In this document: positions 1 to 64,000 of the stretch, in pieces
How positions within the stretch are numbered: position 1 is the first letter of the stretch
Layout: each line of letters opens with the position of its first letter
From: Microthyrium microscopicum
Lineage: Eukaryota
Assembly: GCA_010405405.1 (NCBI GenBank)
Contig: MU004230.1
Coordinates: 4,296,282-4,360,281 of the forward strand
DNA length: 64,000 nt
Reading direction: 5' to 3'
The notes under the pieces: generated by a model
Told to the model about the DNA's origin: nothing
The model's input: the letters and a program-made list of their open reading frames with translations, nothing else
Databases searched by the model: none
Translations under genes and position numbers: made by a program

Positions 1-132
1 TGCCCTCGCAGTGTGTAATCACCAGGACCGCCCCCTATTATATAAGATAGGCAGTTGCATGTTAGATGTAGAGATATAGAGATGTGGATATACTAATAGT
101 TTTATATAGAGCTCTTATCGTTTGCTTAACTA

Positions 133-567
133 TAGTATTATTAGGGTTCTGCTTATCCCCTCCCTAAAAACCTAGAGGAATAATTCATTACTTAATTAGA
201 AGGCGCCTAAAGCAAAGCATAGATAACTTTCAAAGCCTACTCTTTCTATTCTCTTTCTTCTTACTATAAAATATTCTATCTTAAGATTATTATTATATTA
301 GAAAAATCTAAGAACATAGACTTAAAAGAAACTTTATAGCAATTCTAAATTATTACTTTTTACTCTCTTATCTTATATTATAGTTACGATATTAATAAGT
401 AAAAAAAGTAATTTCTAGGAAGGATAGTTTAAAGAGGCTAATTTTTATACTTTATAGGGTGCTTTTTAAAAAGCTACTAAGCAAAAGCTTTATTTTCTAA
501 CTAATAAACATTATAGAATTCTAGTTTATAATTTTAGGGGGGGATAAGCAGAACCCCAATAATACTA
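133..567. mobile_element. RIP-mutated MITE (Tc1/mariner-type, TA target duplication)
   Basis: ~37-bp terminal inverted repeats: TAGTATTATTAGGGTTCTGCTTATCCCCTCCCTAAAA (133-169) vs the reverse complement of 532-567. TA at 131-132 and 568-569. Interior is AT/TpA-rich with no ORF. The TAGT end is the expected RIP product of CAGT. Confidence 0.85.
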
Positions 568-776
568 TATCCATAGCACATTCCTTAAGGATTATAATAT
601 GTGATCCTTATGTGATGAAATAGAAACAATACTCACGGCAATTATCGTGCAGAACACAGACAGTCAGGCAAGCCTGAATTAGATAGTATCTGAAATTGGG
701 CAAGAATCAATCAGGAACCTACTACACATACAATCATCACTCGAATGCTCCTATGCAAACCGTTCAAGTGCTGAAC

Positions 777-2412
777 CTACCTCTCCACTACCACCTGATC
801 CCTATCAGCCCTTCTCATCCTCAAACCAACCACACCAATACACGCCGCGCTAACAACAAACATAACAGCACTCACAAAAAGCGGCAGTCCAACCAGGATA
901 TCAACATGTGTATCCAGTCCCAAAGCAAGCATCTTCGGAAACAAGATACTAGCCGTCAATTTCCCAAAGATACTCGCTATGCTAAGCGTCGCCATTACTC
1001 TAGCCACCTTGGACTTGTCCACCAAACTCACGATATATGCTTGTGTAGCTGTTGGGAGTCCTTCGCCGAAAAGGTATATTACTACACCTGTGATGAAAAG
1101 CGTCGTTGTGTTGCTTAGACCAATTATCAAAGCGCCAACTGTAAGGAGTAGAGCACTACAGGCCATGATAACGAATTGACCAGCTTTAATGCCGAGCCAG
1201 GTAGCTAAGATGCGGTTGATGGCTGGTAGCATGATTGAAAAGTATATGAGCATGAGAAAACCTTGCATTGAAACGACGCTTGAGGCTTGTGGGAATGTCC
1301 AGTCAAGTTTTATGACGGGGTATTGGACGATGGCATACCAGTCGATTGCTTTGATTCCGGTGGCGGCGAAACATATTGATAGTGAGAGTAGGAGGATATT
1401 TATGACACCAACGCCGTTTACTGTGTCTTTGAAGCCTTGCATCAATCGTTCTAGGCGGGAAGACTTCTTCAAGTTTGGGATTTGGTCTGATCCGTTCTGT
1501 TCCTCGATTTGACTAGCAGTGCCGGATACAGGCCTCTTCTCACGGCTTTCATGAACAGTCTCTGGAAACAAGAATATCGATATCAGAGCGGTGAATATCG
1601 CGAGGTAGAGACTGACCATCAAGTTGACTTGTGGAGTTCCACTGTTGCCATCAAGATTCATTAGCCAAGCGCCGATTGGTGGACAAAACGTTTGAGCAAA
1701 GTACTGCATTGAAGTCGTAAGAAAGAATAACGAAGCTCGTTCCGTGGCTGAGGGCATGACATCCGTATAAGAGGCGAATAGCATTGCAAGTCCGATGTCG
1801 TAGTTCCCGCCAATTAGTCCAGGCAGTCCACTGAGATAGAGCGTCCATATCGGAACCTTTGGAAATGCCGTATCTATTCCAGTTTAGTAGATATCTCATA
1901 CCGACTTGAGAACACATACAGAGTACTACCCAGGTCGCGCAATTGATACAAACATTGACCTTGTGAAGCACAATCACAGTCTTGCGTCCATAACGATCAG
2001 CCACCCATCCCAAAGGGATCGCCCCGATCATTGCAGATAGCATGCGCACGAACATGATTAAGCCTGCAGTTTTTGCCAGATCTTTCTGTATGCTATCATC
2101 TTTGCAAAGTCGTTCGGGTATATGTTTCCCTAGATCCGCGAGTGGCGAATTGCGCTTCAGCCAGAATTCGTAGCAGTACATGGCTTCAATAGCTCGCATT
2201 GTGGCGACTTGCTTGACGAAATATTCAGCCTCATTGATAAAGATAATGGCGCAGCCTAGTAAGGGAATCCATCGATATTTTGGTGTTATTGTGGTGAAGA
2301 AAAGCCATTTTGTTCCTGCTGTAGGCTCTGCTGTGGTTGAGGAGAGATTGTCTGCGGATTTGGCTCGAGCAAGTAAAGGCTCATGTTCCATATTTTGGTT
2401 TCTGTTGGCCAT
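777..2412 (-). CDS. MFS transporter (SLC46/PCFT-like, multi-TM)
   Basis: ORFs 1651-2412 and 777-1784 join in frame through intron 1874-1919 (GTATGT..CTAAAC..TAG). MFS motif A (GWVADRYGRK) and many hydrophobic helices. Confidence 0.85.
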
Positions 2413-3222
2413 ATTTTTTGCTCAATTCATGATGCTCTTCAACTATTCTATGGTGGAGATAGTGGTACAAATGATCATTGTGATGAAAAGTCCGAACTCT
2501 GCAGTCTTGTACTAAATTTTGCTCGTGCAGTCCAGATGAACCATCTGTAACTCAAAAGGTAATGATGGAAGTTTGAACGATTCCATATTGCTGTTATCGT
2601 CCTTCTGAAGATCCACAACCTCATGCAGGTGCCCTCTGCTTCCGAGATCGGCATTACTGTAAACATCGAATAAGGGGTAGAAGAGAGGTTGTGATTTCCA
2701 GCGGGATTTCTGGAAGGATGGTACAGAAGGCAATATTATCTTGATAAGAGCTCGATTTGGTGCCATTCATATTGGCTGGTCCCTGAAAATATAAAAAGAT
2801 GGTCTTCGATGAAAACACAAAACTTCAGCCTTATACTCTATCACTGGAGTGTACAATTAGATGAGATTTCAACCATAGATTACATTTGCCATGCTGATAT
2901 CAATAGTAGTTTGTCTTTTCGATCTAGTAGACTGAACGCTTTGATCTGACTCGTCCGGGGTTTCACGAAGCAGTGTTCTCAGCTGTTGTCCGTGTTCTTT
3001 CCTCATCCCTTAAGCAAACGATTCAATTCTTTTCTAGATGAGCTCATTTCCTATCAAATTATTAGCTCCTCGCTGGCCTTTACATAAACCACCCTCCTGT
3101 ACTACTTCAATTTCTCTTAGACACCACTCTTCACCAATTCAATCTCTCACAAAAATCACCAATTGCTGAAACAACTTGACTTCTCTCAGTTCAAACATCA
3201 AGCATCTCCGAACACATTCAAG

Positions 3223-3809
3223 ATGTATCCATCCATCATCTTGGCCAGCCTTGCCGCTATCGCCGGTGTCCACGCCGCCATTGCACTTCCGCTCGAGTCT
3301 GCTTGCACTCCCATCGGCACCTCTACTACCTTGGAGCCGCATTATGTCACATCTGCTAGCCCGGAATCCACGTCGAAGAGTCATCTCATCATCAGCTATC
3401 CTACTGTGATCCCGGCCGGCTCCGTCAGCAAGCCTTCCGTTACCACTTCAAGTGCCATCCCAACTACTACCAACCCATCCAACCAGTTCACCTATGATTC
3501 AAACCCACTGTGCGACATCTGCGATAGCTATTGCCAAGTGTGCACCAACGGCCTATGTCCTTCGCACCACAAACACCCGAGTCGCGAAATAATCCGATCT
3601 CCGTGCCAGGAGTATTGCGAAATTCAGACTTGTCTTAACGGTAATGGCGGTAATCAGTGGGTAAGTTTTCAAGAGTTCTCCATGGTATTTGCAAAGTTCT
3701 TATTTGCTGATGTGACGATCAGTGCCGTGTAAACTGCGGTTATAGGGCTCTGAATGCTGTAGGAAATGATTGTGGTAACGTTAATGGTTATATCCCATTT
3801 CACGGTTGA
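3223..3809 (+). CDS. Small secreted Ser/Thr-rich and Cys-rich protein (effector-like)
   Basis: Signal peptide MYPSIILASLAAIAGVHA, S/T-rich linker and Cys-rich C-terminus. Intron 3661-3722 (GTAAGT..GCTGAT..CAG) adds exon CRVNCGY...FHG*. Confidence 0.7.
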
Positions 3810-5770
3810 AGATTCGGGATATCTTGTTGCTGGATTACTTTGTTGAGTGGCTTAAGTCTACTTTTCATGCTGGAGTTGATGGCGTGTGATGTAGTGGTCA
3901 TTAGAGACCTCTTGTGTGATGAATTGATCAATTGTTACTGAAACACAGATCTGAGATCCGTTTTGTTTTCGTGATATTTGCTGAGTTCTCCTACACAGGT
4001 ATGTAGCCTAAGGACCATCGGGCATGATCATCTCGAGTTGTGTGGTGGTTATAATAGATGGTAGTTGGCTCGCGCCCTGCTTCCCAGCACCTGCCCCAGC
4101 TACAAAGAATCTGGGGCAGCGTCAGGGGGTAGTAGGTAAAATGCTGAAGATAGATGTCGTTTGCACATAGATTGAGCCAAGAGCAGAGTCTGATCATCCG
4201 TTATGCATGGGCGAGATTCTCTTGGGAATTGACAGGTTGGTTTTGACGAAGCCTGTTCATCTTTATTTAACTTGACTCTGACAAACAACCAGTCGTCTAA
4301 ACTCTGCAAAAACTGTATCCGTATTGAAGAGACGACCGCGTTTTTCTGATGTGGAAGGTCCGGCGGTATACCTACATAATAAACGGAGATACTTCCGTCT
4401 TAGCCCACCCTCTGGCCTTACGGAGGACCGTCCTCATTAGAAGTGATGTTGTGCCTAAAGGGACCGATTTAACGCGCTCTCAGACCAGTCCCAAACCACG
4501 AACGAAATGTGAAACAGATCTCGGAGAATACAATTCTTGATCGATATCGATATTGTAGATTTACCTCTGTCCACTAAATGATTGGATATTGTAAGGACAT
4601 CAAGTTACCATGGTAATCGATTAGATATCAAGTGGATTTCCAGAATTGTTTATAGCACTGCCAATTAGGAGTGGAAGCTAAGTAATCCCTGAGGAGGCAA
4701 GAACCAGTGAAATGGGGCGAAAGTGGATATTAGCACCATTTAAGGGATTTGCAGGCAACAAGTGGGTGCGCAGGGCCAGATCGAGACCAGGATGCAACAC
4801 GGGTGTTTACCAGTCTTTTTTTCTTTGCAACACAGCAACGAAGACACTCGCATGACGGATCTGCCCGGGCTCCCATGTCCGCAGCTTTGTGCCATCAGAA
4901 CGAAACAATTGTTGACAGGTTGGTAGAGAAACAATGAGGGTTGATTTGGATGGTTTCGTATATCCACTGGTTCAGTGATAGTTTGCGTGAACTGCGTCAA
5001 GACTTTCTTCTAGAAGGAAAGTCTATTACGCAACGTCTACAGCTAAGAGGATTTATTTATACATGCGTTCTGCGCAACCCCCTCTTCTTGACGGTTCTCC
5101 CCTCTGCAGGTGCGGCAAGGCAAATTGGAGCAATACGCCTCAGCTAGTCATAAGAAGGAATTGGGCTGAGGCTTGGAAATATACGCAGCCAGTGAGAGGG
5201 AGAGTCTGGACGAGATGTAGACGCAATTGGATGGATGGTTGTGTCAGGGGGGAGGTAAATGCGGTGTTGTGGGTGCAGATTCGTGTTCCATTCAACCTGG
5301 CTAGAGGGGATTTTAAGCCGCCTGGAGAGACGAGGCTTGACTGCTTTGGGGGGAATTAGTGAGTGCATGCAGGATGCGCGCTGCCCCGGAGATGGAGATG
5401 GGGCCTGGTCCATCTTTGTGGTGCTTTTGTGGTGTAGGGAGGCAAGGAGGTCGAGAGGCTGTGGATCGTTGACTTTTTGCTGTCACTCACTCTCCGCTTT
5501 GATTATTCTTTCTCCATCAAGACTCTTGTTGATGGCTTTTGGCTGGCAAATTGTCGCTGTACTCTAGCCTGGGCCACTGTGTTTCTCTCGTTTCAAAACT
5601 TTTACACTGTCACTCGCTCTCCCATAAACCCCCTCTTCCTCAAAGACGCCAAACACCAAGTATTTTGTCTGTCGATCCATTAATTACCATTGCCAATTTT
5701 ACACTGGCAACAAGGTCCTTGCTCTTCTTCATCTCCTTCCATCCTTCGCTCCAAAACCCTAGGTTGCGCT

Positions 5771-5805
5771 CACTAGCGGATATTAGGGGCATTTTAAATC
5801 GTCCT
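5771..5805 (+). repeat. Left terminal inverted repeat of CACTA element
   Basis: CACTAGCGGATATTAGGGGCATTTTAAATCGTCCT matches the reverse complement of 17646-17680 at 33 of 35 positions. Confidence 0.95.
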
Positions 5806-6149
5806 GTGACTGTGCTGTGACGCGTTTTCTCTAGCTACTAATTCAAAATTGATAGCGTCCTATGACGCCTAGTAGTAGATACCATAGTACGTCCAAATCG
5901 TTTATAGGAATTATACGTCTCCATAATAAATAGTACGAGGCGGGGACGGCTTAACGCTAAGCCGTCTTACTAATAAATAAGATAACGCTAAGACGTCCTA
6001 AGGCCGTAGAACGACTTATAGTTAAAACGTCTTAGTGCTAGGACGTTTACTCGTCTATAGCTTCCTAAAGCGGATAGGATTTTCCCTTTACTCTAGGGTA
6101 GCCTAGGTTCTTAATTAGGGAAAGCGCGGTATAGAGTAAGCATAATTCA

Positions 6150-6680
6150 TTACAGGCTAGCTACTTACAAGCCCCTTAATATAGCACGATCTAATCTTAT
6201 CTAGATCTTATCCTACTACCTATCTAATCGCCCTAGATTAAGATCCTAGATCTAGTCCTCTACTCTACTACTCTACTATTACTAACCTCTCTACTAACCT
6301 CTACCTAAAATAAGATCTCTAACTTTCTAAGTCCTTTCGTGCCTTAGGAATCTAGGAATGTGGATAGATATTAGCTTGGCCGTCCTTTAAATCGACGATT
6401 GGTAAGTTATTAATTATATAAATCCCTTAAGGGAGGATATAGTAGGCAAGAAGGCATTAGATAGTATAGTAGTAGATATAGCCTTATATAGGTTGCTGTA
6501 GGATGGAAGATAGCGTATTCTATAAGCCTTAGCGGATTGTTTTTAATCTATAGTATAATCTAGCGTAGTTGAGGAGCCCTTAGCGGGTCGTTGTTTTAAC
6601 TAGGTATTAAGGTTCTAGGGTAAAAGGGGCTTTAGAAGTCGTAAATCGTCGTGAATTCCTTAAAGTTTGTAAGCATAAAG
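6150..6680 (-). pseudogene. RIPed ORF relic inside CACTA element (unknown product)
   Basis: Minus-strand stretches read as protein-like (e.g. PIVDLKDGQANIYPHS*IPKARKDLES*RSYF), with stops consistent with Trp/Gln codons hit by RIP. Boundaries approximate. Confidence 0.35.
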
Positions 6681-7219
6681 CATTTAGAAACTTTAGGGGC
6701 TTAGTAGTAAGTTTTCGAATAAATAATTCGGTACTACTTAGTTAGCCCTAATATAAGCAATAGTATATTGAGAAGGATACGAACTTATATTAATCTACGT
6801 GTAAGTATTAAATATATACCGCCTATATAGTAGATAGCTCGCATCGTAAGATATTAGTTTAATATATTAGTATTTACTATTAAAGATTATAGTATTAAGT
6901 TCTTACTAGTTAATTATATGTCCGTTCCGTCTAGTTATTGGAATCTGCCGATAGTTAGCTATAATCCTAAGAACCCTTAGTTTTATAGTTAGCTTTTATA
7001 TTCACCTTCCTCTCGTCCCCCTTTTATACTACCTCTCTTATTAAACGTTTTTAACAACATATTCGCCTACTGTCTTTATACTAATATGTAATAGTTTAGT
7101 ATTAGCATATATACCTTAAAGTTATCTACTATTATATTTTATACTTACGAAGCTAGTCCCTCCTCTCCTTCTGTATAGGCTTTACCTTCCTTTATATTAT
7201 TAGTTAATCTGTTGTACTA

Positions 7220-8620
7220 GTTATGCTAAATATAAATAGTATCTAAAGATATACGTATACTATAACGTAATAACGTTACGTTCTAGTTCGTAAGATATAT
7301 ACTAGTATATAGGATTACCTTCGTGTTATATAAGACGTTAGTAATATTAATAATAGAGATTAAAAAGTAGCACGCTCTTATTTAATTACTATAGGCTCAT
7401 TTAGTCCCTTAATATAAAGAGACTAAGAGGGCATATAATAGGGTAGATAGGGTAGACGGGGAGGCTAGATGTCTTATGGTATATAATAGTCTTCTACTTG
7501 AGCTAATAAATTTAATACTACTAGTAGGTTAGCACTAATACTAGCATATATTCTATATAAAATAGGATATAGAGAAAGACATATAACGCGACTATGCATA
7601 TATAGTTATAGGGAAGAATGGACGTAAATACTTAACTTTAACGCAGCGAGGCACTATCGATATAAGTAAGCTAATTTAAGGGTTGTGTCGTTAATTATAT
7701 TTAAGTTAGTATATCGCTTTATAATACTAATAAATATTAAATAAAAGTATATACTGAACGTAGCAGGATAGCCTTAGCATAATAGGTATTTAGAACTACA
7801 TACTCCGTACTTAAATATTGCTAACGTACAAAAATAGATAAATAAATAAGCCTACTGACCTTTGACACTATAAGCACTATATTAGAATTTAAAGACGAAG
7901 CGAGGCGTGATTACTATTAGTATATTTGAGGCGTAGATTATATTAAGGTTAGTTCTTTTATGACACGAAATAGGTATAAATTAATAGTAAACATTAAAAC
8001 GTATACTAGCTAGTATAGTATAATATTTATAGTATAGTAAAGATTGCAAGCTTATACTCTGTATCTAGATATTACTAAACTTTAAGCAAAATAAACAATA
8101 GACGCTACTAACCTTTAAATTCTTTTCTCTAAATATTGTATAAGATTAAAAGAAAGTAGTTGTACTACTACTTATTAGTTATTAGAATATAGAATATTGA
8201 ATATTTAAGCATCGCATCGTATTAATTAGCTTGTTAACTACTATGAAGGGTGTTAATAATAGTCCGCTAGGTTATAGAGAGGTTCTATAAATTATATACG
8301 GACAATAGCATAAAGTTTAAGAGCGTGTTAAACAACGGGTTAGTAATAAATATTTCATTACAAGGCATAGAGGTTAATTATAGATAGGTCGCGAATCTAT
8401 ATAGGGCTGTGGATATCTAAAGATACACTAAATATCTTTTATTCTAGAACCTAACTACTTATTCTAGGGTCGTCTAGTAATAACGAGTTGAGAATCCTTT
8501 GGGTATAATTAGATTCTAAGGTATCTAGTCCAAAGTCTAGTCTATGGTATAAATCTAGAAGCCTAACCTTTCATAGTCCTATATAGTCTTAATAATAATA
8601 GAGAAATAGAGCAAAGCTAA
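7220..8620 (+). pseudogene. RIPed intron-containing ORF relic inside CACTA element (unknown product)
   Basis: Plus-frame stretches such as FDTISTILEFKDEARRDYY*YI*GVDYIK followed by GTTAGT, and KYFITRHRG*L*IGRESI*GCGYLKIH. Boundaries approximate. Confidence 0.4.
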
Positions 8621-8956
8621 CTAGAAACTAGATTTCGGATAATAACTTTATTTACAAGGAGTTAGTATATACTAGTAAATATGTAGCTAGGATGACCTAC
8701 CTTTCGTTTCTATTCTGTATACTAAAATATTAGACAGATATATTTAATAAGCTTTTTAATGTAATAAAACAGAAAAAATAAAAGATAACACAATATAATG
8801 CTTAGCTAGTCTGTTAGGCAGTTAATTAGATTAAGTTGGACTTATATAAAACTAGATAGGTAGGCATAAGATAAGTAGAGAAATAGGTCAACAAATAGTA
8901 CTAATCGACAAAGTAGAACAAAATAGCTAAGTAGTAACTTGACGCTAGAGCTTAGC

Positions 8957-11900
8957 CTATATAAAGGTAATATTCTAATTAACGTAAATAAAGCTATTAG
9001 CCTTATCTGTAGCTGAAAGAGCCTACTAGCGACCGCTATGCTTAAATAGTACGGCGTAGATATACTTTAGCTAAAGTATTCGGAGTCCTACTAGATCGAC
9101 CTAGTTAGTAATCTAAAGAATGTTGTAATCTATAATACGATCCTTAATCGAGTTATAGATAATAACCTTATCGATATATAGGAACATACGTCGAGTTTTG
9201 ACGGTAGGTAGCTTAGTAAATTAATACATAGCTATAGCTTTAATATATCTAATACGCCCTTAGCCATAGTAAACAAACTAGCCTATCTTTATTATTAAGT
9301 GATGTTAAGTATTATTAATTATATTAGTGATTATAATAGGTATTTAGGACTAAAACTTACGGGTTATTAAACAAGATGCTTTTAAACTAGGTAATAGCCA
9401 ATCGCTTAAGAAATATAGCTGACTCTTTATAATCTCTATCGTAGGCGTTGAGTAATATACTGCGAAACTTATCTTTAAAATAGGGATTACTATCCACGGA
9501 CTTAATAAAAAAATGTAGTATTTTAGCATAGAACTTTCGTAAGATTTTAAAGCGAGCCTTTAGTGCGAGGTATATAAGATTATCCGTAACCTTTATAGTG
9601 TTTACTAGGGTATCCTCATTATTATCATTTTCTACTTTTTAGTTGGACTTTAGAAGTAACTGAGTAAATAAGTTAGGAAGACGTATTTATAGGTGCTTAA
9701 GAGTAAGAGAGATCTCCTTCTTACGAGTTATGTTTATATAAGCCCTAAGGAGTGCGAACTAGATTCCTTAGCTTTTAGCCTTGCGAACTATAAAATTGTA
9801 ATAAGATAGCTAATAGTTTATATTCTTAACGTCGTTCTTTGAGTCGTAATGCTCTCCCTCTCTACTAAAAGTGGTATAGTTGCTATTACCTAAGTATTTA
9901 TTAACAAGAATAGGATAGTGTAGACCAATATAGATATTTAGACGAGCTTAGACGTTTTGATAGAGTACTGCCTTTAAAGTATTCTTTTAGCTTGCTAGAA
10001 TGTTAACGATGCTTAGGTTAGTATAATACTGCTTAATTATATAAGCTAGGGTAGTAATAGCAGTATTCGCACCGAACGGGGCTATATCTAGCGATAGTAT
10101 AGATATTAGCGACGGTATAGATATTAGCGACGGTATAGATATTAGCGATGGTGTAGAAGACGAAGTAACTAAAGGTAATGGTGTGCTCACTATAGCGACC
10201 GTACTTAGAGTAGCATGGCAGCTTCGCGCTTACGATATTTATTATGTACGAGGATTAATTATAGCTACCTATAAATCGTACTCGAAAAGTTTCTAAAATA
10301 TAAATCGTGCGCGTAGTGCTTACTATACGTAGGTAGCTTAATCTTTAAGCTGAATATTAGTACTTAGGTATAAGCGGTTAGATTGGGCAATAGATTTAAA
10401 GGCTAGAACTAATATATCGTATAAAATATCCGTATCTTAATCTGTCTGAGTAAAGAGCTTAGCTCGTTTGCTATTAAGCTCCTAAATCTCGTTAGTAAAT
10501 ACTATCCGCATAGCTTTAGCGTAAAGTAGCTTAATAAATTTAGGTTAAAGCTAAAGTAGAAGCAATATATTAATGATAATTAACTAACGACTATGTTCCT
10601 AAAGCGTAAAGCTTTTAATATGTGTAGTTGGATTCTAAATATAACCCTAGCCGTGTGGTAAAGGAAAGCTTTAAAGAATCCTACTATAAGTATTAATCTA
10701 ATTAAGCTTAATAATAGCTTTAATGAACAGAATATAAAGTTGCTTAGTTAGTCCTTTTAACTCGGAATAAGCTAGATCTGAAGGACGACCTAAGATAAAA
10801 TCTAATCCTAGAGCGAGCTGTGGGAGGCACGGCTTCACTTTATATCTAGTAGTAGAGCTAAACGCCTACTTCTTCCTAATACCGTTGATTTTAGTTATAG
10901 CTTCGTAAACTTACTTAATACTAAAATAAAAGCGACTATGAGTTGTAGTATTAAACCCTAAGAAAGAGCGCTTACTCTCATTAATCTAATAGGATTGATA
11001 ACCTAGTTTCGCATTTTATAATAGCATCCCTAAGTTTGCTTACTATTAGGATATATCTCTAACAAACGCGTAGATATAGGCACATAAGCGGACCTTACGC
11101 CCGTTGATAGTAACCTTAACCTTACTAGTAGACAAGAATCAAAGGTATCCCTTAATAACATTAACAAGAGAATCTTCTAAACAACTATATGGATTAAGAG
11201 TGTAGGGAATAATATTTGAGCTATAATTACGCTCGCGATGTAGTAAACTAGTAAGAAATATATAGATACCTATAAGAGAACGATGTATAGTACTATACAA
11301 TCTAAATCTATTAATGAAATATATTAGAGGGATAGATATAACGTCTACGTCTTTATTACTAGCTAGAATGAACGTAGTCTTAAGTACTTATTAACTATAC
11401 TTCTTAATCTTGATTTCCCCTTATAGTAAATGGCTCTAACACAGTAGACGAAGGCCTAAGGTAGAGTTAAATATTTAACGAATAAACGGAGTAGTAGGAG
11501 TTGGCTTGTTAAGCAGCAAATCTAGTATAATCTAAGGAGCACCGTACTCTTAATCTATAACAAAGGTGCAGGTTGGAGCTATTATAAGGTATATATATAA
11601 AGCGTTAGTCTTAAGAATAATCGACATACGGTCCTTAATAAGAATGTACTCGTTACTTGCTATAGGCGCTAGTAGTCTACAAGCTAGTTAGATAGGGAGA
11701 TTGTTCTTATGTCGAGGTACTAGTATCTAACTTAAGTCTAGCGTAGGCTACTTTGTTGAAGTATCTTGTGCTAATTTCTTAAAGGCGCTTATAAAATTAG
11801 TATTTATTGCTACCTCTTCGCGAGATAAAGACTATATGCCTAAACCCTAGCGTTTTTTAAGCGTGCTAGTAAGCCAAACTTTTTATACCTTAATAACGGG

Positions 11901-13280
11901 TTTTCCTAGTAGTCCTTTATAGTCGCAATATAATTAAAAGTCCTTACTAAAGGCAATAATATAACTAATATATAAATGCTAATCTAGGCTTACAAGACAT
12001 TGTGCGTAGCTATTATTATTACATTAGAACTATACAAAGTTAGATAGAAAGACGGATCGTAAGTAGTTAAGCTATAAATCCTAGATGAGAGTAAATTTGC
12101 TAGACGAGGCGCGAATTGATGATGCCTAGGCGTTGCCCTCCTAGAGTTCCTTTAGATTGTTAATAAAGTAGGCTATATTAGTGTAAAGTTTATCTTTAAT
12201 TGCCTAAGAAGTAACAACGTTACGAATTAGCTTAAGGATATTTAGGAAGAATACGTCACCCTTAGATATGTTTATACCTTAGGTTAGATCTGTAGCTAAG
12301 ATTATTAGAAGCTATTTAATCTTAAGGTTAACCTCCTATTAGTGAATCTAAATACGTAGAAGGTAGTTTTTAAAGTAGTCCTTAATTATGTCTAACGAGC
12401 TAGGAAGCTTCGCTACAAGAAGGAGGGTTTAGATATTAATTATCTTGAAGATGCCTCGCAAACTTTAATACTGCGTCCGTGAGATACTATAGCCTTTATA
12501 CTATAATCCTAATACTAACTCTAATTTAGACGGAAGCTTGCGATTAGAAGGTTTAGAGGTAGTATTAGAGGTTAGTAATAGACGTTTCTTTTTCTTATAG
12601 TTAGCTAAAGGGTTATAGACTCGCGATGCTTCGCTAAGAGGAACTAGTAGACTATTAGACTTAGTAGTATCTATTGAAACTTAGATAGTTATAGAAGTCG
12701 AAATGTCTAGCTATAGGAGGTTAAGATCAACGGTAAGATCATAATTTGGATTAATGTCTTCGTTAGGGATATTTTCTATGAGATTAATAGCTTATAAAGC
12801 TATGTCTATAAGGTGTGCTTGAAGGTCTATATCCTGAACGACTTAATCGACATTCTCGTCTATATATCTAGTAATAGCGGTAGCAAGATTATCTTAAGTA
12901 TCTTCCTCTATAATAGAAATGTTCTATTTCTAAAGCAATATAGTTGTAACCTGAAGATTATTAGTAACCTATAAGAATGTAAGTAAGAAATATATAACTA
13001 TAGTGATAGACAAAAGACAAACCTTATCTTAAAGCTCTAAATTTACTTATTAGTTAAGGTTAGCAAGTGTAGTGGTAGGTATATTATGCTTAGCTTTAGC
13101 GTATTCAATAGAACTAAAGGGCTTATTATATCCGCCTATTAGCTAGTCGTCTTATGCTTTATCTTGTTCGTCGTCGTCTAAATCTATAGCGACTAGAGCG
13201 AACTTAGAATAACGACGAAGTTAATACTTATCGTCGTCGTGCTCTAACTTATAGTGACTATAACCTACTATAATAATGGC
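8957..13280 (-). pseudogene. CACTA/CMC-family DDE transposase, RIP-inactivated
   Basis: Reverting only TpA to TpG/CpA restores motifs in the expected order: FINRFRLY->FIDGFGLY (~11295-11318), RDIS***ANLG->GDMSQQQANSG (~11028-11060), GYQSY->GCQSC (~10990-11003), SDLAYSE->SDPAHSE (~10771-10791), RLNIYIGLHY->RPNIHIGLHY (~9915-9945), REGEH->GEGEH (~9849-9863). Stop at 8957; start approximate. Confidence 0.8.
10089..10157. repeat. 18-bp tandem repeat (~4 copies) within the transposase relic
   Basis: TAGCGACGGTATAGATAT units, giving in-frame 6-aa repeats on the minus strand. Confidence 0.85.
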
Positions 13281-13346
13281 ACTGCTCTAATAATAGTAGA
13301 AGCGCAATATTATAGAATTAGTTCTTAGTAGTTATAGTAAGGATGC

Positions 13347-13424
13347 GGATAATAAAAGTGGATAATAAAAGTAGATAATAAAAGTAGATAAAGGAAGTAG
13401 AGGATAAAAGTAGATAATAGTAAA
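13347..13424. repeat. 13-bp tandem repeat (~6 copies) between divergent transposon ORFs
   Basis: RGATAATAAAAGT units, degenerating towards the right. Confidence 0.8.
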
Positions 13425-13861
13425 GAGAAATGCGGAGGGGTTTTAAGGCAAAGTATGAGATAAAGTTAGAGAAAAAATTTAAGTTTAGGTAGTAAATAAT
13501 TATTTAGAAGGAGCAATTACTATTAAAGTAGTACTAAAGCGCCCCTCTTGCTATTTGACAAATTTAAGGTAGTGTTTTTAGCCTTTTATAGCCTTATTAT
13601 AGTCTAAGCGCAGCCTCGCGATACCCTAAATGGTAGTAGGGAGTTAGAAAAAGAGAAGGCACGACAAAGACATTAGCAGGCGCGGCTAGAAGGCCAGAGT
13701 TACGCGACGCGACCTCAAAAAGCTATTATTAAATTATATATATATATACTCTAGTTCAATTGTTTCCTTCAAGCTGATCTATAACTAGACTCTTATATCG
13801 ATTAATTGCCTCTAAGCAAGTAAATATACAGTCAAGCTGTTGTTCTTGCAAACATTAAATA

Positions 13862-15720
13862 ATGCCAACCCCTCCGTCTTCTTCGCCGTAGCCTTCTCTT
13901 ACGTAGTTAAGTAGCTCGTTTAGCGAGATTATTAATCTAGATCATCCTAACTATATCTATATATATACTAACTCCGATTAGTTCCACGATATACTGCTAG
14001 GTGTAGCAATTAAGATTTATAATTGCCTAACGCTAAGCTAAATATAATAGTAAACTAAACAGATTATGCCGCAACCAAGGCTTGAAGCTATAAAGGACTT
14101 CGCGATGTAGTGGTAGCTAGATACTATGTCCATTTTGCTAGCCATAGCTCGTAAATTAGAATAGTATATAATAGCGATAGCGCATAACGACGAGCAATTA
14201 TTAAAGTAAAGAAGCAGCTAGTTTACAATCCAATTTAATATCATTACTTAGTAGATTAATTAATACGTATTAAACTATTTAGTGCCTATCTAATTGCCCC
14301 TGCTTAAAGCTAAGAATAATAATATAGGCTACTAATTATACTAGCGTTGGTAATGTTCTTAACGCCGATTTAGTTGACGTAGAGCCCTTAGCGAACCTAC
14401 TGTTATATCCTTAGTAGTGTGAGCCTTCTTACTATTCCCGCCTAAAGTAGTATTATTTAATATCGTAGTAAGCGGCTGGCGTTAAGAAGCCCTAAAGCTT
14501 TATACTTATAGTCTTATAATATAAGGCTAACAAGCAATGCATATATAGTCCGACTATACCTCTAGACTCTGCAAAGGCGATTTAGGTAGCTTAAAAGTTA
14601 GTTATCTTAATAAGGTATAAGTAGAAACTATATAATATATTAGCAAAGAATAACGTAGCCTATAAATATAATATCTGCTTACGAAATGTTAATACTATAT
14701 TATCTTATAGTCGCTTGTGACTCTATTATGGTATTATAAGACTCTTAGTACATAGATCCTAGATACTAATGCTAACTAGTACTTAGGAATAACTAATTAT
14801 GTTAGTATATAAAGGAATCCTATTAGGAGGATATATAGTAAGCATAAGCTAAGCGATTAGTAGTAGCCTAGGGTATAGCATAACTTGCTAGTTGACAATT
14901 AGTAAGTAGATCTATAGGTTAAAGATGACGAAGTATTATGAAGTTTACGCGATTATATAGTCTTATATCCTATAGTAATAAACGCTATAAAGAATTCTGA
15001 GTAAGAAACAAGGCGTAAAGGGACTCTAAGGGAATAAGAAACTCTAAACGATGCTGCTAAAAGTAATATAAGAATAATTATATAAAAATAGTATAATAAT
15101 AATATAGGAATAATGGTATAAAGAAAGTACAAATAGTATAAGAATAAAATAATAATAATATAAGAAACACTATATAAATATGCTTCGTAAAAATATACTC
15201 TAAGTAAAAACTCTATAAAACTCTATAAGACTTTATGCTAATAAATACTAAATAAAAATACTAACTATTAAGATTAAACTCTACCTCGACGAGGCGCTTA
15301 GCGACGCTCTTAAGGGTAGCGACTAGCTTCTTAGAGGTAGAAGCCGACGTAATTACTATAAGCTAGAAGAAATCTTCCGAGCAAAGAAGGTTGAAAATTT
15401 CTTTTCGATACGCTAGAATATCTTAGTAGTCTAATATTACGTCCTTAGACGTATTTACTAAAGCTAAATTTGCTTTAATAGACTCTTTTTTAGCCGTGAG
15501 CTTGGCTTAGCGCTAACGTACTGCTAGAATACCTAGCTAGATAAACTGTTCTATAATAGTATTAGTATATATGTATAATCTAGAGCAATAGTTATAATAT
15601 ACCTAAGTACTAAGCTTTTCTAAGCTTAGAGGACTTTTCTAAGTCTAAGTACTCTTTTATAAAGTTGAAGAGCTATAAAAAGGACGTAAAAGAGTAGTCT
15701 AACTAAAGTTAAGTTTTAAT
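13862..15720 (+). pseudogene. RIPed second large ORF of the CACTA element (divergent from transposase)
   Basis: ATG at 13862 (MPTPPSSSP*PS...) and long protein-like stretches (NYTSVGNVLNAD; GRSRRNYYKLEEIFRAKKVENFFSIR) broken by RIP-type TAA/TAG stops. End approximate. Confidence 0.5.
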
Positions 15721-15852
15721 AGCATTGTCAGACAAACTAAGATCTTACAAAACTATACGATCTTTTATATAGCTCGCGATATAAGTCTACTTTATATTAG
15801 TATATAGTCTTATAATCCTAATCGTATGATTAAAGTAGTAATTTAATAATTG

Positions 15853-15965
15853 TTACGTATATATATATATCTATTTATTTAATAAGAAATTTAATAACTA
15901 ATTACATAGACTGTTAGATAGATTGTTGAATATATTATTAAATAAATAGATATATATATACGTAA
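15853..15965. repeat. Short inverted repeat/hairpin inside the CACTA element
   Basis: TTACG(TA)nTCTATTTATTTAATAA at 15853-15885 and its reverse complement at 15935-15965. The arms differ by one TA unit. Confidence 0.75.
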
Positions 15966-16129
15966 TAAGTATTAAAATAAATAAAACTTTGGAATAGTAT
16001 ATAACTTACGTAAAAGTTAGAGATAGTACGACTCTTAAAATTCCGTATATTTCTAAGATATAAATTATACGCACGCACGCGAGCTAGTCCCTACACACTA
16101 TACTCTAAAGTAGGCTAGAGCTCTTCTAC

Positions 16130-17081
16130 AACCTATTCTATAAACTAGTTACTGTAAAAAATAAAGGAATAGAAGCGCTTAGCTTGCCTTAAAGCTACCT
16201 CCTTCTTAGTCGCACGAGACGTAGAGTTAACCTTTAGTACCTTAGAGGCCTCTCTAGTTAACCCTAAAGACTAATTGTCCTAAGTGACTTTTAAGAGCTT
16301 AGCGGTAATGGTTTAGGCTATGGCGGCCGCTTTCTTAGTAGTAAAAGTAGTAGTAGTAGTAATAGTAGTAAGCGCTTTATTATTTAGTATAGTAGTAGTA
16401 GCTTTAGTAGCCTCTTTAGTGGCTTTTTAAGCAGTAGTAGCAGTAGACTCTAAATCTTTATACGCGATATCGTTACGCTTACGCTTCTCCGTTACTCTAA
16501 GGGCGCTAGTTATACCTATAGCAAGGGATTTATGAAGCTTAGCTTTGTTTTTCTACTCTACTAGTTAGTACGGCTTATTAATATTAATTAGGTATAATAA
16601 AATTAAAAAGAAGATTTAGTAGAAAGTGATATATTAATTAAGAAGAACATAAACTTAGTACACATGCCTAGTAGTAAATCTTAGTAGTAATGCTAATTAC
16701 TATAAGGCTATACTTAGAGATAATAGATAGACTAGAAGCATCGTATGTAATAAGTATAGATCTTCTTGCTATATTACATACCGATTCTAAAATACAAAGT
16801 GCTTAAAATAATAAGCTATAAATATATAATTATAGAATTGGATATAATTAGACGAAGAAGAAAAGGATAAACAATCTAGTATTTAGAAAGAACTATATAC
16901 TTATAATAGCTAAGAGCGACGCGGCTATATACGGATTACGCGTATAGGAGGAGGAAAGGGTAGTAGCCTAGAGGATGGTAGGCACTGTGTTGGTAGAAGA
17001 GGGCAGGTTATTAGTAGAAAGAGTAGGTTAGCTATTCTGGCTATTCTGGCTACTAAGGGCGGTAAGCTTAGTAGACGACAT
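16130..17081 (-). pseudogene. RIPed ORF relic (Ser/Thr-rich N-terminus, possible Cys cluster, Ala/Lys-rich C-terminus)
   Basis: ATG at 17081 (MSSTKLTALSSQNSQNS*P...), intron-like gaps, then KNKAKLHKSLA...EKRKRND...KKAAAIA. The ACT runs are likely RIPed GCT codons. Confidence 0.5.
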
Positions 17082-18042
17082 AATAAGTAAAATTAAATTT
17101 TTTAAAGTTACAAAATTCAATTTGACGTGGCCTAAGATTTTGAGGTAAAGTCGTGATCGTATCTTAAGGTAGAAAGGTAGACGCGAGACTGACGCTAAGC
17201 CTCCTAATTAAATCGCACTAACCTAAAACGCCCTAAATATACTAAAATTGCTAGGACGCTTTATTTATAGGACGCTTTAATAAGTAAGCATCCTATTATA
17301 GTATTAATAGTAAACGTTAATATTTTATACAGATATGCTATAAATCGTATAGCGAAGATATATTTATACGTTGAACGTCTCAAGTTTGAATTATCTTAGT
17401 ATAATATAATATCTGTACGTCTCTATTATAAACCGTTCCTTTTAACTATTATATTACTACGCTTTCTTATTTAAACCGTACTGAGATAATAGTTTGCTTA
17501 TACTGCTTATAGCGCTAAGACGTCCCTCGCGCTAATTATCTCAATACGGGTTCTATAATAAACTATAAATACGGTCTACGTCCTAAATTCGTTACTATTC
17601 TTTATTTTAACCGTACTAATACGCTAGTGAACTTAAAGCCGTCCTAGGACGATTTAAAATGCCCCCGATATCCGCTAGTGCTTGCTGTGCTGGCCATTGC
17701 CCTCAAAATATTGATTAAACACCCATCAAAGACCACTACTCCTCCAGCAGTGCCCTCAACTCCCTGTATTTACTCGACCTAATTTCGGAACCGAACTACA
17801 AGTCTACAACAACACAAACAGCTGCCAGCGCCTCTTTATATAGGGGGTTACTGTTGCTTTGTTCTGGTTGCGCCTTTCGCTCGAGGCTGAGCGAGAGCCC
17901 TTTTCTCTCCCTTCCTTTCCTCTAAATATTACGTACTACCCGCCAGGTAAGAACGCCATCCCCTTGCTTCGTTGTTCCTCCCATCGTGTATGCGGAATGT
18001 GCTGTCGCCAGTCACGCATGCTAACCAATGCTCGGTTCCAGA

Positions 18043-21000
18043 ATGTCCGCTCAATCCTCACCACAACGTCGCGCCGACGCTCATACTCCCCGGCATCGAC
18101 TGCAAGACGAAGAATCACACGGCTACTATTCCTCCCCAGTATCGATTGCAAATTCCCCACAAACATTTGCTACAGACCATACCCGTAATACATCCACAAA
18201 CTCTCCTTCCCGCTACGACGAGCGACATAATCTAATGCCGGTCGGAGGCGAGCTCGGCCGCAAGAAAAGTCTTGTTCGGCACGATCGTCGCCCTCAACAC
18301 GATTCGAATCAACGCGATTATCATTATCGCCAACATGCACAGGGTAGAGATGTACACCCAAGTTCGACGGGGGTGGATCCCACAGCCGACGACGAGACGA
18401 TTACCTCAAGTCCCCCTTTACGAGAAAAAGGCTACGTGGATCGACGCGGATCGAAACTTCAGCGAAATCCGACAGTAACTACAAAGCGTAAGGCGCAAGA
18501 GCTACAACGGAGGCGAGAACGTGCTGCTGTCGTACCTTTGAGCCCGTGGGTTGCCTATTGCAGAATCGTCACGTTCTGGTGTCCTGATGTATTACTGCGC
18601 TGCTTTGGCATGCCAGCGAAACCACAACAACGCGCTTGGCGAGAAAAGATGGGACTTATAAGTCTTATTGTTTTCGTCTGCGCATTTGTTGGTTATCTCA
18701 CATTTGGCTTTACACAAACCGTCTGTCCACCAGGAGCTTCTCAGCGGCTACAAACAAATCATGTTGGTGGTGGATACATGATTTTCCAAGGTCAAGCTTA
18801 TAATCTGGCTGGCTCGCATCATCCTCTCGCTAGAGGCGTTCAAGATGGCGCTAATGTGGTCTATGATCTTCCTTATGGCGGATACGATGGCAGCTTTCTG
18901 TTCCAACAAGTAAATGGTGCTTGCAAGGGCCTCATTACGAAACAATCAACTTCAAGTCAGCCTGCTGATGCCAATGGAGACCTAGCTTGGTACTTCCCTT
19001 GCGTTCTGGTCAAGCAGGATGGTTCTTCGAAAGCGAATTTCACCACTCCTCTCTATAATGGGTTCCAATGCCATACTTCCAAGGACGCTCGACAAACATT
19101 TTACAACTTGGATAGCTTTGGTGATGTCTATTTCACCTGGGCTGATGTACGGAACACTTCCCGCAATTTGATGGTGTATGGAAGTGATGTTGTCGATCTC
19201 AATTATTTGACCTGGTTCAACACCACCGACGTTGCATATCCGAAGGAGTTTGATGAGATAAGAACCAACAGCGCCCTTCGCGGCAAAGACGTTACTGCCG
19301 CCTTTACCACGACACGGGAACGCCAAATCGGAAAATGTCTTACTCAAATTGCCCGTGTAGGGTCTGTAGACACTGCTACTATTGGTTGCATTGCCTCCAA
19401 AGTTGTCCTTTACGTCTCCTTGGTTTTCATTCTTGCCATTGTTATGAGCAAGTTTTTCCTTGCCCTTGCATATCAATGGTTCATATCACCTAGATATGGA
19501 GCAGCCAAAACTCAATATGGAAAACAGAGCAAGAAGGACCGCGCACAACAGATTGAAGAGTGGTCGGACGATATCTACAGAGCTGCTCCCCCCAAGATTC
19601 AGGATCCAGCTGCCGTTGGAAGTGACCGTGGCAGCAAACGTGGAAGTGTCTTGTTCCCTCGCACTTCTCGATTCACATCACCATACCAGATTGATCAGTC
19701 ATTTTCCAAAGGCAGACATGGACCTACAACCATGGCAAATCAGAGCACCAACTCTCGCGTTACCAGTCAAATGTATCAGAGTGGAGGAAACGGAAGCGCA
19801 AACCGAAGTCAAGCTACTCTAGACAAAGGTCGACCATCCACAATGATTGAGAGTAGAGCAAGCGTAATGGTTACTGGAATGGACGAAGAAGGCCCAGCTG
19901 GCTTTATCCACGACAAGGTTGTTCCTCAACCACCACCAGAGTTTCAACCATTCGGCTATCCACTTGTTCACGCAATCTGCTTGGTTACCGCCTATTCTGA
20001 AGGATACGAAGGTGTTCGCACAACTCTCGATTCTGTTGCTCGCACGGAATATCCCAACAGTCATAAGATTATCCTCATTATTTGTGATGGTATTGTTAAA
20101 GGTGCTGGTGAAAAGTTCAGTACCCCTGAAATCTGTCTATCGATGATGAAGGACAATATCACACCAGTGGACCATGTTCAAGCATATTCATATGTTGCAG
20201 TCGCCAGTGGCTCTAAACGACACAACATGGCAAAGATTCATTCCGGTTTCTACGACTACGGCGAGGACTCGCGCATCCCACTTGAAGATCAGAAGCGTGT
20301 TCCAATGATGATTATTGAGAAATGTGGTACTGAGGACGAGGCAAGATCTGGAAAACCTGGAAATCGTGGCAAGCGTGATAGTCAAATCATCCTCATGTCT
20401 TTCTTGCAAAAGGTCATGTTCGACGAACGAATGACCGAACTCGAATTCGAAATGTTTAACGGTATCTGGAAGGTTACTGGAATATCGCCAGACTTTTACG
20501 AAGTATGCCTTATGGTTGACGCCGATACCAAAGTCTTCCCGGATTCCTTGACGCATATGATATCTGCAATGGTCAAGGATCCTGAAATCATGGGTCTCTG
20601 TGGTGAAACCAAGATCGCCAACAAACGTGGAAGCTGGGTCACGATGATTCAAGTCTTTGAGTACTTCATCTCTCATCATCTCTCCAAATCTTTCGAATCT
20701 GTCTTTGGTGGTGTTACCTGCTTACCTGGATGTTTCTGCATGTACCGAATCAAAGCCCCCAAGGGCGCGCAAAACTACTGGGTTCCTATTCTCGCCAATC
20801 CGGATGTGGTCGAACACTACTCGGAAAATGTCGTTGATACGCTGCACAAGAAGAACTTGCTACTTCTAGGAGAGGATCGTTACCTATCCACGCTTATGCT
20901 CAAGACCTTCCCCAAGCGGAAACAAATCTTTGTTCCCCAAGCAGTCTGCAAAACGACCGTTCCAGAACAATTTCGCGTGCTTCTATCACAACGCCGTCGC

Positions 21001-21617
21001 TGGATCAACAGTACCGTTCACAACCTCATGGAGCTCGTGCTCGTACGAGATCTCTGCGGCACCTTCTGCTTCAGTATGCAGTTTGTAGTCTTTATAGAGT
21101 TGGTTGGCACACTTGTCCTTCCAGCAGCCATCACCTTCACTGTCTACCTCATCGTCATTGCAATACTTTCCGCAATACAGCATACACCAGCTCCGATTAT
21201 CCCACTGGTGCTCTTAGCGCTCATTCTAGGTCTCCCAGCCGTTCTCATCGTCGTCACCGCACACCGCTGGTCCTATGTCGGCTGGATGTTGATCTACCTG
21301 CTATCTCTACCAGTATGGAATTTTATCCTACCTACCTACGCCTACTGGAAATTCGACGACTTCTCATGGGGTGAGACGCGCAAAACGCAGGCGGAGAAGA
21401 CGAAGCAGGGCGGTTATGAATATGAAGGAGAATTCGACAGCAGCAAGATCACCATGAAGCGCTGGCATGATTTCGAAAAGGGTAAGTTCCACCATCATCC
21501 TCCAACCACATAACACCATCTAACAAAAAAATAGAACGCCGAATGAATCAATCAACCGGCTGGTCTCAAGCTCAAACCTCAATGGTCAACTGGCCACCCC
21601 ATGGCTACGAGCAGTGA
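18043..21617 (+). CDS. chs4: Chitin synthase, class IV (yeast Chs3 / Neurospora CHS-4 type)
   Basis: AWREK, cytochrome-b5-like region, [43 protein letters not shown] and DDFSWG motifs; no myosin motor. 5'-UTR intron 17947-18041 and last intron 21482-21534. Confidence 0.95.
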
Positions 21618-22328
21618 TCACAGCCTTCTCATCGCTACCATCTTCTTCTTCATCATCATACAGCATAGCAGCATTCCCCTTCACGATCCAGAGCATTCAA
21701 AAAATCACCACGCATATACCCCTACACAACCACTTCCTTCATCTCCACAAACAAAAATCATATCAACGCCTGTCAACGCCTCATTCTGATTCATATGTGC
21801 ATATATATTGCATTGCGTGTTTAAAGCTTTATCCGGATCAACATTATAACCTCTTATTCTTTGGCGTGCATGGCTCTTTTCCATAAGGCAATGGAAAGTT
21901 GGAGGCGTGGTTGGGGTTTTTTGGGGCATTAATAGCTTACGCTTTTGAGTTTTTTGTCTTTTTGGATGCGTGGTGCTTAGAGCATGGGATAGAAGTATTA
22001 TTTGGCCTGTAGGGGTCTTTGAGTATATAATTAATCGGTTTTGTTACCTATCTATCTTTATATCGTTCGTTTGTAGTTCATGTGTGATAGTCTGATGGAG
22101 TTCTGCATTACTTGGCTTCTTTTTCGGGAGTGAAACTTGTCTGCGTCAGCTTCAGAGGTTATGTGTATAATTTCCTTTGATGGTTTGAATGCTATTCTAG
22201 CTTTGAATCTGTCCGACCATGGCCCGCTGGCCTTATCGATATAACATGCTATTTCACTGTAAATGTTCTATTTTAGGTCATTGGAGCGCGAGAATATACA
22301 GGGTGGATTGATGGATGAGATGCAAAGC

Positions 22329-25128
22329 TCAGGTATAATAACGATCTGGTAGTGGAAGTCGGACTGTGAATGATGTGAAACAACAGTGTCCATCTACTTG
22401 TCCATTTTGAGCTTCCAGGTCGTCGTTGGGTAATGTGATGGTATTGTTTTGGCTGGTTTTTGGCGGAGTGTTTGGGGAGGTTGTGGTGTTTGGTGGTATT
22501 GTAATTGTCAGTTCGTCGGGGGTGCTGTTAGGTTGACTCGCGTGGCTTTCTGGAGGAATTGTAGTCTCCTCGGGTGCAGTGCTTGGTTCTGGGATTTCGT
22601 CATTGTTCTGAGAGAGTTGATTTGGTCTTTCACAGATTTGCTCTTGTCTTGCATCTGGTGAAGTTGGGCGTATATCTTGCGTTCCTGACTCGTTATTGAG
22701 CTCGTTATTGTTGTGTTCCGATAATGTACTTTCTACAATTTGGATCAAAGTATCGTTCGACACAGATTCCGTGTCCTCGTGGGAAACGTCCGGGCCGTCG
22801 TGCGAAGTAGTGCCTGCAAGATCATGCAATGTACTGGCAGAATCACCTTGTAAGACACTACCACTGTCAATTCCACCCGACGATTGCGATTGTGCCTGGT
22901 TGTCGTGTTCGTGGACGTCAATTACTCCCCACTGTACAGGTTGATAAGCAGCGCCTGTATCATCTGCAGGTCTATGGCATGCGGCGCTTATGACAGCACT
23001 GCACGTAGCTCCAAGAGGCATGTAGCCCGGATGTTTCTTGAAACCTATCAAGAACACAGTGCCAACAGTGATGAAGCTCAAGACGACAGTGAGAATGAGC
23101 GCTATACCACTCGTCTGCAGAAATGGATCTCCATCCTCAAAACTGTTCAATCGATAAGTTTCAATAACTTCCAGCGATAACCCTTGTGACAACATCCAAT
23201 GACAAGCAAAGAACAGTATCTGTATCGGAACTCCATAACGGTACGGAATTGCAAGAAAATACGTAGAACGCTGTTTTCCTGTAGGAAAGGATACCCGTAG
23301 AGGTTTCTTTTTAGTGGCATAGCTCTGCCATTCTGCTTCGACGAAAATGTAGCTGAGCAGTGAGTTCAGCAGGATGTATACGCCTGACAAAATCAACTGC
23401 CAGACATTGGCAAAGAAGATGATGGCGTAAAGAGCGGGTGTTCGAGAACCGGTTTGCAAGTTGAGTTGCAGTTCGGCGAATCCTTTATCGTCGATTTTGC
23501 CGAAGCCCATTTTTGTAAAGTGGCCAGTGGAACCAGCGCGTGATGAGACTACTTTTTGATTTGAAACGATCAAGCCGATAGCAGCGACAATGAGGCAGAT
23601 GTATAAAGAATATGTCACAAGCCAACGGCGAAACGAGGCTGCTCGGAAATATAGCTTGGGACGCGCGCTCCATGGTCGAAAGGCTTGGGAAGACCATACT
23701 GATCGAGTGGACTGGATTGTCTTCTTGTCGAGTAAGGAAAGGCTCTTGGTTTCATCGTCGACATCTGTGAGAAATGAAGCCAAAGCATCGCCCAATACCG
23801 TAATCGGTTCTCTCTTCCCTTGGACTTTTGCATACCTCATGGCGGTATAAAGTATCACGGTGCATTTGCAGAAGTTTGCGACGCAAACAGCAATCATTAT
23901 CTGTGGGGAGAATCTGACTGCGCACTTGTTGTCAAGATTGATTTCGCGTATGAAGCATCGATCGACTCGCCATCCAAGTATGTTCCAGTCCTTGATGATG
24001 GAAGGGTCCTTTTCCCATGCAGACTGATCTCCACCTGAAGACAGTATTAGTTCATAAAATGTTCAAACAGAAAATTGAGCAAACTTAAAGTCAAAGCTGT
24101 GGGTCGAGCCACAAAGCCATTGGTAATCGTTCCAGAAGTCAAACACCATTTCGATATGAAGCCATTTTACGAACAGAAGAGGGTTCGTAGCATTGGACAC
24201 GGAAGTTTCAAGCCCGGAAAGGTAGTCATAACTAGTTTGAAAGATGACATTCGAGCTGTTGCTGAAAGGGTCGCTGTATGTGTTGAGGCATTCGAGAGCG
24301 CTAACGTTTCGGACAAAAACTCCAGATGTATACTGGTCTGTCAAGTTGCCGCATTTGTTATCCCCACATCGGTCTGCATTGTATCCATACTCATATGCAT
24401 CAATCGGCTGAGAGACGAGCTTCTTATGAACAGCTGGTGATACTTCTAGTCCTGTCATGTTTTGGCGTGCTCTCCAGTCCCAAGCGACTACCGATTTACC
24501 TACATTCATCTGCTGGCCTTCGAAGAACCCGGGAGTTACAACGTAAAAAGCGTGCTGGTTAGCTGGATTTGTGTTGTAAACAGCTGAATTGTAACTACAA
24601 GATGATTTATTAGAAGAGCATATATCAGAATTAAGTTATACATACAGCAAATGTAGCGGAACTGCAGTGAAAGCAAGTAGAAGCCATGCCAATTTGCGAC
24701 CATAATCAACATGCCAGAAGTTTCTGATACTAGGAAAGCCAATATCAAGCCAGCGCTGCTTTTTGTGAGCTTTATCAATCTCTGCTCTAGTGGGGGCCAG
24801 CAGCATTTGCATGCAAAGGTTGGATACTGAAAGTAGAATTGTAGATAGAGCATTGATGACTATGTGCACGATACTGTTTATGCGATTTGCCGCTGAACAG
24901 CTCCCCAAAGTAGATAGGGGGATCAGCGAAGTAGAGCGAGGTCGAAGGTTTCTGTGAAGCAGTGTATTTGATCTGGGAGAAGGTAATGGTCGCGATGAGA
25001 TTTGCCAGAAATATGAGAATCGAAATCACGCAACATGCATATAGCAGGGTCTTACGCTTCACGTCCATGAGCTGCGAAAGGAAAGACGTGAGCTGAAATA
25101 GGGAACTCATATTGCAACCAGTACCCAT
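22329..25128 (-). pseudogene. DUF6536-like fungal multi-TM membrane protein, apparently disrupted
   Basis: Family motifs HIVINALSTILL..SNLCMQ.L.APTR.EIDKAH...WLDIG, VPLHLLYNS, LGDALASFL, LRVS.P.G.QRSTYFL.IPYRY and CSAVISAACH. +1 frameshift at 24903-24906, and the intron at 24035-24088 begins TTAAGT. 5' end unresolved. Confidence 0.7.
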
Positions 25129-26025
25129 TCCTCCCCCTAAGAGTCATGTCAAAAGATGTGAAGAATTTAAGAATAAGGAAGAGGAAGAGAAGATGCGGCC
25201 TCCGGGACATTTTGACAAGAATATATTCATGCAAGTTGTAAACCAGTTATCGCATCAGGCTGAGGCTCATTCTGCACCTGCAGCGCACAGCCTCCTCGAG
25301 CTCGATACTCGGCGTAGTAGATGCAGATCGAGGCTTCATCGCCTTCTCCTCGTTCTTTTCACGGACCGGCTATCCTTTGATGGATTTTCACGCTCCTTAT
25401 GGCCGCCACGCGATGTTTTGTTGACCGGGCAGACTCGTGATGGCATTGGTGTTGATGTTGAGTGTTGCGTTAGTCTTGATGGGGACTAGCACCTTCCCCT
25501 GAGCTCCCTGCCTCCTTACCTTGCGTCTTCCTCTTTTTCCTTCTTTCTTTTAGTTCGTAGGTCATTGAATTCTATTGAAGCGTGAATTGGCTCAATTACG
25601 TCCCCACACTGCCGACTGATGTCTAATCGCGAAGTCCATCGCACTGCTGCTTGTTGGTAGAGTATCTCTTAAGGGATATCCAAGACTCGACGTCTGTCAC
25701 ACTGTCACTCTCCACTGTTCTCCAACCACTTCAAAATGATCCTTATTACTCTGGAATACAAAGAAAGCCCCCATTATTGATAAGAAATTTCGATAAGGTT
25801 GGAGGTGAACATGCAAGTCTGTAGGCTAATGTTTTGAGCTTGATAGATTTGTAATGGACATATCCAGCGGCATCGGTAAGACGTAATATTCGTATATTTG
25901 TCGTTATACAACGACATCCAGGAACCATGAAATCAGTCATTTGTACGCGTATAATGGCCTACAAATGATCGACGAGGTAGCTCAATCAATTTCCAAGAAT
26001 ACATCCAAGTTGAGCAATTTCCAAA

Positions 26026-27210
26026 ATGCCAGTCGAATTCATCAGCCTTACGCCTCCCAATGCGTCAACCGAATTGAAGCCACTTTCGGGCGCAGGTGTA
26101 GATGTAGACTTTCTTGTCCGTTACTCCAAGACGCTCGATGACTATGGGTTCAATTACACTCTCATTCCATATGGATCATCTGGATTCGATCCATGGACTA
26201 TTGGCGCAACCGTTGCAGCACATACTAAGAACATCAAAGTCATTATCGCACTCCGACCAAACACCTTATATCCAACTGTCGCGGCAAAGGCTCTCGCCAC
26301 TCTTGATCAGCTTAGTAAAGGAAGAGTTGTCGTCCACTTTATCGCTGGAGGCAGTGATGCCGAGCAAGCCAAGGAAGGCGACTTCTTGACCAAGGAACAG
26401 CGATACGCAAGACTTGAGGACTACATCAAGATCCTTCGTCGTGCCTGGAAGTCAGCGGATCCGTTTGATTGGGAGAGTGAGCATTACAAGTTCAAGCAAT
26501 TCAGTAACTCGGTCCGTCCAACCAAAGGCACCATTCCCGTCTCGGTCGGCGGATCATCTGACGACGCATACCGCATCGGTGGCTCTCTAGCGGACATTTT
26601 CGGCCTCTGGGGAGAACCACTGAAAGAAACGAAGGAGCAAATCGATCGAGTCTACGCTGAGGCCAAGAAAGCCGGCCGAGCTGATAATGACCGTCCACGA
26701 ATTTGGGTCACTTTCCGACCCATCATTGCTGAAACCGACGAGCTCGCCTGGGCTAAAGCACACCGCCACCTCGCCACGTTGAAAGCAAACAGTGGTGCCT
26801 CAGCAGCCAATGGAGACAGCAAGAAGCCAAACGGAGACGCAAAGCCGGTCAACGGTAAACGCAAGGCAAATGGAGAGCCATCTTCTGCCCCAGGGCCGCA
26901 AAACGTTGGCTCTCAGAGACTACTAGAAATTGCTTCTCGAGGCGACGTACATGATCGAGCGCTTTGGTATCCGACTGTGACTGCGACCGGTGCTCGTGGT
27001 GCATCCACCGCGCTCGTTGGCTCGCCGAATACACTTGCAGACTCGATTCTGGATTATGTGGACTTGGGAGCTGACTTGATCTCGATTCGTGGGTACGATA
27101 ATTTCAATGATGCGGTAGATTATGGCCGATATATCTTGCCGAGGGTTCGGGAGGAATTGGCGGAACGTGAAGAACCTTCTCCTAAGCGTTCGAAGCGGTC
27201 CAAGGCATGA
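26026..27210 (+). CDS. Luciferase-like (LLM class) flavin-dependent monooxygenase, SsuD/alkanesulfonate monooxygenase-like
   Basis: Intronless 394-aa ORF with IALRP..YPTVAAKALATLDQLSKGR, VGGSSDDAYR, FGLWGEP and STALVGSP motifs of bacterial LLM oxidoreductases. Confidence 0.9.
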   Translation: MPVEFISLTPPNASTELKPLSGAGVDVDFLVRYSKTLDDYGFNYTLIPYGSSGFDPWTIGATVAAHTKNIKVIIALRPNTLYPTVAAKALATLDQLSKGRVVVHFIAGGSDAEQAKEGDFLTKEQRYARLEDYIKILRRAWKSADPFDWESEHYKFKQFSNSVRPTKGTIPVSVGGSSDDAYRIGGSLADIFGLWGEPLKETKEQIDRVYAEAKKAGRADNDRPRIWVTFRPIIAETDELAWAKAHRHLATLKANSGASAANGDSKKPNGDAKPVNGKRKANGEPSSAPGPQNVGSQRLLEIASRGDVHDRALWYPTVTATGARGASTALVGSPNTLADSILDYVDLGADLISIRGYDNFNDAVDYGRYILPRVREELAEREEPSPKRSKRSKA

Positions 27211-27733
27211 TCGTGATAGGTAAATTGATGTTGGGTGGTTTATGTCTGCTCTTTAAATGGTACGGAAATCTGAAGAATCGCATTCTTGAAATAGCTGCAC
27301 TGAGATTTACTAAATGTCCATGTACTTAATCAGACAATTCATTTGGACTTTGAGGATATCATAAAGCTTGTTATTCAATTGTCGCTGTAAAGTTAACCAC
27401 ATGCATGAAAGTCCTGTGCAGAATTCAAAACCTTCAAATCCTCAGGAAAAATATGCTAAGCTGTGATAGACAATGATGATTATCTACACAGAACTCGAGT
27501 CTTGGAGGGCGTACAGAACGTTGCGAGGTAGGCCTATTTCCGAAAGCACGCCATTTTGAACTGAGAGGAATGTCCCTTGAAATCAAGGTTGATTACTTAT
27601 TCACAGACTCGATGACACAAAGCATTTTGGGTCGTCTTAATTTTATGTCCATAAAAAAGTGAGATTTTACATTTGATTATTTTAGTAAATCTCCTGGCAA
27701 GAGTAGCCGGAAGGTGTGATATCACCACCCACA

Positions 27734-30352
27734 ATGAGGCTGCTATCAAGCACTGAACGAAGCAACCTTGCGGGCAACTACTTTGCACCAGAAGGTCTCT
27801 ATGAACACATTAAAGGCCTTCCATTTCTAGGGACGTTGGCTTGCGAAACAAAGATTCTGACTGCAGGCCAATGGACGGAAATCATAATCACGTATACTGT
27901 GGGAGGAAGTGGTCTGGCAGATGGAGCCTGGATTAAAGGTACCTTCAAGTTTTATTCGGTATGTCTATCCTCACTTCTAAAATTCGTGAGAGACTAGGAT
28001 GAAGAGAGGCCTGTTTATTGAGCGACGGTGATCCTGCTTCAGGCTGCCACAAAATAGAAAGAGAACTATACCTTGAAGTTACTTGCTAAGACACACAGGA
28101 TTGGGCATTATTCCAAACATCAGATCCAGCATCTGACAACTACGTCTCCGCCGAATATGAAGCCAACACACTACTTCCTGGCCAAACACCGGCAACAGTA
28201 CAAGGATTAGCTGTGAGATTCGACCAGAAAGGACACGAGAGGCCTTACCAAAAGGCCATCATCATCGACATAGTGGATGGCTACCTCAATCCTGGAGACA
28301 AGATCATCGTCAGACTTGGAGATAGACGTCATGGCGCACGAGGGACTCGCGTACAAACATTTGTCGAAGAGGACTTTCGAATGAGGTGGTATATCGATCC
28401 AGTTGGCACATCTCGGTTTGCGCCAATCAAACCAGATCTAATCTTCAATATACAGAGTGGAGCGATTTCGAAGCTTAAGGTTATCAGTCCGAGATTGGTG
28501 CGACCCGATACGGATTTTCCTCTTCATGTACATACAGAGGATGTGTGGGGAAATGCGACTACAAACCAGGAAGATTTGCAGGCACATATTCGTGTTGTAC
28601 ACAAAGAGTCTGAGCAGAGAGTCGTAGATTCGACCATATCATTGAACTCTGATGGATGGACGTACGGATCTTTGAAGCTCTTTTTAAAGAGACAGGGACA
28701 ACATTTGATTAGTGTTTCAGTGATTGACTTGTCAGGGAACACCATCATTGCTCGAGACGAATTCATCAGTGTCAAGGCGGATTTAGTAGTGCCTAGATTA
28801 TTGTACGCCGACCTGCACGTCCACTCTGATGATACTGTGGGGACCAACTCGACTACGTACAACTTCTCGTACGCGCAAAAGATTGCTGGAATGGATATCG
28901 TCGGGTATACAGCGAATGACTTCAACATCACCAAAGAACGATGGGAGCAGACTGTTGAAATCATCAAGAGGACGAACCAGCCTGGCGAGCTTGTGATTTT
29001 TCCAGGTACCGAGTGGTGTGGTAATTCGGCAGCTGGTGGAGACCATAACGTCGTTTTTCTGGACGATTTGGAGACTTCGAAGATAGAGTTTCCTATCGAT
29101 CGCAACGGCAATGTCGCGCGCAGCTTCGAGTGGAATGAGGACGGACCTGCGGAACTGCTTCCTGGGGTACCAAGTCCATTCAATATTGCTGTGATTTACT
29201 AATAATTCATAGGCATGGCCTCTCGACGAAGTATACGCAACCTACGCCCACGCTCCATCCTCCCACCTAATGATCCCGCACGTCGGCGGCCGTCGATGTA
29301 ACCTATCATGGCACCACCCACAACTAGAACGACTTCTCGAGATCGGTAGCGCCTGGGGCCATTTCGAATGGTTACTCAAAGACGCAGTATCTCGAGGTTG
29401 GAAAATGGGCGTATGCGCCAACTCTGATGAGCATCGTGGCCGATGTGGAGGCGGTGTGCCTGGGACGGCCGTCTTTGGGACCAAGGGTGGATTGACTGGT
29501 GTGTTGGCACCTTCGCTGAACCGGAAGAGTGTCGCTGAGGCGTTGAGAAGTCGGCGTACGTTTGCTACGACTGGGGAGCGCTTGGCAGGTCTGTTATATA
29601 CTGATGATGGGGCAGTGCAAGGTGATGATATACGGTTGAAGGTTGGTCAGAGTGTGAAGCTGAATTATTTGGTTTGTGGGGGAAGTGGATTCTCGTCAGT
29701 CGAGGCTTGGGACGGAAATGGCATCATGTGGCAACGAGATCTAATCGCTGAGACAGAAACTTCGTCTCAGGTCAAGAAATTGATTGTCACCTGGGGAGGA
29801 GCTCGACTTTTGGACCGCTATCGAGAAGCGGTTTGGGATGGCATCATCTCTATCGAGGGAGATGGTTGTACAATCAAAGATGTGCAGCCTTTTGGCGGTG
29901 TCGTCGACGTGCCAGAGGAAAAGGTTGCCCTTCAGTCTGATACCAGGATAGTCTTTCAGACGCGAACAAGCGGTGACTTTGATGGAGCGTTGATTTCATT
30001 CGACGACAGTCAGAAGTTGCCAGCGAAGATACTGATAGAAGGCCGATTGAGTGGTTACGTGAAGGTAGGGGACGCCCTCAAGCCTAATTCGCATAAAGCA
30101 GAACCTATTTTTGTCCTGGAGGCCACGATCGACGAGTTACAGAGTCACGGCGGGAAGACCATTGAGTTGGCCGGAGGTGCCGACCTGCATGTCAATGCGA
30201 AGCTATCCAGCGTAAATGATCTTCCCACAGAAGTCCAAGGCCACTTTTCTGCTGCCGTACTAGAAGGAAAGAAAGCTCGAAGTGTATACATGGTCGCGCG
30301 CGAATGGGACGGAGGAAAAGTTATTACAAGTCCGGTGTTCCTGGAAGTATGA
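27734..30352 (+). CDS. ~810-aa bacterial-type PHP-fold metallohydrolase (DUF3604 / CehA-McbA-like)
   Basis: Exons 27734-27958, 28099-29166 and 29213-30352 join in frame via canonical introns. Metal-ligand motifs ADLHVHSDD, TANDF, PGTEW, GDHNV, IPHVGGR, EIGSAWGHFEW, ANSDEHRGR, LRSRRTFATTG and C-terminal TSPVF. Confidence 0.75.
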
Positions 30353-33311
30353 CTCTAGTGCTATGGCGCAACATTGTGCTTAGCGCATAAGTCTTGATAT
30401 AGATTTCAAACGCGGTCTAGAGATCGCGATATATCTCTAAAGTCGCCGATCTTTCATAGCAGACAGTGGTCATTTCGAAAGTGACAGCTCCGTGACTGGC
30501 GCCCTCGTTCATCACTGCTGCTTGGCTCTTCATATCTGTTTGACAAGATCGTCACTGACCATGTAGGTCTCGAACAGTTTTTGCACGAAGCCTTTCTAGT
30601 GTGTATGGCATTCTTCTGGTGCGGAGCGTTGCTGTTGCATCGAAAACGATAAGCCCGCACGAAGAGATCTATAATTGGACTACCCGTAGAGATTCCGTTC
30701 CCGTGTTAGGTGACTTGGTACACTCGTATAGGAGGAATTTTCGAGTGGTGAAAATCAACTGGTTGGAAAAACAACGAGCGACCTTACCGGGACATATCGA
30801 AAGGTTTTCGTCTCCGCGCGGGAGCCGCTGATCGGTCTTCCATGGAAGCTGGCAACGTGTGTAACATGACGTGCATGACAGGAAGCGAGGCGGATTGGAT
30901 GGCATGCCGCGTCTGCAGGCGTACCTGATCCCGTTCTTGTACTTAAGTGACACGTCAAATGCTGCTTTGGGAGAGGTGCGGCTGGGGTAAGTTGGTCGTG
31001 GACGAGTACGTTTGGTGTATGAATACTTTGCAGTATTTGCTTTAGGTAAAGACGAGTTCTAGATAGCCTTCGCCTTGGACGCAATGGTGGTTGTCTCTGA
31101 GAGTTTGGTCAACTTTTGGCTTGTTTGTGAGCGTGGCTGGGCTGAATCTGGCTCGTCGGGTTGTACAATATACGAGTCTGTAATACAAAGCCGTCTCCAT
31201 GAGGTTCAAGCGAGTTTGTTGCCGCTGCCAAGTGCCGTGAACTTATTGCCTTCTTTGGCCACTTTCTGCTTCAAGCACTCATCAATGGGGGATGCGTGCA
31301 TGGTGAAGTGACTAGTCACATCGATAGAGGCGAGGGAAGTGCCGTTGTCACCGATTGTCTCTTTTCTCTGCCTTTCTCTCGTCCTATAGATCGACTGTCG
31401 ACATATCATTTGGTGCCTCACCAGTTGTATGGCTAATCAGAGTCGGTGGGCACATGTCGCTTCTTGAGGCTGTAGACCCCGGCGTTTCGTTCATGCCGTG
31501 CAGCCGATGCCAAACAGAGTGAATTCCTGGTTCGTGGGGAGAATATGCAGTGGACAAAATAATTGGCAATCTCTATCAACTACGATTACTGCTCAGTTGC
31601 CATCGACAGCTCTATTGGGTGCTATACTTCCATCGATTGTGATGCTGTTAGCTCAACTCATTGACCGCCGAATGAGATATAGTATGGTCTGGTTTGTAAA
31701 GACATGGTGGTTGATGATAGCGTGCCATCTATTTTGTCCACCCGTTGGAAGGTTACGCTGCATTTGCTAAAACTTTGTCAGGATTTCTCTTCCCCGGCTC
31801 AAGCGAACTGGCGGACTGGGCTTTTCGCTGTTGGCCGTCCCGGAAACGTTTCTGGGTTCTCTTGTTATTGCCAGGTCTTGACCTGTCAATTTTGCTTGTA
31901 TTCTCTTCTGGAGAGCTTGGGCAGCCATTTTGGGTGTGATCTCCTAGAGTACGCATTTCTCTTCAGCGTCTTCACGCAATTGACTGGACCGCTACTTGAT
32001 TTAGTAAGTAGCCATCTCAATCCTGACTCTGGTAGAACTCACCATTCGGCTCAATACTCCAAAAAAGTAGCTGTTGGCCAAAGGCATCGCGGCTTCGAGG
32101 ACGAGAATATCAACTTATCATTGGACCCCATTGCTCCACTAACCACGGCCCTTCCCGGCGCACCTCTCCACGCGACGCATCGCAGGTTTAATGTTGCAAC
32201 TTTCCAGCCATCCACTTCCGACGTTGACAGCTTAATTCTAGCAAGGGAGTAGTGGCAAGCAGTTCAACTGCAAATACTCCGCATATTGTGGACCCTCTCT
32301 GCCGCTGGGGGCCTGACGCGATAATTATCGCATTATCGCGCACAATACTGGTCAAGCGATTGGAATCATTGGAAACCGAGAGTGACCTGGGGGGTTGCTA
32401 TATGCATGCCTGTCCGATGCCTGGTCCTGCAGCGGGGTGTGAATCGGAAAGACGGGTTGCAGTGGCTGACCTGTTGCTTGCTGCTTGTCACCGAAGACGC
32501 TGCTCTTGCTGATTGCTGCTGCTGTTCCTTAGCCTTTGCGTGGTCGCTGTGCAGTGTGTGGTGGTGTTGGTTTTGACTTTTGTTTTTCTGCTTCTGGACG
32601 AGGAGACCATCCAGAATCCATCCCATTTTCTCTCTCTCCCCACACTCTTTTCCCTGGCCGCTTCGACCATCGCCCTGTGCGGCATTTCAATCACTTCCAA
32701 GGTTCGCTCACCGCTTTTCTCAACCGAGCACATCTGTCGATTACGGGATCCGAAGCTGTCAATTCTTGGCCTGTTTGGGTGGGTAGAGTTGCCCAGAGTG
32801 TCAGCCCCCCATACGTTAAATTGTGGAGAGAGTGTTGAACCACAGTTGCGCACTCTTACCTTCAGTGCTACATTAACTCTCTCTTATACGTCTGCATCTG
32901 ACCGAATTGACTGTTTCCCCGCCCATCTGGACTCGTTGAGCTGTGCTGCGTCAGGGTGACTGCAGACGCTGTCTACTACCCAACTTCATGTGATGCGATT
33001 AAGGACTCGATCTTTGCTTTGCATCAGAATAATACTGAACGCTCGCGGCTTGACTCACCAGCTCCATTTTTGGAAGTTCCTGGACATCTTGACGAAATCG
33101 AAAACCTCTTCACAGTTGCCACTAATTGACTTGTCAAATTCGATTGTCAATACACTCCCCGTGGCAGGCTAGTCGTGATTGCCTCCCCCTCACCATCCTG
33201 GTCACTCCCACCCTTTACTACTTCTAAACCTTGCCGATGCTCTTTTGAGCACTTCCTGTTCTTCCTCATGGTTTGACTACAACCCACTCTCATTTTTTCT
33301 ACTGCCACAAC

Positions 33312-35405
33312 ATGGAGGAATTGGAAGAGATGAGTGAACCCCACCGGCGAGAGCTCATGGACAACTCAACCACCGTCACCAACACCAATGCCGAGGCACC
33401 TCCTATACTGGATCGAAGCTTGGCTGAAAGTCAAAATGGTTCCCTATTTCGACAAGTCTGGGGCATCCCGAATATCGGCAATGGCCCTGCCGTCGATTTC
33501 AATCCTCTACCAACAAGCAAGACTGTCTCAGTTGCAGTGTCAGTCGTTGATGAGGATACTGATATGATGAGGGACGAATGGACTTCCGAAGAGCTAGGAG
33601 AGACTGAAATCATATCGATCAGTCCCAATAGCAACGGTGCAGAAATGACTATGCCAAGCTACCAATTTTCGGATTCTTCAACGGACATGGACTCTCAAGA
33701 CTCGTTTGACGATGATTCGAGTATGGAAGCTACAGCGGAAACGCTGGCCAACCTACGCGGATCTATTGTGGAACTGACGCTCAATAATGGGTTATTAAAT
33801 CGGCCCGTATCTGAACTACCGAGAATAGAAGAGCCGATACAACTGGGGGACATGGAAGAGTTACTACCATTGGCTCCTATGGCGCCAACTCCGTTTGCTT
33901 TTGATAATTTTGCAGATTTAGGATCTCCAGGCGCGAATCTCTTTGATCATGAGTCGATATACTCCCGTATCAATAATCTGGTACCTGCATTACAGAGAAC
34001 TTTTGCTGGCCATCACGATCCACCTTTGTCCATGGAAGAGAGAGCACCAGATTTATGGGCATCAATTAGCCTATGGAGTCGAAGACATCCTCACCGCGTG
34101 GCGTCAGTTATAATACCACCGGAACCACTTAACTCTGTTGCTGGCCCGAGAGAAGAGGGAGAGTGTCAAGGTATTGGGTTCGGGACGGACAAAGTCAGAT
34201 GCACGCGGAAAGAGATTATGGAATTTAGAGTTGATGAATACTCTTCCAACAACAATATCAGAGCCGACTCTGGATCCTGGCTTCGTGCTTTTAAGGAGAC
34301 TACCTCCCCCTATAGACTGTCACGGACACACTCTCAAGCGATTGCGAAGAACGATCACTTTCAGTTACGAAACCTCCTTGTATCAACATCACAGCATGAT
34401 GCCTATTACCCAAGGAAATGGAACGTCTTTCACGTCGATCCAGCCAACTCTGTTGGCTCCGACGAACCCCCTACGCCAATCATGGATCTCGAGCATCTCG
34501 GCCAACAAGACATCAGTGGATGCCGAATCACAACTCTCACCACTGTTGATCCATCTATTCTTTTCGCTGGCTGCTTTCACGGCCAGTACGCATACATAAA
34601 CCTCGGCTCCTCCAACCCCTTCTCCCAACCTCCCACCACAGGTCACGCCTGCTCTCGCGACATCATTAATTACGTAGACTCTACGGCTGCCAGCCCAAAT
34701 TCACCAACCGCCGTGATGGCCACAAATGACTACAAACAATCCCTCGTATTCCTCGACTGCGCCCGCAATTCAATCGTCTCCACCCACTCCTACGCCTCGG
34801 CACTCAATCTACTGAGTTCTCGCGACGCCATCGTAAATTGCGCTGCGACCTCTCCAGATGGCCGCCTGCGCGCTCTTGTCGGCGACTTTCCCGGCCTGCT
34901 CCTCACCGACGCTCGCTCTGGTCTCGCCATCTCCGATGCTGTTCCAATGTCATCTTCAGGCCCTCGCGCGCAACCTGCCAGTTTTGCCGTCGCATGGGCT
35001 CCAGACAGCGTGACACTGGCAACAGGCAGTGAAGATGGTCGTGTGCGACTCTGGGATGCGCGCATGTGGCGAGTCCATGCACACATGGACAGCATCATGG
35101 CGAACGTACGCACACTACGCTTCGCACCGGCAGGCTCGTCTGAAGCACTAGGCGCAGGAGCTGGAGCTCCAGTGCTGATAGCTGCCGAGGCTGTGGATTT
35201 AGTGCACGTGCTGGATGGACAGAACGGCCGCGTAATGCAAAGTCTACATTACTTTGGTGAATGTGCCGGCCTCTCAATCGCAAAAGACGCAAGCAGTCTC
35301 ATGCTGGCCAACTCAGACTCAAGCTTTGGCGGTCTGATGGTCTGGGAGCAAGGCCGGAGAGGACGATATCGGCGACATTGTGAGGACTACAGCGATAGCG
35401 ATTGA
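33312..35405 (+). CDS. WD40-repeat protein (DUF2415-like) with long acidic N-terminus
   Basis: HFQLRNLL, VNCAATSPDGRLRALVGD, FAVAWAPDSVTLATGSEDGRVRLWDAR, AEAVDLVHVLD and QSLHYFGE motifs; single exon. Confidence 0.8.
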   Translation: MEELEEMSEPHRRELMDNSTTVTNTNAEAPPILDRSLAESQNGSLFRQVWGIPNIGNGPAVDFNPLPTSKTVSVAVSVVDEDTDMMRDEWTSEELGETEIISISPNSNGAEMTMPSYQFSDSSTDMDSQDSFDDDSSMEATAETLANLRGSIVELTLNNGLLNRPVSELPRIEEPIQLGDMEELLPLAPMAPTPFAFDNFADLGSPGANLFDHESIYSRINNLVPALQRTFAGHHDPPLSMEERAPDLWASISLWSRRHPHRVASVIIPPEPLNSVAGPREEGECQGIGFGTDKVRCTRKEIMEFRVDEYSSNNNIRADSGSWLRAFKETTSPYRLSRTHSQAIAKNDHFQLRNLLVSTSQHDAYYPRKWNVFHVDPANSVGSDEPPTPIMDLEHLGQQDISGCRITTLTTVDPSILFAGCFHGQYAYINLGSSNPFSQPPTTGHACSRDIINYVDSTAASPNSPTAVMATNDYKQSLVFLDCARNSIVSTHSYASALNLLSSRDAIVNCAATSPDGRLRALVGDFPGLLLTDARSGLAISDAVPMSSSGPRAQPASFAVAWAPDSVTLATGSEDGRVRLWDARMWRVHAHMDSIMANVRTLRFAPAGSSEALGAGAGAPVLIAAEAVDLVHVLDGQNGRVMQSLHYFGECAGLSIAKDASSLMLANSDSSFGGLMVWEQGRRGRYRRHCEDYSDSD

Positions 35406-36377
35406 AATGATCCACCTCTCTGGTGCATAATACCAGTGATCCAACACGGACAGTCGGGGACAGCTTTGATGCTAGCATTGGCATTTTGTTTTTCCATTTC
35501 ATAGCATTGATATTCCCCATTTTTTGACACAGCGAGCATCTGGGTGGCTTTTCTTTCCATTGCAACAGGCGCAAGGACTTTTTCCACGGACTGCATTATT
35601 ATTAGCATTTTTCATCTGTTGTTTCGTAGTAATGTCTTGCAGGCCAAGGCCTGGAGGTATAGGATAAGGGAACGGACTGAAGATACCCAAGGGGAACAAG
35701 CATTGTTGAAGGAGTAGACAGTTCATTAGTAGTAGTTGATCTGATATATCATGAACACTAACTAATACATATATTTGACAAAATCATCTTGGAAAATACT
35801 CTTTGATTGCTAAATAATTAGACTTGGGTAAGTTCAATGGGTAAAGTTTATTTGTAGTATATATTCGGAAGTTGGGAATTCGGATATAAATCACCACTAC
35901 ACGGTGTCTCTCGGTGTGTTCTAGGGACTTGTCAATTTCAATACGCACTCCGAGACTAGGGCTGTCGCCGCATTTCATAGACCGGGCTTGGTCAGCCTAG
36001 CCGGTGATTTTTTTGCCATTTTGGAACAGGCTGCTTGGTCAACTCTTGGGATGGCCGCAGCACCATCTAGGTTACTAATCTTTTTGTCAGGATCTAGAGA
36101 TAGCTATATCGCTCAAACTTTCACTCTGATGTATTTTTCATGCTGACTTATGGTTGTTTGAAGGGAAAATGTCGGATATAAATGCTGTCCTGCGCGGTGA
36201 GAGCTGGCCTCCGGAGTCCGGACACCATTCTAGCGTAATATGATGTAGAGCATCTAGCAAACATCATCATAATCACTAGATTTAGATTCAGCTTATATCA
36301 TAAAATGAGCACATAAATCGCGCTAACAAAGGGGTATCATAATGTTTCCAACTCCCGCAAATGCATCACCACAAATC

Positions 36378-36925
36378 TCAATACTCCGGTCCCTTCAGCC
36401 TTGCAGCAAATCCCTCAGCACTCGCCCCCTTCTCGTCCGCCAACTTTGTCCCGTGCTCAATGAGTTTCCTTACAAGCTCTAATATATCGTCTAATTCCTC
36501 CTTCTCCTCCTGTGGTCGCACAGTATCGAGCTTGCCGAATAGCCACATCTCTTGCATTTGTCGTATCGTCATGGTTAAGCCTTCTGCGGCTCTGATCTAC
36601 CACCATCACTGCGTTAGTGCCATGAGGGTCTAAGAGGTCTTTTGGTTGGAAGTGTACCATATTTTGCACGCGGAGCTCGGTTTGCAAGGATCGGTCTTTG
36701 ACGGAAACGAGATCTGTTCGTTCGTCGCGTGATTTAGTCTGCAGTTGACGCGTTAGTGAAAAGTGGATGGAAATGAAGGAGGTATGAGCGTACGGCAACG
36801 TCATCTAGGATGTTTTGAAAGTTTTTGACGAGGGCGTCGGTTTGGACGTTTATCCTCTTCCGCATGGTTTCGCCACTGCGTGCTTCTTTGTCTAGAAATT
36901 TTGGGATGTCTAGGCCTGACTCCAT
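36378..36925 (-). CDS. med22: Mediator subunit Med22 (Srb6)
   Basis: Three exons spliced give ...LVKNFQNIL...LQTELRVQNMIRAAEGLTMTIRQMQEMWLFGKL, a typical Med22 pattern. Confidence 0.75.
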
Positions 36926-37186
36926 GTTGATGGTTTGAGGACTAGTTTTGGATGTTGGGGGTTACGAGACGATGAGTATGTAGCGACCGTGATTGATTCG
37001 AAGGAAAGTGTCTTGCTGATTTTGTCGGTAGTGAAGTGTTTCCAAGAAGTGAAGTTGATGAACATTGAAGCTTTGAAGCTACGCTAACAGAAGGAAGAGG
37101 CTTAAAGCCGGTGGGATGAAATTGTTAAATCCGACCCCACTAGAAAAAGTTCCCTTCAGTTGATAGAGTCCGTTTACGGAGCACAA

Positions 37187-37207
37187 GAGTCAATGCAACT
37201 ATGACTC
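37187..37207. promoter_or_regulatory. Pair of Gcn4/CpcA-type TGACTC sites upstream of his5
   Basis: GAGTCA (37187-37192) and TGACTC (37202-37207) in inverted orientation, 75-95 bp before the ATG of an amino-acid biosynthesis gene. Confidence 0.6.
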
Positions 37208-37281
37208 TATCCCAATCGTGACTATAAAAACCTTGAAAAATCAGAAAGCCTCGCCCTGCTTCATCAAAAATCCTATTCAGA

Positions 37282-38609
37282 ATGGGCTCTACAAAATCCG
37301 CCTTCGACCTCTCCACCTGCGCTCGCCCAAACATCCTCAAACTCGAGCCATACAGATGCGCCCGCGACGACTACAAAGATGACGGCACAAACATCCTTCT
37401 CGACGCCAACGAGAACGCCTACGGCTCCGGTCTTGATCTCGCCGCCGCTTCCTCAGTTACCGGCATAAGTTTGCAATCACTGAAGCTAAACCGCTATCCT
37501 GATCCGTACGTACTACATACCTTCCCTACCAGAGTAGTAGGTTTAAACTGACCGTGTGGACATACAGCCACCAAAATGAACTCAAACAACTCCTCTGCTC
37601 TCTCCGCAACACCCACACCCACACCTCCAAAACCCTTACACCAGCCAACCTCTTCGTCGGCGTCGGCTCTGACGAAGCCATTGACGCCCTCCTCCGCTGC
37701 TTCTGCACGCCCTCCGTCGACAAAATCCTCACCTGTCCACCGACCTACGGCATGTATACAGTCTCCGCGCAAGTCAACGACATTGCCGTCGTCAAAGTAC
37801 CACTCACATCCGACACGTTAACGCTCGACGTGCCCGCCATCAAATCCGCGCTGAGCGCCGACAAACACATCAAACTCGCATATCTATGTAGCCCAGGCAA
37901 CCCAACGGGCGCACTGTTGAAGAAAGACGATATCAAAGCGATACTGGAGCATGACTGGAATGGCGTGGTGGTTGTGGACGAGGCATATGTTGATTTTGCG
38001 GAGGATGGCACGAGTTTGGCGGAGTGGGTTACTGAGTGGCCGAATTTGGTGGTTATGCAGACACTTTCCAAAGCGTTTGGACTGGCTAGTATACGGCTTG
38101 GTGTGGCGTTTGCGGATCCGGCTGTTGCTAGGTTGCTGAATAGTCTCAAGGCGCCGTATAATGTGAGCACGCCGACAAGTGTGCTGGCTATACAAGCTTT
38201 GGAGCCGGCTGCGCTGGAGGGTATGCGCGCTACGAGAGCGAAGTTGGTGGCTCAGCGAGACCGGCTGGTGAAGGAGTTGCCGCGCATTGAGGGTGTGGGG
38301 CGGTTTAGGGGTGGATTTAGTGCGAACTTCTTGCTAGTGGAGATGTTGGATAGGCCTGGCGGTAAGCCGAGTAATGAGGTGGCATTGCAGGCGTATGAAG
38401 GGTTGGCGGAGGAGCGTGGTGTTGTGGTGAGATTTAGGGGCAAAGAGCAGTGGTGTGAAGGATGTTTGCGGATCACAGTTGGTACGGAGGCGGAGGTTGA
38501 TCGATTTTTGAAGGAGTTGCAGTCGACATTGAAGAATGTGTTTGCAAAGAAAGCTGCGGTGCCGGATGCTGAAAAGAAAGAGGAAGAGGCGAATAATATT
38601 GTCTCGTAG
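37282..38609 (+). CDS. his5: Histidinol-phosphate aminotransferase
   Basis: ARPNILKLEPYRCARDDY, LLDANEN, NRYPDP, GVGSDEAID, CSPGNPTG, VDEAY and QTLSKAFGLA (PLP Lys); one intron ~37506-37567. Confidence 0.95.
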
Positions 38610-38740
38610 AGAGAGTCGTAGACATGTATGTAATTAGCAAATACCATTAGACTGTCGATCCGTCTAACTATAGCAAGGGGTATCTATTGTGCAATTATGG
38701 TCTTGGTTTTAGAGTCTCAGAGGCTGTTCCCTGGTATCTA

Positions 38741-40053
38741 TCAGGCACCTAGACTCTGTAACGCTAGTCTAAACTCTTTCACAGCAGTCTCGACATCATC
38801 AAAGTTGAGTGCTGATAGGGCCCACTTTCCATGTTTCTGGGCTTGGAGAACAGCTTCGTCGTCATTTTTGTAGTTCTCTGGTCCCGAATGAAAATTTGAT
38901 GGAGGAGCTTGCTGGCGTGGGACTTGAGGAGGCGCTGAAGGGGCAGGAATATTCTGCTGATATGGTATGACGCTGGGCGGTGCTGAGGGTTGAGGCGTTG
39001 CCGGCGATCGAGTCTCCACCGGTGCTTGACTCCATACGCTTGGCGCAGCATATGGTGCCCGTTGAGTGTAGAAGTTTTGAGCATCCACTGGAGGAGAGGT
39101 AGGAAGTCCTGAGACATCCATGGGGCTTTGACCTGGCAAACTTGGAGCAGATGGACCTGCAGAAGCAGTAGCGAGATCCGGCGACGTTGCGTCTGCGGTG
39201 AAAGTGGGTACTTGAGGTTGACTTGAAGTTGATGGAAAATAACCGTCATTAGCATGTTCAGACTCTAGCGGCGAGACGTCTCCGCCAGATTGTTGCATGG
39301 GAGAGAATGAAGAGGTGGGAGGATGGCTGGCTGTAGCTTGAGTAAATGGAGAGGGCTGTTGGTGATCAGGTACATCTTCAACTGAAGGTTGTAGATGGGC
39401 TCCTGGATGGTTTGGATCTATGCCTGTCTCTAGCTCAACAGGTTCCTCCTCTTCTGGTGGTAGATTTGGGTCCTCCTTGGCCTTTACGGCCTTGAGGATG
39501 CGTAGCGCATGATATTTTGCGTACTTTGACTTTGCTGCAATCTCCGTGTTTAGTGGTTTTTGCCATATAGCCAAAAGGTCGAGAAAAGTTCTAGCTGCTT
39601 GAAAGACCTCAGCAGTATGTCTGATGAATGTTAGAAGATACGCACTAACACCACGTAGTATTTCTTACGCAGTCGCAGTACGTGATCGTAGTGCCTTGTC
39701 CGCTCTTTCAAATGTCTCTAGCGCAAACTGCTCAACGTAGGCTTGAGCTGCAGCATCGTCGTGAATAGCCTCATCTGCCTCGTTTTCCGTCTTGGACTGC
39801 TCTAGCTTGTCCATTAGACTGGCTGTAAAGAGCATGCATTCTTCATCGGATTTCTCCAGGCCCTTGGAGAGAATGGTTTCAACCACTAGTAAAGTGCCTA
39901 TCCTCATTAGCTCTTAACCTTGCAGGATATGTGCATATTATGCGACTTACACCAATATGCTATAGCTGGCTTGACCTTCTCTAGCTGATTAGCTCTGAGC
40001 ACGAATCGAGTGATATCCGCCGTTTTGAGAGCTGAGGGTATTGAAGATGCCAT
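38741..40053 (-). CDS. vta1: Vta1 (Vps4 cofactor, ESCRT)
   Basis: N-terminus MASSIPSALKTADITRFVLRANQLEKVKPAIAYW, MIT-like exons, KYAKYHALRI, Pro-rich linker and C-terminal VSL (AQKHGKWALSALNFDDVETA). Confidence 0.9.
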
Positions 40054-40320
40054 AGCTGCTGCTATGAAAGACGATCAATGATGCAGTCAGAGGACGAAAA
40101 GATCGATCGCAGAAAGTTCTGGAAATATCTCAACTCTAGGCTTCACTTTGGTAGATGCCAGAAATGAGGTCGGGGATAAGGACAGATGGTGGCTGGAAAG
40201 TCCGCATGATTCGCTGACTAAGACAGCTCTAAGGCTAAAGGCTCAAGTTGATCTCTGACGCTCACATTGCACTTTCCTCAATACATGAGATCTTTCAATA
40301 AAATCTGTCTGTTTAGGAAA

Positions 40321-40645
40321 ATGTTATCTCAGCAAGAAGCCGAAAAACAAGTGCGCTCATGGGGATTTAAACGCACTATACCTTGGACTGATGCGCCGCA
40401 TGTTGTCTCACCAAACTCATCAGGCTGAACACTAACAAGGCTGCAGAAACGCATACTATCCGCCACACTCCCACGGCCTCAATACTCATCTGATCTTGGA
40501 AGGCGAGCTGACTATTTGGTATCCGAATGATGAGTCGCCAAAGAAGGAAACTTTTGGTCCTGGGTCGCGACTCGACGTTGAAGCCGATAGAGTTCATGAA
40601 GTATGGGTGGGAGCTGAAGGTTGTCGAATGATTATAGGCGAGTGA
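40321..40645 (+). CDS. Small cupin-fold protein (not in ORF track; GC-AG intron)
   Basis: Splicing 40398-40446 gives MLSQQEAEKQVRSWGF...WTDAPNAYYPPHSHGLNTHLILEGEL...RLDVEADRVHEVWVGAEGCRMIIGE*, with cupin HxH..H and later His ligands. Confidence 0.8.
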
Positions 40646-41887
40646 TATGAATATTAAGATATTGACAATGGGACAAGCTGGGCACTACAATTGCTTCATC
40701 AGACTCTTTTGCCCTCAAGCCGAGTTTGTTCAAGTCTTCAAGAACGAGCGTGGTCCAATGTCTAGAACGAGGATTCCTGGGGGCTTGGTCAGGCTGAACT
40801 GGCAAATTGGCGTCTTTCAGCTCAAAGCTTCATATCAGAATTGTTACACATTACATCATGCATCAGGCATTCCGACAGTCAAATGTTTTGAAACAGCCAT
40901 GAACGGATCAGCGTTTGCGCATACCTTGCCTTTATGGTATCCGAAGCTTCATGCTTTGCGAAATAACGTGGCGATGCGCATGTACAGTAGAAACACGGCC
41001 TTTTGGCGCAATTTCGAAACACCAAAAACCGCCATTTCGACGACAGGTCTGGGGAACCCATGATTTTCACAAGGATGCAGGTCATTCAATTTTCGGAAAT
41101 CGGGAAGCGGCGGTATCCTGGGTGCAATTCAACAAATAAATTGGATACAATCTGCGCAGGGCTGCAACTGTTGAACGTCGCACGCGATATGGGTGACATC
41201 CCGACTCGCAGTACGGTAGTACTTGTACACCAAAGGCAATGACTTGGAGTAACAAAGATGATGCCTTCCCGTCAGTTCAAAGCCACTTTAGATCAACGGC
41301 TCTTTTCGACGTCATGTATTCATGCGTAGATCCGAGTGTAGCTGTACAAGACAGATTTTGTCATCAGATCAGGGTCACAAGGTGATGGAATGCTGAAAAT
41401 GCGATTTATTCGACAGGATAAAAAATGAAGCAACTTGAAAGGTAATTTGGGAGATTTTTGGCGCCTTTGGAAGAGGAAATGACCTCCTTTTGAAGATGGT
41501 TGGAAAAGCGGCTCCTAGGAAATGGTTCATTTCCTCAATTCTTCGTGTGCCAATGGATCGGCAGTCGCTACGATAGGCTCGTGGGATGTGAAGATGCACA
41601 TCTTTCCAAAAGGGGCAAAGTTCAGGAACAGAATCCTTCAGAACGGCTTTCTCAAGCGCGGGCGGCGATGCACCGCACCCTGCGGAACATTGCTGCTGGG
41701 CAGGTTGAAAGTTGAAAGTGGACAAGCACCACCACGCGTTGATCCGGGATTATTGAATTCTCGGCTTCTGGACCACTGACAGTGGGGAAGTGGAGCCTCT
41801 CGCGCTTGGAGCAGGGACTTTGCACCTCTGACGGGCCACGGCCGACGACCAATCTCTCCCTGGCAACAAGAAGCAAAATCTGGCGTA

Positions 41888-42193
41888 CCGAAAACTTCTG
41901 TTGAAACGCACAAAGCTAGCGTGCCTATTTGGATCAGATGAGGCTTTTGGGCTTGCGCTAGAAGGGGCAAAAGGGGTCATGAAGGGTTTTAACAGGGATA
42001 ATTTCTTCTAAATGTGGATTACTTACCGTCTTTACTACTTCGAAATACCTTGCAAAAGACCACTGAAGGGCCCTAAAATAAGCCTCTACAGGGGTAAGCT
42101 GCAGCCACCAGCAGGGGCGACGCCCGCTAGATTTAGTGGCACCGCGACCCAAATAGGCACGCTAGCTTTGTGCGTTTCAACAGAAGTTTTCGG
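41888..42193. mobile_element. MITE with perfect 45-bp TIRs and TA duplication
   Basis: TA|CCGAAAACTTCTGTTGAAACGCACAAAGCTAGCGTGCCTATTTGG (41886-41932) is the exact reverse complement of 42149-42195. Confidence 0.9.
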
Positions 42194-42963
42194 TATGAGA
42201 GCCCGTCGCAATTGTCGCAATCTGCGCCTGCAATGTCAATGTGCATGCAGCTCATGCATTGCCGTCTTTCCTCTGTGTTGTTTAAGTCTTCTGTTCCTGC
42301 TTGCATAAATCGACCTTAAGGTATGCATACGTGGTGTAAACAAAGCGCTATAGCATTGTATAGTCCCGTACCCCCATAAAGCAATAGATCATTGAAAAGG
42401 ACGCGAATCAAGCAGTCTGGAAGACTCTGGATCATTGTCAATGCCGTGATTTACCAAACCGTTACATTGATTATTTGGGAATTAGTCCATGAACCATCCT
42501 GGACTGGATGTACGCCAATATCCAAACGAACCAATGGCATCGGGAAGCAACATCCCCTTTTCCACTCCAGCCGCGATGCTTAACCAGCCTTGGAGCCCGC
42601 TTGACCAGCTTTGGACATGTCAACGCCACTGAAGTGTTGCTCTGGGCAATTGCACGAAGGCAAAAAAGTCAAGGGCGTTGTCCCAGACCACCAGCTGGTC
42701 TGTTTGGTGTATACCTCATTTCTCAGATCTTTAGCCTTCTTTGTCAACTAGAATTCCACATACCGCAGTTTAAGAACGCGTGTGAAGCCACTTTGCCCAG
42801 CTTTTCTTTCATCTCGTATCCTCTCTTGTCATCTTTGATCTTCACATTCCTTACTGCTGTATCAACAAACTACGATCATCTTCAAACCCGTATACCTTAA
42901 TTCACACCTACCAAACACTTCTTCAACTCTTCCACCACTTTACAGCAATCAACCAAGATCAAG

Positions 42964-43726
42964 ATGTTCTCAAAATCTATCGTCTCCGCTCTTCTCTTCG
43001 CCAGCCAGGCATTTGCTGCCATCAGCTTCACCTCTACGCCAAGCGCAGTTGTTGCTGGCCAAACATACACCCTCACATGGGTCACTGATGGCACAGGAGT
43101 AAGTTTTGACAACCAAACGCATTCAACAGAATTGAAGAACTAACAAATCGTAGCCAGTAACCATCCTCCTAAAGGAAGGAATCTCCACCAACCTCGCAAC
43201 CGTAGGAACACTCACCAGTAAGTCTCCCCACCACCACAACCATCCCCTTCACAAAAGCACATAACTAACATATCCTCCAGCCACTGGCGCCGGCGGTTCA
43301 TTCACCTGGACCGCACCCTCCACCTACGCCCCAGGAACAGACTACGCGTTCGAAATCGACCAAGAAGGCGAGGCCGTAAACTACTCCGGCCAATTCCCCT
43401 TCACCGGCGGCGTCGCCGTCTCATCCTCCGTCGCACCCATGTCATCCTCCGCCGCCGCATCGGCCAGCGGAAGCATGTCGATGACTGCCCCAGTATCCAG
43501 CGCGTCCTCGGCCTCTGCCGCCATGGTCAGCTCAGTGTCTGGCATGCCAAGCGGGTATAAGAACTCTACTGTCACTTCTACTGCTGGTGCCTCGACTCTC
43601 AAGCCAAGTGCTAGCTTGAAGCCAACTGCTACACCAACACCTGCGCCAGCGAACAGTGCTGCTTCGCTGGGAAGCCCAGTGGCGCTTGTGCTTAGTGTTG
43701 TTGCTGCTATGTTGTACCTCCAGTAA
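42964..43726 (+). CDS. Secreted Ser/Thr-rich GPI-anchored cell-wall protein (Kre9/Knh1-like N-terminal domain)
   Basis: Signal peptide MFSKSIVSALLFASQAFAA, then GQTYTLTW / VTILLKEG / SFTWT..YAFEI..NYSGQF, an S/T-rich stalk and a hydrophobic GPI tail. Introns ~43099-43153 and ~43218-43280. Confidence 0.85.
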
Positions 43727-44316
43727 ATGGAAGCAGTGTGTTCTGCGTTTTTCGTTCTTGATGCTGGGCTTCTATGTTTGGCTTTTTGGGGTTATTATTT
43801 TTATCAATTGGCGTTGTTCCTCCGATGAAAGGAGATGAGAAAATTCTTGGGGATCCTGTTTTATTGCTGTTTTATTACGAAGCTTCATGTGTCGAAGGAC
43901 GGATTTTGGAAAAACGTCTATGAGAAGGGCACCCGAATTGAAGTTGGGGGTTGGGCGCGGTGTGTTGTGGAAGACAAAGTATTATATCCAATTAATTGTA
44001 GTTATTAGATACCTTAGTATTATCCTGAACTCAATGAGAATTGATTCCATGATTAAATCTTGCTCTTTATTCTTGTGTTTGGCCACTGTCTTATATGTTG
44101 TGTCCCGAATGAGGTTGGAGTTTATGAGAAGGTGTACATGTACTTCTTTTTGAAACATGGGGACTACACATGCCTCGACATGTTTCTTGATGGATCCAAG
44201 CTCGATGTCGAATGAAACATTGATCTAAACATAGTAGTTCAGGCCATCCTCGAGTATTGGACTCGCTTCATGGGACGCCTGGCTTCGATCGCTTATCCAA
44301 ATTCCTTGAAAGCAAC

Positions 44317-45238
44317 TCATCCTTCAGTTGCTCCGGCTGTGGTGTCATCTATTTGCATAGCATCTGTTTGCACACCATTCCCATTCACAGTGACCTCTTC
44401 TTCATCCCACCAGAACATGCAACCCAGCAGGTTATCCGCCATCGATCCGACAATCGTATATGGCACCTTCTTCTGCACCACAACATCGCTGTTCGCCAAA
44501 TGAGGCGGCGTCTCCTTCTCGGGCGTCAAATCATGCCAAACCTCGCCCTCTACTCGTAAGCGGACCTGTTCATTCAATTCGTAAAAGTACGGGGTATTGT
44601 CAAACTCCCAAACCCAGACGCCATCAGCTGCCGAACTACCATCACCAATTAGCCCCAATACCACCCACACTATCCATATTTCTTTCTTTCACAAGACTTA
44701 CAAACGGCTTCCCTCCATCAATCTCCCCTCCGGCACCCAAATATCATCAAATAAATCCACACTAACCCGTATCCCATCTTTTGTCGCCTCCCTAATAGTA
44801 CCCTGAATAACCTCCCCCTTGAACGGCCGAAAGACGATAAGGCGAAAGACGACATTGACATTCACCATGCCATCGCCAGGAGAAATGAGGCCGTCGGACG
44901 CTTTAAGCAAGTCCCAGAAACGGATACAAAGGCCGACTTTTTGCAAGACTTTGTTGGCGTATTTGGTATGGATGTTGTCCATTATAGCCCATATGGGAGG
45001 CTTCTCGAGATCGTGGGGTGCTATGCGGACTACATCGGATATTGTGGCCTATGTCATAGATCAGTAACCAAATCACTGACTCATTGTTCCGTACAGTAGG
45101 CGCCATTCTTAGCAGAAGATCCGTAGAGTTAGGCCGTCATCGCAGTTTGGCGCACTCATTCCTTGGGCGGATAGATCTTGTGCCGCAGATAGTGTTGCAT
45201 GCCGTGGGTGTGCGAAAGGGACTTACGAGGACAAACAT
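44317..45238 (-). CDS. rpc25: RNA polymerase III subunit C25 (RPC8)
   Basis: MFVL|ATISDVVRIAPH...IHTKYANKVLQKVGLCI...VFRLIVFRPFKGEVI.G...GIRVS.D.FDDI...PYTIVGSM...LGC..WW. Confidence 0.9.
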
Positions 45239-46019
45239 TGCTGAATGATGGTCGCTTGAAAGGTCGCAAGCGCGATCGAGGGTTGGTGGATCAAGGAGGC
45301 AATTCAAGAATGCGATGTTTTAGTGTAGGATTTTGGGAATCGCCCATGGTCTTGGGACATGTGCGTTGATCCGAAGTAGTGGGTTGGGGATTTGGAGGCA
45401 GGTACGACTGGTTGTTTAGGAAGGAAGAAGCAGGATTATTTTTTTATGTCGCGGAAGGAACGTTGGGTGATGGTGGACCAAGCGCAAGCTCCAGTAGTCA
45501 TAAATTTGGACCCTCTCACAGCTCTCTATCATTTGATATTTAATTGTCCTGAATAATCCCGGTTGATCAGATACCCCCGCTTTTTGTGTGGATCAATAGT
45601 CTATACGCAGGGCTGTACAACATTGAAGAGTACAAGGGAAGCTCCTTGGCAATTCGAGAAGTTGTAATTAAGCGCAAGAAGGCCGCAGGCGACAACAAAA
45701 CCAAGCAAGTGTCCCTTGGCGCAAGTCAAGCAAGGGAAGTCGCAAACCTTGGCTCCCTCACGCGCGCCTTCTCCAAAGAGTCCAATCAGACGCGTCGCAG
45801 CGCCACTACTCTCTACTACCTCCATCAGATCCTAACCAACTCTTCCTCCACTATCTTCACACTACTCAAGCTCAGGCTATTGCTGTTCAGTCTGCAACAT
45901 ATATCGCCTCTCTGCCTGCTTCCTTGTCCTCTTCCTCTGCCTTTCCTTTTTACTCATCACTTGTGTTCGCTACTGCTACAGAGCCCTGAACCATACACGC
46001 GGTCCGTCGTACCATCAAC

Positions 46020-47670
46020 ATGGCCGGTCCTTTCTATCCCCCTCCTCCTCCTCCACCGCCCAACAATGGTTCCTTTGGCTTACCAAATGATCCAATGTCA
46101 GGCCGGAAGATCCCATCATCAGTTCATAGTCGCCCACCTCATGCTGGTGGTAATCGAGGCTATCGTCAACAGGGACACGTTACCCATCCACGATCTCAAG
46201 CTGCTTCTCATCCTCCTATTCCCAATCATGGCGCTCAGTCCTATCAAACTCCCTCTTCAGGCTATCAAGGTGCTCCAACTTCCATGCCATATGGACAAGA
46301 TGCCTACTCAGGTTATCGTACCAGTGCGCCAACCAATATCGGTTATGCTCAAGCTTATAACCAAAATGGCTACAATGCCAATACCAACCCCCAATATGGA
46401 GCCCATGGTCAGACTTCATGGAATCCTGCACAGCATTACACTCCTCCCGCACAACCAATGAACGGAGCTGCTTATCCCAATTACTCTCCTGCTTCTGTGC
46501 CACAGCAACCTCCCAATCCGCAGTATTATCCTCCCAATCCAGCGGCTGCCCAGGCTTATCCCAATTACCCATATAACAATTATCCTATTCAGCCCACTCC
46601 TCCCCAATCTGGTTTTGCGTATGCGGCACCACCTCCACCACCGCCTCCTCCCCCTCAACCTGCTCAAGTTCATGCTCAAGCTCAAGGTTATGGAAATGGC
46701 CCAAGAAACAATGACAATCGATCTAACAATTCCCATCGCCGAGGCTCCCATCGTCAGCATGATGCTGGACGTGGTCAGAAACGGAAGAGAGAGCAATCTC
46801 CAAGTCGTGCCAAGTCTGTAAATTCTACTGTTCTTGGTCAACGCGGCAATCATCAGCCAAATGGCAAGCATAGGCTCAAAGTTCAAGTCCCAGCTCCTCC
46901 GCCAGTTCCAGTCTTTGGAGGAATTCATGCCCTGCCACCAAAGCCTCCTGTTGTGGTACCCCCTGCCCCTCAGCATCAAACCACTCGCAAAAAGCTGCTT
47001 GTGAAGAAGCGTAAACCCAATACTCTTGGTCTGAACCCTTCTGGTGATGTTAATGAGGATTCTGACATTGACGAGGAGGCTGTATTCGCTGCATCTGGCG
47101 CTGCGTATGTATCACGATTCAGTTCTGCTATCTCATACTAATGTTTTGCAGTGCACAAGTCTCCCATAATGGACAGACATTCACATTCAACTCCCCTGCA
47201 GACATCAAGAGTTGGCTATCCCAGCGCAAAGAGCGATTTCCAACCTCTGAGCGTGTAGCGGCTCGCAAAGATCGTATCGAGAAGCGCAGACAAAAGAAGG
47301 AAGCCAAGAAACTTGCTCTTCAGCTCGCAAAATCTACCGTCTCGGACAGTGATGCTCCCCCAGAGGCAGAGCCCATTAAACAAGAAGCACCCAAGGACGT
47401 TGCCAAAGTTGTCAAGCGTCCTCGGATAGACACCAATAGACCTTGTCGGTACTTTGTCGAGCATGGTGCTTGCCAGCGCAAGCATTGTAGATTTCAGCAC
47501 CGAAAACCCACTCTGGAAGAAAGAGTGAGTTATCTTCTCGATGATATTTGAAAAGAGCCTAGCTGACAGGTGACTATCAGCTGAAGATTGCCGAAGAAGG
47601 GTCAGAGCTCCTTCGAATGCTCGGCTTGATAAAGAACATGGCGGCCAAGGGCTTCTTTGATAAAGAGTGA
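46020..47670 (+). CDS. Pro/Gln-rich protein with NUFIP1 (Rsa1-like) motif and CCCH zinc finger
   Basis: DIKSWLSQRKERFPT motif and CRYFVEHGACQRKHCRFQH CCCH finger. Introns ~47105-47151 and 47526-47580. Confidence 0.75.
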
Positions 47671-47825
47671 TTGAAGTGTAGTAGATTTGGGACTTGATGG
47701 TCCTGAGGTATGTATGTATATTTTCAGGATCTATAATGTATAAATAGCTTGAAGATATATTCTCCAATTCCAGGATCTTGTCTCATCCTATGATTGCTTT
47801 ACTTACCTTGTCTAGCAGACATTAG

Positions 47826-49617
47826 CTACTTTTTCATTTTCTCCAGAGATTCTTGCGCAATTTTCCACTCAGTCTTCGCCGCCCAATCTCGCATCTTCTC
47901 CATATCTTTCCGCGCATGAAGCGATTTGGCACTATCCTTATTGCTAAGCTCCTTGATGTGCGGTTCTACAATGCCTCCAAACCTCCACGTTAAAAAGGCA
48001 CACATCACCGTCCCTGCCCCAAACGCTTTGATTCTGTTCAGATATATCGCCGCTGCCAAACCCATCTGCACCTTCTCGCGATCAAACGGCAGCATTCCCA
48101 CATCTGGCAGTAGATGCAGCACAATCGCGATCCTCACATAATGCATCAGCCTTAGCGGATCATGCTCTTCCGGCCGCTGCACTGGATCTACGACCATTGC
48201 TAGCTGTACACTGAGTTTCAACGCAAGCAGCCATTTCCCTGATGGCTTCATTTCTGATAGCATCGTTGTTTGTACCATCTCGGTATACGGTTGTCGGTAC
48301 ATTGGCCATACGCCGCTCTTCTCGTACCACGATAGGTCGAGCGTCCGCCCTTGAGCCTCGGCCACCATATCCGCCGCCGTAAATATCCTCACATCTTCAT
48401 CTTTATCATGTAGACCAAACGTATCCGCCCCACCAGCCATCCCCTTACTCGCCTCCAGTGCCCGTGGCGCAGCAAGTTTCAATATCTCTCGCATCTCTTC
48501 TTTGAACTCCTCCCGTGCTTGCGCTCTTAGCGGGAACACGTCGCGCCAAGTCGTGCTTCCTTGGACACAGAGTGGGCAGGCGCAGGTAAATGCCCAGGTC
48601 GTTTCAAGTTCGCGCTGCCGTGTGTGGAACGGGTAGGAAGTGTCGACGTACGCGATTGTGACTTCTTCGTTTTTTGCAATTGGGCGGAGGGCGCGGATGC
48701 TGGCGGCCTGCCCGTTTTGCGTGACAAAGGCGTTGGGAGCGCAGGAGTGGTTGGCGCGGGCTATCAGTGGGCAGAAGGCCATTCCTAGGGGGTCGAGGAA
48801 GTTGGAGGTTAGTGTGTAGGCGTTTGATTTTATCTAGGGGAGTATTAGCATATCTGAGGAGAGAATAGAGCTGTTTGGGGGGTGGGTTTACAATGTCGGC
48901 CATGGTGAATGCAAATGCGAGACCAGGTTTTGCGCCATCAACACCGCCGATGGGCGTCGTTTCTGTAATCCCAGCAATTTTCATCGCGAGATTGACGATG
49001 GTTCTCAATCTGGCGGCAGTTTTCTTGGGCCGGCAGTATCCGCCTTGTAAATCTTGAAAGTTATCCCAATCTTCCCTCATCAACGTGCCTTTACGATTCA
49101 TAATAAGCAACTGCGCCAGACCCCTCGTAAGCTCCTCTTTCAAAACATCCCTCTCACTAGCCCCGAGTTTCGCAAGCGTTTTGCACTCGTGTTTATGCCA
49201 CTGTCCCCAAGCCATCTCCTGACATTCCTACACCACACATATATCAGCACCCCCTTCCCCCATCATCTGCACTTTAGGCCAACTTACTCTACCGCAAAAT
49301 CCTACAGTCTTACACCGCGCACACATCTTTATCTTCGTTAATTCCCCTTGCGACCCATCAGGTACTGACTGGATCCACTGTCGTGCGCCATCTTCTTCCC
49401 AGCCAAAGCAGTTTGCGCACGCGGTCGTGTGTTTGTCCCATTCGATTATGCCGAGGGTTATGCGTGGCGTGTTGTGTAGGTGTGCGCCGGCGTTGCAGGC
49501 GCGTGTTGCGAAGAGGCCTTGGCCTTCGGGGCGTTTGTCGAGGCCGGCTTTGCGGCGTTGGAGGTTGTTGAGGGGTGGGTCGGAGGCGGCGGTGGGGAGG
49601 GGGATGGCACGGCTCAT
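47826..49617 (-). CDS. SET and MYND domain lysine methyltransferase (SMYD-like)
   Basis: GQGLFA, CANC..CARC...FC...CQ..W.QWHKHEC (MYND), ANHSCAPNA, EEVTIAYVD and FTCACPLC post-SET; two introns. Confidence 0.85.
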
Positions 49618-50063
49618 TTTGGTGGTGGTGATGGTTTAGCTGGAGTACGGGGGATCTGAGATTTGAGACTGTGGGTGGGAGATATGTTGTTTGGTCAAAT
49701 TGTGGTGTTGCTATTTTTTGGATAGAAATGTGGTTGATCGGGGAAGGCGGGCCGCTATCCTGAGAACCAGAATGGGCGATTTAGGCTGTGATTGGCGGGT
49801 ATGATCTTGGTGTTGAAGTCGAAAATAATTGATCGTTAACGCTGTAGATACCAATACAATTATACAGAGAGAGGAATCATCATGACAAGAGATATCAATG
49901 TGATGTAAAATCTTTGGGTGTTGCACGCACGTCAAAATACGGTCACGAGTTTCAGCCTTGTGATTGATATTTTCAGCCTTGTCAAGTCAGGTATCAAAAT
50001 AAGCAGCTTCATTTCAGAATTTTTCATTCTAAACCAGTCTAATCCATCTGGGGGATTAGTAGA

Positions 50064-51011
50064 TCAACCTTCGCCAGCATCGAAAATGGCATATACTTCC
50101 TTATCAGCCTTTCCTCCCGGCTGTTGAGCCTCTGGTACTTTTCCATTCAGCCACATTCGATGATAATGAACCACGAATTCATGAAACCCAGCTTCAGTGA
50201 ACACCTTCTCTGCGCTCTTGTTCCCTTCCCAAAGCTCCGCAATGAATCCTCCGTCATGATCCTCCAGTCTCTTCAGCACCGTCTTCAACAACGCCCTCGC
50301 CACATCTTCCGAATTCGCATACAACGGCCCAATTCGAAAGCCAATCGTACAGCTCCTAACCACTACCCAGCCATCCAGTTCCTCATGCCCCTTCTCTTTG
50401 TCACATAATGCAAACCCAAAGGTATCGTCTCGATCCCACAACGCCTCCTTCGTCCACAGCCGCGCCCTTTCCAGACCTGTATGCTCCAAATCGCTCTTCA
50501 CCAACACTTCCGTAGGCACATGTTCCAAATCTATCAAGCGACTACCCACTGGCAGGTCGGCCAGCCCATCAATCGGATGGTCTTTCACACTCGCCCGCTT
50601 CAGCACCCTTACCATGCCCTTTTCTACGAAGCCGCGCCGTTCGTACGTGCCGACTTGCGCGCTGACTGCATCTAGTCCAGCAATCACTGCGCCGTTGGAT
50701 GATAAATGCTCCAAAGCTCGCGCAAACAACTTCCCACCCCAGCCGCGTCCGCGAATACCTTCATTGAGGCAGAAGAAGCCGATCCAGCCGGTACCGTTGG
50801 CGAAGACGAGGGGTACAATGCAGCCCTCTGCCACTTCTGGTTTGCTGCTATCAGCGACGAGAAGAAAACCGCCAGGTCCGGTAGATATGTAGTGGGTGTT
50901 GCTGTCGAGGGGCGCGCGAGTCCAGCCCAGTGCATTGATGAGGGGCCAGAAGATTGCATGAGCTTCGTCGAGGGAAGATGCGGGGCGGACGATACAGCTA
51001 TCGGCGGACAT
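50064..51011 (-). CDS. GNAT family acetyltransferase (tandem GNAT, YitH-like)
   Basis: GWIGFF..RGRGWGGKLF acetyl-CoA motif, GLDAV..Q..YERRGF, and second domain GFRIGPLYA. Confidence 0.85.
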   Translation of the reverse strand: MSADSCIVRPASSLDEAHAIFWPLINALGWTRAPLDSNTHYISTGPGGFLLVADSSKPEVAEGCIVPLVFANGTGWIGFFCLNEGIRGRGWGGKLFARALEHLSSNGAVIAGLDAVSAQVGTYERRGFVEKGMVRVLKRASVKDHPIDGLADLPVGSRLIDLEHVPTEVLVKSDLEHTGLERARLWTKEALWDRDDTFGFALCDKEKGHEELDGWVVVRSCTIGFRIGPLYANSEDVARALLKTVLKRLEDHDGGFIAELWEGNKSAEKVFTEAGFHEFVVHYHRMWLNGKVPEAQQPGGKADKEVYAIFDAGEG

Positions 51012-51810
51012 GATGCTGATTAGAGGCTGAATTGTTGTGTAGTTGTAGTTGTAGTTGCTTTGGAAGAGTTTGGAGCACTCTGCAATATGGCCAGTGTTGT
51101 GAAACAAATGTCAAGATGTGAGTTTATGAATGTTGATTTTTAGCTCTTCAGGCAAGAGCTCACCAGCTCATCCATGTGCCAACCCTGGAGCGTCAGGTTA
51201 CCTTAGTAGTCTGGTTCGTGCTTTGTTTATGCGTCAAAATTGTAGCTGTTATGAAGTCAATCAAGTAGTTCAATGATGCGGAACATTTTGGATTCTGTGG
51301 TTATGCTTCACACTGAGCTTTAGTCTCTAGTTCTCCATCTAAGGCTTGCACAATGGAGGAGTCACTTCTGCGGTAAGTTTTCGAGACTAGGAGAGTGAAT
51401 ACTGAAAAGTACGAATTCGTTTTGGTGGTTCTGTCGACAACTTCTTGTGATGAATATTGAATCGCGAAGATGAAGTTTTGACTTGCCTGCCCAAGTAAGG
51501 CTCAATCGGAGCCTGCTATGTACCCAAATAGTATTTCGAGTGCGCCTTTTTCTACTCAGCCTGTAGTTAATACAGTTTTCGATTCCATTCCTGGCAATCA
51601 AATCGTCAAGAGAACTTTCAGTCAAGTAGTTTCTGGTTGTGGTCGGGGTAGGACGACCGAAAGGCAGGCAAGCGGGTTTGATATCTGGTTCACATCAACA
51701 CACTAGCCAGTTCAGAAACCACGGTGCCTAGTCTAACACACCTCAAAGAGTGTCTCGAACATTCTGACACCGGTGTCTAGTGGCAGAGGTCTTGTAAAAC
51801 TCATTAATAG

Positions 51811-53763
51811 ATGGAGAGCTCTATCCTTTCAGGATGCGAAGACGTAGCCTCCAAACCTCAACAACTCCAATACATTCCCAGAATCGAATTATTATCCGCG
51901 GCTTTCGAACGTTTCCCCTGGAACAAACAAGGCACTGTAAAGCTCAAAGAATCAATCACTACTGTTCCTATGGACAGCTCTAATTCCATCCAAAACTCGC
52001 CAAGTGTTCGCTGCCACAAGTGTGGCCAGCACCCTGCCGAGGCGATCACCACAGCAGAAACGGTATGTTGCGGAAGGCCGATATGCTCACTATGCTGGGC
52101 GGATTATCTCGACAGTCAGCTTTGCCAGAAGATCTGGCGGACTAGGTACTTCGACTTGGCAACATGGATGACTTGTCCGCTTCTATTTTGCGTTGCGCCT
52201 CTGATACGCGATCAAATGGTTGCTGCAGGTGTATTTGACGAGATGGATGCAGCCACAGTGCAACTAACGGACATAGCGTATGTACAGTCCACATGCTATC
52301 AAACTAGGTGCTGATAAGAACGAAGGTATGACTCCGCGGTAGCGATTCAAAAAGGTCTTAAGGTATTGAAGAGGGAGATACCTGAGTTGGCTGCCTTGGC
52401 TGCCATCGATCTGGATGAGCTTACATTCCCAAACTGTTTGAGGGATATTGGAGCAGACAACTTCCGGTCCTTACGGTATGCTGTTTTGCGTGGAGATTCT
52501 ATGGATTGGGACACTGCAAATCGGTATGATCAAGGCTTATAAACTGATTTTGAGATCTAACTAACGCTTTTATCAGAGTATGGATACATTGGAAGGGCAC
52601 AAGTAAGTCGAATGAGGTTTTAAGCCATACACGATGAGATGTTGTGGTACTTCAGCGCAACAATCTGACGTTAGCTGTCGAACTTACTGAGGCGTTGTAA
52701 CTTACATATCAGAATCCGTTCGGGCTAACACATCTTAGGTCTTCCAACATTCTATACCACCGACATCTACAATCCTCACGGTCAAGCTCGAGAGTGCCCA
52801 GTCTGCTGTGAGACCATGAGTGAGGTCCACTTCAGCGACAAGACACTGCTGAAAACTCACGTTTCCGATAACGTCTGGCATTTGGCTCGATTTCCTGTCC
52901 CTCCAGACAACGATTGCGAACACTCTAACGACACCTGTCTCAGCTGCTATAGAACCTATCTCGAGGGCCAACTGCAACTGAAAGGAGCACCTGGCTGTTT
53001 GCGATTATCATGCCCAGAATGTAATCGGGTCTTGGAAGCATCCGAGATACGCTACTTGTTGCCCAAGGACTTTATGGATCGACTAGACGATCTCAAAATG
53101 CAGCGCTACCTTTCCAAGCAGCACAACTTCCGTTGGTGCCTACGTCCCGGCTGCGGCTCTGGCGCAATCTACGAATCGGCCGATTCCTCGCCGCTACAGG
53201 TTTGCTATGAATGCAACTTTCAGATGTGCTTTTTTCATCAGACTGCGTGGCACACGGACCAAACTTGCGAAGAATTCGATACTGAAATGGCGAGCAATGA
53301 TCCAAACTTCCTTGATATGGCTAGTTTGAGATTGATTCAACAAGACACCAAAAAGTGCCCGAACGAGGAGTGTCAAGTGCGGATCCATAGGGTTGATGGA
53401 TGCAATTATATGCAGTGTAAGACCAATTTTTAAACACGGCAGCTTTGAAGATACTGGAAACTAATCAAATACATAGGTAGCCAATGCGGTACAGAATTCT
53501 GCTGGATGTGTTTCGCCAAGTTCTACACCACTGAAAATGAGATTGGAGAAGAGGTATTCGAAATTCATCAGTGTCCTTATGACTCAGATCATGAAGATGA
53601 TGAAGAGGACGACGAAGAGGACGATGACGATGACGACGAAGAGGACCATGAAGATGACGACGACGAAGAGCACGATGAAGAGGACGACGAAGAGGATGAA
53701 GGTGAGAAACCGCTTTGGGCTCAAAGCCTTACAGCGACTAATGTAGAAGGAATGGTATGGTAA
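51811..53763 (+). CDS. RBR (RING-IBR-RING) E3 ubiquitin ligase with extra N-terminal Cys cluster and acidic tail
   Basis: CEH..TC..C...L.CPEC (RING1), FRWCLRPGCGSG..C..C....CFFH...WH...TC (IBR) and TKKCP..C..I.R.DGCNYMQC..CG.EFCW.C (RING2). Several canonical introns; start 51811 or 51970. Confidence 0.8.
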
Positions 53764-54172
53764 GCAAAAAGAGATGTGAGCTAATAGGAGCCCATCATCA
53801 GGCGAGTCTTTCAGTGGGTGATACTACTCAATGCTGCTTAATGTTGCTTAATGCTGCTGAAGTGGTGTTTGAACCCTATTTCTTGTCCTTTGCTCTTCGC
53901 ATCTAGGCTCTGCCATGTGGTGTTTGAGATCGCTGGTATCATAAGCGACTGCTCTTGTAAATGCAATCACTCTTAAAGACACAGTGTCGAGTTATGCGAT
54001 TGTAAGTGCTCGAATCAGAAAATTAATCGGGTATATTGTCATTGAATTTTTTTACCGCACAGGTGTTATCCCATGTCTCGAGCTATTTGGCATCAGACCA
54101 TTACCTACCCACATTCAGCGCAGATTTACCGCATCTATAGCCACGAAATTACATACCTCTCCGTGGATATAA

Positions 54173-57100
54173 TTACATTCCAGACATGTCGAGACCAGAT
54201 CCGCCCCCATATCCATTACCAGTACCAGTTCCACCAAAGAAAAAGCCATCAAAGATATCGATCGATCCACTACCATCACCAGCATCAACACCAGGTACAC
54301 TGCCATCCCATCCGAATCCTAATCCTAGCGCGTCAATGCTGGGGTCATTCGAACTCATATTCAGATTGTCCGGAATAGACACCGAGTCAAGGAAATCAAG
54401 TTCGCTCCATGGCGACACTGGCAAGTACGACTGGGGAGCATTTGTATTCTGCATTCCACCCTGCTGTTGCGGATAATTCGGTGATGCAGCCGGCACAAAC
54501 GGCGTGGGAAACGTAGATGCTGTGTCCGCCGAAGAATTGTCCCCGCCCTGTTGGCCAGTCATTGTGGTATCATTCGAAATAGTTTGACTTGTATAGTTGG
54601 GCAAACGCTGTGTCCCTATTTGATATGGCTGTAGACGGCTCATCTGAGAAGAAAAGGTTCTACCTGCGCTTTCTTCTTCACTAAAGAGCCCGCGGAGGTC
54701 AGTGTCAAACATCGGCCTGCGCGACTGCAGATTACTGGCTGCAGGTGCGTAAGGAAAGTTGGGGTTGTTGGGATCCATGGAACTCGTCGAAAATTGCAAC
54801 CCTGGACCACTTGCTGACATGCTTGGAGCTGGGTATGTTTGTAATTGTGGGTCAATCATTGCTCCAGATTCAGTCGAGTCCAGTCGGTTTGCAGTACCGA
54901 AGCCTGTGGTTGCGAGACACATTTTGATAGTCGTTTTGGTCATTTTGGAGAACGCATCGCGACACGCGCGGGCCGGTGGGCAGAACACCACAAGGTCATC
55001 TAGAACCGATGTGGCAGCCAAAGCAGTAAAATCTACATCGTCAAGCGTAAGGTTGCTTCGGACTAGTGGCGAGTGCCATATGGCGTAAAGAAATGAGATA
55101 CCTGCCTCGATTATCAATATATGAGCTGTGATTAATAAGAAGGATACTTACCAGCCATGAAGAGATGATGGGTCGAAAGGTAGGTATAGTTGACCAAGTA
55201 CTTTCTGTGTAGTAGTCGATAGAGCTTCAGCACTTTCTGTCCTGCCGAAGCGACCTTCATGAAGATGATGTCAGCGTCCTGGCGATCTTCAATGTTAACC
55301 ATCAATGGGCTTTGCACACTATCAGAGAGCTGCGCATCTTCCGCCAAGTCCTCTGGAACACTGAGGCTTTGACGGTACAGCATCAGTACTGCTTGCCAGT
55401 AATTCAACTCAAGGAATAGTGGCGAGAATTGCACGCCCGCCTGCTCTGGGGAAGGTGCTGACTCTCGCCATATAAGAAGCCGGCTGTCCATATCGCTACG
55501 CCACGCACGGAAAGATCCATCGAAAGCTTTGAGAAATGGACATGGAAGGTCAGTCAGCATGTACGGATTTTCAGACGTAATACCACGATCGCGAACTAGT
55601 TGAGTTTGACGGTACTGCAAAGTTTGCAAGATTTCAGACTGCAACAGCCGCAGGCGAAAATAGTGATAGGCCACTCGTTTGTAACTCGGGCCGTCCAAAC
55701 CTTCGGAAGGGAAGGTAATACCTGCTGGTGTGATGTATTCATCATCGAGTACGCTTGGAAATTGTGTCGTGATGAATCGATCCGATATTCCAAATGGCCG
55801 GCCAACTACCGAGCTAACCAGTCGATCAAGGGAGTAGGTGCACCACCAAAGCCTTCGTCTGAAGTCGCTGATATACTGCTTCCTTCCTTTGTCTTTGAAC
55901 TCGCCGACATTGGCTTTACTGCCAACATTCCTGGCCGTGTTGCCATTGGCTCCTTTGGATTTACCAACGCCTGTCACATCTCCATCTAGCCCATCATCCG
56001 CATGGAGACCAAGATCAACTGCCAGTCGCACAGCGACACCGATTATGTACCAGAGGCCCGGTGCAATGGGTCGAAGTAGTGAAAATCCGGCAAGCAGTAG
56101 AACACTTTGGAGTTCTTCAAGACTGCCTCCTATTCCTTCCGAGTTACCCGAGCCATTGAGTAACGACTCTAGGTGTACGATGGCAGACGCATGATACTCT
56201 TCTGGCTGTCTTTGCTCTTCTGCAATCCTCCGGCGTTTGTGCGGTGGTGGATCGCCCATCGACTTGACGTCGTCATCGTCTGGCCCAGAATGTGCCTCAA
56301 GTTCGGTTGGCTTGCCTACAATTATTGCTGCTCCAATAGCAAACACTATGTTCAACATAAAAGATTCCCTAGGTGTGGGTTCTTTCTCCGGGTTTGCGAA
56401 TACTCTTTCGAACATAGCCATAAACTCCGGTCGATGAAGAACGGGAATTTGGGGATTAGCATGCTCAAAATAAAGGCTAACTAGCCTCATACCCAGGTCT
56501 CGACTTGGAAATGGAGCAGGTTTGATTGTCGGTTTGGTGTGAAGTCCAAAGAATGAATCCCGCATGGTTACACTGGAAGGTGATACAGTGCTTGGTCCGC
56601 GTCCCATTGCACCTCGTTCTGATCCATTGCCTTTTGCATGAGCTGACGTGGCACCAGAGTGAGGCAAGGCGCTTTTGACGGCTGCAAAAACGACTCGGGC
56701 GAAGGAAATTCCTGAAGCTGTCCCAAGATAACGGGCATCGGATGTACCTTGGACTGCAATTTTGCTTGTTGAGGATACTAGTCCTTCGACTCGTTCCTGT
56801 TCTCGGGACTCTTTATCGCGACTAGCATGCTGTGATGGCCCACCGGAAGATGATATAGGCTGTCCCCTGGGATCTGTGTCTGCTGTCTTGCCATGCAAGT
56901 TGTTTTGTGACTTTGCCGTAGGACGAGCGTACACAAAGTCATCGGAAGATGAAAATTCAATACCATTTTCTTGTAACAGAGATTCGAGGTAGTCAACTCG
57001 AGTCTCCAGATAGTATACATAGCTACAGAAAAAGTTATTTTCAAAACCAAGGACAAAACAAATATTAAGAGGAGTGGGACAGTCAATGAGCATCACTAGA

Positions 57101-57455
57101 ACCAAAAGATATCCCACTACGGGTAAGAAAGAAGGGAAACTTACCTCCTAGGGACTTCGCGTTTGGTAATATGATCGTAGCTTACGCATTTTGTTCCAGC
57201 CTTCTCACAAGCGGTACACGCTGGAAGCCGTTGATCGCAACGATTTTTTCGAACCCTACAGCGGTTGCAGGCCGAAACGTTGCGGAACGCGGATGCGCCC
57301 GCTGCTGCGGACTGATCCTCGTGTGGTACCTGACTGGGAGAGCCCGAAGACGGCATTCTCTTGCGTTTCTGTTTGTCAGACTGTGGGCTGAGAGGACTCT
57401 CTTTGGTGCCCAGAGGCGACTCAATCATTGCACTTCTTCCGGAGGTTACATGCAA
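54173..57455 (-). CDS. uaY: Zn(II)2Cys6 transcription factor, purine-utilisation regulator UaY/Ppr1-like
   Basis: FRNVSACNRCRVRKNRCDQRLPAC..CEKAG..CV.YD.ITKREVPR|SYVYYLE, YLGTASGISFARVVFAAV, fungal TF middle domain (RRRLWWCTYSLDR) and C-terminal DGFFFG. Confidence 0.85.
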
Positions 57456-58410
57456 AGATGATGGTTTTCGCCAGGCCGTAGCCTAATTCAATGCTCGTAA
57501 GCTTGGACAGATGTGCTCAGGCTGGCGATAAGGAAATGCCGCACATCTTGTTGGGAGTTTGTTGGACAGCGAGGCTGAGGTTGATTGGGCTTTAGGCGCA
57601 AATTTTTCTCAGGTTGTCCTACAATGTTGTAAATATGTTGATTTCTCCTGTTCGACGGACTAGAACAGCGCTTGATTATGCTTTCTAGAACTTGATGATA
57701 CTTGGGAGTTGAGATGCGTATATCCACATCAAGATCCACGCCAAGCTTTGAAGCACGACCGTACATCCTTGTAAGCGCACATACGCGCGCTTGCGACAGC
57801 ATAAGTGCTAAAGCTTGCAGAGCGTGGTTGGTCGCGTTATATCATACATTTACCTTCCATTCTGGGATACATCTGTCCAATGTCCAGTCGATGGCCGTCG
57901 AAATCCTAGCACAGGCCATCTCAGACTGCCTCGATGCCATCGGAGGTGGCCGAAATTCACACAAAAAGCAATAGAGGCTGAGTTTCGCCGAGCATTCATG
58001 CAACGTCGTTCTCAGAATTGGGTGAACAAGGATTGTTTTGCTGAAGAACTGCCATCATGTCAATGGAGAACATCCATTGTAGTGGTAGTAGCAACGATGA
58101 GATGTCAAGCGGCAAATGTGTACTACATTCGCAGAGTGGTCAACACAGAGGTTTCCACGACTATAGCTTTCGTCTATATCGTACGGATTCTTGCGAGATA
58201 TTTTAGTAATGTTCCACCCTCTGGCTCCCCGGTTCTATACTCTATTTAGCATCTTGGCAGATAATTAACCAAATTGCTATAACTCTTGGTAGGATTACGA
58301 ATACTCTCCGTTAAAGCGCGATATTTTTTGACTAAACAACCAGAAATAATAGGATCACGTCGGTTTTTTGGTACATCGGTTGTCAGCCCACAAGCCTATC
58401 TAGGTATGTA

Positions 58411-58642
58411 CCGTAGAGATGCGTTCAATCCCCTCGCAACGCTAGTCCCAAACCGCGAGTAGCGTCACCAAACTCAGTAGGCTCTGCCCCAAATGTACGC
58501 CTTACCCGTAAAATATAGATTTCATCTATAAAGTAGTATATTCCTTTTGCGCATGTTTTGGCGCCTCCAAAAATCCAAGCAGCCCCATTTGCCCCTTTGC
58601 TAAGTCACTAGCGTTGCGAGGGGATTGAACGCATCTCTACGG
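58411..58642. mobile_element. MITE with perfect 36-bp TIRs and TA duplication
   Basis: TA|CCGTAGAGATGCGTTCAATCCCCTCGCAACGCTAGT (58409-58446) is the exact reverse complement of 58607-58644. Confidence 0.9.
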
Positions 58643-59107
58643 TATTGACGTACTGTAACAGCGGTTTGAACACCATCAGCCAATCAAAACACTTTCCAGC
58701 CTTATAGTTCGGACCCCTACGTTCCAGTACCAAATTTAATCCCATATACACCATAAAAAGTGCTTTGGTGGCCTGGAAGAGCATAGATGATGCTCAATAG
58801 GCAGATATAATAGCTCTTCCATCCCTCAACCATGAAGCTTCTCCTTTCGCCTTTTTCCATTTCTAAGTTCACTGTGCCGTCTCAAAAGCCGCCACCTTTA
58901 AACTGACGAGATCCATATCGCAGCCTTCAGGATTCTGATTCCAATTCATGTCCTTCCTCATCAATAGTTCTCAGCGCCTCCCGTATTCCCCATCGCCTTG
59001 AATACTGCTCATCGCCTCTTATACTGTTCATATCTCCTACTTCAGCTACACTTACTAAATTCCCACGCAGGAGCTACTCCGGGTTCAATCTTACTAAACG
59101 TTCGAAG

Positions 59108-59459
59108 ATGTCGGCGACAGAAAGTAATCCCGCAATCGCGGTTCGCTATCCCAAGCGCAAAAGAACCGTGGTTTCGTATACGCAGCTAGGCAGCGAGTGC
59201 GATGGTGATGACCGAAGCTCTCCCAACGTACCCAAAACTGATGGCGATTACGAGCTGAAACCTAATCTCAAGGTAAGCCACTTGAGTTTTGGCATGACTT
59301 AGCTGCTGACTGAAGGAATAGAAAGCTCGTAAAGCGGATGAGGCCATCAAGTCGTGGTCCCCAAAGCAGAGAGAACCAGCTGTAGACCCAAAAAGGAAGA
59401 CTTTCCCTTTTATGAAGCTGGCCGGGCAGCTTCGTAATAAGATATATGATTGGTGATTG
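59108..59459 (+). pseudogene. Truncated paralog of the downstream F-box-like gene
   Basis: RYPKRKRTVVSY...DGDYEL..K|intron 59273-59321|...TFPFMKLAGQLRNKIYDW*. TGA at 59454 where the paralog has TGC; no downstream exon found. Confidence 0.7.
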
Positions 59460-60513
59460 GTAAGTTTTCCTTTACCATCAACTCCTATGGCTCCCACCAA
59501 CGCTTGTTAATAAAATATACATCAATTCCCATTGCATTTGATAGACAGCCCAGGACTGAGCACAGCTTTTGTGGAATAAAGTACTCGATAGAATAGCGTG
59601 GCAGATATTCGATAAAATCAAACAGTTTGATGATTGTACGTCCCGTCAACTGATAGAAACATAAATGACATACTCCCGTTGATATTGCCAGCTCTTATGT
59701 TCTTCGCGTTCTCGTCAAGTGTTGTCTTTCTCAACGAATCCTCCAAAGCCTTGGCCCCTCATCGCTTACGCTTGAAACAAAAACATTTCATCGTCCTGAC
59801 AAAATGCGACGATAGTGATTGTATCAGTTGATGAGAACACGCTGTCTATATGCTTGATCCTGGTTCGCTTTTTCTAGAATTTGCATTTCCGTACCTGCTT
59901 ATGAGCGGCGGTTGGCCATGTTGCTTCAAAATGAGCTTGGTAAGGAAAATTCAAACTTTGACTTCCTAGATGAGAGCAAGGCTGAAGGTGCTATTCAAGC
60001 TCTTCCATTCGATTATCTCAAGGCTGATGCTTGCCGCTATTTTCTTTTGCCAAGTTGTCCAGCCTTAACGTTACGACGGTATATTCTTTTTGACCAATCA
60101 TAAAGCTCCTCAGCCTGATAGGATCTGCCTCGATTTCACGAAACCACCACCTCTTCTTTCACCATTTATTTCACCTGACTCACACGCTGAATTACATCGG
60201 CCTTGCCAAAGGCAGTTCGGCTGCCGTCTAAGAGGTACCCTCACTACCCAGTTCATCCATCACTGCGCAACAAAAGCCCCTTCCTTTTGCTGAATTTTCG
60301 ACCCTGTGTCCTCCGTAACAGTGAAGTTGCTTGAAAGCCCGGACCCGCTCTGGCTTTCGCCTGGACTATAAAACTCATCTTCAAAGTACCTCTTAGTTGT
60401 TCAGACTTCCCTCCATCCCACCCGCCACACAACGTCTGGCCTCTACTTTTGCTACTTCCATCACATCCCCCATTCACCACCGCACCCGCTCTTTGCGTAT
60501 CTCGTTCTTCACG

Positions 60514-61894
60514 ATGTCTGGCATCTCCACCAACAATACTGCCAATACTGCCGCAGCCAATCTGCGCTATCCTAAGCGTCAGCGTAGCGCTGTCTCGTAT
60601 GCGGAAACAAACAACTTGAGCGACGGAAACATCGCCGAAGTGAATGACACCAGCCAGAACAGCGGTAGCCCAACAAAAAAGAAGGCAAAGAAAAGTTTCT
60701 CTATTGCAGCGGATTCTGATAGTTCTGATGGTGAATATGAGCTAGTTTCCAAAATCAAGGCAAGCCAAAGCAGTCTTCATGCCTTGAACAAGCTACTAAC
60801 TCGAGTCAGAAAGCACCGAAACGCAAGCCAAACAAACCCAAATTCCCCGTCAAAGTCGCGGCTGGAGGAATCTTTCCCTTCTTGAACTTGCCTCCAGAAA
60901 TCCGGAATAGGATATATCACTGGTGCTTGGTAAGACGTCCTTGTGAATAGTAGAAATATATGTAGCACCACAAAATGATCATGTCGCGCTCTCAGCGCAT
61001 GATGGTTTTCTCTTTGAGCTCGTGCTAACAAACGTCAGACAATTGACGGCGGCAAGACCATGACGTTAGAAGATGACCTCCAGAACTACCCAGGCCGCGT
61101 TAATATCGAGCGCACCAAGCGGGAGACTCTGGCTTTCCGGGCCAACAAGCCGTATCAACGAGTTACTGACGGCTATCGTAATCCTAATCCTCAAGGTATA
61201 ACTGCAGATGGCAAACGGGTCGATAGATATATCTCCACGCCCCTACTCATTCCCAAGGTCTTGAGAATTAACAAACAGATCTACGCCGAAGCCATCAACA
61301 TGCTCTACTCGAGAACCTTCATCTTTCGGTCCGCGAAAGCTGTAATGACGTTTGTGCTTGCAATTGGCGCACGAAACTGTGAGCTCATCAAAAGAATCCA
61401 CTTGGACTTTGATATTGCCAACAACGAGCGCCATGAAATGAACATAATGCTTCAAATGCTAGTCTCTTGCACCATTTTTGCAAGAACTCAAGTTTCTGGA
61501 GAGCTTGCCGAACAAGATGATGGAAAAGATTGGGGCCCCGAAGGAACCCGAAGACGAGTTCGTCACTAGATTTGTTCGTTGCCTCTGGGAAACCTGTGGC
61601 CATTGGTTTAGAGCCATGGCGGTCGCTCGACGGAACATCTTCACTGGTTTACAAATCCTTTCTATTGCCCAGTCCTCTTGGGACTGTGCTTACCGCTCAA
61701 TGACATTGAACTCCAAGTGGCGGAATATGGAAGAATGGCGTCGAATGAAATATCCTTTCACCAATTCTGGTATAGCCAAGATGGAGAAGTGTGTCATGGC
61801 GGGACTGAAAGACGTGTTACGACAGGAGCTGAGCATCTATCAGGCTGACGAAGATGGCAACTTTCCGGCAATCCAACAAACCGTTAGTTCCTAG
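60514..61894 (+). CDS. Fungal protein with F-box-like motif (FPFLNLPPEIRNRIY); possible frameshift
   Basis: Exons 60514-60759, 60810-60929 and 61039 onward; LRINKQIYAEAINMLYS..F motif. GC-AG first intron and a frame change near the T5 run at 61475-61479. Confidence 0.65.
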
Positions 61895-63040
61895 AGGAAA
61901 TGATCAACTTGCCTCGATAGATAGGGTTCCCATCTGCCAGGCCTTTTTGTCAAGGCGATATCTCCCACAGACGGGTTTGAACTGTTTTGGTCCATCGACT
62001 GCCACGGAACCGCCAACCCTTCTTCGCCGGCGTCAGTGGGAGCTATTGGTAGATGAAGTAGAGTGGAGGTTGTTCTTCTGCAAATCCAGTGCCTGTTGAT
62101 TCAACCCTTGCTCGCAATTGGCAATTCAACTGTTGTGTTGGATAGTTCTAAGATCGCACCCTTTGCCAGCGCATGCATTTTTCATGCTCTTGCACTCCAA
62201 CGCCCCTGAACCTTTTCATCTCTCCACAACTTCCCCATGGTCGAGCACTTGGATAAGGGACGAGTCCCTGGTTGATCGATTAGCATAAAGAGTTAGTATA
62301 CTTAATAATTTCATTCTCTGTTGATCCGCACTTCCTCCCCTGGCGAGTACTCGCCTGTACTATAATATTCCACGGTATTTGAGTAAGGGTTTCTTACATT
62401 TAGAGTAACACTATCATAATTCATCATGAGTTGTAAGTCACTTTGCGGTATCTCTGTCGCAGTACGGAAGACGAAAATCAACTAACAAACACAACAAGTA
62501 TAATTGAACTTCAAGGCAGGACAGTTCAGCACGTACAAACTGTTTCTATCCCTGCACTATCCTACCTCACATTACCAGACAGCAGCCTACCTAAGGTAGG
62601 TTCATATCCGTTACTTCCTATTGCCGGGCTTGGTTCATTTACGTTCGGGTCTGTTCGATCTATGCCCCAAATACTAGCGAGTTTGCAAGTAAATAGTATG
62701 AGCAATCCAACTAAACGTCGCGTACAGGTCTGACATATCCTTGGTGTAGTAAATGGAATGCAACTGTATGTCATGAAAGAGGCAGCCTTGTTACGAAAGT
62801 ATCGTACCTCTCCAGTCCGCGTATACCTTTTATCGTCTATCTGTGGCGCCTACTCAGTTTCTCCTCCGGGTAATTTGGCGCTCAATCGGTGGCTACACTT
62901 ACTAAAGTACACCACCCTGGCACTCCCACTGTCGACCAACAATTTGACAGACAGCATTTCACGCTACCAACAATCCAATACCTTTTTAAAGTAACTGCAC
63001 AAAAAGCCGAAGAGGCCCCCGGGGGTATAGAGGCAGAAGT

Positions 63041-63490
63041 CTAGATACAAAGATAGAGGTAGTACGCCGTGCATATGGCCCCACAAACATGTGATATAAA
63101 TGTACATATATCGTATGTCGCCTGTATGACCTTGGTAGGTACAAAGTAGTAGGCATATGCACTGCAGCTGTACCCGACAGACCAGATCCCTGAACAAGGG
63201 TAGCTCATGGCTATGGTGGGGAACAGGGCGATCATCATGCTAGAGAAAAGGACCACTCGGGTCGTTTTTAAAACCAGGAAAATGGCAACGGTGAGCAACA
63301 GTGGGTCTTTGTCGAAGCGGGCCGAATAACCGTTCAAACCGACCATGACGAGTCGACGCAAAGTAAATAAATAAAGACACAAGGCCGAGGCCCATTGGAA
63401 ATATGAACTAGGCAGGGAAGATATCAGGCTAACATACGGAATATGCCACGAATATCGATCAATCCATTTGGCGGTGTGAAAACAGTACAC
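63041..63490 (-). other. Possible degenerate membrane-protein coding fragment
   Basis: Hydrophobic 149-aa ORF with no true ATG start and no recognisable family. Confidence 0.2.
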
Positions 63491-64000
63491 AGTTATCCCT
63501 GTCTTTGTTGCTCGGTAGTTGAATGAATTGTAAGCTACAACTCCTAGACTGAAACTGTGTGACCAGTACCAATTGGTATCATGGTAATCCCTTACATGCT
63601 ATGAAGATATAGCGAGGTCATTCCATGTGTCAGGTTGTTTAATGAGCATTAGATCAAAGTAGTTAACATTGGCAGTGATATGGCAAATGGTTGAATAGTT
63701 TATTTGCCCTCTAGCGTGCAGGCAGCCTAACATCAAGAGATGCAGCGATATATCTAGACGCAATACTCTTGGTAATTCCACACATGAAACTGAATTACTT
63801 ATAACTCAAAGGGGTTGCAAAGGCAAGTCTCCCGTAATATGCCAAGAAAATAGAAACAGGCTTGAACGTAACTACAAGTCCTCCTGATGAAATGAAGAAG
63901 AAGAAGGGGTATTCCTGCTGAGAAATGTCAAACGCCGATTTTTGCTTGGAGTTGAAAACGCAAAAGAGATACGATCAGCCAAAAAAGGTTTGGGCAATGA

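Follow-up and report, generated by a model that had tools for sequence, protein, structure and literature searches.

Structure and boundaries of the element

Positions 5771–17680 of the window, that is, of the whole 64 kb stretch of DNA analyzed here, are occupied by a single element of 11.9 kb with inverted ends of 40 nt (Table 1). Two genes are supported within it, one for a transposase and, upstream of it at about 15.6–16.9 kb, an accessory gene, both on the minus strand. From the outer base inward, both arms begin with CACTAG, and a 34-nt end pattern matched at the two ends alone in the window (0 matches expected, from 100 shuffles), in agreement with the CACTAG inverted repeats named in a preliminary description of this DNA. 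CT lies immediately outside each end (..GCGCT/CACTAG.. on the left and ..CTAGTG/CTTGCT.. on the right). At 3 bp the flanks disagree, with GCT on the left and CTT on the right, and reading a 3-bp duplication would require using the terminal G of the end twice. The target-site duplication of the window element is apparently 2 bp, as had been described. The element is located 345 bp upstream of a chitin synthase gene.

Table 1 Positions of the features of the element and of its immediate flanks in the window
Position	Strand	Feature	Basis
5769..5770		CT, left copy of the apparent 2-bp target-site duplication	Read directly; CT also at 17681-17682
5771..5810	+	Left terminal inverted repeat, begins CACTAGCGG	40 nt, 90% complementary to right arm
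5771..6120		Left subterminal region with (A)CGTCC(TA)/GGACG repeats in both orientations	CGTCC at 5800, 5856, 5890, 5994; GGACG at 5944, 6041
6121..8962		No recognizable gene over about 2.8 kb on the downstream side of the transposase; ORFs of the preliminary description at -6.15-6.7 and +7.2-8.6 kb	Homology and periodicity searches
8963..9304	-	Transposase C-terminal part, in a frame other than that of the core	Profile positions 1026-1123 of 1124, 11.9 bits, E 1e-5
9360..12593	-	Transposase core, one frame	Profile of 40 relatives, positions 84-1022, 407 bits, E 3e-127
12594..13442	-	Probable N-terminal, poorly conserved transposase part	Low-stop frame is that of the core; strong 3-base periodicity over 12371-13570
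13443..15621		Spacer between the genes, no recognizable gene; most of the earlier ORF at +13.9-15.7 kb	Homology and periodicity searches
15622..15738	-	Accessory gene, second conserved block (..YxDxEKSSxL..)	7.9, then 10.4 bits
15739..16012	-	Probable accessory-gene intron, with AT-rich palindrome	GTAAGT; intron position of relatives
16013..16198	-	Accessory gene, first conserved block (..R.xSFxF(H>Y)SN....R..N.R.xK..)	3.1, then 6.2 bits; colinear with second block
17330..17680		Right subterminal region with CGTCC/GGACG repeats	CGTCC at 17521, 17579, 17640; GGACG at 17647
17641..17680	-	Right terminal inverted repeat	40-nt arm pair; end pattern; other copies break off here
17681..17682		CT, right copy of the apparent 2-bp target-site duplication	Read directly

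Apparent duplications of 2 bp also flank two complete relatives, TA in L003, the flank of which is additionally present as a 40-nt direct repeat, and CA in L035, where the boundary was chosen by assigning one unpaired end base to the element. With three elements, one of them with a chosen boundary, a 2-bp duplication may be the rule for the whole family. CACTA ends do not appear to be such a rule, since the two relatives begin with CCTTAG and (A)ACTAC, unlike the CACTAG of the window.

The subterminal GACG repeats noted earlier were confirmed in the form CGTCC/GGACG. Ten of the 19 occurrences in the element lie within the terminal 2 x 350 bp, against 1.1 expected (binomial P 3e-8, or 1e-5 after scaling to the CpG distribution), and additional GGACG at 17254 and 17270 fall slightly beyond the right subterminal range. 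The longer CGTCCTA occurs six times in the terminal regions versus twice in the inner 11.2 kb.

RIP damage and further copies

The RIP indices shift exactly at the element ends. Inside, TpA/ApT is 1.65, (CpA+TpG)/(ApC+GpT) is 0.42 and GC is 0.32; the corresponding values in the flanks are 0.65–0.79, 1.26–1.31 and 0.44–0.48. The transposase frame contains 64 in-frame stops (33 TAG, 30 TAA and 1 TGA), and 25.6% of its residues that depart from the family consensus can be reached by C>T/G>A alone (mean 10.7%, maximum 14.1% in 200 codon shuffles). The earlier view that RIP hides this copy from ORF callers fits well with 63 of the 64 stops being TAA or TAG. The window copy is no longer able to encode the transposase or the accessory protein.

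Contigs of the source sample align along the element at 80–95% likeness. Their differences from it, in two runs, are mainly C>T (442 and 549) and G>A (488 and 612), with T>C (84 and 89) and A>G (105 and 118) in the reverse direction. Summed contig depth in run X1 was 190–340 throughout the element versus 106–114 in the flanks. At the right end two contigs, from other diverged copies in the sample, exit the element at 17680 and 17681 into unlike flanks; the right-end base is in this way shared by at least two other copies. A second copy in the same sample, 86% alike, is colinear over 8269–10047, and copies span the full element length at roughly even depth. The family would have multiplied in the genome first, RIP then converting the copies to AT-rich DNA.

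These data also bear on whether the locus is instead a chance inverted pair around an AT-rich RIP island with a transposase pseudogene, and not an autonomous element with a family of its own. That just one copy is readable in full would suit such a pair, but it is hardly credible in view of the end pattern confined to the two ends, the exact switch of the RIP indices, the common right base of other copies and the similarity of the terminal 9-mer (CACTAGCGG) to that of L003 (CCTTAGCGG).

Transposase gene

The transposase relic reported earlier was clearly recovered. With its minus-strand frame as query (X at stops), 511 proteins were found at E≤1e-3 and 59 at ≤1e-30, the best at 1.8e-52, and the match to the 1,124-position family profile extends over positions 84–1124. 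The frame change near 9.33 kb is either an intron or a frameshift. The protein would comprise about 1,300–1,490 aa (8963–13442), the upper value being reached when the N-terminal frame outside the match and the gap around 9.33 kb are both included. No Pfam model exists for the family itself, and Plavaka, below threshold, is the sole Pfam family touched; its portrayal as poorly described was therefore apt.

The core contains a BAH-like insert region, D1, D2, C(2)C, H(3)H and E. In the numbering of the relative P0001, the acidic residues are conserved as D461 (39/40), D544 (40/40) and E920 (35/36) and the zinc-site residues as C563 (40/40), C566 (39/40), H896 and H900 (37/37 each), all four lying between D544 and E920. 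D2 is separated by 19 aa from C(2)C, and H(3)H by 20 aa from E. In the window itself D2 and E are retained and D1 is now N (AAT). C(2)C has become Y..Y and H(3)H Y..H, both being changes of the RIP type.

Folds were predicted from relatives (P0001 for the transposase, L007 for the accessory protein) and not from the broken genes of the window. The AlphaFold model of P0001 (pLDDT 81.8, pTM 0.82) gave 44 PDB matches at E≤1e-3 in Foldseek, all of them RAG1 or RAG-like (best 6.6e-7). VIA-align placed residues 97–924 onto RAG1 461–966 with Z 12.9 and rmsd 4.4 over 429 aligned residues, and aligned the model with HzTransib at Z 10.3. BAH domains were aligned to residues 211–433 at Z 8.0–8.7. As predicted from this model, the catalytic core is of the RAG1/Transib type, with an RNase H-like DDE triad and a C(2)C...H(3)H zinc site, and a BAH-like domain is inserted ahead of it.

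Accessory gene

Taken by themselves, the matches to the two conserved blocks of the accessory gene score low (10.4 and 6.2 bits); all 200 simulated elements stayed below 3.1 bits. GTAAGT follows immediately after the first block (16010–16005), relatives have an intron at the equivalent position, and the AT-rich palindrome, about 140 nt in length, spans 15839–15979. The coding signal reaches about 16870, with periodicity P values of 1e-9 (15971–16570) and 1e-5.6 (16271–16870), and the spacer on the other side may hold the 3' end of the gene. An ORF proposed earlier at -16.1–17.1 kb overlaps this minus-strand gene and is the sole one of four proposed extra ORFs for which this holds.

Of 49 related metagenome loci, 13 have a conserved accessory ORF adjoining the transposase. 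It was found in eight of the 11 loci having at least 2.5 kb of upstream sequence, and is enclosed by the inverted ends in L035 and L003. Its same-strand orientation with the transposase is a minority arrangement common only to the window and L003. The gene is divergent from the transposase in eleven other loci, that of L034 lying beside its second, minus-strand transposase copy; in L030 the accessory match is downstream. All-against-all clustering of ORFs yielded the accessory gene as the sole non-transposase cluster in at least three loci, and thus no third gene common to the relatives.

The accessory protein matches no Pfam family and its own family has no name; the one named homologue is from a Pezizomycete. 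The model of L007 (pLDDT 76.8, pTM 0.71) was aligned by VIA-align against 48,161 chains. The top chain was the Homeo-Prospero domain 1mij_A, which binds DNA (Z 8.2, rmsd 3.5, 132/139 residues), with a Z that falls within the warning range of the tool and may reflect a common helical arrangement; the next-best chain had Z 5.1. In Foldseek the highest probability, 0.54, also belonged to a Prospero homeobox protein (2lmd), all E-values being above 0.8. The protein is all-helical in the predicted fold and probably binds DNA.

Sequence outside the two genes

About 5 kb of the element (6.1–8.96 kb and 13.4–15.6 kb) is unexplained, and the window element is 4.5–5.4 kb longer than the complete relatives L035 (7.4 kb) and L003 (6.5 kb). 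The preliminary description had proposed a large CACTA element of about five genes in alternating orientation, the transposase plus four genes for accessory or cargo proteins, paired divergently and convergently and hidden by RIP. Besides the excess length, a low-stop stretch on the minus strand (7477–9066, 530 codons with 25 stops) speaks for such a layout, as does the reduced power of every homology search under RIP, the window scoring 407 bits on the profile of its own family. However, nothing below E 0.1 emerged from Pfam scans covering all six frames of the window as well as 16 chosen frames, and in tblastn with ORFs of at least 80 aa from related loci of at least 4 kb the window matched in the transposase alone. 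Three-base periodicity, which persists despite RIP in both supported genes, was not significant over 5771–8470 and absent over 13271–15970, and the low-stop stretches (155 and 175) stayed within a Markov null (median 120, 95th percentile 181). The ORFs proposed at -6.15–6.7, +7.2–8.6 and +13.9–15.7 kb thus show neither homology nor periodicity nor unusual scarcity of stops. Together with the lack of a common third gene in relatives and the position of both supported genes on one strand, this renders the five-gene layout very unlikely; one accessory gene, in tandem with the transposase, takes the place of several in alternating pairs.

Alternatively, a compact two-gene transposon of 6.5–7.5 kb might have gained one or two unrelated insertions before multiplying, either other transposons or captured host DNA, so that the extra 5 kb would be foreign. 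The size excess over L003 and L035 agrees with this, as do the concentration of the extra DNA in two blocks (one of 3.2 kb beyond the downstream side of the transposase, the other amounting to about 1 kb of additional sequence between the genes), the lower GC of 0.28–0.29 at 6771–8770 versus 0.33–0.35 in the transposase, and the AT-rich palindrome. At the blastn level, however, the element showed no internal inverted or direct repeat pairs and matched nothing elsewhere in the window, which also disfavors extra ORFs within nested elements having their own ends. Other copies cover the whole length and one is colinear across the 9.0–9.4 kb boundary; the blocks are therefore part of the unit that multiplied here, and we regard a composite origin as unlikely. 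Given relatives of only 6.5 and 7.4 kb, the unexplained sequence might still conceal old cargo or an old nested insertion erased by RIP.

Interpretation and relation to known transposons

We consider it likely, with a probability of roughly 0.8, that 5771–17680 is a RIP-inactivated, formerly autonomous cut-and-paste DNA transposon with two tandem minus-strand genes, for a RAG1/Transib-type transposase and an unnamed helical accessory protein. The transposase would recognize the inverted ends of about 40 nt, excise the element and reinsert it, duplicating 2 bp of the target. The accessory protein would bind DNA, its targets being most plausibly the (A)CGTCC(TA) repeats below both ends, and any role it had may have been akin to that of TnpA of En/Spm or of the Myb-like partner of PIF/Harbinger.

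The comparison places the element in the CACTA-Mirage-Chapaev-Transib-Plavaka clade, not in canonical En/Spm. A class II element of a CACTA-related clade in a RIP-competent ascomycete had been proposed, and that much stands. Plavaka DNA transposons were reportedly treated by Iyer et al. in 2014. In its passages on the clade, PMC12730594 unites CACTA/EnSpm, Mirage, Chapaev and Transib (CMCT) with Plavaka, ESTA and Lanisha, and gives duplications of 2–5 bp (2 or 2–3 bp in Plavaka) and 5'-CA..TG-3' termini "in most cases". The family has the DDE/DDD catalytic triad of the clade, the zinc-site pairs between D544 and E920 and, in the P0001 model, the RAG1/Transib-like core fold. Termini are CAC..GTG in the window, CC..GG in L003 and AA/AC..GT/TA in L035, and the duplications of the three elements (CT/CT, TA/TA, CA/CA) are consistent with those of Plavaka.

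Eight of 40 relatives match the Plavaka model PF18759 at E≤0.1 (best 5.4e-6), but its gathering score is not reached (24.5 versus 26.3 bits for P0011, the one case seen in full), and six frames of the window gave no match to it. Kojima 2025 (PMC12730594), in its passages on PlavakaA and PlavakaB, gives termini of TGT..ACA and CATCA..TGATG, respectively, and neither corresponds to the CACTAG..CTAGTG of the window. The families reconstructed there come from Agaricomycotina, whereas the host of the window element shows RIP, and those passages mention no accessory protein or BAH-like insert (PMC12730594).

With En/Spm of maize and plant CACTA elements the element shares the wider clade, ends that in this copy start with CACTA, short repeats packed below both ends, and a DDE transposase accompanied by a second protein. 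TnpA, which has that place in En/Spm, attaches to the subterminal repeats, and both En/Spm proteins derive from one alternatively spliced unit. The window element, in contrast, has two separate genes, its accessory protein has no detectable sequence family in common with TnpA, 2 bp of its flanks agree instead of the 3 bp of canonical CACTA, and the ends of relatives are not CACTA. Canonical CACTA/En-Spm membership is further disfavored by Transposase_21/23/24, which gave no match in six frames of the window, 12 top relatives or 40 relatives at E≤0.1.

Starships are giant fungal cargo elements of tens to hundreds of kb with a tyrosine-recombinase "captain" at one end. The window element has a DDE transposase, 11.9 kb and 40-nt inverted ends, and its six frames gave no Pfam match, in a search of which RIP lowers the power. 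PIF/Harbinger, like the window element, combines a DDE transposase with a separately encoded helical DNA-binding partner (here predicted), which in that system is Myb/SANT-like. Its transposase belongs to an unrelated superfamily, and its duplication is 3 bp, TAA/TTA, in the part of PMC12730594 that describes it.

Finally, RAG1, ProtoRAG (BbRAGL) and Transib are close systems by structure, the predicted family fold matching the RAG1 core (461–966) and HzTransib. Sequence identity is 10–13%, a profile search of PDB sequences returned nothing significant, and the family differs from these systems in having an inserted BAH-like domain and no RAG2-like partner. Transib duplications are 5 bp. In the alignment, E920 of P0001 falls close to E962 of RAG1, which is the position altered in PDB structures with the title RAG1(E962Q).

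Ends and multiplication of the element

Window 5771-17680 contains an element that RIP has killed. It belongs to an ascomycete lineage of the CACTA-Transib-Plavaka-RAG1 clade and has two genes in tandem, a probable 2-bp target duplication and subterminal repeats specific to its family. The 34-nt pattern of its inverted ends was found at two sites only in the 64 kb window, these being the two ends themselves, where chance would predict none. Beneath the ends, 10 of the 19 CGTCC/GGACG motifs of the element lie within the terminal 2 x 350 bp as compared to 1.1 expected (P 3e-8, or 1e-5 when scaled to the CpG distribution), and CGTCCTA was present in six copies in the terminal regions versus two in the inner 11.2 kb. 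Composition shifts exactly at the ends: GC is 0.32 inside and 0.44-0.48 in the flanks, TpA/ApT 1.65 as compared to 0.65-0.79, and (CpA+TpG)/(ApC+GpT) 0.42 as compared to 1.26-1.31. This shift is a RIP signature restricted to the repeated unit. The right neighbor, 345 bp from the right end, is an intact chitin synthase ORF (window 18025-21510, 1162 aa; Chitin_synth_2 at E 5e-286 plus a CHS4-like domain) that is free of RIP spread from the element. This neighbor marks the host as a fungus, and the RIP signature suggests a filamentous ascomycete. Rfam and tRNA scans of window 5000-18500 returned nothing. Window 1-500 is likewise AT-rich and RIP-like (GC 0.29, TpA/ApT 1.45, (CpA+TpG)/(ApC+GpT) 0.70) and probably forms the margin of a further repeat hit by RIP.

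Contigs of public sequencing runs were placed on the element. A single sample, from which the window probably derives, contains it in four runs, two of which were analyzed. In both, further contigs matched the element at 80-95% likeness. The great majority of their differences were C>T (442 in one run, 549 in the other) and G>A (488 and 612), the reverse changes being far fewer (T>C, 84 and 89; A>G, 105 and 118). Summed contig depth in run X1 of this sample was 190-340 along the whole element versus 106-114 in the flanks, and one diverged contig was colinear over window 8269-10047. Depth and diverged contigs along the element show that the whole 11.9 kb, beyond the transposase alone, is the repeated unit. 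At 17680 and 17681, at least two contigs pass from the element into flanks that are unrelated and differ from each other, and the right end is therefore confirmed by independent insertions. A contig of run X4 connects 10604 directly with 14899, leaving out 4294 bases, and has 25 letters only on its shorter side; it may stem from a copy with an internal deletion or be a chance join. Runs X5 and X6, from a second organism, placed on window 4771-18680, yielded nothing but short stretches that are identical to the window and have a depth of 2-5 as compared to about 83-148 for their own contigs. These pieces, which contained no empty insertion site, look like traces of the first organism's DNA carried over between libraries rather than shared sequence.

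Features of the element, in window coordinates
Feature	Position	Strand	Description
Left inverted end	5771-5810		40 nt, 90% complementary to right end, begins CACTAGCGG
Right inverted end	17641-17680		40 nt, 90% complementary to left end
Transposase, core	12593-9360	-	one frame, profile positions 84-1022 of 1124, 407 bits, E 3e-127
Transposase, last hundred profile positions	9304-8963	-	frame different from core
Two short tandem arrays in transposase ORF	10089-10157 and 13335-13419
Accessory gene, first block	16198-16013	-	..R.xSFxF(H>Y)SN.., 3.1 bits, 6.2 with broader profile
Accessory gene, second block	15738-15622	-	..YxDxEKSSxL.., 7.9 bits, 10.4 with broader profile

A RAG1-like transposase with a BAH-like insert

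Pfam searches with the six whole frames (X at stops) and 16 chosen frames gave two chance-level rows only (E 0.1 and 0.55). A word-indexed protein search with the longest low-stop frame, that of the broken transposase, gave no match, whereas an exhaustive HMMER search that used minus-strand frame 12992-9393 retrieved 511 proteins, all cluster representatives, at E<=1e-3, of which 59 reached E<=1e-30, the best at E 1.8e-52 and about 28% identity. A word index is thus not suited to queries that RIP has damaged. A family profile was built from 40 of these relatives. Its final positions match in another frame than the core, and an intron or frameshift is thereby implied at about 9.33 kb. Codon periodicity carries the coding signal to about 13.5 kb and, taken together with the profile matches, gives a gene span of approximately 8963-13442.

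The gene is extensively broken. In-frame stops number 64 in 1078 codons (33 TAG, 30 TAA and 1 TGA), and 25.6% of the residues deviating from the family consensus are reachable by C>T or G>A alone, as compared to 10.7% (maximum 14.1%) in 200 codon shuffles. The first D of the catalytic site is now N, three stops replace the QQQ behind the second D, and both cysteines of the CxxC motif as well as one histidine read Y. The ORF also harbors two short tandem arrays, one of three 18-nt units coding for a repeated SLISIP stretch, the other, near the N-terminal end, of five 13-nt units.

Pfam assigned no family to 11 of the 12 top relatives and a sub-threshold Plavaka match to the remaining one (24.5 bits versus a cut-off of 26.3). 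Among the 40 aligned relatives, eight gave weak Plavaka matches (best E 5.4e-6) and none matched the plant CACTA models. In the numbering of the relative P0001, residues D461, D544, C563, C566, H896, H900 and E920 were kept in 35/36 to 40/40 aligned sequences, with 19 residues from the second D to CxxC and 20 from HxxxH to the E. The family profile gave chance rows only against PDB sequences (E 1.5 and 5.6). The AlphaFold model of P0001 (pLDDT 81.8, pTM 0.82) gave 44 Foldseek matches in the PDB at E<=1e-3, all of them RAG1 or RAG-like (best 6.6e-7), followed by HzTransib at E 0.027. With VIA-align, model residues 97-924 were superposed on RAG1 461-966 (Z 12.9, rmsd 4.4, 429 residues); the Z for HzTransib was 10.3. 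E920 falls at or close to RAG1 E962, the residue named as E962Q in several PDB titles.

Ahead of the catalytic core, model residues 211-433 form a BAH-like insert, which VIA-align matched to the BAH domains of ORC1, AIPP3, DIM2, MET1 and DNMT1 (Z 8.0-8.7). The Pfam BAH model was blind to it in the relatives scanned. By comparison with the relatives, this region corresponds to window 11.4-12.3 kb. Such a domain might link insertion to chromatin marks.

A conserved accessory gene

Metagenome contigs scanned with the family alignment yielded 49 loci, and those of at least 4 kb were used for ORF clustering. Outside the transposase cluster, a single neighbor cluster was obtained (11 ORFs in seven loci). 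A nine-locus cluster lay on the opposite strand inside the transposase matches and was taken to represent antisense frames; the remaining small clusters comprised up to three loci, and those that were placed sit within or beside transposase matches. No third gene common to the relatives appeared in this clustering. A profile of the neighbor cluster detected the accessory gene in 13 of the 49 loci; among the 11 that extend at least 2.5 kb upstream of the transposase, 8 carry it. The gene is usually upstream of and divergent from the transposase; in L003, a complete relative, it is upstream on the same strand. The protein matched no Pfam family, had no usable neighbor in the ESM Atlas and, with one of its ORFs as query, gave no match in the word-indexed search. 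Against 5.8 billion proteins its profile found 10 database proteins only, the one named homologue being a hypothetical protein of the Pezizomycete Tricharina praecox.

In the window, the two conserved blocks of this gene are colinear, and none of 200 simulated elements reached 3.1 bits (top score 2.2). A GTAAGT splice donor directly follows the first block, where the relatives carry an intron. Codon periodicity over 15971-16870 was strong (P 1e-9 and 1e-5.6), and in both complete relatives, L003 and L035, the gene is located inside the inverted ends. Splice donor, periodicity and position thus fit a real accessory gene. Its probable intron would be about 235 nt long, versus 60-70 nt in the relatives, and contains an AT-rich palindrome of about 140 nt (window 15839-15979; arms: 38 nt, 89%; 30 nt, 90%), which could be a small insertion. 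In a further related locus, L034, two transposase copies were seen in opposite orientation (476-3820 and 6767-10016), with the accessory gene at 10718-11260 divergent from the second; the copies may be neighboring or nested elements of the family.

The predicted structure of the accessory protein of locus L007 consisted entirely of helices (pLDDT 76.8, pTM 0.71). Its best match among 48,161 chains was the Drosophila Homeo-Prospero domain (Z 8.2, rmsd 3.5, 132 of 139 residues), the next reaching Z 5.1. The most probable Foldseek row was a human Prospero homeobox structure (0.54), every E-value being at least 0.8. As a lead rather than a finding, the accessory partner may be a sequence-specific DNA binder, in which case the repeats under the ends would be its most obvious putative targets. 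L035 has its own such repeats, CCTTAT/ATAAGG, as read by eye.

Gene content and length of the element

About five genes in alternating orientation had been proposed in the preliminary description, with coding relics besides the transposase. Here we found two genes, both on the minus strand and in tandem. The proposed relics at -6.15-6.7, +7.2-8.6 and +13.9-15.7 kb had neither a Pfam match nor a match to ORFs of related loci, and correspond to no third gene shared by the relatives; searched against the window, the ORFs of related loci gave no match outside the transposase. Over 5771-8470 and 13271-15970 no codon periodicity was seen, although both real genes have retained it in spite of RIP, at a strength similar to that in the neighboring chitin synthase. 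The best low-stop scores, 175 and 155, fell within the Markov null (median 120, 95th percentile 181), and low-stop stretches are therefore no evidence of genes at this composition. Stop-codon density was dropped as a test for ORF relics, the true transposase frames also failing to exceed the second-order Markov null.

The element exceeds L035 (7.4 kb) and L003 (6.5 kb) by 4.5-5.4 kb, the excess being mainly downstream of the transposase. Had the supposed extra ORFs belonged to nested elements with ends of their own, internal repeat pairs would mark them; none were found. The non-genic blocks are also present in other copies. They either are non-coding parts of the family unit or go back to old insertions or cargo that RIP erased, before the element multiplied or while it did so.

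Placement among CACTA-like elements

Motifs and fold together place the family in the wider CMCT clade, which in passages of Kojima 2025 (PMC12730594) comprises EnSpm/CACTA, Mirage, Chapaev, Transib, Plavaka, ESTA, Lanisha and RAG1. The same passages give CA..TG ends in most cases and duplications of 2-5 bp for the clade, 2-bp duplications with TGT..ACA ends for PlavakaA, and 2-3 bp duplications with CATCA..TGATG ends for PlavakaB. On the features tested, membership in canonical En/Spm and in Plavaka proper both fail. Lanisha, a name that in the part of the literature covered traces to a moss genome paper, was considered and set aside as family name. A curated name for the lineage may already exist.

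For ascomycetes there is little documentation of cut-and-paste elements from the CACTA-Transib-RAG1 clade: in a 2017 survey (PMC5751038), fungal CMC entries of Repbase come from Basidiomycota and Mucorales only, and a 2014 Zymoseptoria annotation merely tabulates 'CACTA En/Spm' (PMC4522978). Our analysis links a repeat ruined by RIP with a large protein family that lacks a Pfam model (511 cluster representatives) and bears the zinc and DDE signature and the fold of RAG1. New here are the BAH-like insert in a RAG1-like transposase and the conserved, unannotated accessory protein, whose gene is almost absent from databases. A broader reading, to which we give a probability of roughly 0.3, is that of an unnamed and widespread RAG1/Transib-like lineage of filamentous ascomycetes with a two-protein system, the transposase carrying a BAH domain of chromatin-reader type ahead of its core and its Homeo-Prospero-folded partner, encoded separately, binding the family-specific end repeats. 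In that case the BAH-like domain could direct insertion according to histone marks, while the partner would represent a novel type of DNA-binding protein in transposons, rarely annotated by gene callers, as the handful of database homologues illustrates. Annotators gain a way to recognize such AT-rich blocks, and transposon biologists a testable two-protein system whose BAH-like insert could connect insertion with chromatin.

Target duplication and ends of the relatives

Identical dinucleotides flank both sides of three complete elements, CT in the window, TA in L003 and CA in L035, the last pair holding only when the element is taken to include one unpaired end base ahead of ACTA. In the window, CT lies directly outside both ends, and the 3-bp flanks read GCT and CTT, so that only two bases agree. 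Canonical CACTA elements produce a 3-bp target duplication. The 2-bp reading, from three elements, contradicts this and agrees with Plavaka-type elements. A 2-bp duplication is probable for the element, three cases not yet making a rule. For the preliminary description, the chief outcome is a correction of the gene content, from five alternating genes to two on one strand; its observation is partly confirmed and its interpretation partly supported.

Among the related loci, inverted ends were clear in L035 (blastn-short), visible by eye in L003 and doubtful in L045; they were detected in no other locus. The ends of L003, CCTTAGTGG and CCTTAGCGG, resemble CACTAGCGG of the window, and blastn of the window element against L003 gave no match beyond the first 9 bases. 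L003 is also flanked by a 40-nt direct repeat (7293-7332 and 13872-13911, approximate and read by eye), which may best be read as insertion into a tandem repeat, the alternative being an unusual repair product.

Follow-up and report, generated by a model that had tools for sequence, protein, structure and literature searches.

A luciferase-like monooxygenase gene and a PHP-fold hydrolase gene of very probably bacterial origin look like lineage-specific neighbours in Microthyrium microscopicum

SsuD of Escherichia coli and MsuD of Pseudomonas fluorescens are FMNH2-dependent alkanesulfonate monooxygenases and belong to the group C two-component flavoenzymes. In Pseudomonas, sulfate esters are taken up by the importer AtsRBC and then hydrolysed in the cytoplasm by AtsA, a formylglycine sulfatase whose fold is unrelated to PHP. 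According to two papers (PMC5857272; PMC4267179), most soil sulfur is organic, in the form of sulfonates and sulfate esters, and few of the enzymes with which fungi release it have been characterised. The first, a 2018 review, describes fungal enzymes of the SsuD/MsuD type as lacking biochemical characterisation (PMC5857272). Sulfur starvation induces mox-7 of Neurospora crassa, as given in PMC8550094, and SOX1 and SOX2 of Candida albicans, as given in a preprint (bioRxiv 10.1101/2025.05.12.653471); these genes are likened to gene A, described below, at the level of class and not as established orthologues.

Gene A and gene B are located in a 64,000-nucleotide stretch of DNA (the window) from Microthyrium microscopicum (Dothideomycetes). 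The features are as follows.

26026..27210, + strand: gene A, intronless coding sequence for 394 amino acids, SsuD/MsuD-like luciferase-like monooxygenase (open reading frame and stored protein)
27211..27733, no strand: spacer of 523 bp between the co-oriented genes A and B
27734..27958, + strand: gene B exon 1, residues 1-75
27959..28098, + strand: gene B intron 1, 140 nt, GT...AG
28099..29166, + strand: gene B exon 2, residues 76-431
29167..29212, + strand: gene B intron 2, 46 nt, GT...AG, with a branch-like site ACTAAT
29213..30352, + strand: gene B exon 3 including the stop codon, residues 432-810
28792..29584, + strand: PHP-fold catalytic core, residues 307-555, with intron 2 inside (coordinates from the exon map)

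The gene models agree with what had originally been predicted, namely two co-oriented genes about 520 bp apart, an intronless monooxygenase, a hydrolase with two spliceosomal introns and no signal peptide in either protein. The translation of gene A is the same as the stored protein P0121 without any difference, and the product of gene B (27734-30352), spliced from three exons, is identical in every letter to the public 810-residue annotation P0001, listed as a Microthyrium microscopicum hypothetical protein. Intron 1 of gene B reads GTATGT...CAG with CTAAG close to its 3' end, and intron 2 reads GTACCA...TAG; moreover, a metagenome homologue (P0003) starts immediately past intron 1. The two N-terminal beta-sandwich domains start in exon 1 and lie mostly in exon 2. 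The PHP core is split, its first half (DLHVHS, E380, GGDH) being encoded by exon 2 and its second (PHVGGR, SDEH) by exon 3, where the beta domains of the C-terminus follow. There is no hydrophobic signal-like stretch at either N-terminus, the maximal Kyte-Doolittle means over 10 residues being 1.3 and 1.5 within the first 40 residues. No tRNA and no Rfam family was found within 24000-33000, and the spacer has no exact match to the CYS-3/MetR-type motif. The further neighbours of A and B in the window (chitin synthase, DUF6536, WD40, aminotransferase, Vta1) are housekeeping genes with no relation to them, and an MFS gene is found at 777-2412, at a distance of 25 kb from gene B.

Gene A scores 235.5 bits with Bac_luciferase of Pfam (PF00296; cut-off 27.9), over residues 15-350 of the protein and positions 9-313 of the 314 in the profile; its assignment to the LLM flavin monooxygenases is therefore upheld. 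Like SsuD and MsuD, it belongs to the LLM TIM-barrel family, and it is about 40% identical to the solved structures of both across residues 24-250, that is, in the N-terminal 230 residues. Its top NCBIfam matches are SsuD models, but it reaches only about one third of the equivalog and subfamily cut-offs (TIGR03565, 175.4 against 518.2 bits; NF001939, 178 against 510 bits). The sulfonate-binding motif of MsuD consists of W195, R225 and R296 in the RGGA loop (PMC8234197, section 7). In a HMMER alignment read by eye, which is not a structural comparison, the motif Trp and the loop Arg align with W195 and R324 of gene A, both invariant in six fungal sequences, whereas the essential R225 corresponds to T229, and an Arg follows two residues on (R231, opposite H227 of MsuD). 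In the same alignment, the loop of gene A reads ARGAST, keeping the Arg and being one residue shorter than that of MsuD. A further difference is a lineage-specific and variable insert of low complexity, some 20 residues long, near 258-280. Moreover, unlike SsuD and MsuD, gene A has neither a reductase gene nor an ABC transporter gene adjoining it, and no flavin-reductase family was found among the 27 ORFs scanned in the window (mostly of at least 130 residues). Because gene A scores far below the SsuD cut-offs and has a Thr at the position of R225 of MsuD, its substrate need not be an alkanesulfonate. The 119 relatives listed, out of 3550 matches, are 72-78% identical to gene A; every named one among them is fungal and many are labelled alkanesulfonate monooxygenase, while the sampled bacterial proteins are at most 43% identical. 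Judged by these matches, gene A belongs to the two-component flavin monooxygenases of the SsuD/MsuD group and is an unremarkable representative from the Pezizomycotina, presumably dependent on FMNH2. This is a common type, and the monooxygenase brings nothing new.

Gene B encodes a five-domain cytosolic protein of 810 residues with a PHP metal-hydrolase core. In its AlphaFold model (pLDDT 92.0, pTM 0.91), the core at residues 307-555 superimposes on TM0559 (2anu_A) with a Z score of 20.1 and an rmsd of 2.9 over 197 aligned residues (model residues 307-554), and also matches BVU_3505 (3e38_B, Z 20.1) and PsfC (7rty_B, Z 16.2), which confirms the PHP-like nature proposed for the hydrolase. We take the PHP metal ligands to be HxH, E, H, H and DxH. 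As putative ligands, judged from the sequence, gene B has H315-x-H317, E380, H391, H454 and D503-x-H505. Among 50 aligned family members, D313, E380, H454 and D503 are found in all 50, H315 in 49, H505 in 44 and H391 in 34. The fold of residues 307-555 (Z 12-20) is shared with the PHP phosphoesterases 2ANU, 3E38 and BAD_1165 (3O0F), RNase AM (9ETK) and the oxidative PsfC (7RTY), and the putative His/Asp/Glu ligand positions are conserved, but gene B is three times larger, with four additional beta domains. The functions of these phosphoesterases are nucleotide-related or not known, and the two nearest, TM0559 and BVU_3505, have no known substrate.

At the level of sequence, no solved structure matches gene B at E ≤ 1, and its sole Pfam match is DUF3604 (PF12228; 42.1 bits, cut-off 20.4), a weak one made of two short stretches only, the best of which joins residues 521-561 to profile positions 376-416 of 591. 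Taken singly, exons reach 22.4 and 22.5 bits. DUF3604 proper and the short forms of about 730 residues, distributed in many prokaryote phyla, have the PHP core and the flanking beta domains in common with gene B, with 25-32% identity across its residues ~40-700. However, the short forms carry DLHGQS where gene B has DLHVHS (the Q in 44 of 50 aligned), they are without about 100 C-terminal residues, and there are no conserved neighbours around them, any one neighbour being common to at most 10 of 80 loci. The closer relatives are bacterial 'long forms' of about 790-810 residues, 47-54% identical to gene B over its residues 1-808. These have the same length and the DLHVHS motif (60 of 63), and match in structure in the ESM Atlas (TM 0.88); an example is the protein encoded on a Pantoea vagans plasmid (WP_061060898.1). 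Plasmids of Klebsiella, Pantoea, Azospirillum and Rhizobium carry such homologues with 47-49% identity. On sequence grounds, gene B is a member of this long-form branch of DUF3604-like proteins.

The fungal copies of gene B form one clade with a support of 100 in both trees. In the IQ-TREE result, the sister group of this clade is bacterial long-form clade A (93), clade B falls outside the two (99) and the short forms serve as the outgroup; the nesting of the fungi within the bacteria rests on this short-form rooting, and the support of 93 for the key branch comes from a quick search. Four sequences of unknown origin diverge after the short forms and before the long-form/fungal group. In addition, the hydrolase gene is a single intronless open frame in two fungal-type contigs (L081 and L084). 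The fungal clade nested in the bacterial long forms, together with these intronless copies, suggests that gene B was very probably acquired horizontally from bacteria. An ancestor of the Pezizomycotina would have taken the long-form branch from bacteria, and some fungal lineages would have gained introns in the gene afterwards. Unlike the bacterial long forms, gene B in this genome has introns, a composition like that of its neighbours and no importer. Both proteins had been predicted to be bacterial-type and horizontally acquired; the families bear out the former for both, and the trees support the latter for the hydrolase.

The bacterial long-form genes have a consistent neighbourhood. A co-oriented transporter gene lies directly upstream in 61 of the 65 loci with at least 1 kb of upstream sequence, and these importers comprise 46 NitT/TauT (SsuA-type) ABC, 11 DASS and 4 PstS-like binding proteins. 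After collapse at 80% identity, an importer is upstream in 21 of 21 informative clusters. The order of the module, for example on the Pantoea vagans plasmid, is a GntR gene followed by the ABC ATPase, SsuA-type binding protein, permease and hydrolase genes. Such a gene would be co-transcribed behind the small-anion importer, and its position points to an enzyme that works in the cytoplasm on an anionic compound brought in from outside. The likeness to AtsRBC/AtsA is one of logic only, an ABC importer of the NitT/TauT type encoded with a cytoplasmic hydrolase. Sulfur-acquisition genes are found nearby in 14 of 74 long-form loci, several of these 14 being near-copies of one another, and include SfnB, NtaA/DmoA- or SfnG-like monooxygenases, a CysP-type sulfate-binding protein with permeases, and sulfotransferases. 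The regulator genes found most often next to the module encode GntR proteins of the HutC/PhnF-like kind and Crp-family proteins, not sulfur regulators of the CysB/Cbl/SsuR type. This suggests that substrate-induced catabolism fits as well as, or better than, scavenging under sulfur starvation. The organosulfur scavenging originally proposed therefore gains a hint from the importers and the sulfur genes. The gene directly upstream of gene B is the monooxygenase and not an importer, so gene B is not an instance of the bacterial module; it is a relative of the module's enzyme that stands alone.

No close relative of gene A was found within 10 kb of a relative of gene B in any of 160 loci, 80 from prokaryote genomes and 80 from metagenomes (74 prokaryote-type and 6 fungal-type contigs). 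Three of the 74 prokaryote-type metagenome loci have an LLM gene near the hydrolase, only 21-22% identical to gene A. Of the fungal-type contigs, four have about 2 kb or more upstream, and none of these carries the pair. Hyaloscypha variabilis and Truncatella angustata, the two other species listed for both proteins, have the listed homologues of A and B on different contigs. These two species and the four contigs make up the fungal synteny sample, and adjacency may occur in relatives of Microthyrium. Furthermore, five Pseudomonadota genomes with the best gene A matches have no match to the hydrolase. The histories of the two genes also differ, both in identity to bacteria (at most 43% for A, 47-54% for B) and in spread within the fungi. 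Genes A and B look like lineage-specific neighbours, and we consider it probable that both are real, intact and independently evolved genes brought together by chance in Microthyrium, A of the SsuD/MsuD type and B a bacterial-derived hydrolase whose bacterial relatives are linked to importers. Sulfur scavenging is a plausible theme common to both, reached via independent routes.

As for the mechanism, gene A would take FMNH2 from a separate reductase encoded elsewhere and oxygenate the carbon beside a sulfonate-like anion, with sulfite released. In the modelled cytosolic product of gene B, a PHP (beta/alpha) barrel with the putative metal ligands is preceded by two beta-sandwich domains and followed by C-terminal beta domains. 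Water activated by the metal might attack an esterified or conjugated sulfur oxyanion (or, with less likelihood, a phosphorus oxyanion), which would free sulfate, or a simple sulfonate for desulfonation by flavin monooxygenases such as gene A. Extending this, we tentatively propose, as a rather unlikely possibility when taken as a whole, that the long forms are an undescribed sulfur-releasing class (hydrolytic, or oxidative like PsfC, acting on sulfate esters or sulfonate conjugates), coupled to importers in bacteria, captured once by the Pezizomycotina and standing in Microthyrium beside an SsuD-like monooxygenase as a two-step route from conjugated organosulfur to sulfite. The hydrolase belongs to a large family of no known function that is consistently tied to anion import. 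Should it act on an ester or conjugate of organosulfur, it would represent a new enzyme class for the sulfur cycle, and also a clean case of fungi domesticating a bacterial enzyme for nutrient scavenging.

It is unlikely that the two genes, of separate origins, were joined in the Microthyrium lineage for one co-regulated pathway, in which the hydrolase frees a sulfonate and the monooxygenase desulfonates it. The tandem arrangement and the independent pointers to sulfur (the SsuD-like family of A, the importers and SfnB/LLM neighbourhoods of the relatives of B) are consistent with it, but the remaining neighbours in the window are the unrelated housekeeping genes named above, no shared regulatory motif was found, the arrangement is absent in the few other fungal loci available, and one adjacency among thousands of genes may be due to chance.

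We regard it as quite unlikely that gene B is a phosphoester or phosphonate-ester hydrolase that supplies phosphorus or carbon and has nothing to do with sulfur, its neighbour then being irrelevant. The nearest solved folds are PHP phosphoesterases (2anu, 3e38, 3o0f, RNase AM 9etk), as are most characterised PHP-fold relatives. The binding proteins also have secondary, weaker Phosphonate-bd matches (1e-13 to 1e-16), the GntR regulator scores against the PhnF/PhnR models, below their cut-offs, and a PstS-like protein is directly upstream in four loci. However, SsuA_fam is the best family for the binding proteins (TIGR01728; in locus L119, 168.2 bits against a cut-off of 163.5), and in three of the four PstS-like loci the PstS-like protein lies behind a CysP-type sulfate-binding protein (260 against 155.5 bits) and two permeases. 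Moreover, SfnB, sulfonate-type LLMs and sulfotransferases recur, and there is no Pho-regulon gene among the annotated recurrent neighbour clusters of the long-form loci.

Operons for the catabolism of nitrogenous compounds often include NitT/TauT importers and HutC-type repressors, and both occur in the long-form loci. A role of gene B as a hydrolase of carbamates, amides or N-heterocycles in xenobiotic or nitrogen catabolism is nevertheless very unlikely, since the matches to CehA_McbA_metalo (NF038032) are weak (23.3 bits for exon 3 of gene B and 32.4 for a bacterial long form, cut-off 80) and no amidase, urease-like or ring-cleavage partner recurs near the long-form genes; the likeness to CehA/McbA suggested at the outset is thus not sustained. 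The original prediction of a co-transferred and domesticated bacterial operon fragment, encoding consecutive steps of one pathway, drew on two bacterial-type, co-oriented genes 523 bp apart, and LLM monooxygenases do occur within about 4 kb of the long-form gene in four bacterial loci (L100, L112, L122 and L127), but these are NtaA/DmoA- or SfnG-like and only 21-22% identical to gene A, and the missing linkage, the unlinked fungal homologues and the differing histories described above make this reading extremely improbable. That two genes lie side by side in a fungus says little in favour of an inherited operon.

Bacteria associated with soil and plants harbour the hydrolase family, as do many ascomycetes associated with plants. 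Gene B is of a rare type of metal hydrolase.

Gene B, the second of two co-oriented genes in this stretch of the dothideomycete fungus Microthyrium microscopicum, encodes a predicted PHP-core/DUF3604-like hydrolase that fungi very probably acquired by horizontal transfer and that represents a variant of a bacterial family of uncharacterised enzymes. It is for this hydrolase family that the locus matters, and not for the pairing with gene A, which encodes an SsuD-like luciferase-like (LLM) monooxygenase. The two genes and their neighbours in the window are:

18028-21513: class IV-type chitin synthase
22329-25130, minus strand: multi-exon DUF6536 membrane protein gene (137.6 bits on one exon), divergent from gene A
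26026-27210, plus strand: gene A, one open frame of 394 aa, translation identical to protein P0121
27734-27958, 28099-29166 and 29213-30352, plus strand: exons of gene B, spliced product identical to the 810-aa protein P0001
33273-35405: WD40 protein
Elsewhere: aminotransferase, Vta1 homologue, GNAT, fungal transcription factor and others, unrelated to genes A and B

These gene models bear out the layout that had been predicted, namely two genes in the same orientation (with a spacer of 523 bp), an intronless gene A, two introns in gene B and no signal-peptide-like N-terminus seen in either protein. The introns of gene B (140 and 46 nt) have GT...AG ends and branch-like sites (CTAAG and ACTAAT), and the public 810-aa protein 'hypothetical protein BT63DRAFT_436388' is a 100% match to exon 3; the proposed splicing rests on sequence features together with the public annotation. 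The contigs of the sole public sequencing run covering the stretch (X1) are DNA-like and continuous across the introns and the spacer. One of them omits 53 bases at 28196-28248, with ends CA..AC that are not those of an intron, in a segment encoding the conserved FDQKGHERP, where the gap would disrupt the frame of gene B; the gap probably arose in the assembly of this contig set. No RNA families or tRNAs were found between or around the two genes. The upstream region 25130-26025 is common to gene A and the DUF6536 gene. GC content and third-position GC are 0.52 and 0.50 in gene A and 0.50 and 0.50 in gene B, the same as in neighbouring genes, and therefore neither gene appears to have arrived recently. 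In addition, the region 6001-17000 is AT-rich (GC 0.29-0.36, against 0.44-0.52 elsewhere) and without any ORF of at least 130 aa, and may consist of degraded, RIP-like repeats.

The AlphaFold model of the gene B protein, calculated with 50 relatives as input (pLDDT 92.0, pTM 0.91), was divided by a wider structure search into the following predicted domains:

Residues 31-196: beta sandwich, YcnI-like (Z 11.3)
Residues 197-302: Ig/filamin-like domain (Z about 10-11)
Residues 307-555: PHP barrel, matching TM0559 (2anu; Z 20.1, rmsd 2.9, 197 aligned)
Residues 570-810: additional beta domains

The barrel also matched BVU_3505 (3e38, Z 20.1), PsfC (7rty, Z 16.2), EndoQ, BAD_1165 and RNase AM. Foldseek with the whole model against the PDB gave mostly beta-sandwich matches to GH2 enzymes (TM 0.12-0.21), which were uninformative. 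Candidate metal ligands D313, E380, H454 and D503 are kept in all 50 aligned family members, H315 in 49, H505 in 44 and H391 in 34, and the arginines R458, R508 and R554 in 48-50 of the 50. The modelled barrel thus agrees with the PHP-like metallohydrolase core that had been proposed, while the comparison with CehA/McbA did not hold, with a score of 23 bits where that family model requires 80. Pfam recognised DUF3604 only, in a weak and patchy way, and no solved structure was matched by sequence at E <= 1. The literature searched gave no functional description of DUF3604, which one of the two papers that mention it calls poorly characterised, and no paper linking the PHP domain to sulfonate and ABC transporters; among the papers listed, none on sulfur starvation named histidinol phosphatase.

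An exhaustive profile-free search returned 2765 relatives of gene B at E <= 1e-3, which fall into three groups. The first consists of fungal proteins with 56-70% identity, and the named ones all belong to Pezizomycotina. The second comprises the long forms of bacteria, about 790-810 aa in length and 47-54% identical across residues 1-808, which were sampled by a metagenome scan, plasmids and a genome search. Of the 80 metagenome contigs kept, 74 carry a long form, as do 58 plasmid records (Rhizobium 19, Klebsiella 14, Azospirillum 9, Pantoea 2, and others) and 2 of the 301 Pseudomonadota genomes sampled. The third is made up of short forms of about 730 aa with 25-32% identity, present in Chloroflexota, Poribacteria, Latescibacterota, Planctomycetota, Asgard archaea and more; the prokaryote-genome scan, built on 10 short-form sequences, returned short forms only. 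The short forms in archaeal bins (L027, L037, L054, L061 and L079; Bathyarchaeota, Hodarchaeota and Heimdallarchaeota) are 36-43% identical to bacterial ones. The motif DLHVHS is common to the fungal proteins and the long forms (60 of 63 long forms), whereas the short forms have DLHGQS. Two trees were built, one with FastTree (99 rows) and one with a quick IQ-TREE search under LG+G4 (41 rows, without the metagenome fungal rows and protein P0294, and with the long forms reduced at 75% identity to 10 representatives). In both, the fungal homologues form one clade with support of 100, and in the IQ-TREE tree, with the short forms as outgroup, this clade and long-form clade A are sister groups (93), and clade B branches outside them (99). 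Moreover, the frame of the gene-B homologue is uninterrupted on two fungal-type metagenome contigs (L081 and L084). The wide prokaryotic spread, the narrow fungal clade nested among bacterial long forms and the intronless fungal copies point to one old transfer from a bacterium to a fungus, as had been predicted for gene B, a reading that depends on the rooting and on the single branch with support of 93, and to which four deep-branching sequences (P0242 and P0245-P0247) are a caveat. Within the fungi, P0001 groups in both trees with two proteins of Diaporthales (70% identity in Diaporthe amygdali, 68% in Cytospora leucostoma), and these three together are the sister group of the remaining Dothideomycetes in the sample (Elasticomyces, Zasmidium), a placement that suggests either paralogy or transfer between fungi. 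P0048 (877 aa) and P0088 (1169 aa) are longer fungal homologues and possibly merged gene models; the Truncatella model has an additional PF12708 (rhamnogalacturonase-type) domain.

Gene A is already known in kind, as one of the ordinary members of a fungal family that is known and conserved. Its product is a full-length luciferase-like monooxygenase (235.5 bits), for which the top NCBIfam models are SsuD with scores of about one third of the cut-offs, and over residues 24-250 its identity to the SsuD and MsuD crystal structures is about 40%. Among the matches listed, of 3550, the relatives are 72-78% identical, all those named are from filamentous ascomycetes, and many are labelled alkanesulfonate monooxygenase. 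Bacterial proteins were compared by identities in the 301 sampled Pseudomonadota genomes and by Atlas neighbours; 27 of these genomes had matches at E <= 1e-30, the best with 43% identity. According to one structural study, the sulfonate site of MsuD consists of W195, R225 and R296 in the RGGA loop (PMC8234197). In the sequence alignment, the tryptophan is kept in gene A as W195 and the loop arginine as R324 within ARGAST, in a loop one residue shorter, but T229 stands where MsuD has R225, and R231 follows two residues later; therefore an anionic, sulfonate-like substrate is plausible, though the enzyme need not be an SsuD. The main difference from five fungal orthologues is an insert of low complexity, about 20 residues long, in a variable loop (residues about 258-280; window 26780-26870), which is rich in Gly, Asn, Lys and Pro, lineage-specific and absent from all five; they also lack the basic C-terminal tail. 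A 2018 review treats the fungal family as predicted and uncharacterised (PMC5857272), and the class-level homologues mox-7 of N. crassa (PMC8550094) and SOX1/2 of C. albicans (bioRxiv 10.1101/2025.05.12.653471) are reported to be induced by sulfur starvation. In the 64 kb window, no other sulfur-metabolism genes or biosynthetic cluster were seen. Exact matches to ATGRYRYCAT, the CYS-3/MetR-type motif, number 2 against 1.1 expected, both within exon 3 of gene B, and those with one mismatch 24 against 25 expected, and the promoters of genes A and B show no enrichment.

The original prediction joined the two genes as a domesticated fragment of a bacterial operon for scavenging sulfur or nitrogen. 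Using tblastn, gene A gave no match at E <= 1e-5 in 80 prokaryote genome loci with gene-B relatives (flanks up to 10 kb on each side), with one 29-residue match at E <= 10, and only three matches in 80 metagenome loci (L100, L122 and L127), each 21-22% identical, which argues against an operon fragment. The six fungal-type loci among these 80 had no match; four of them (L081, L082, L084 and L088) have 1987 to 10000 bp upstream, with room for gene A at a spacing like that in the window, and there the gene-B homologue has as neighbours a GH94 enzyme, a HET protein, an MFS transporter and a beta-propeller. In Hyaloscypha variabilis and Truncatella angustata, the two other species found in both searches, the homologues of A and B are on different contigs, which is weak evidence because paralogues may exist. 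Furthermore, in the five bacterial genomes where gene A matched best, gene B gave no match, and bacterial genome G227 carries both on separate contigs. Genes A and B are thus probably not a two-gene unit: of the earlier interpretation, the horizontal acquisition of gene B stands through its nesting in the tree, and the inheritance of the pair as a unit falls for want of linked relatives.

The long forms in bacteria have a partner of another kind. Across 74 loci, an importer component is typically directly upstream of the long-form gene, co-oriented and usually 15-170 bp away. A NitT/TauT-type ABC system (ATPase, binding protein and TauC-like permease) is found in 48 loci, a DASS anion symporter in 11 and a PstS-like binding protein in 4, three of these behind a CysP-type sulfate-binding protein and two permeases; the remaining 11 have no such importer, and 7 of them have less than 1 kb of upstream sequence. 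An importer is thus present in 61 of the 65 loci having at least 1 kb upstream, and in 21 of 21 informative clusters when the hydrolases are collapsed at 80% identity. Against TIGR01728 SsuA_fam (cut-off 163.5), the binding proteins of L119, L094 and L129 scored 168.2, 155.3 and 121.8 bits. A plasmid of Pantoea vagans is annotated with this layout too (GntR / ATPase - binding protein - permease - 'hypothetical protein'), and in Azospirillum the long-form gene is accompanied by a GntR regulator alone. Large plasmids of Klebsiella pneumoniae (14 records) and plasmids of Pantoea carry the module of GntR, ABC importer and long form; L161:5581-11340 is one instance among the plasmid records, and the plasmid-borne hydrolase is annotated as a hypothetical protein throughout. 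The short-form neighbourhoods have no conserved partner, any shared neighbour occurring in at most 10 of 80 loci, from near-identical Poribacteria.

The enzyme encoded by gene B most probably acts in the cytoplasm, hydrolysing a small anionic compound that has been imported. The best-supported class of substrate, to which we would give roughly a third of the probability, is a sulfur-bearing ester or conjugate. Sulfur-acquisition genes are present in 14 of the 74 long-form loci, namely an SfnB-family oxidoreductase (L109, L112, L125, L126 and L128), NtaA/DmoA- or SfnG-like flavin monooxygenases (L100, L112, L122 and L127), a sulfate-binding protein (L133, L134 and L136) and two sulfotransferases (L154-L156); the independent lineages are nearer six, since several loci are near-copies. 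The adjacency to the SsuD-like gene A in Microthyrium is a second, independent pointer to sulfur, of little weight because it is single and not seen elsewhere. The main alternatives are a phosphorus ester and a nitrogenous compound. That the bacterial module serves sulfur-starvation scavenging is a further reading, against which stand the adjacent regulators, which are HutC/PhnF-like GntR or Crp-type and not sulfur regulators, and the PHP fold, which is known best from phosphoesterases. In L154, L155 and L156 (e.g. L155:197-8091), a sulfotransferase-like gene, an amidinotransferase/DDAH-like gene, a sulfotransferase, a DASS symporter and the long-form hydrolase lie together, and the substrate of this operon may be a sulfated guanidino or amino compound.
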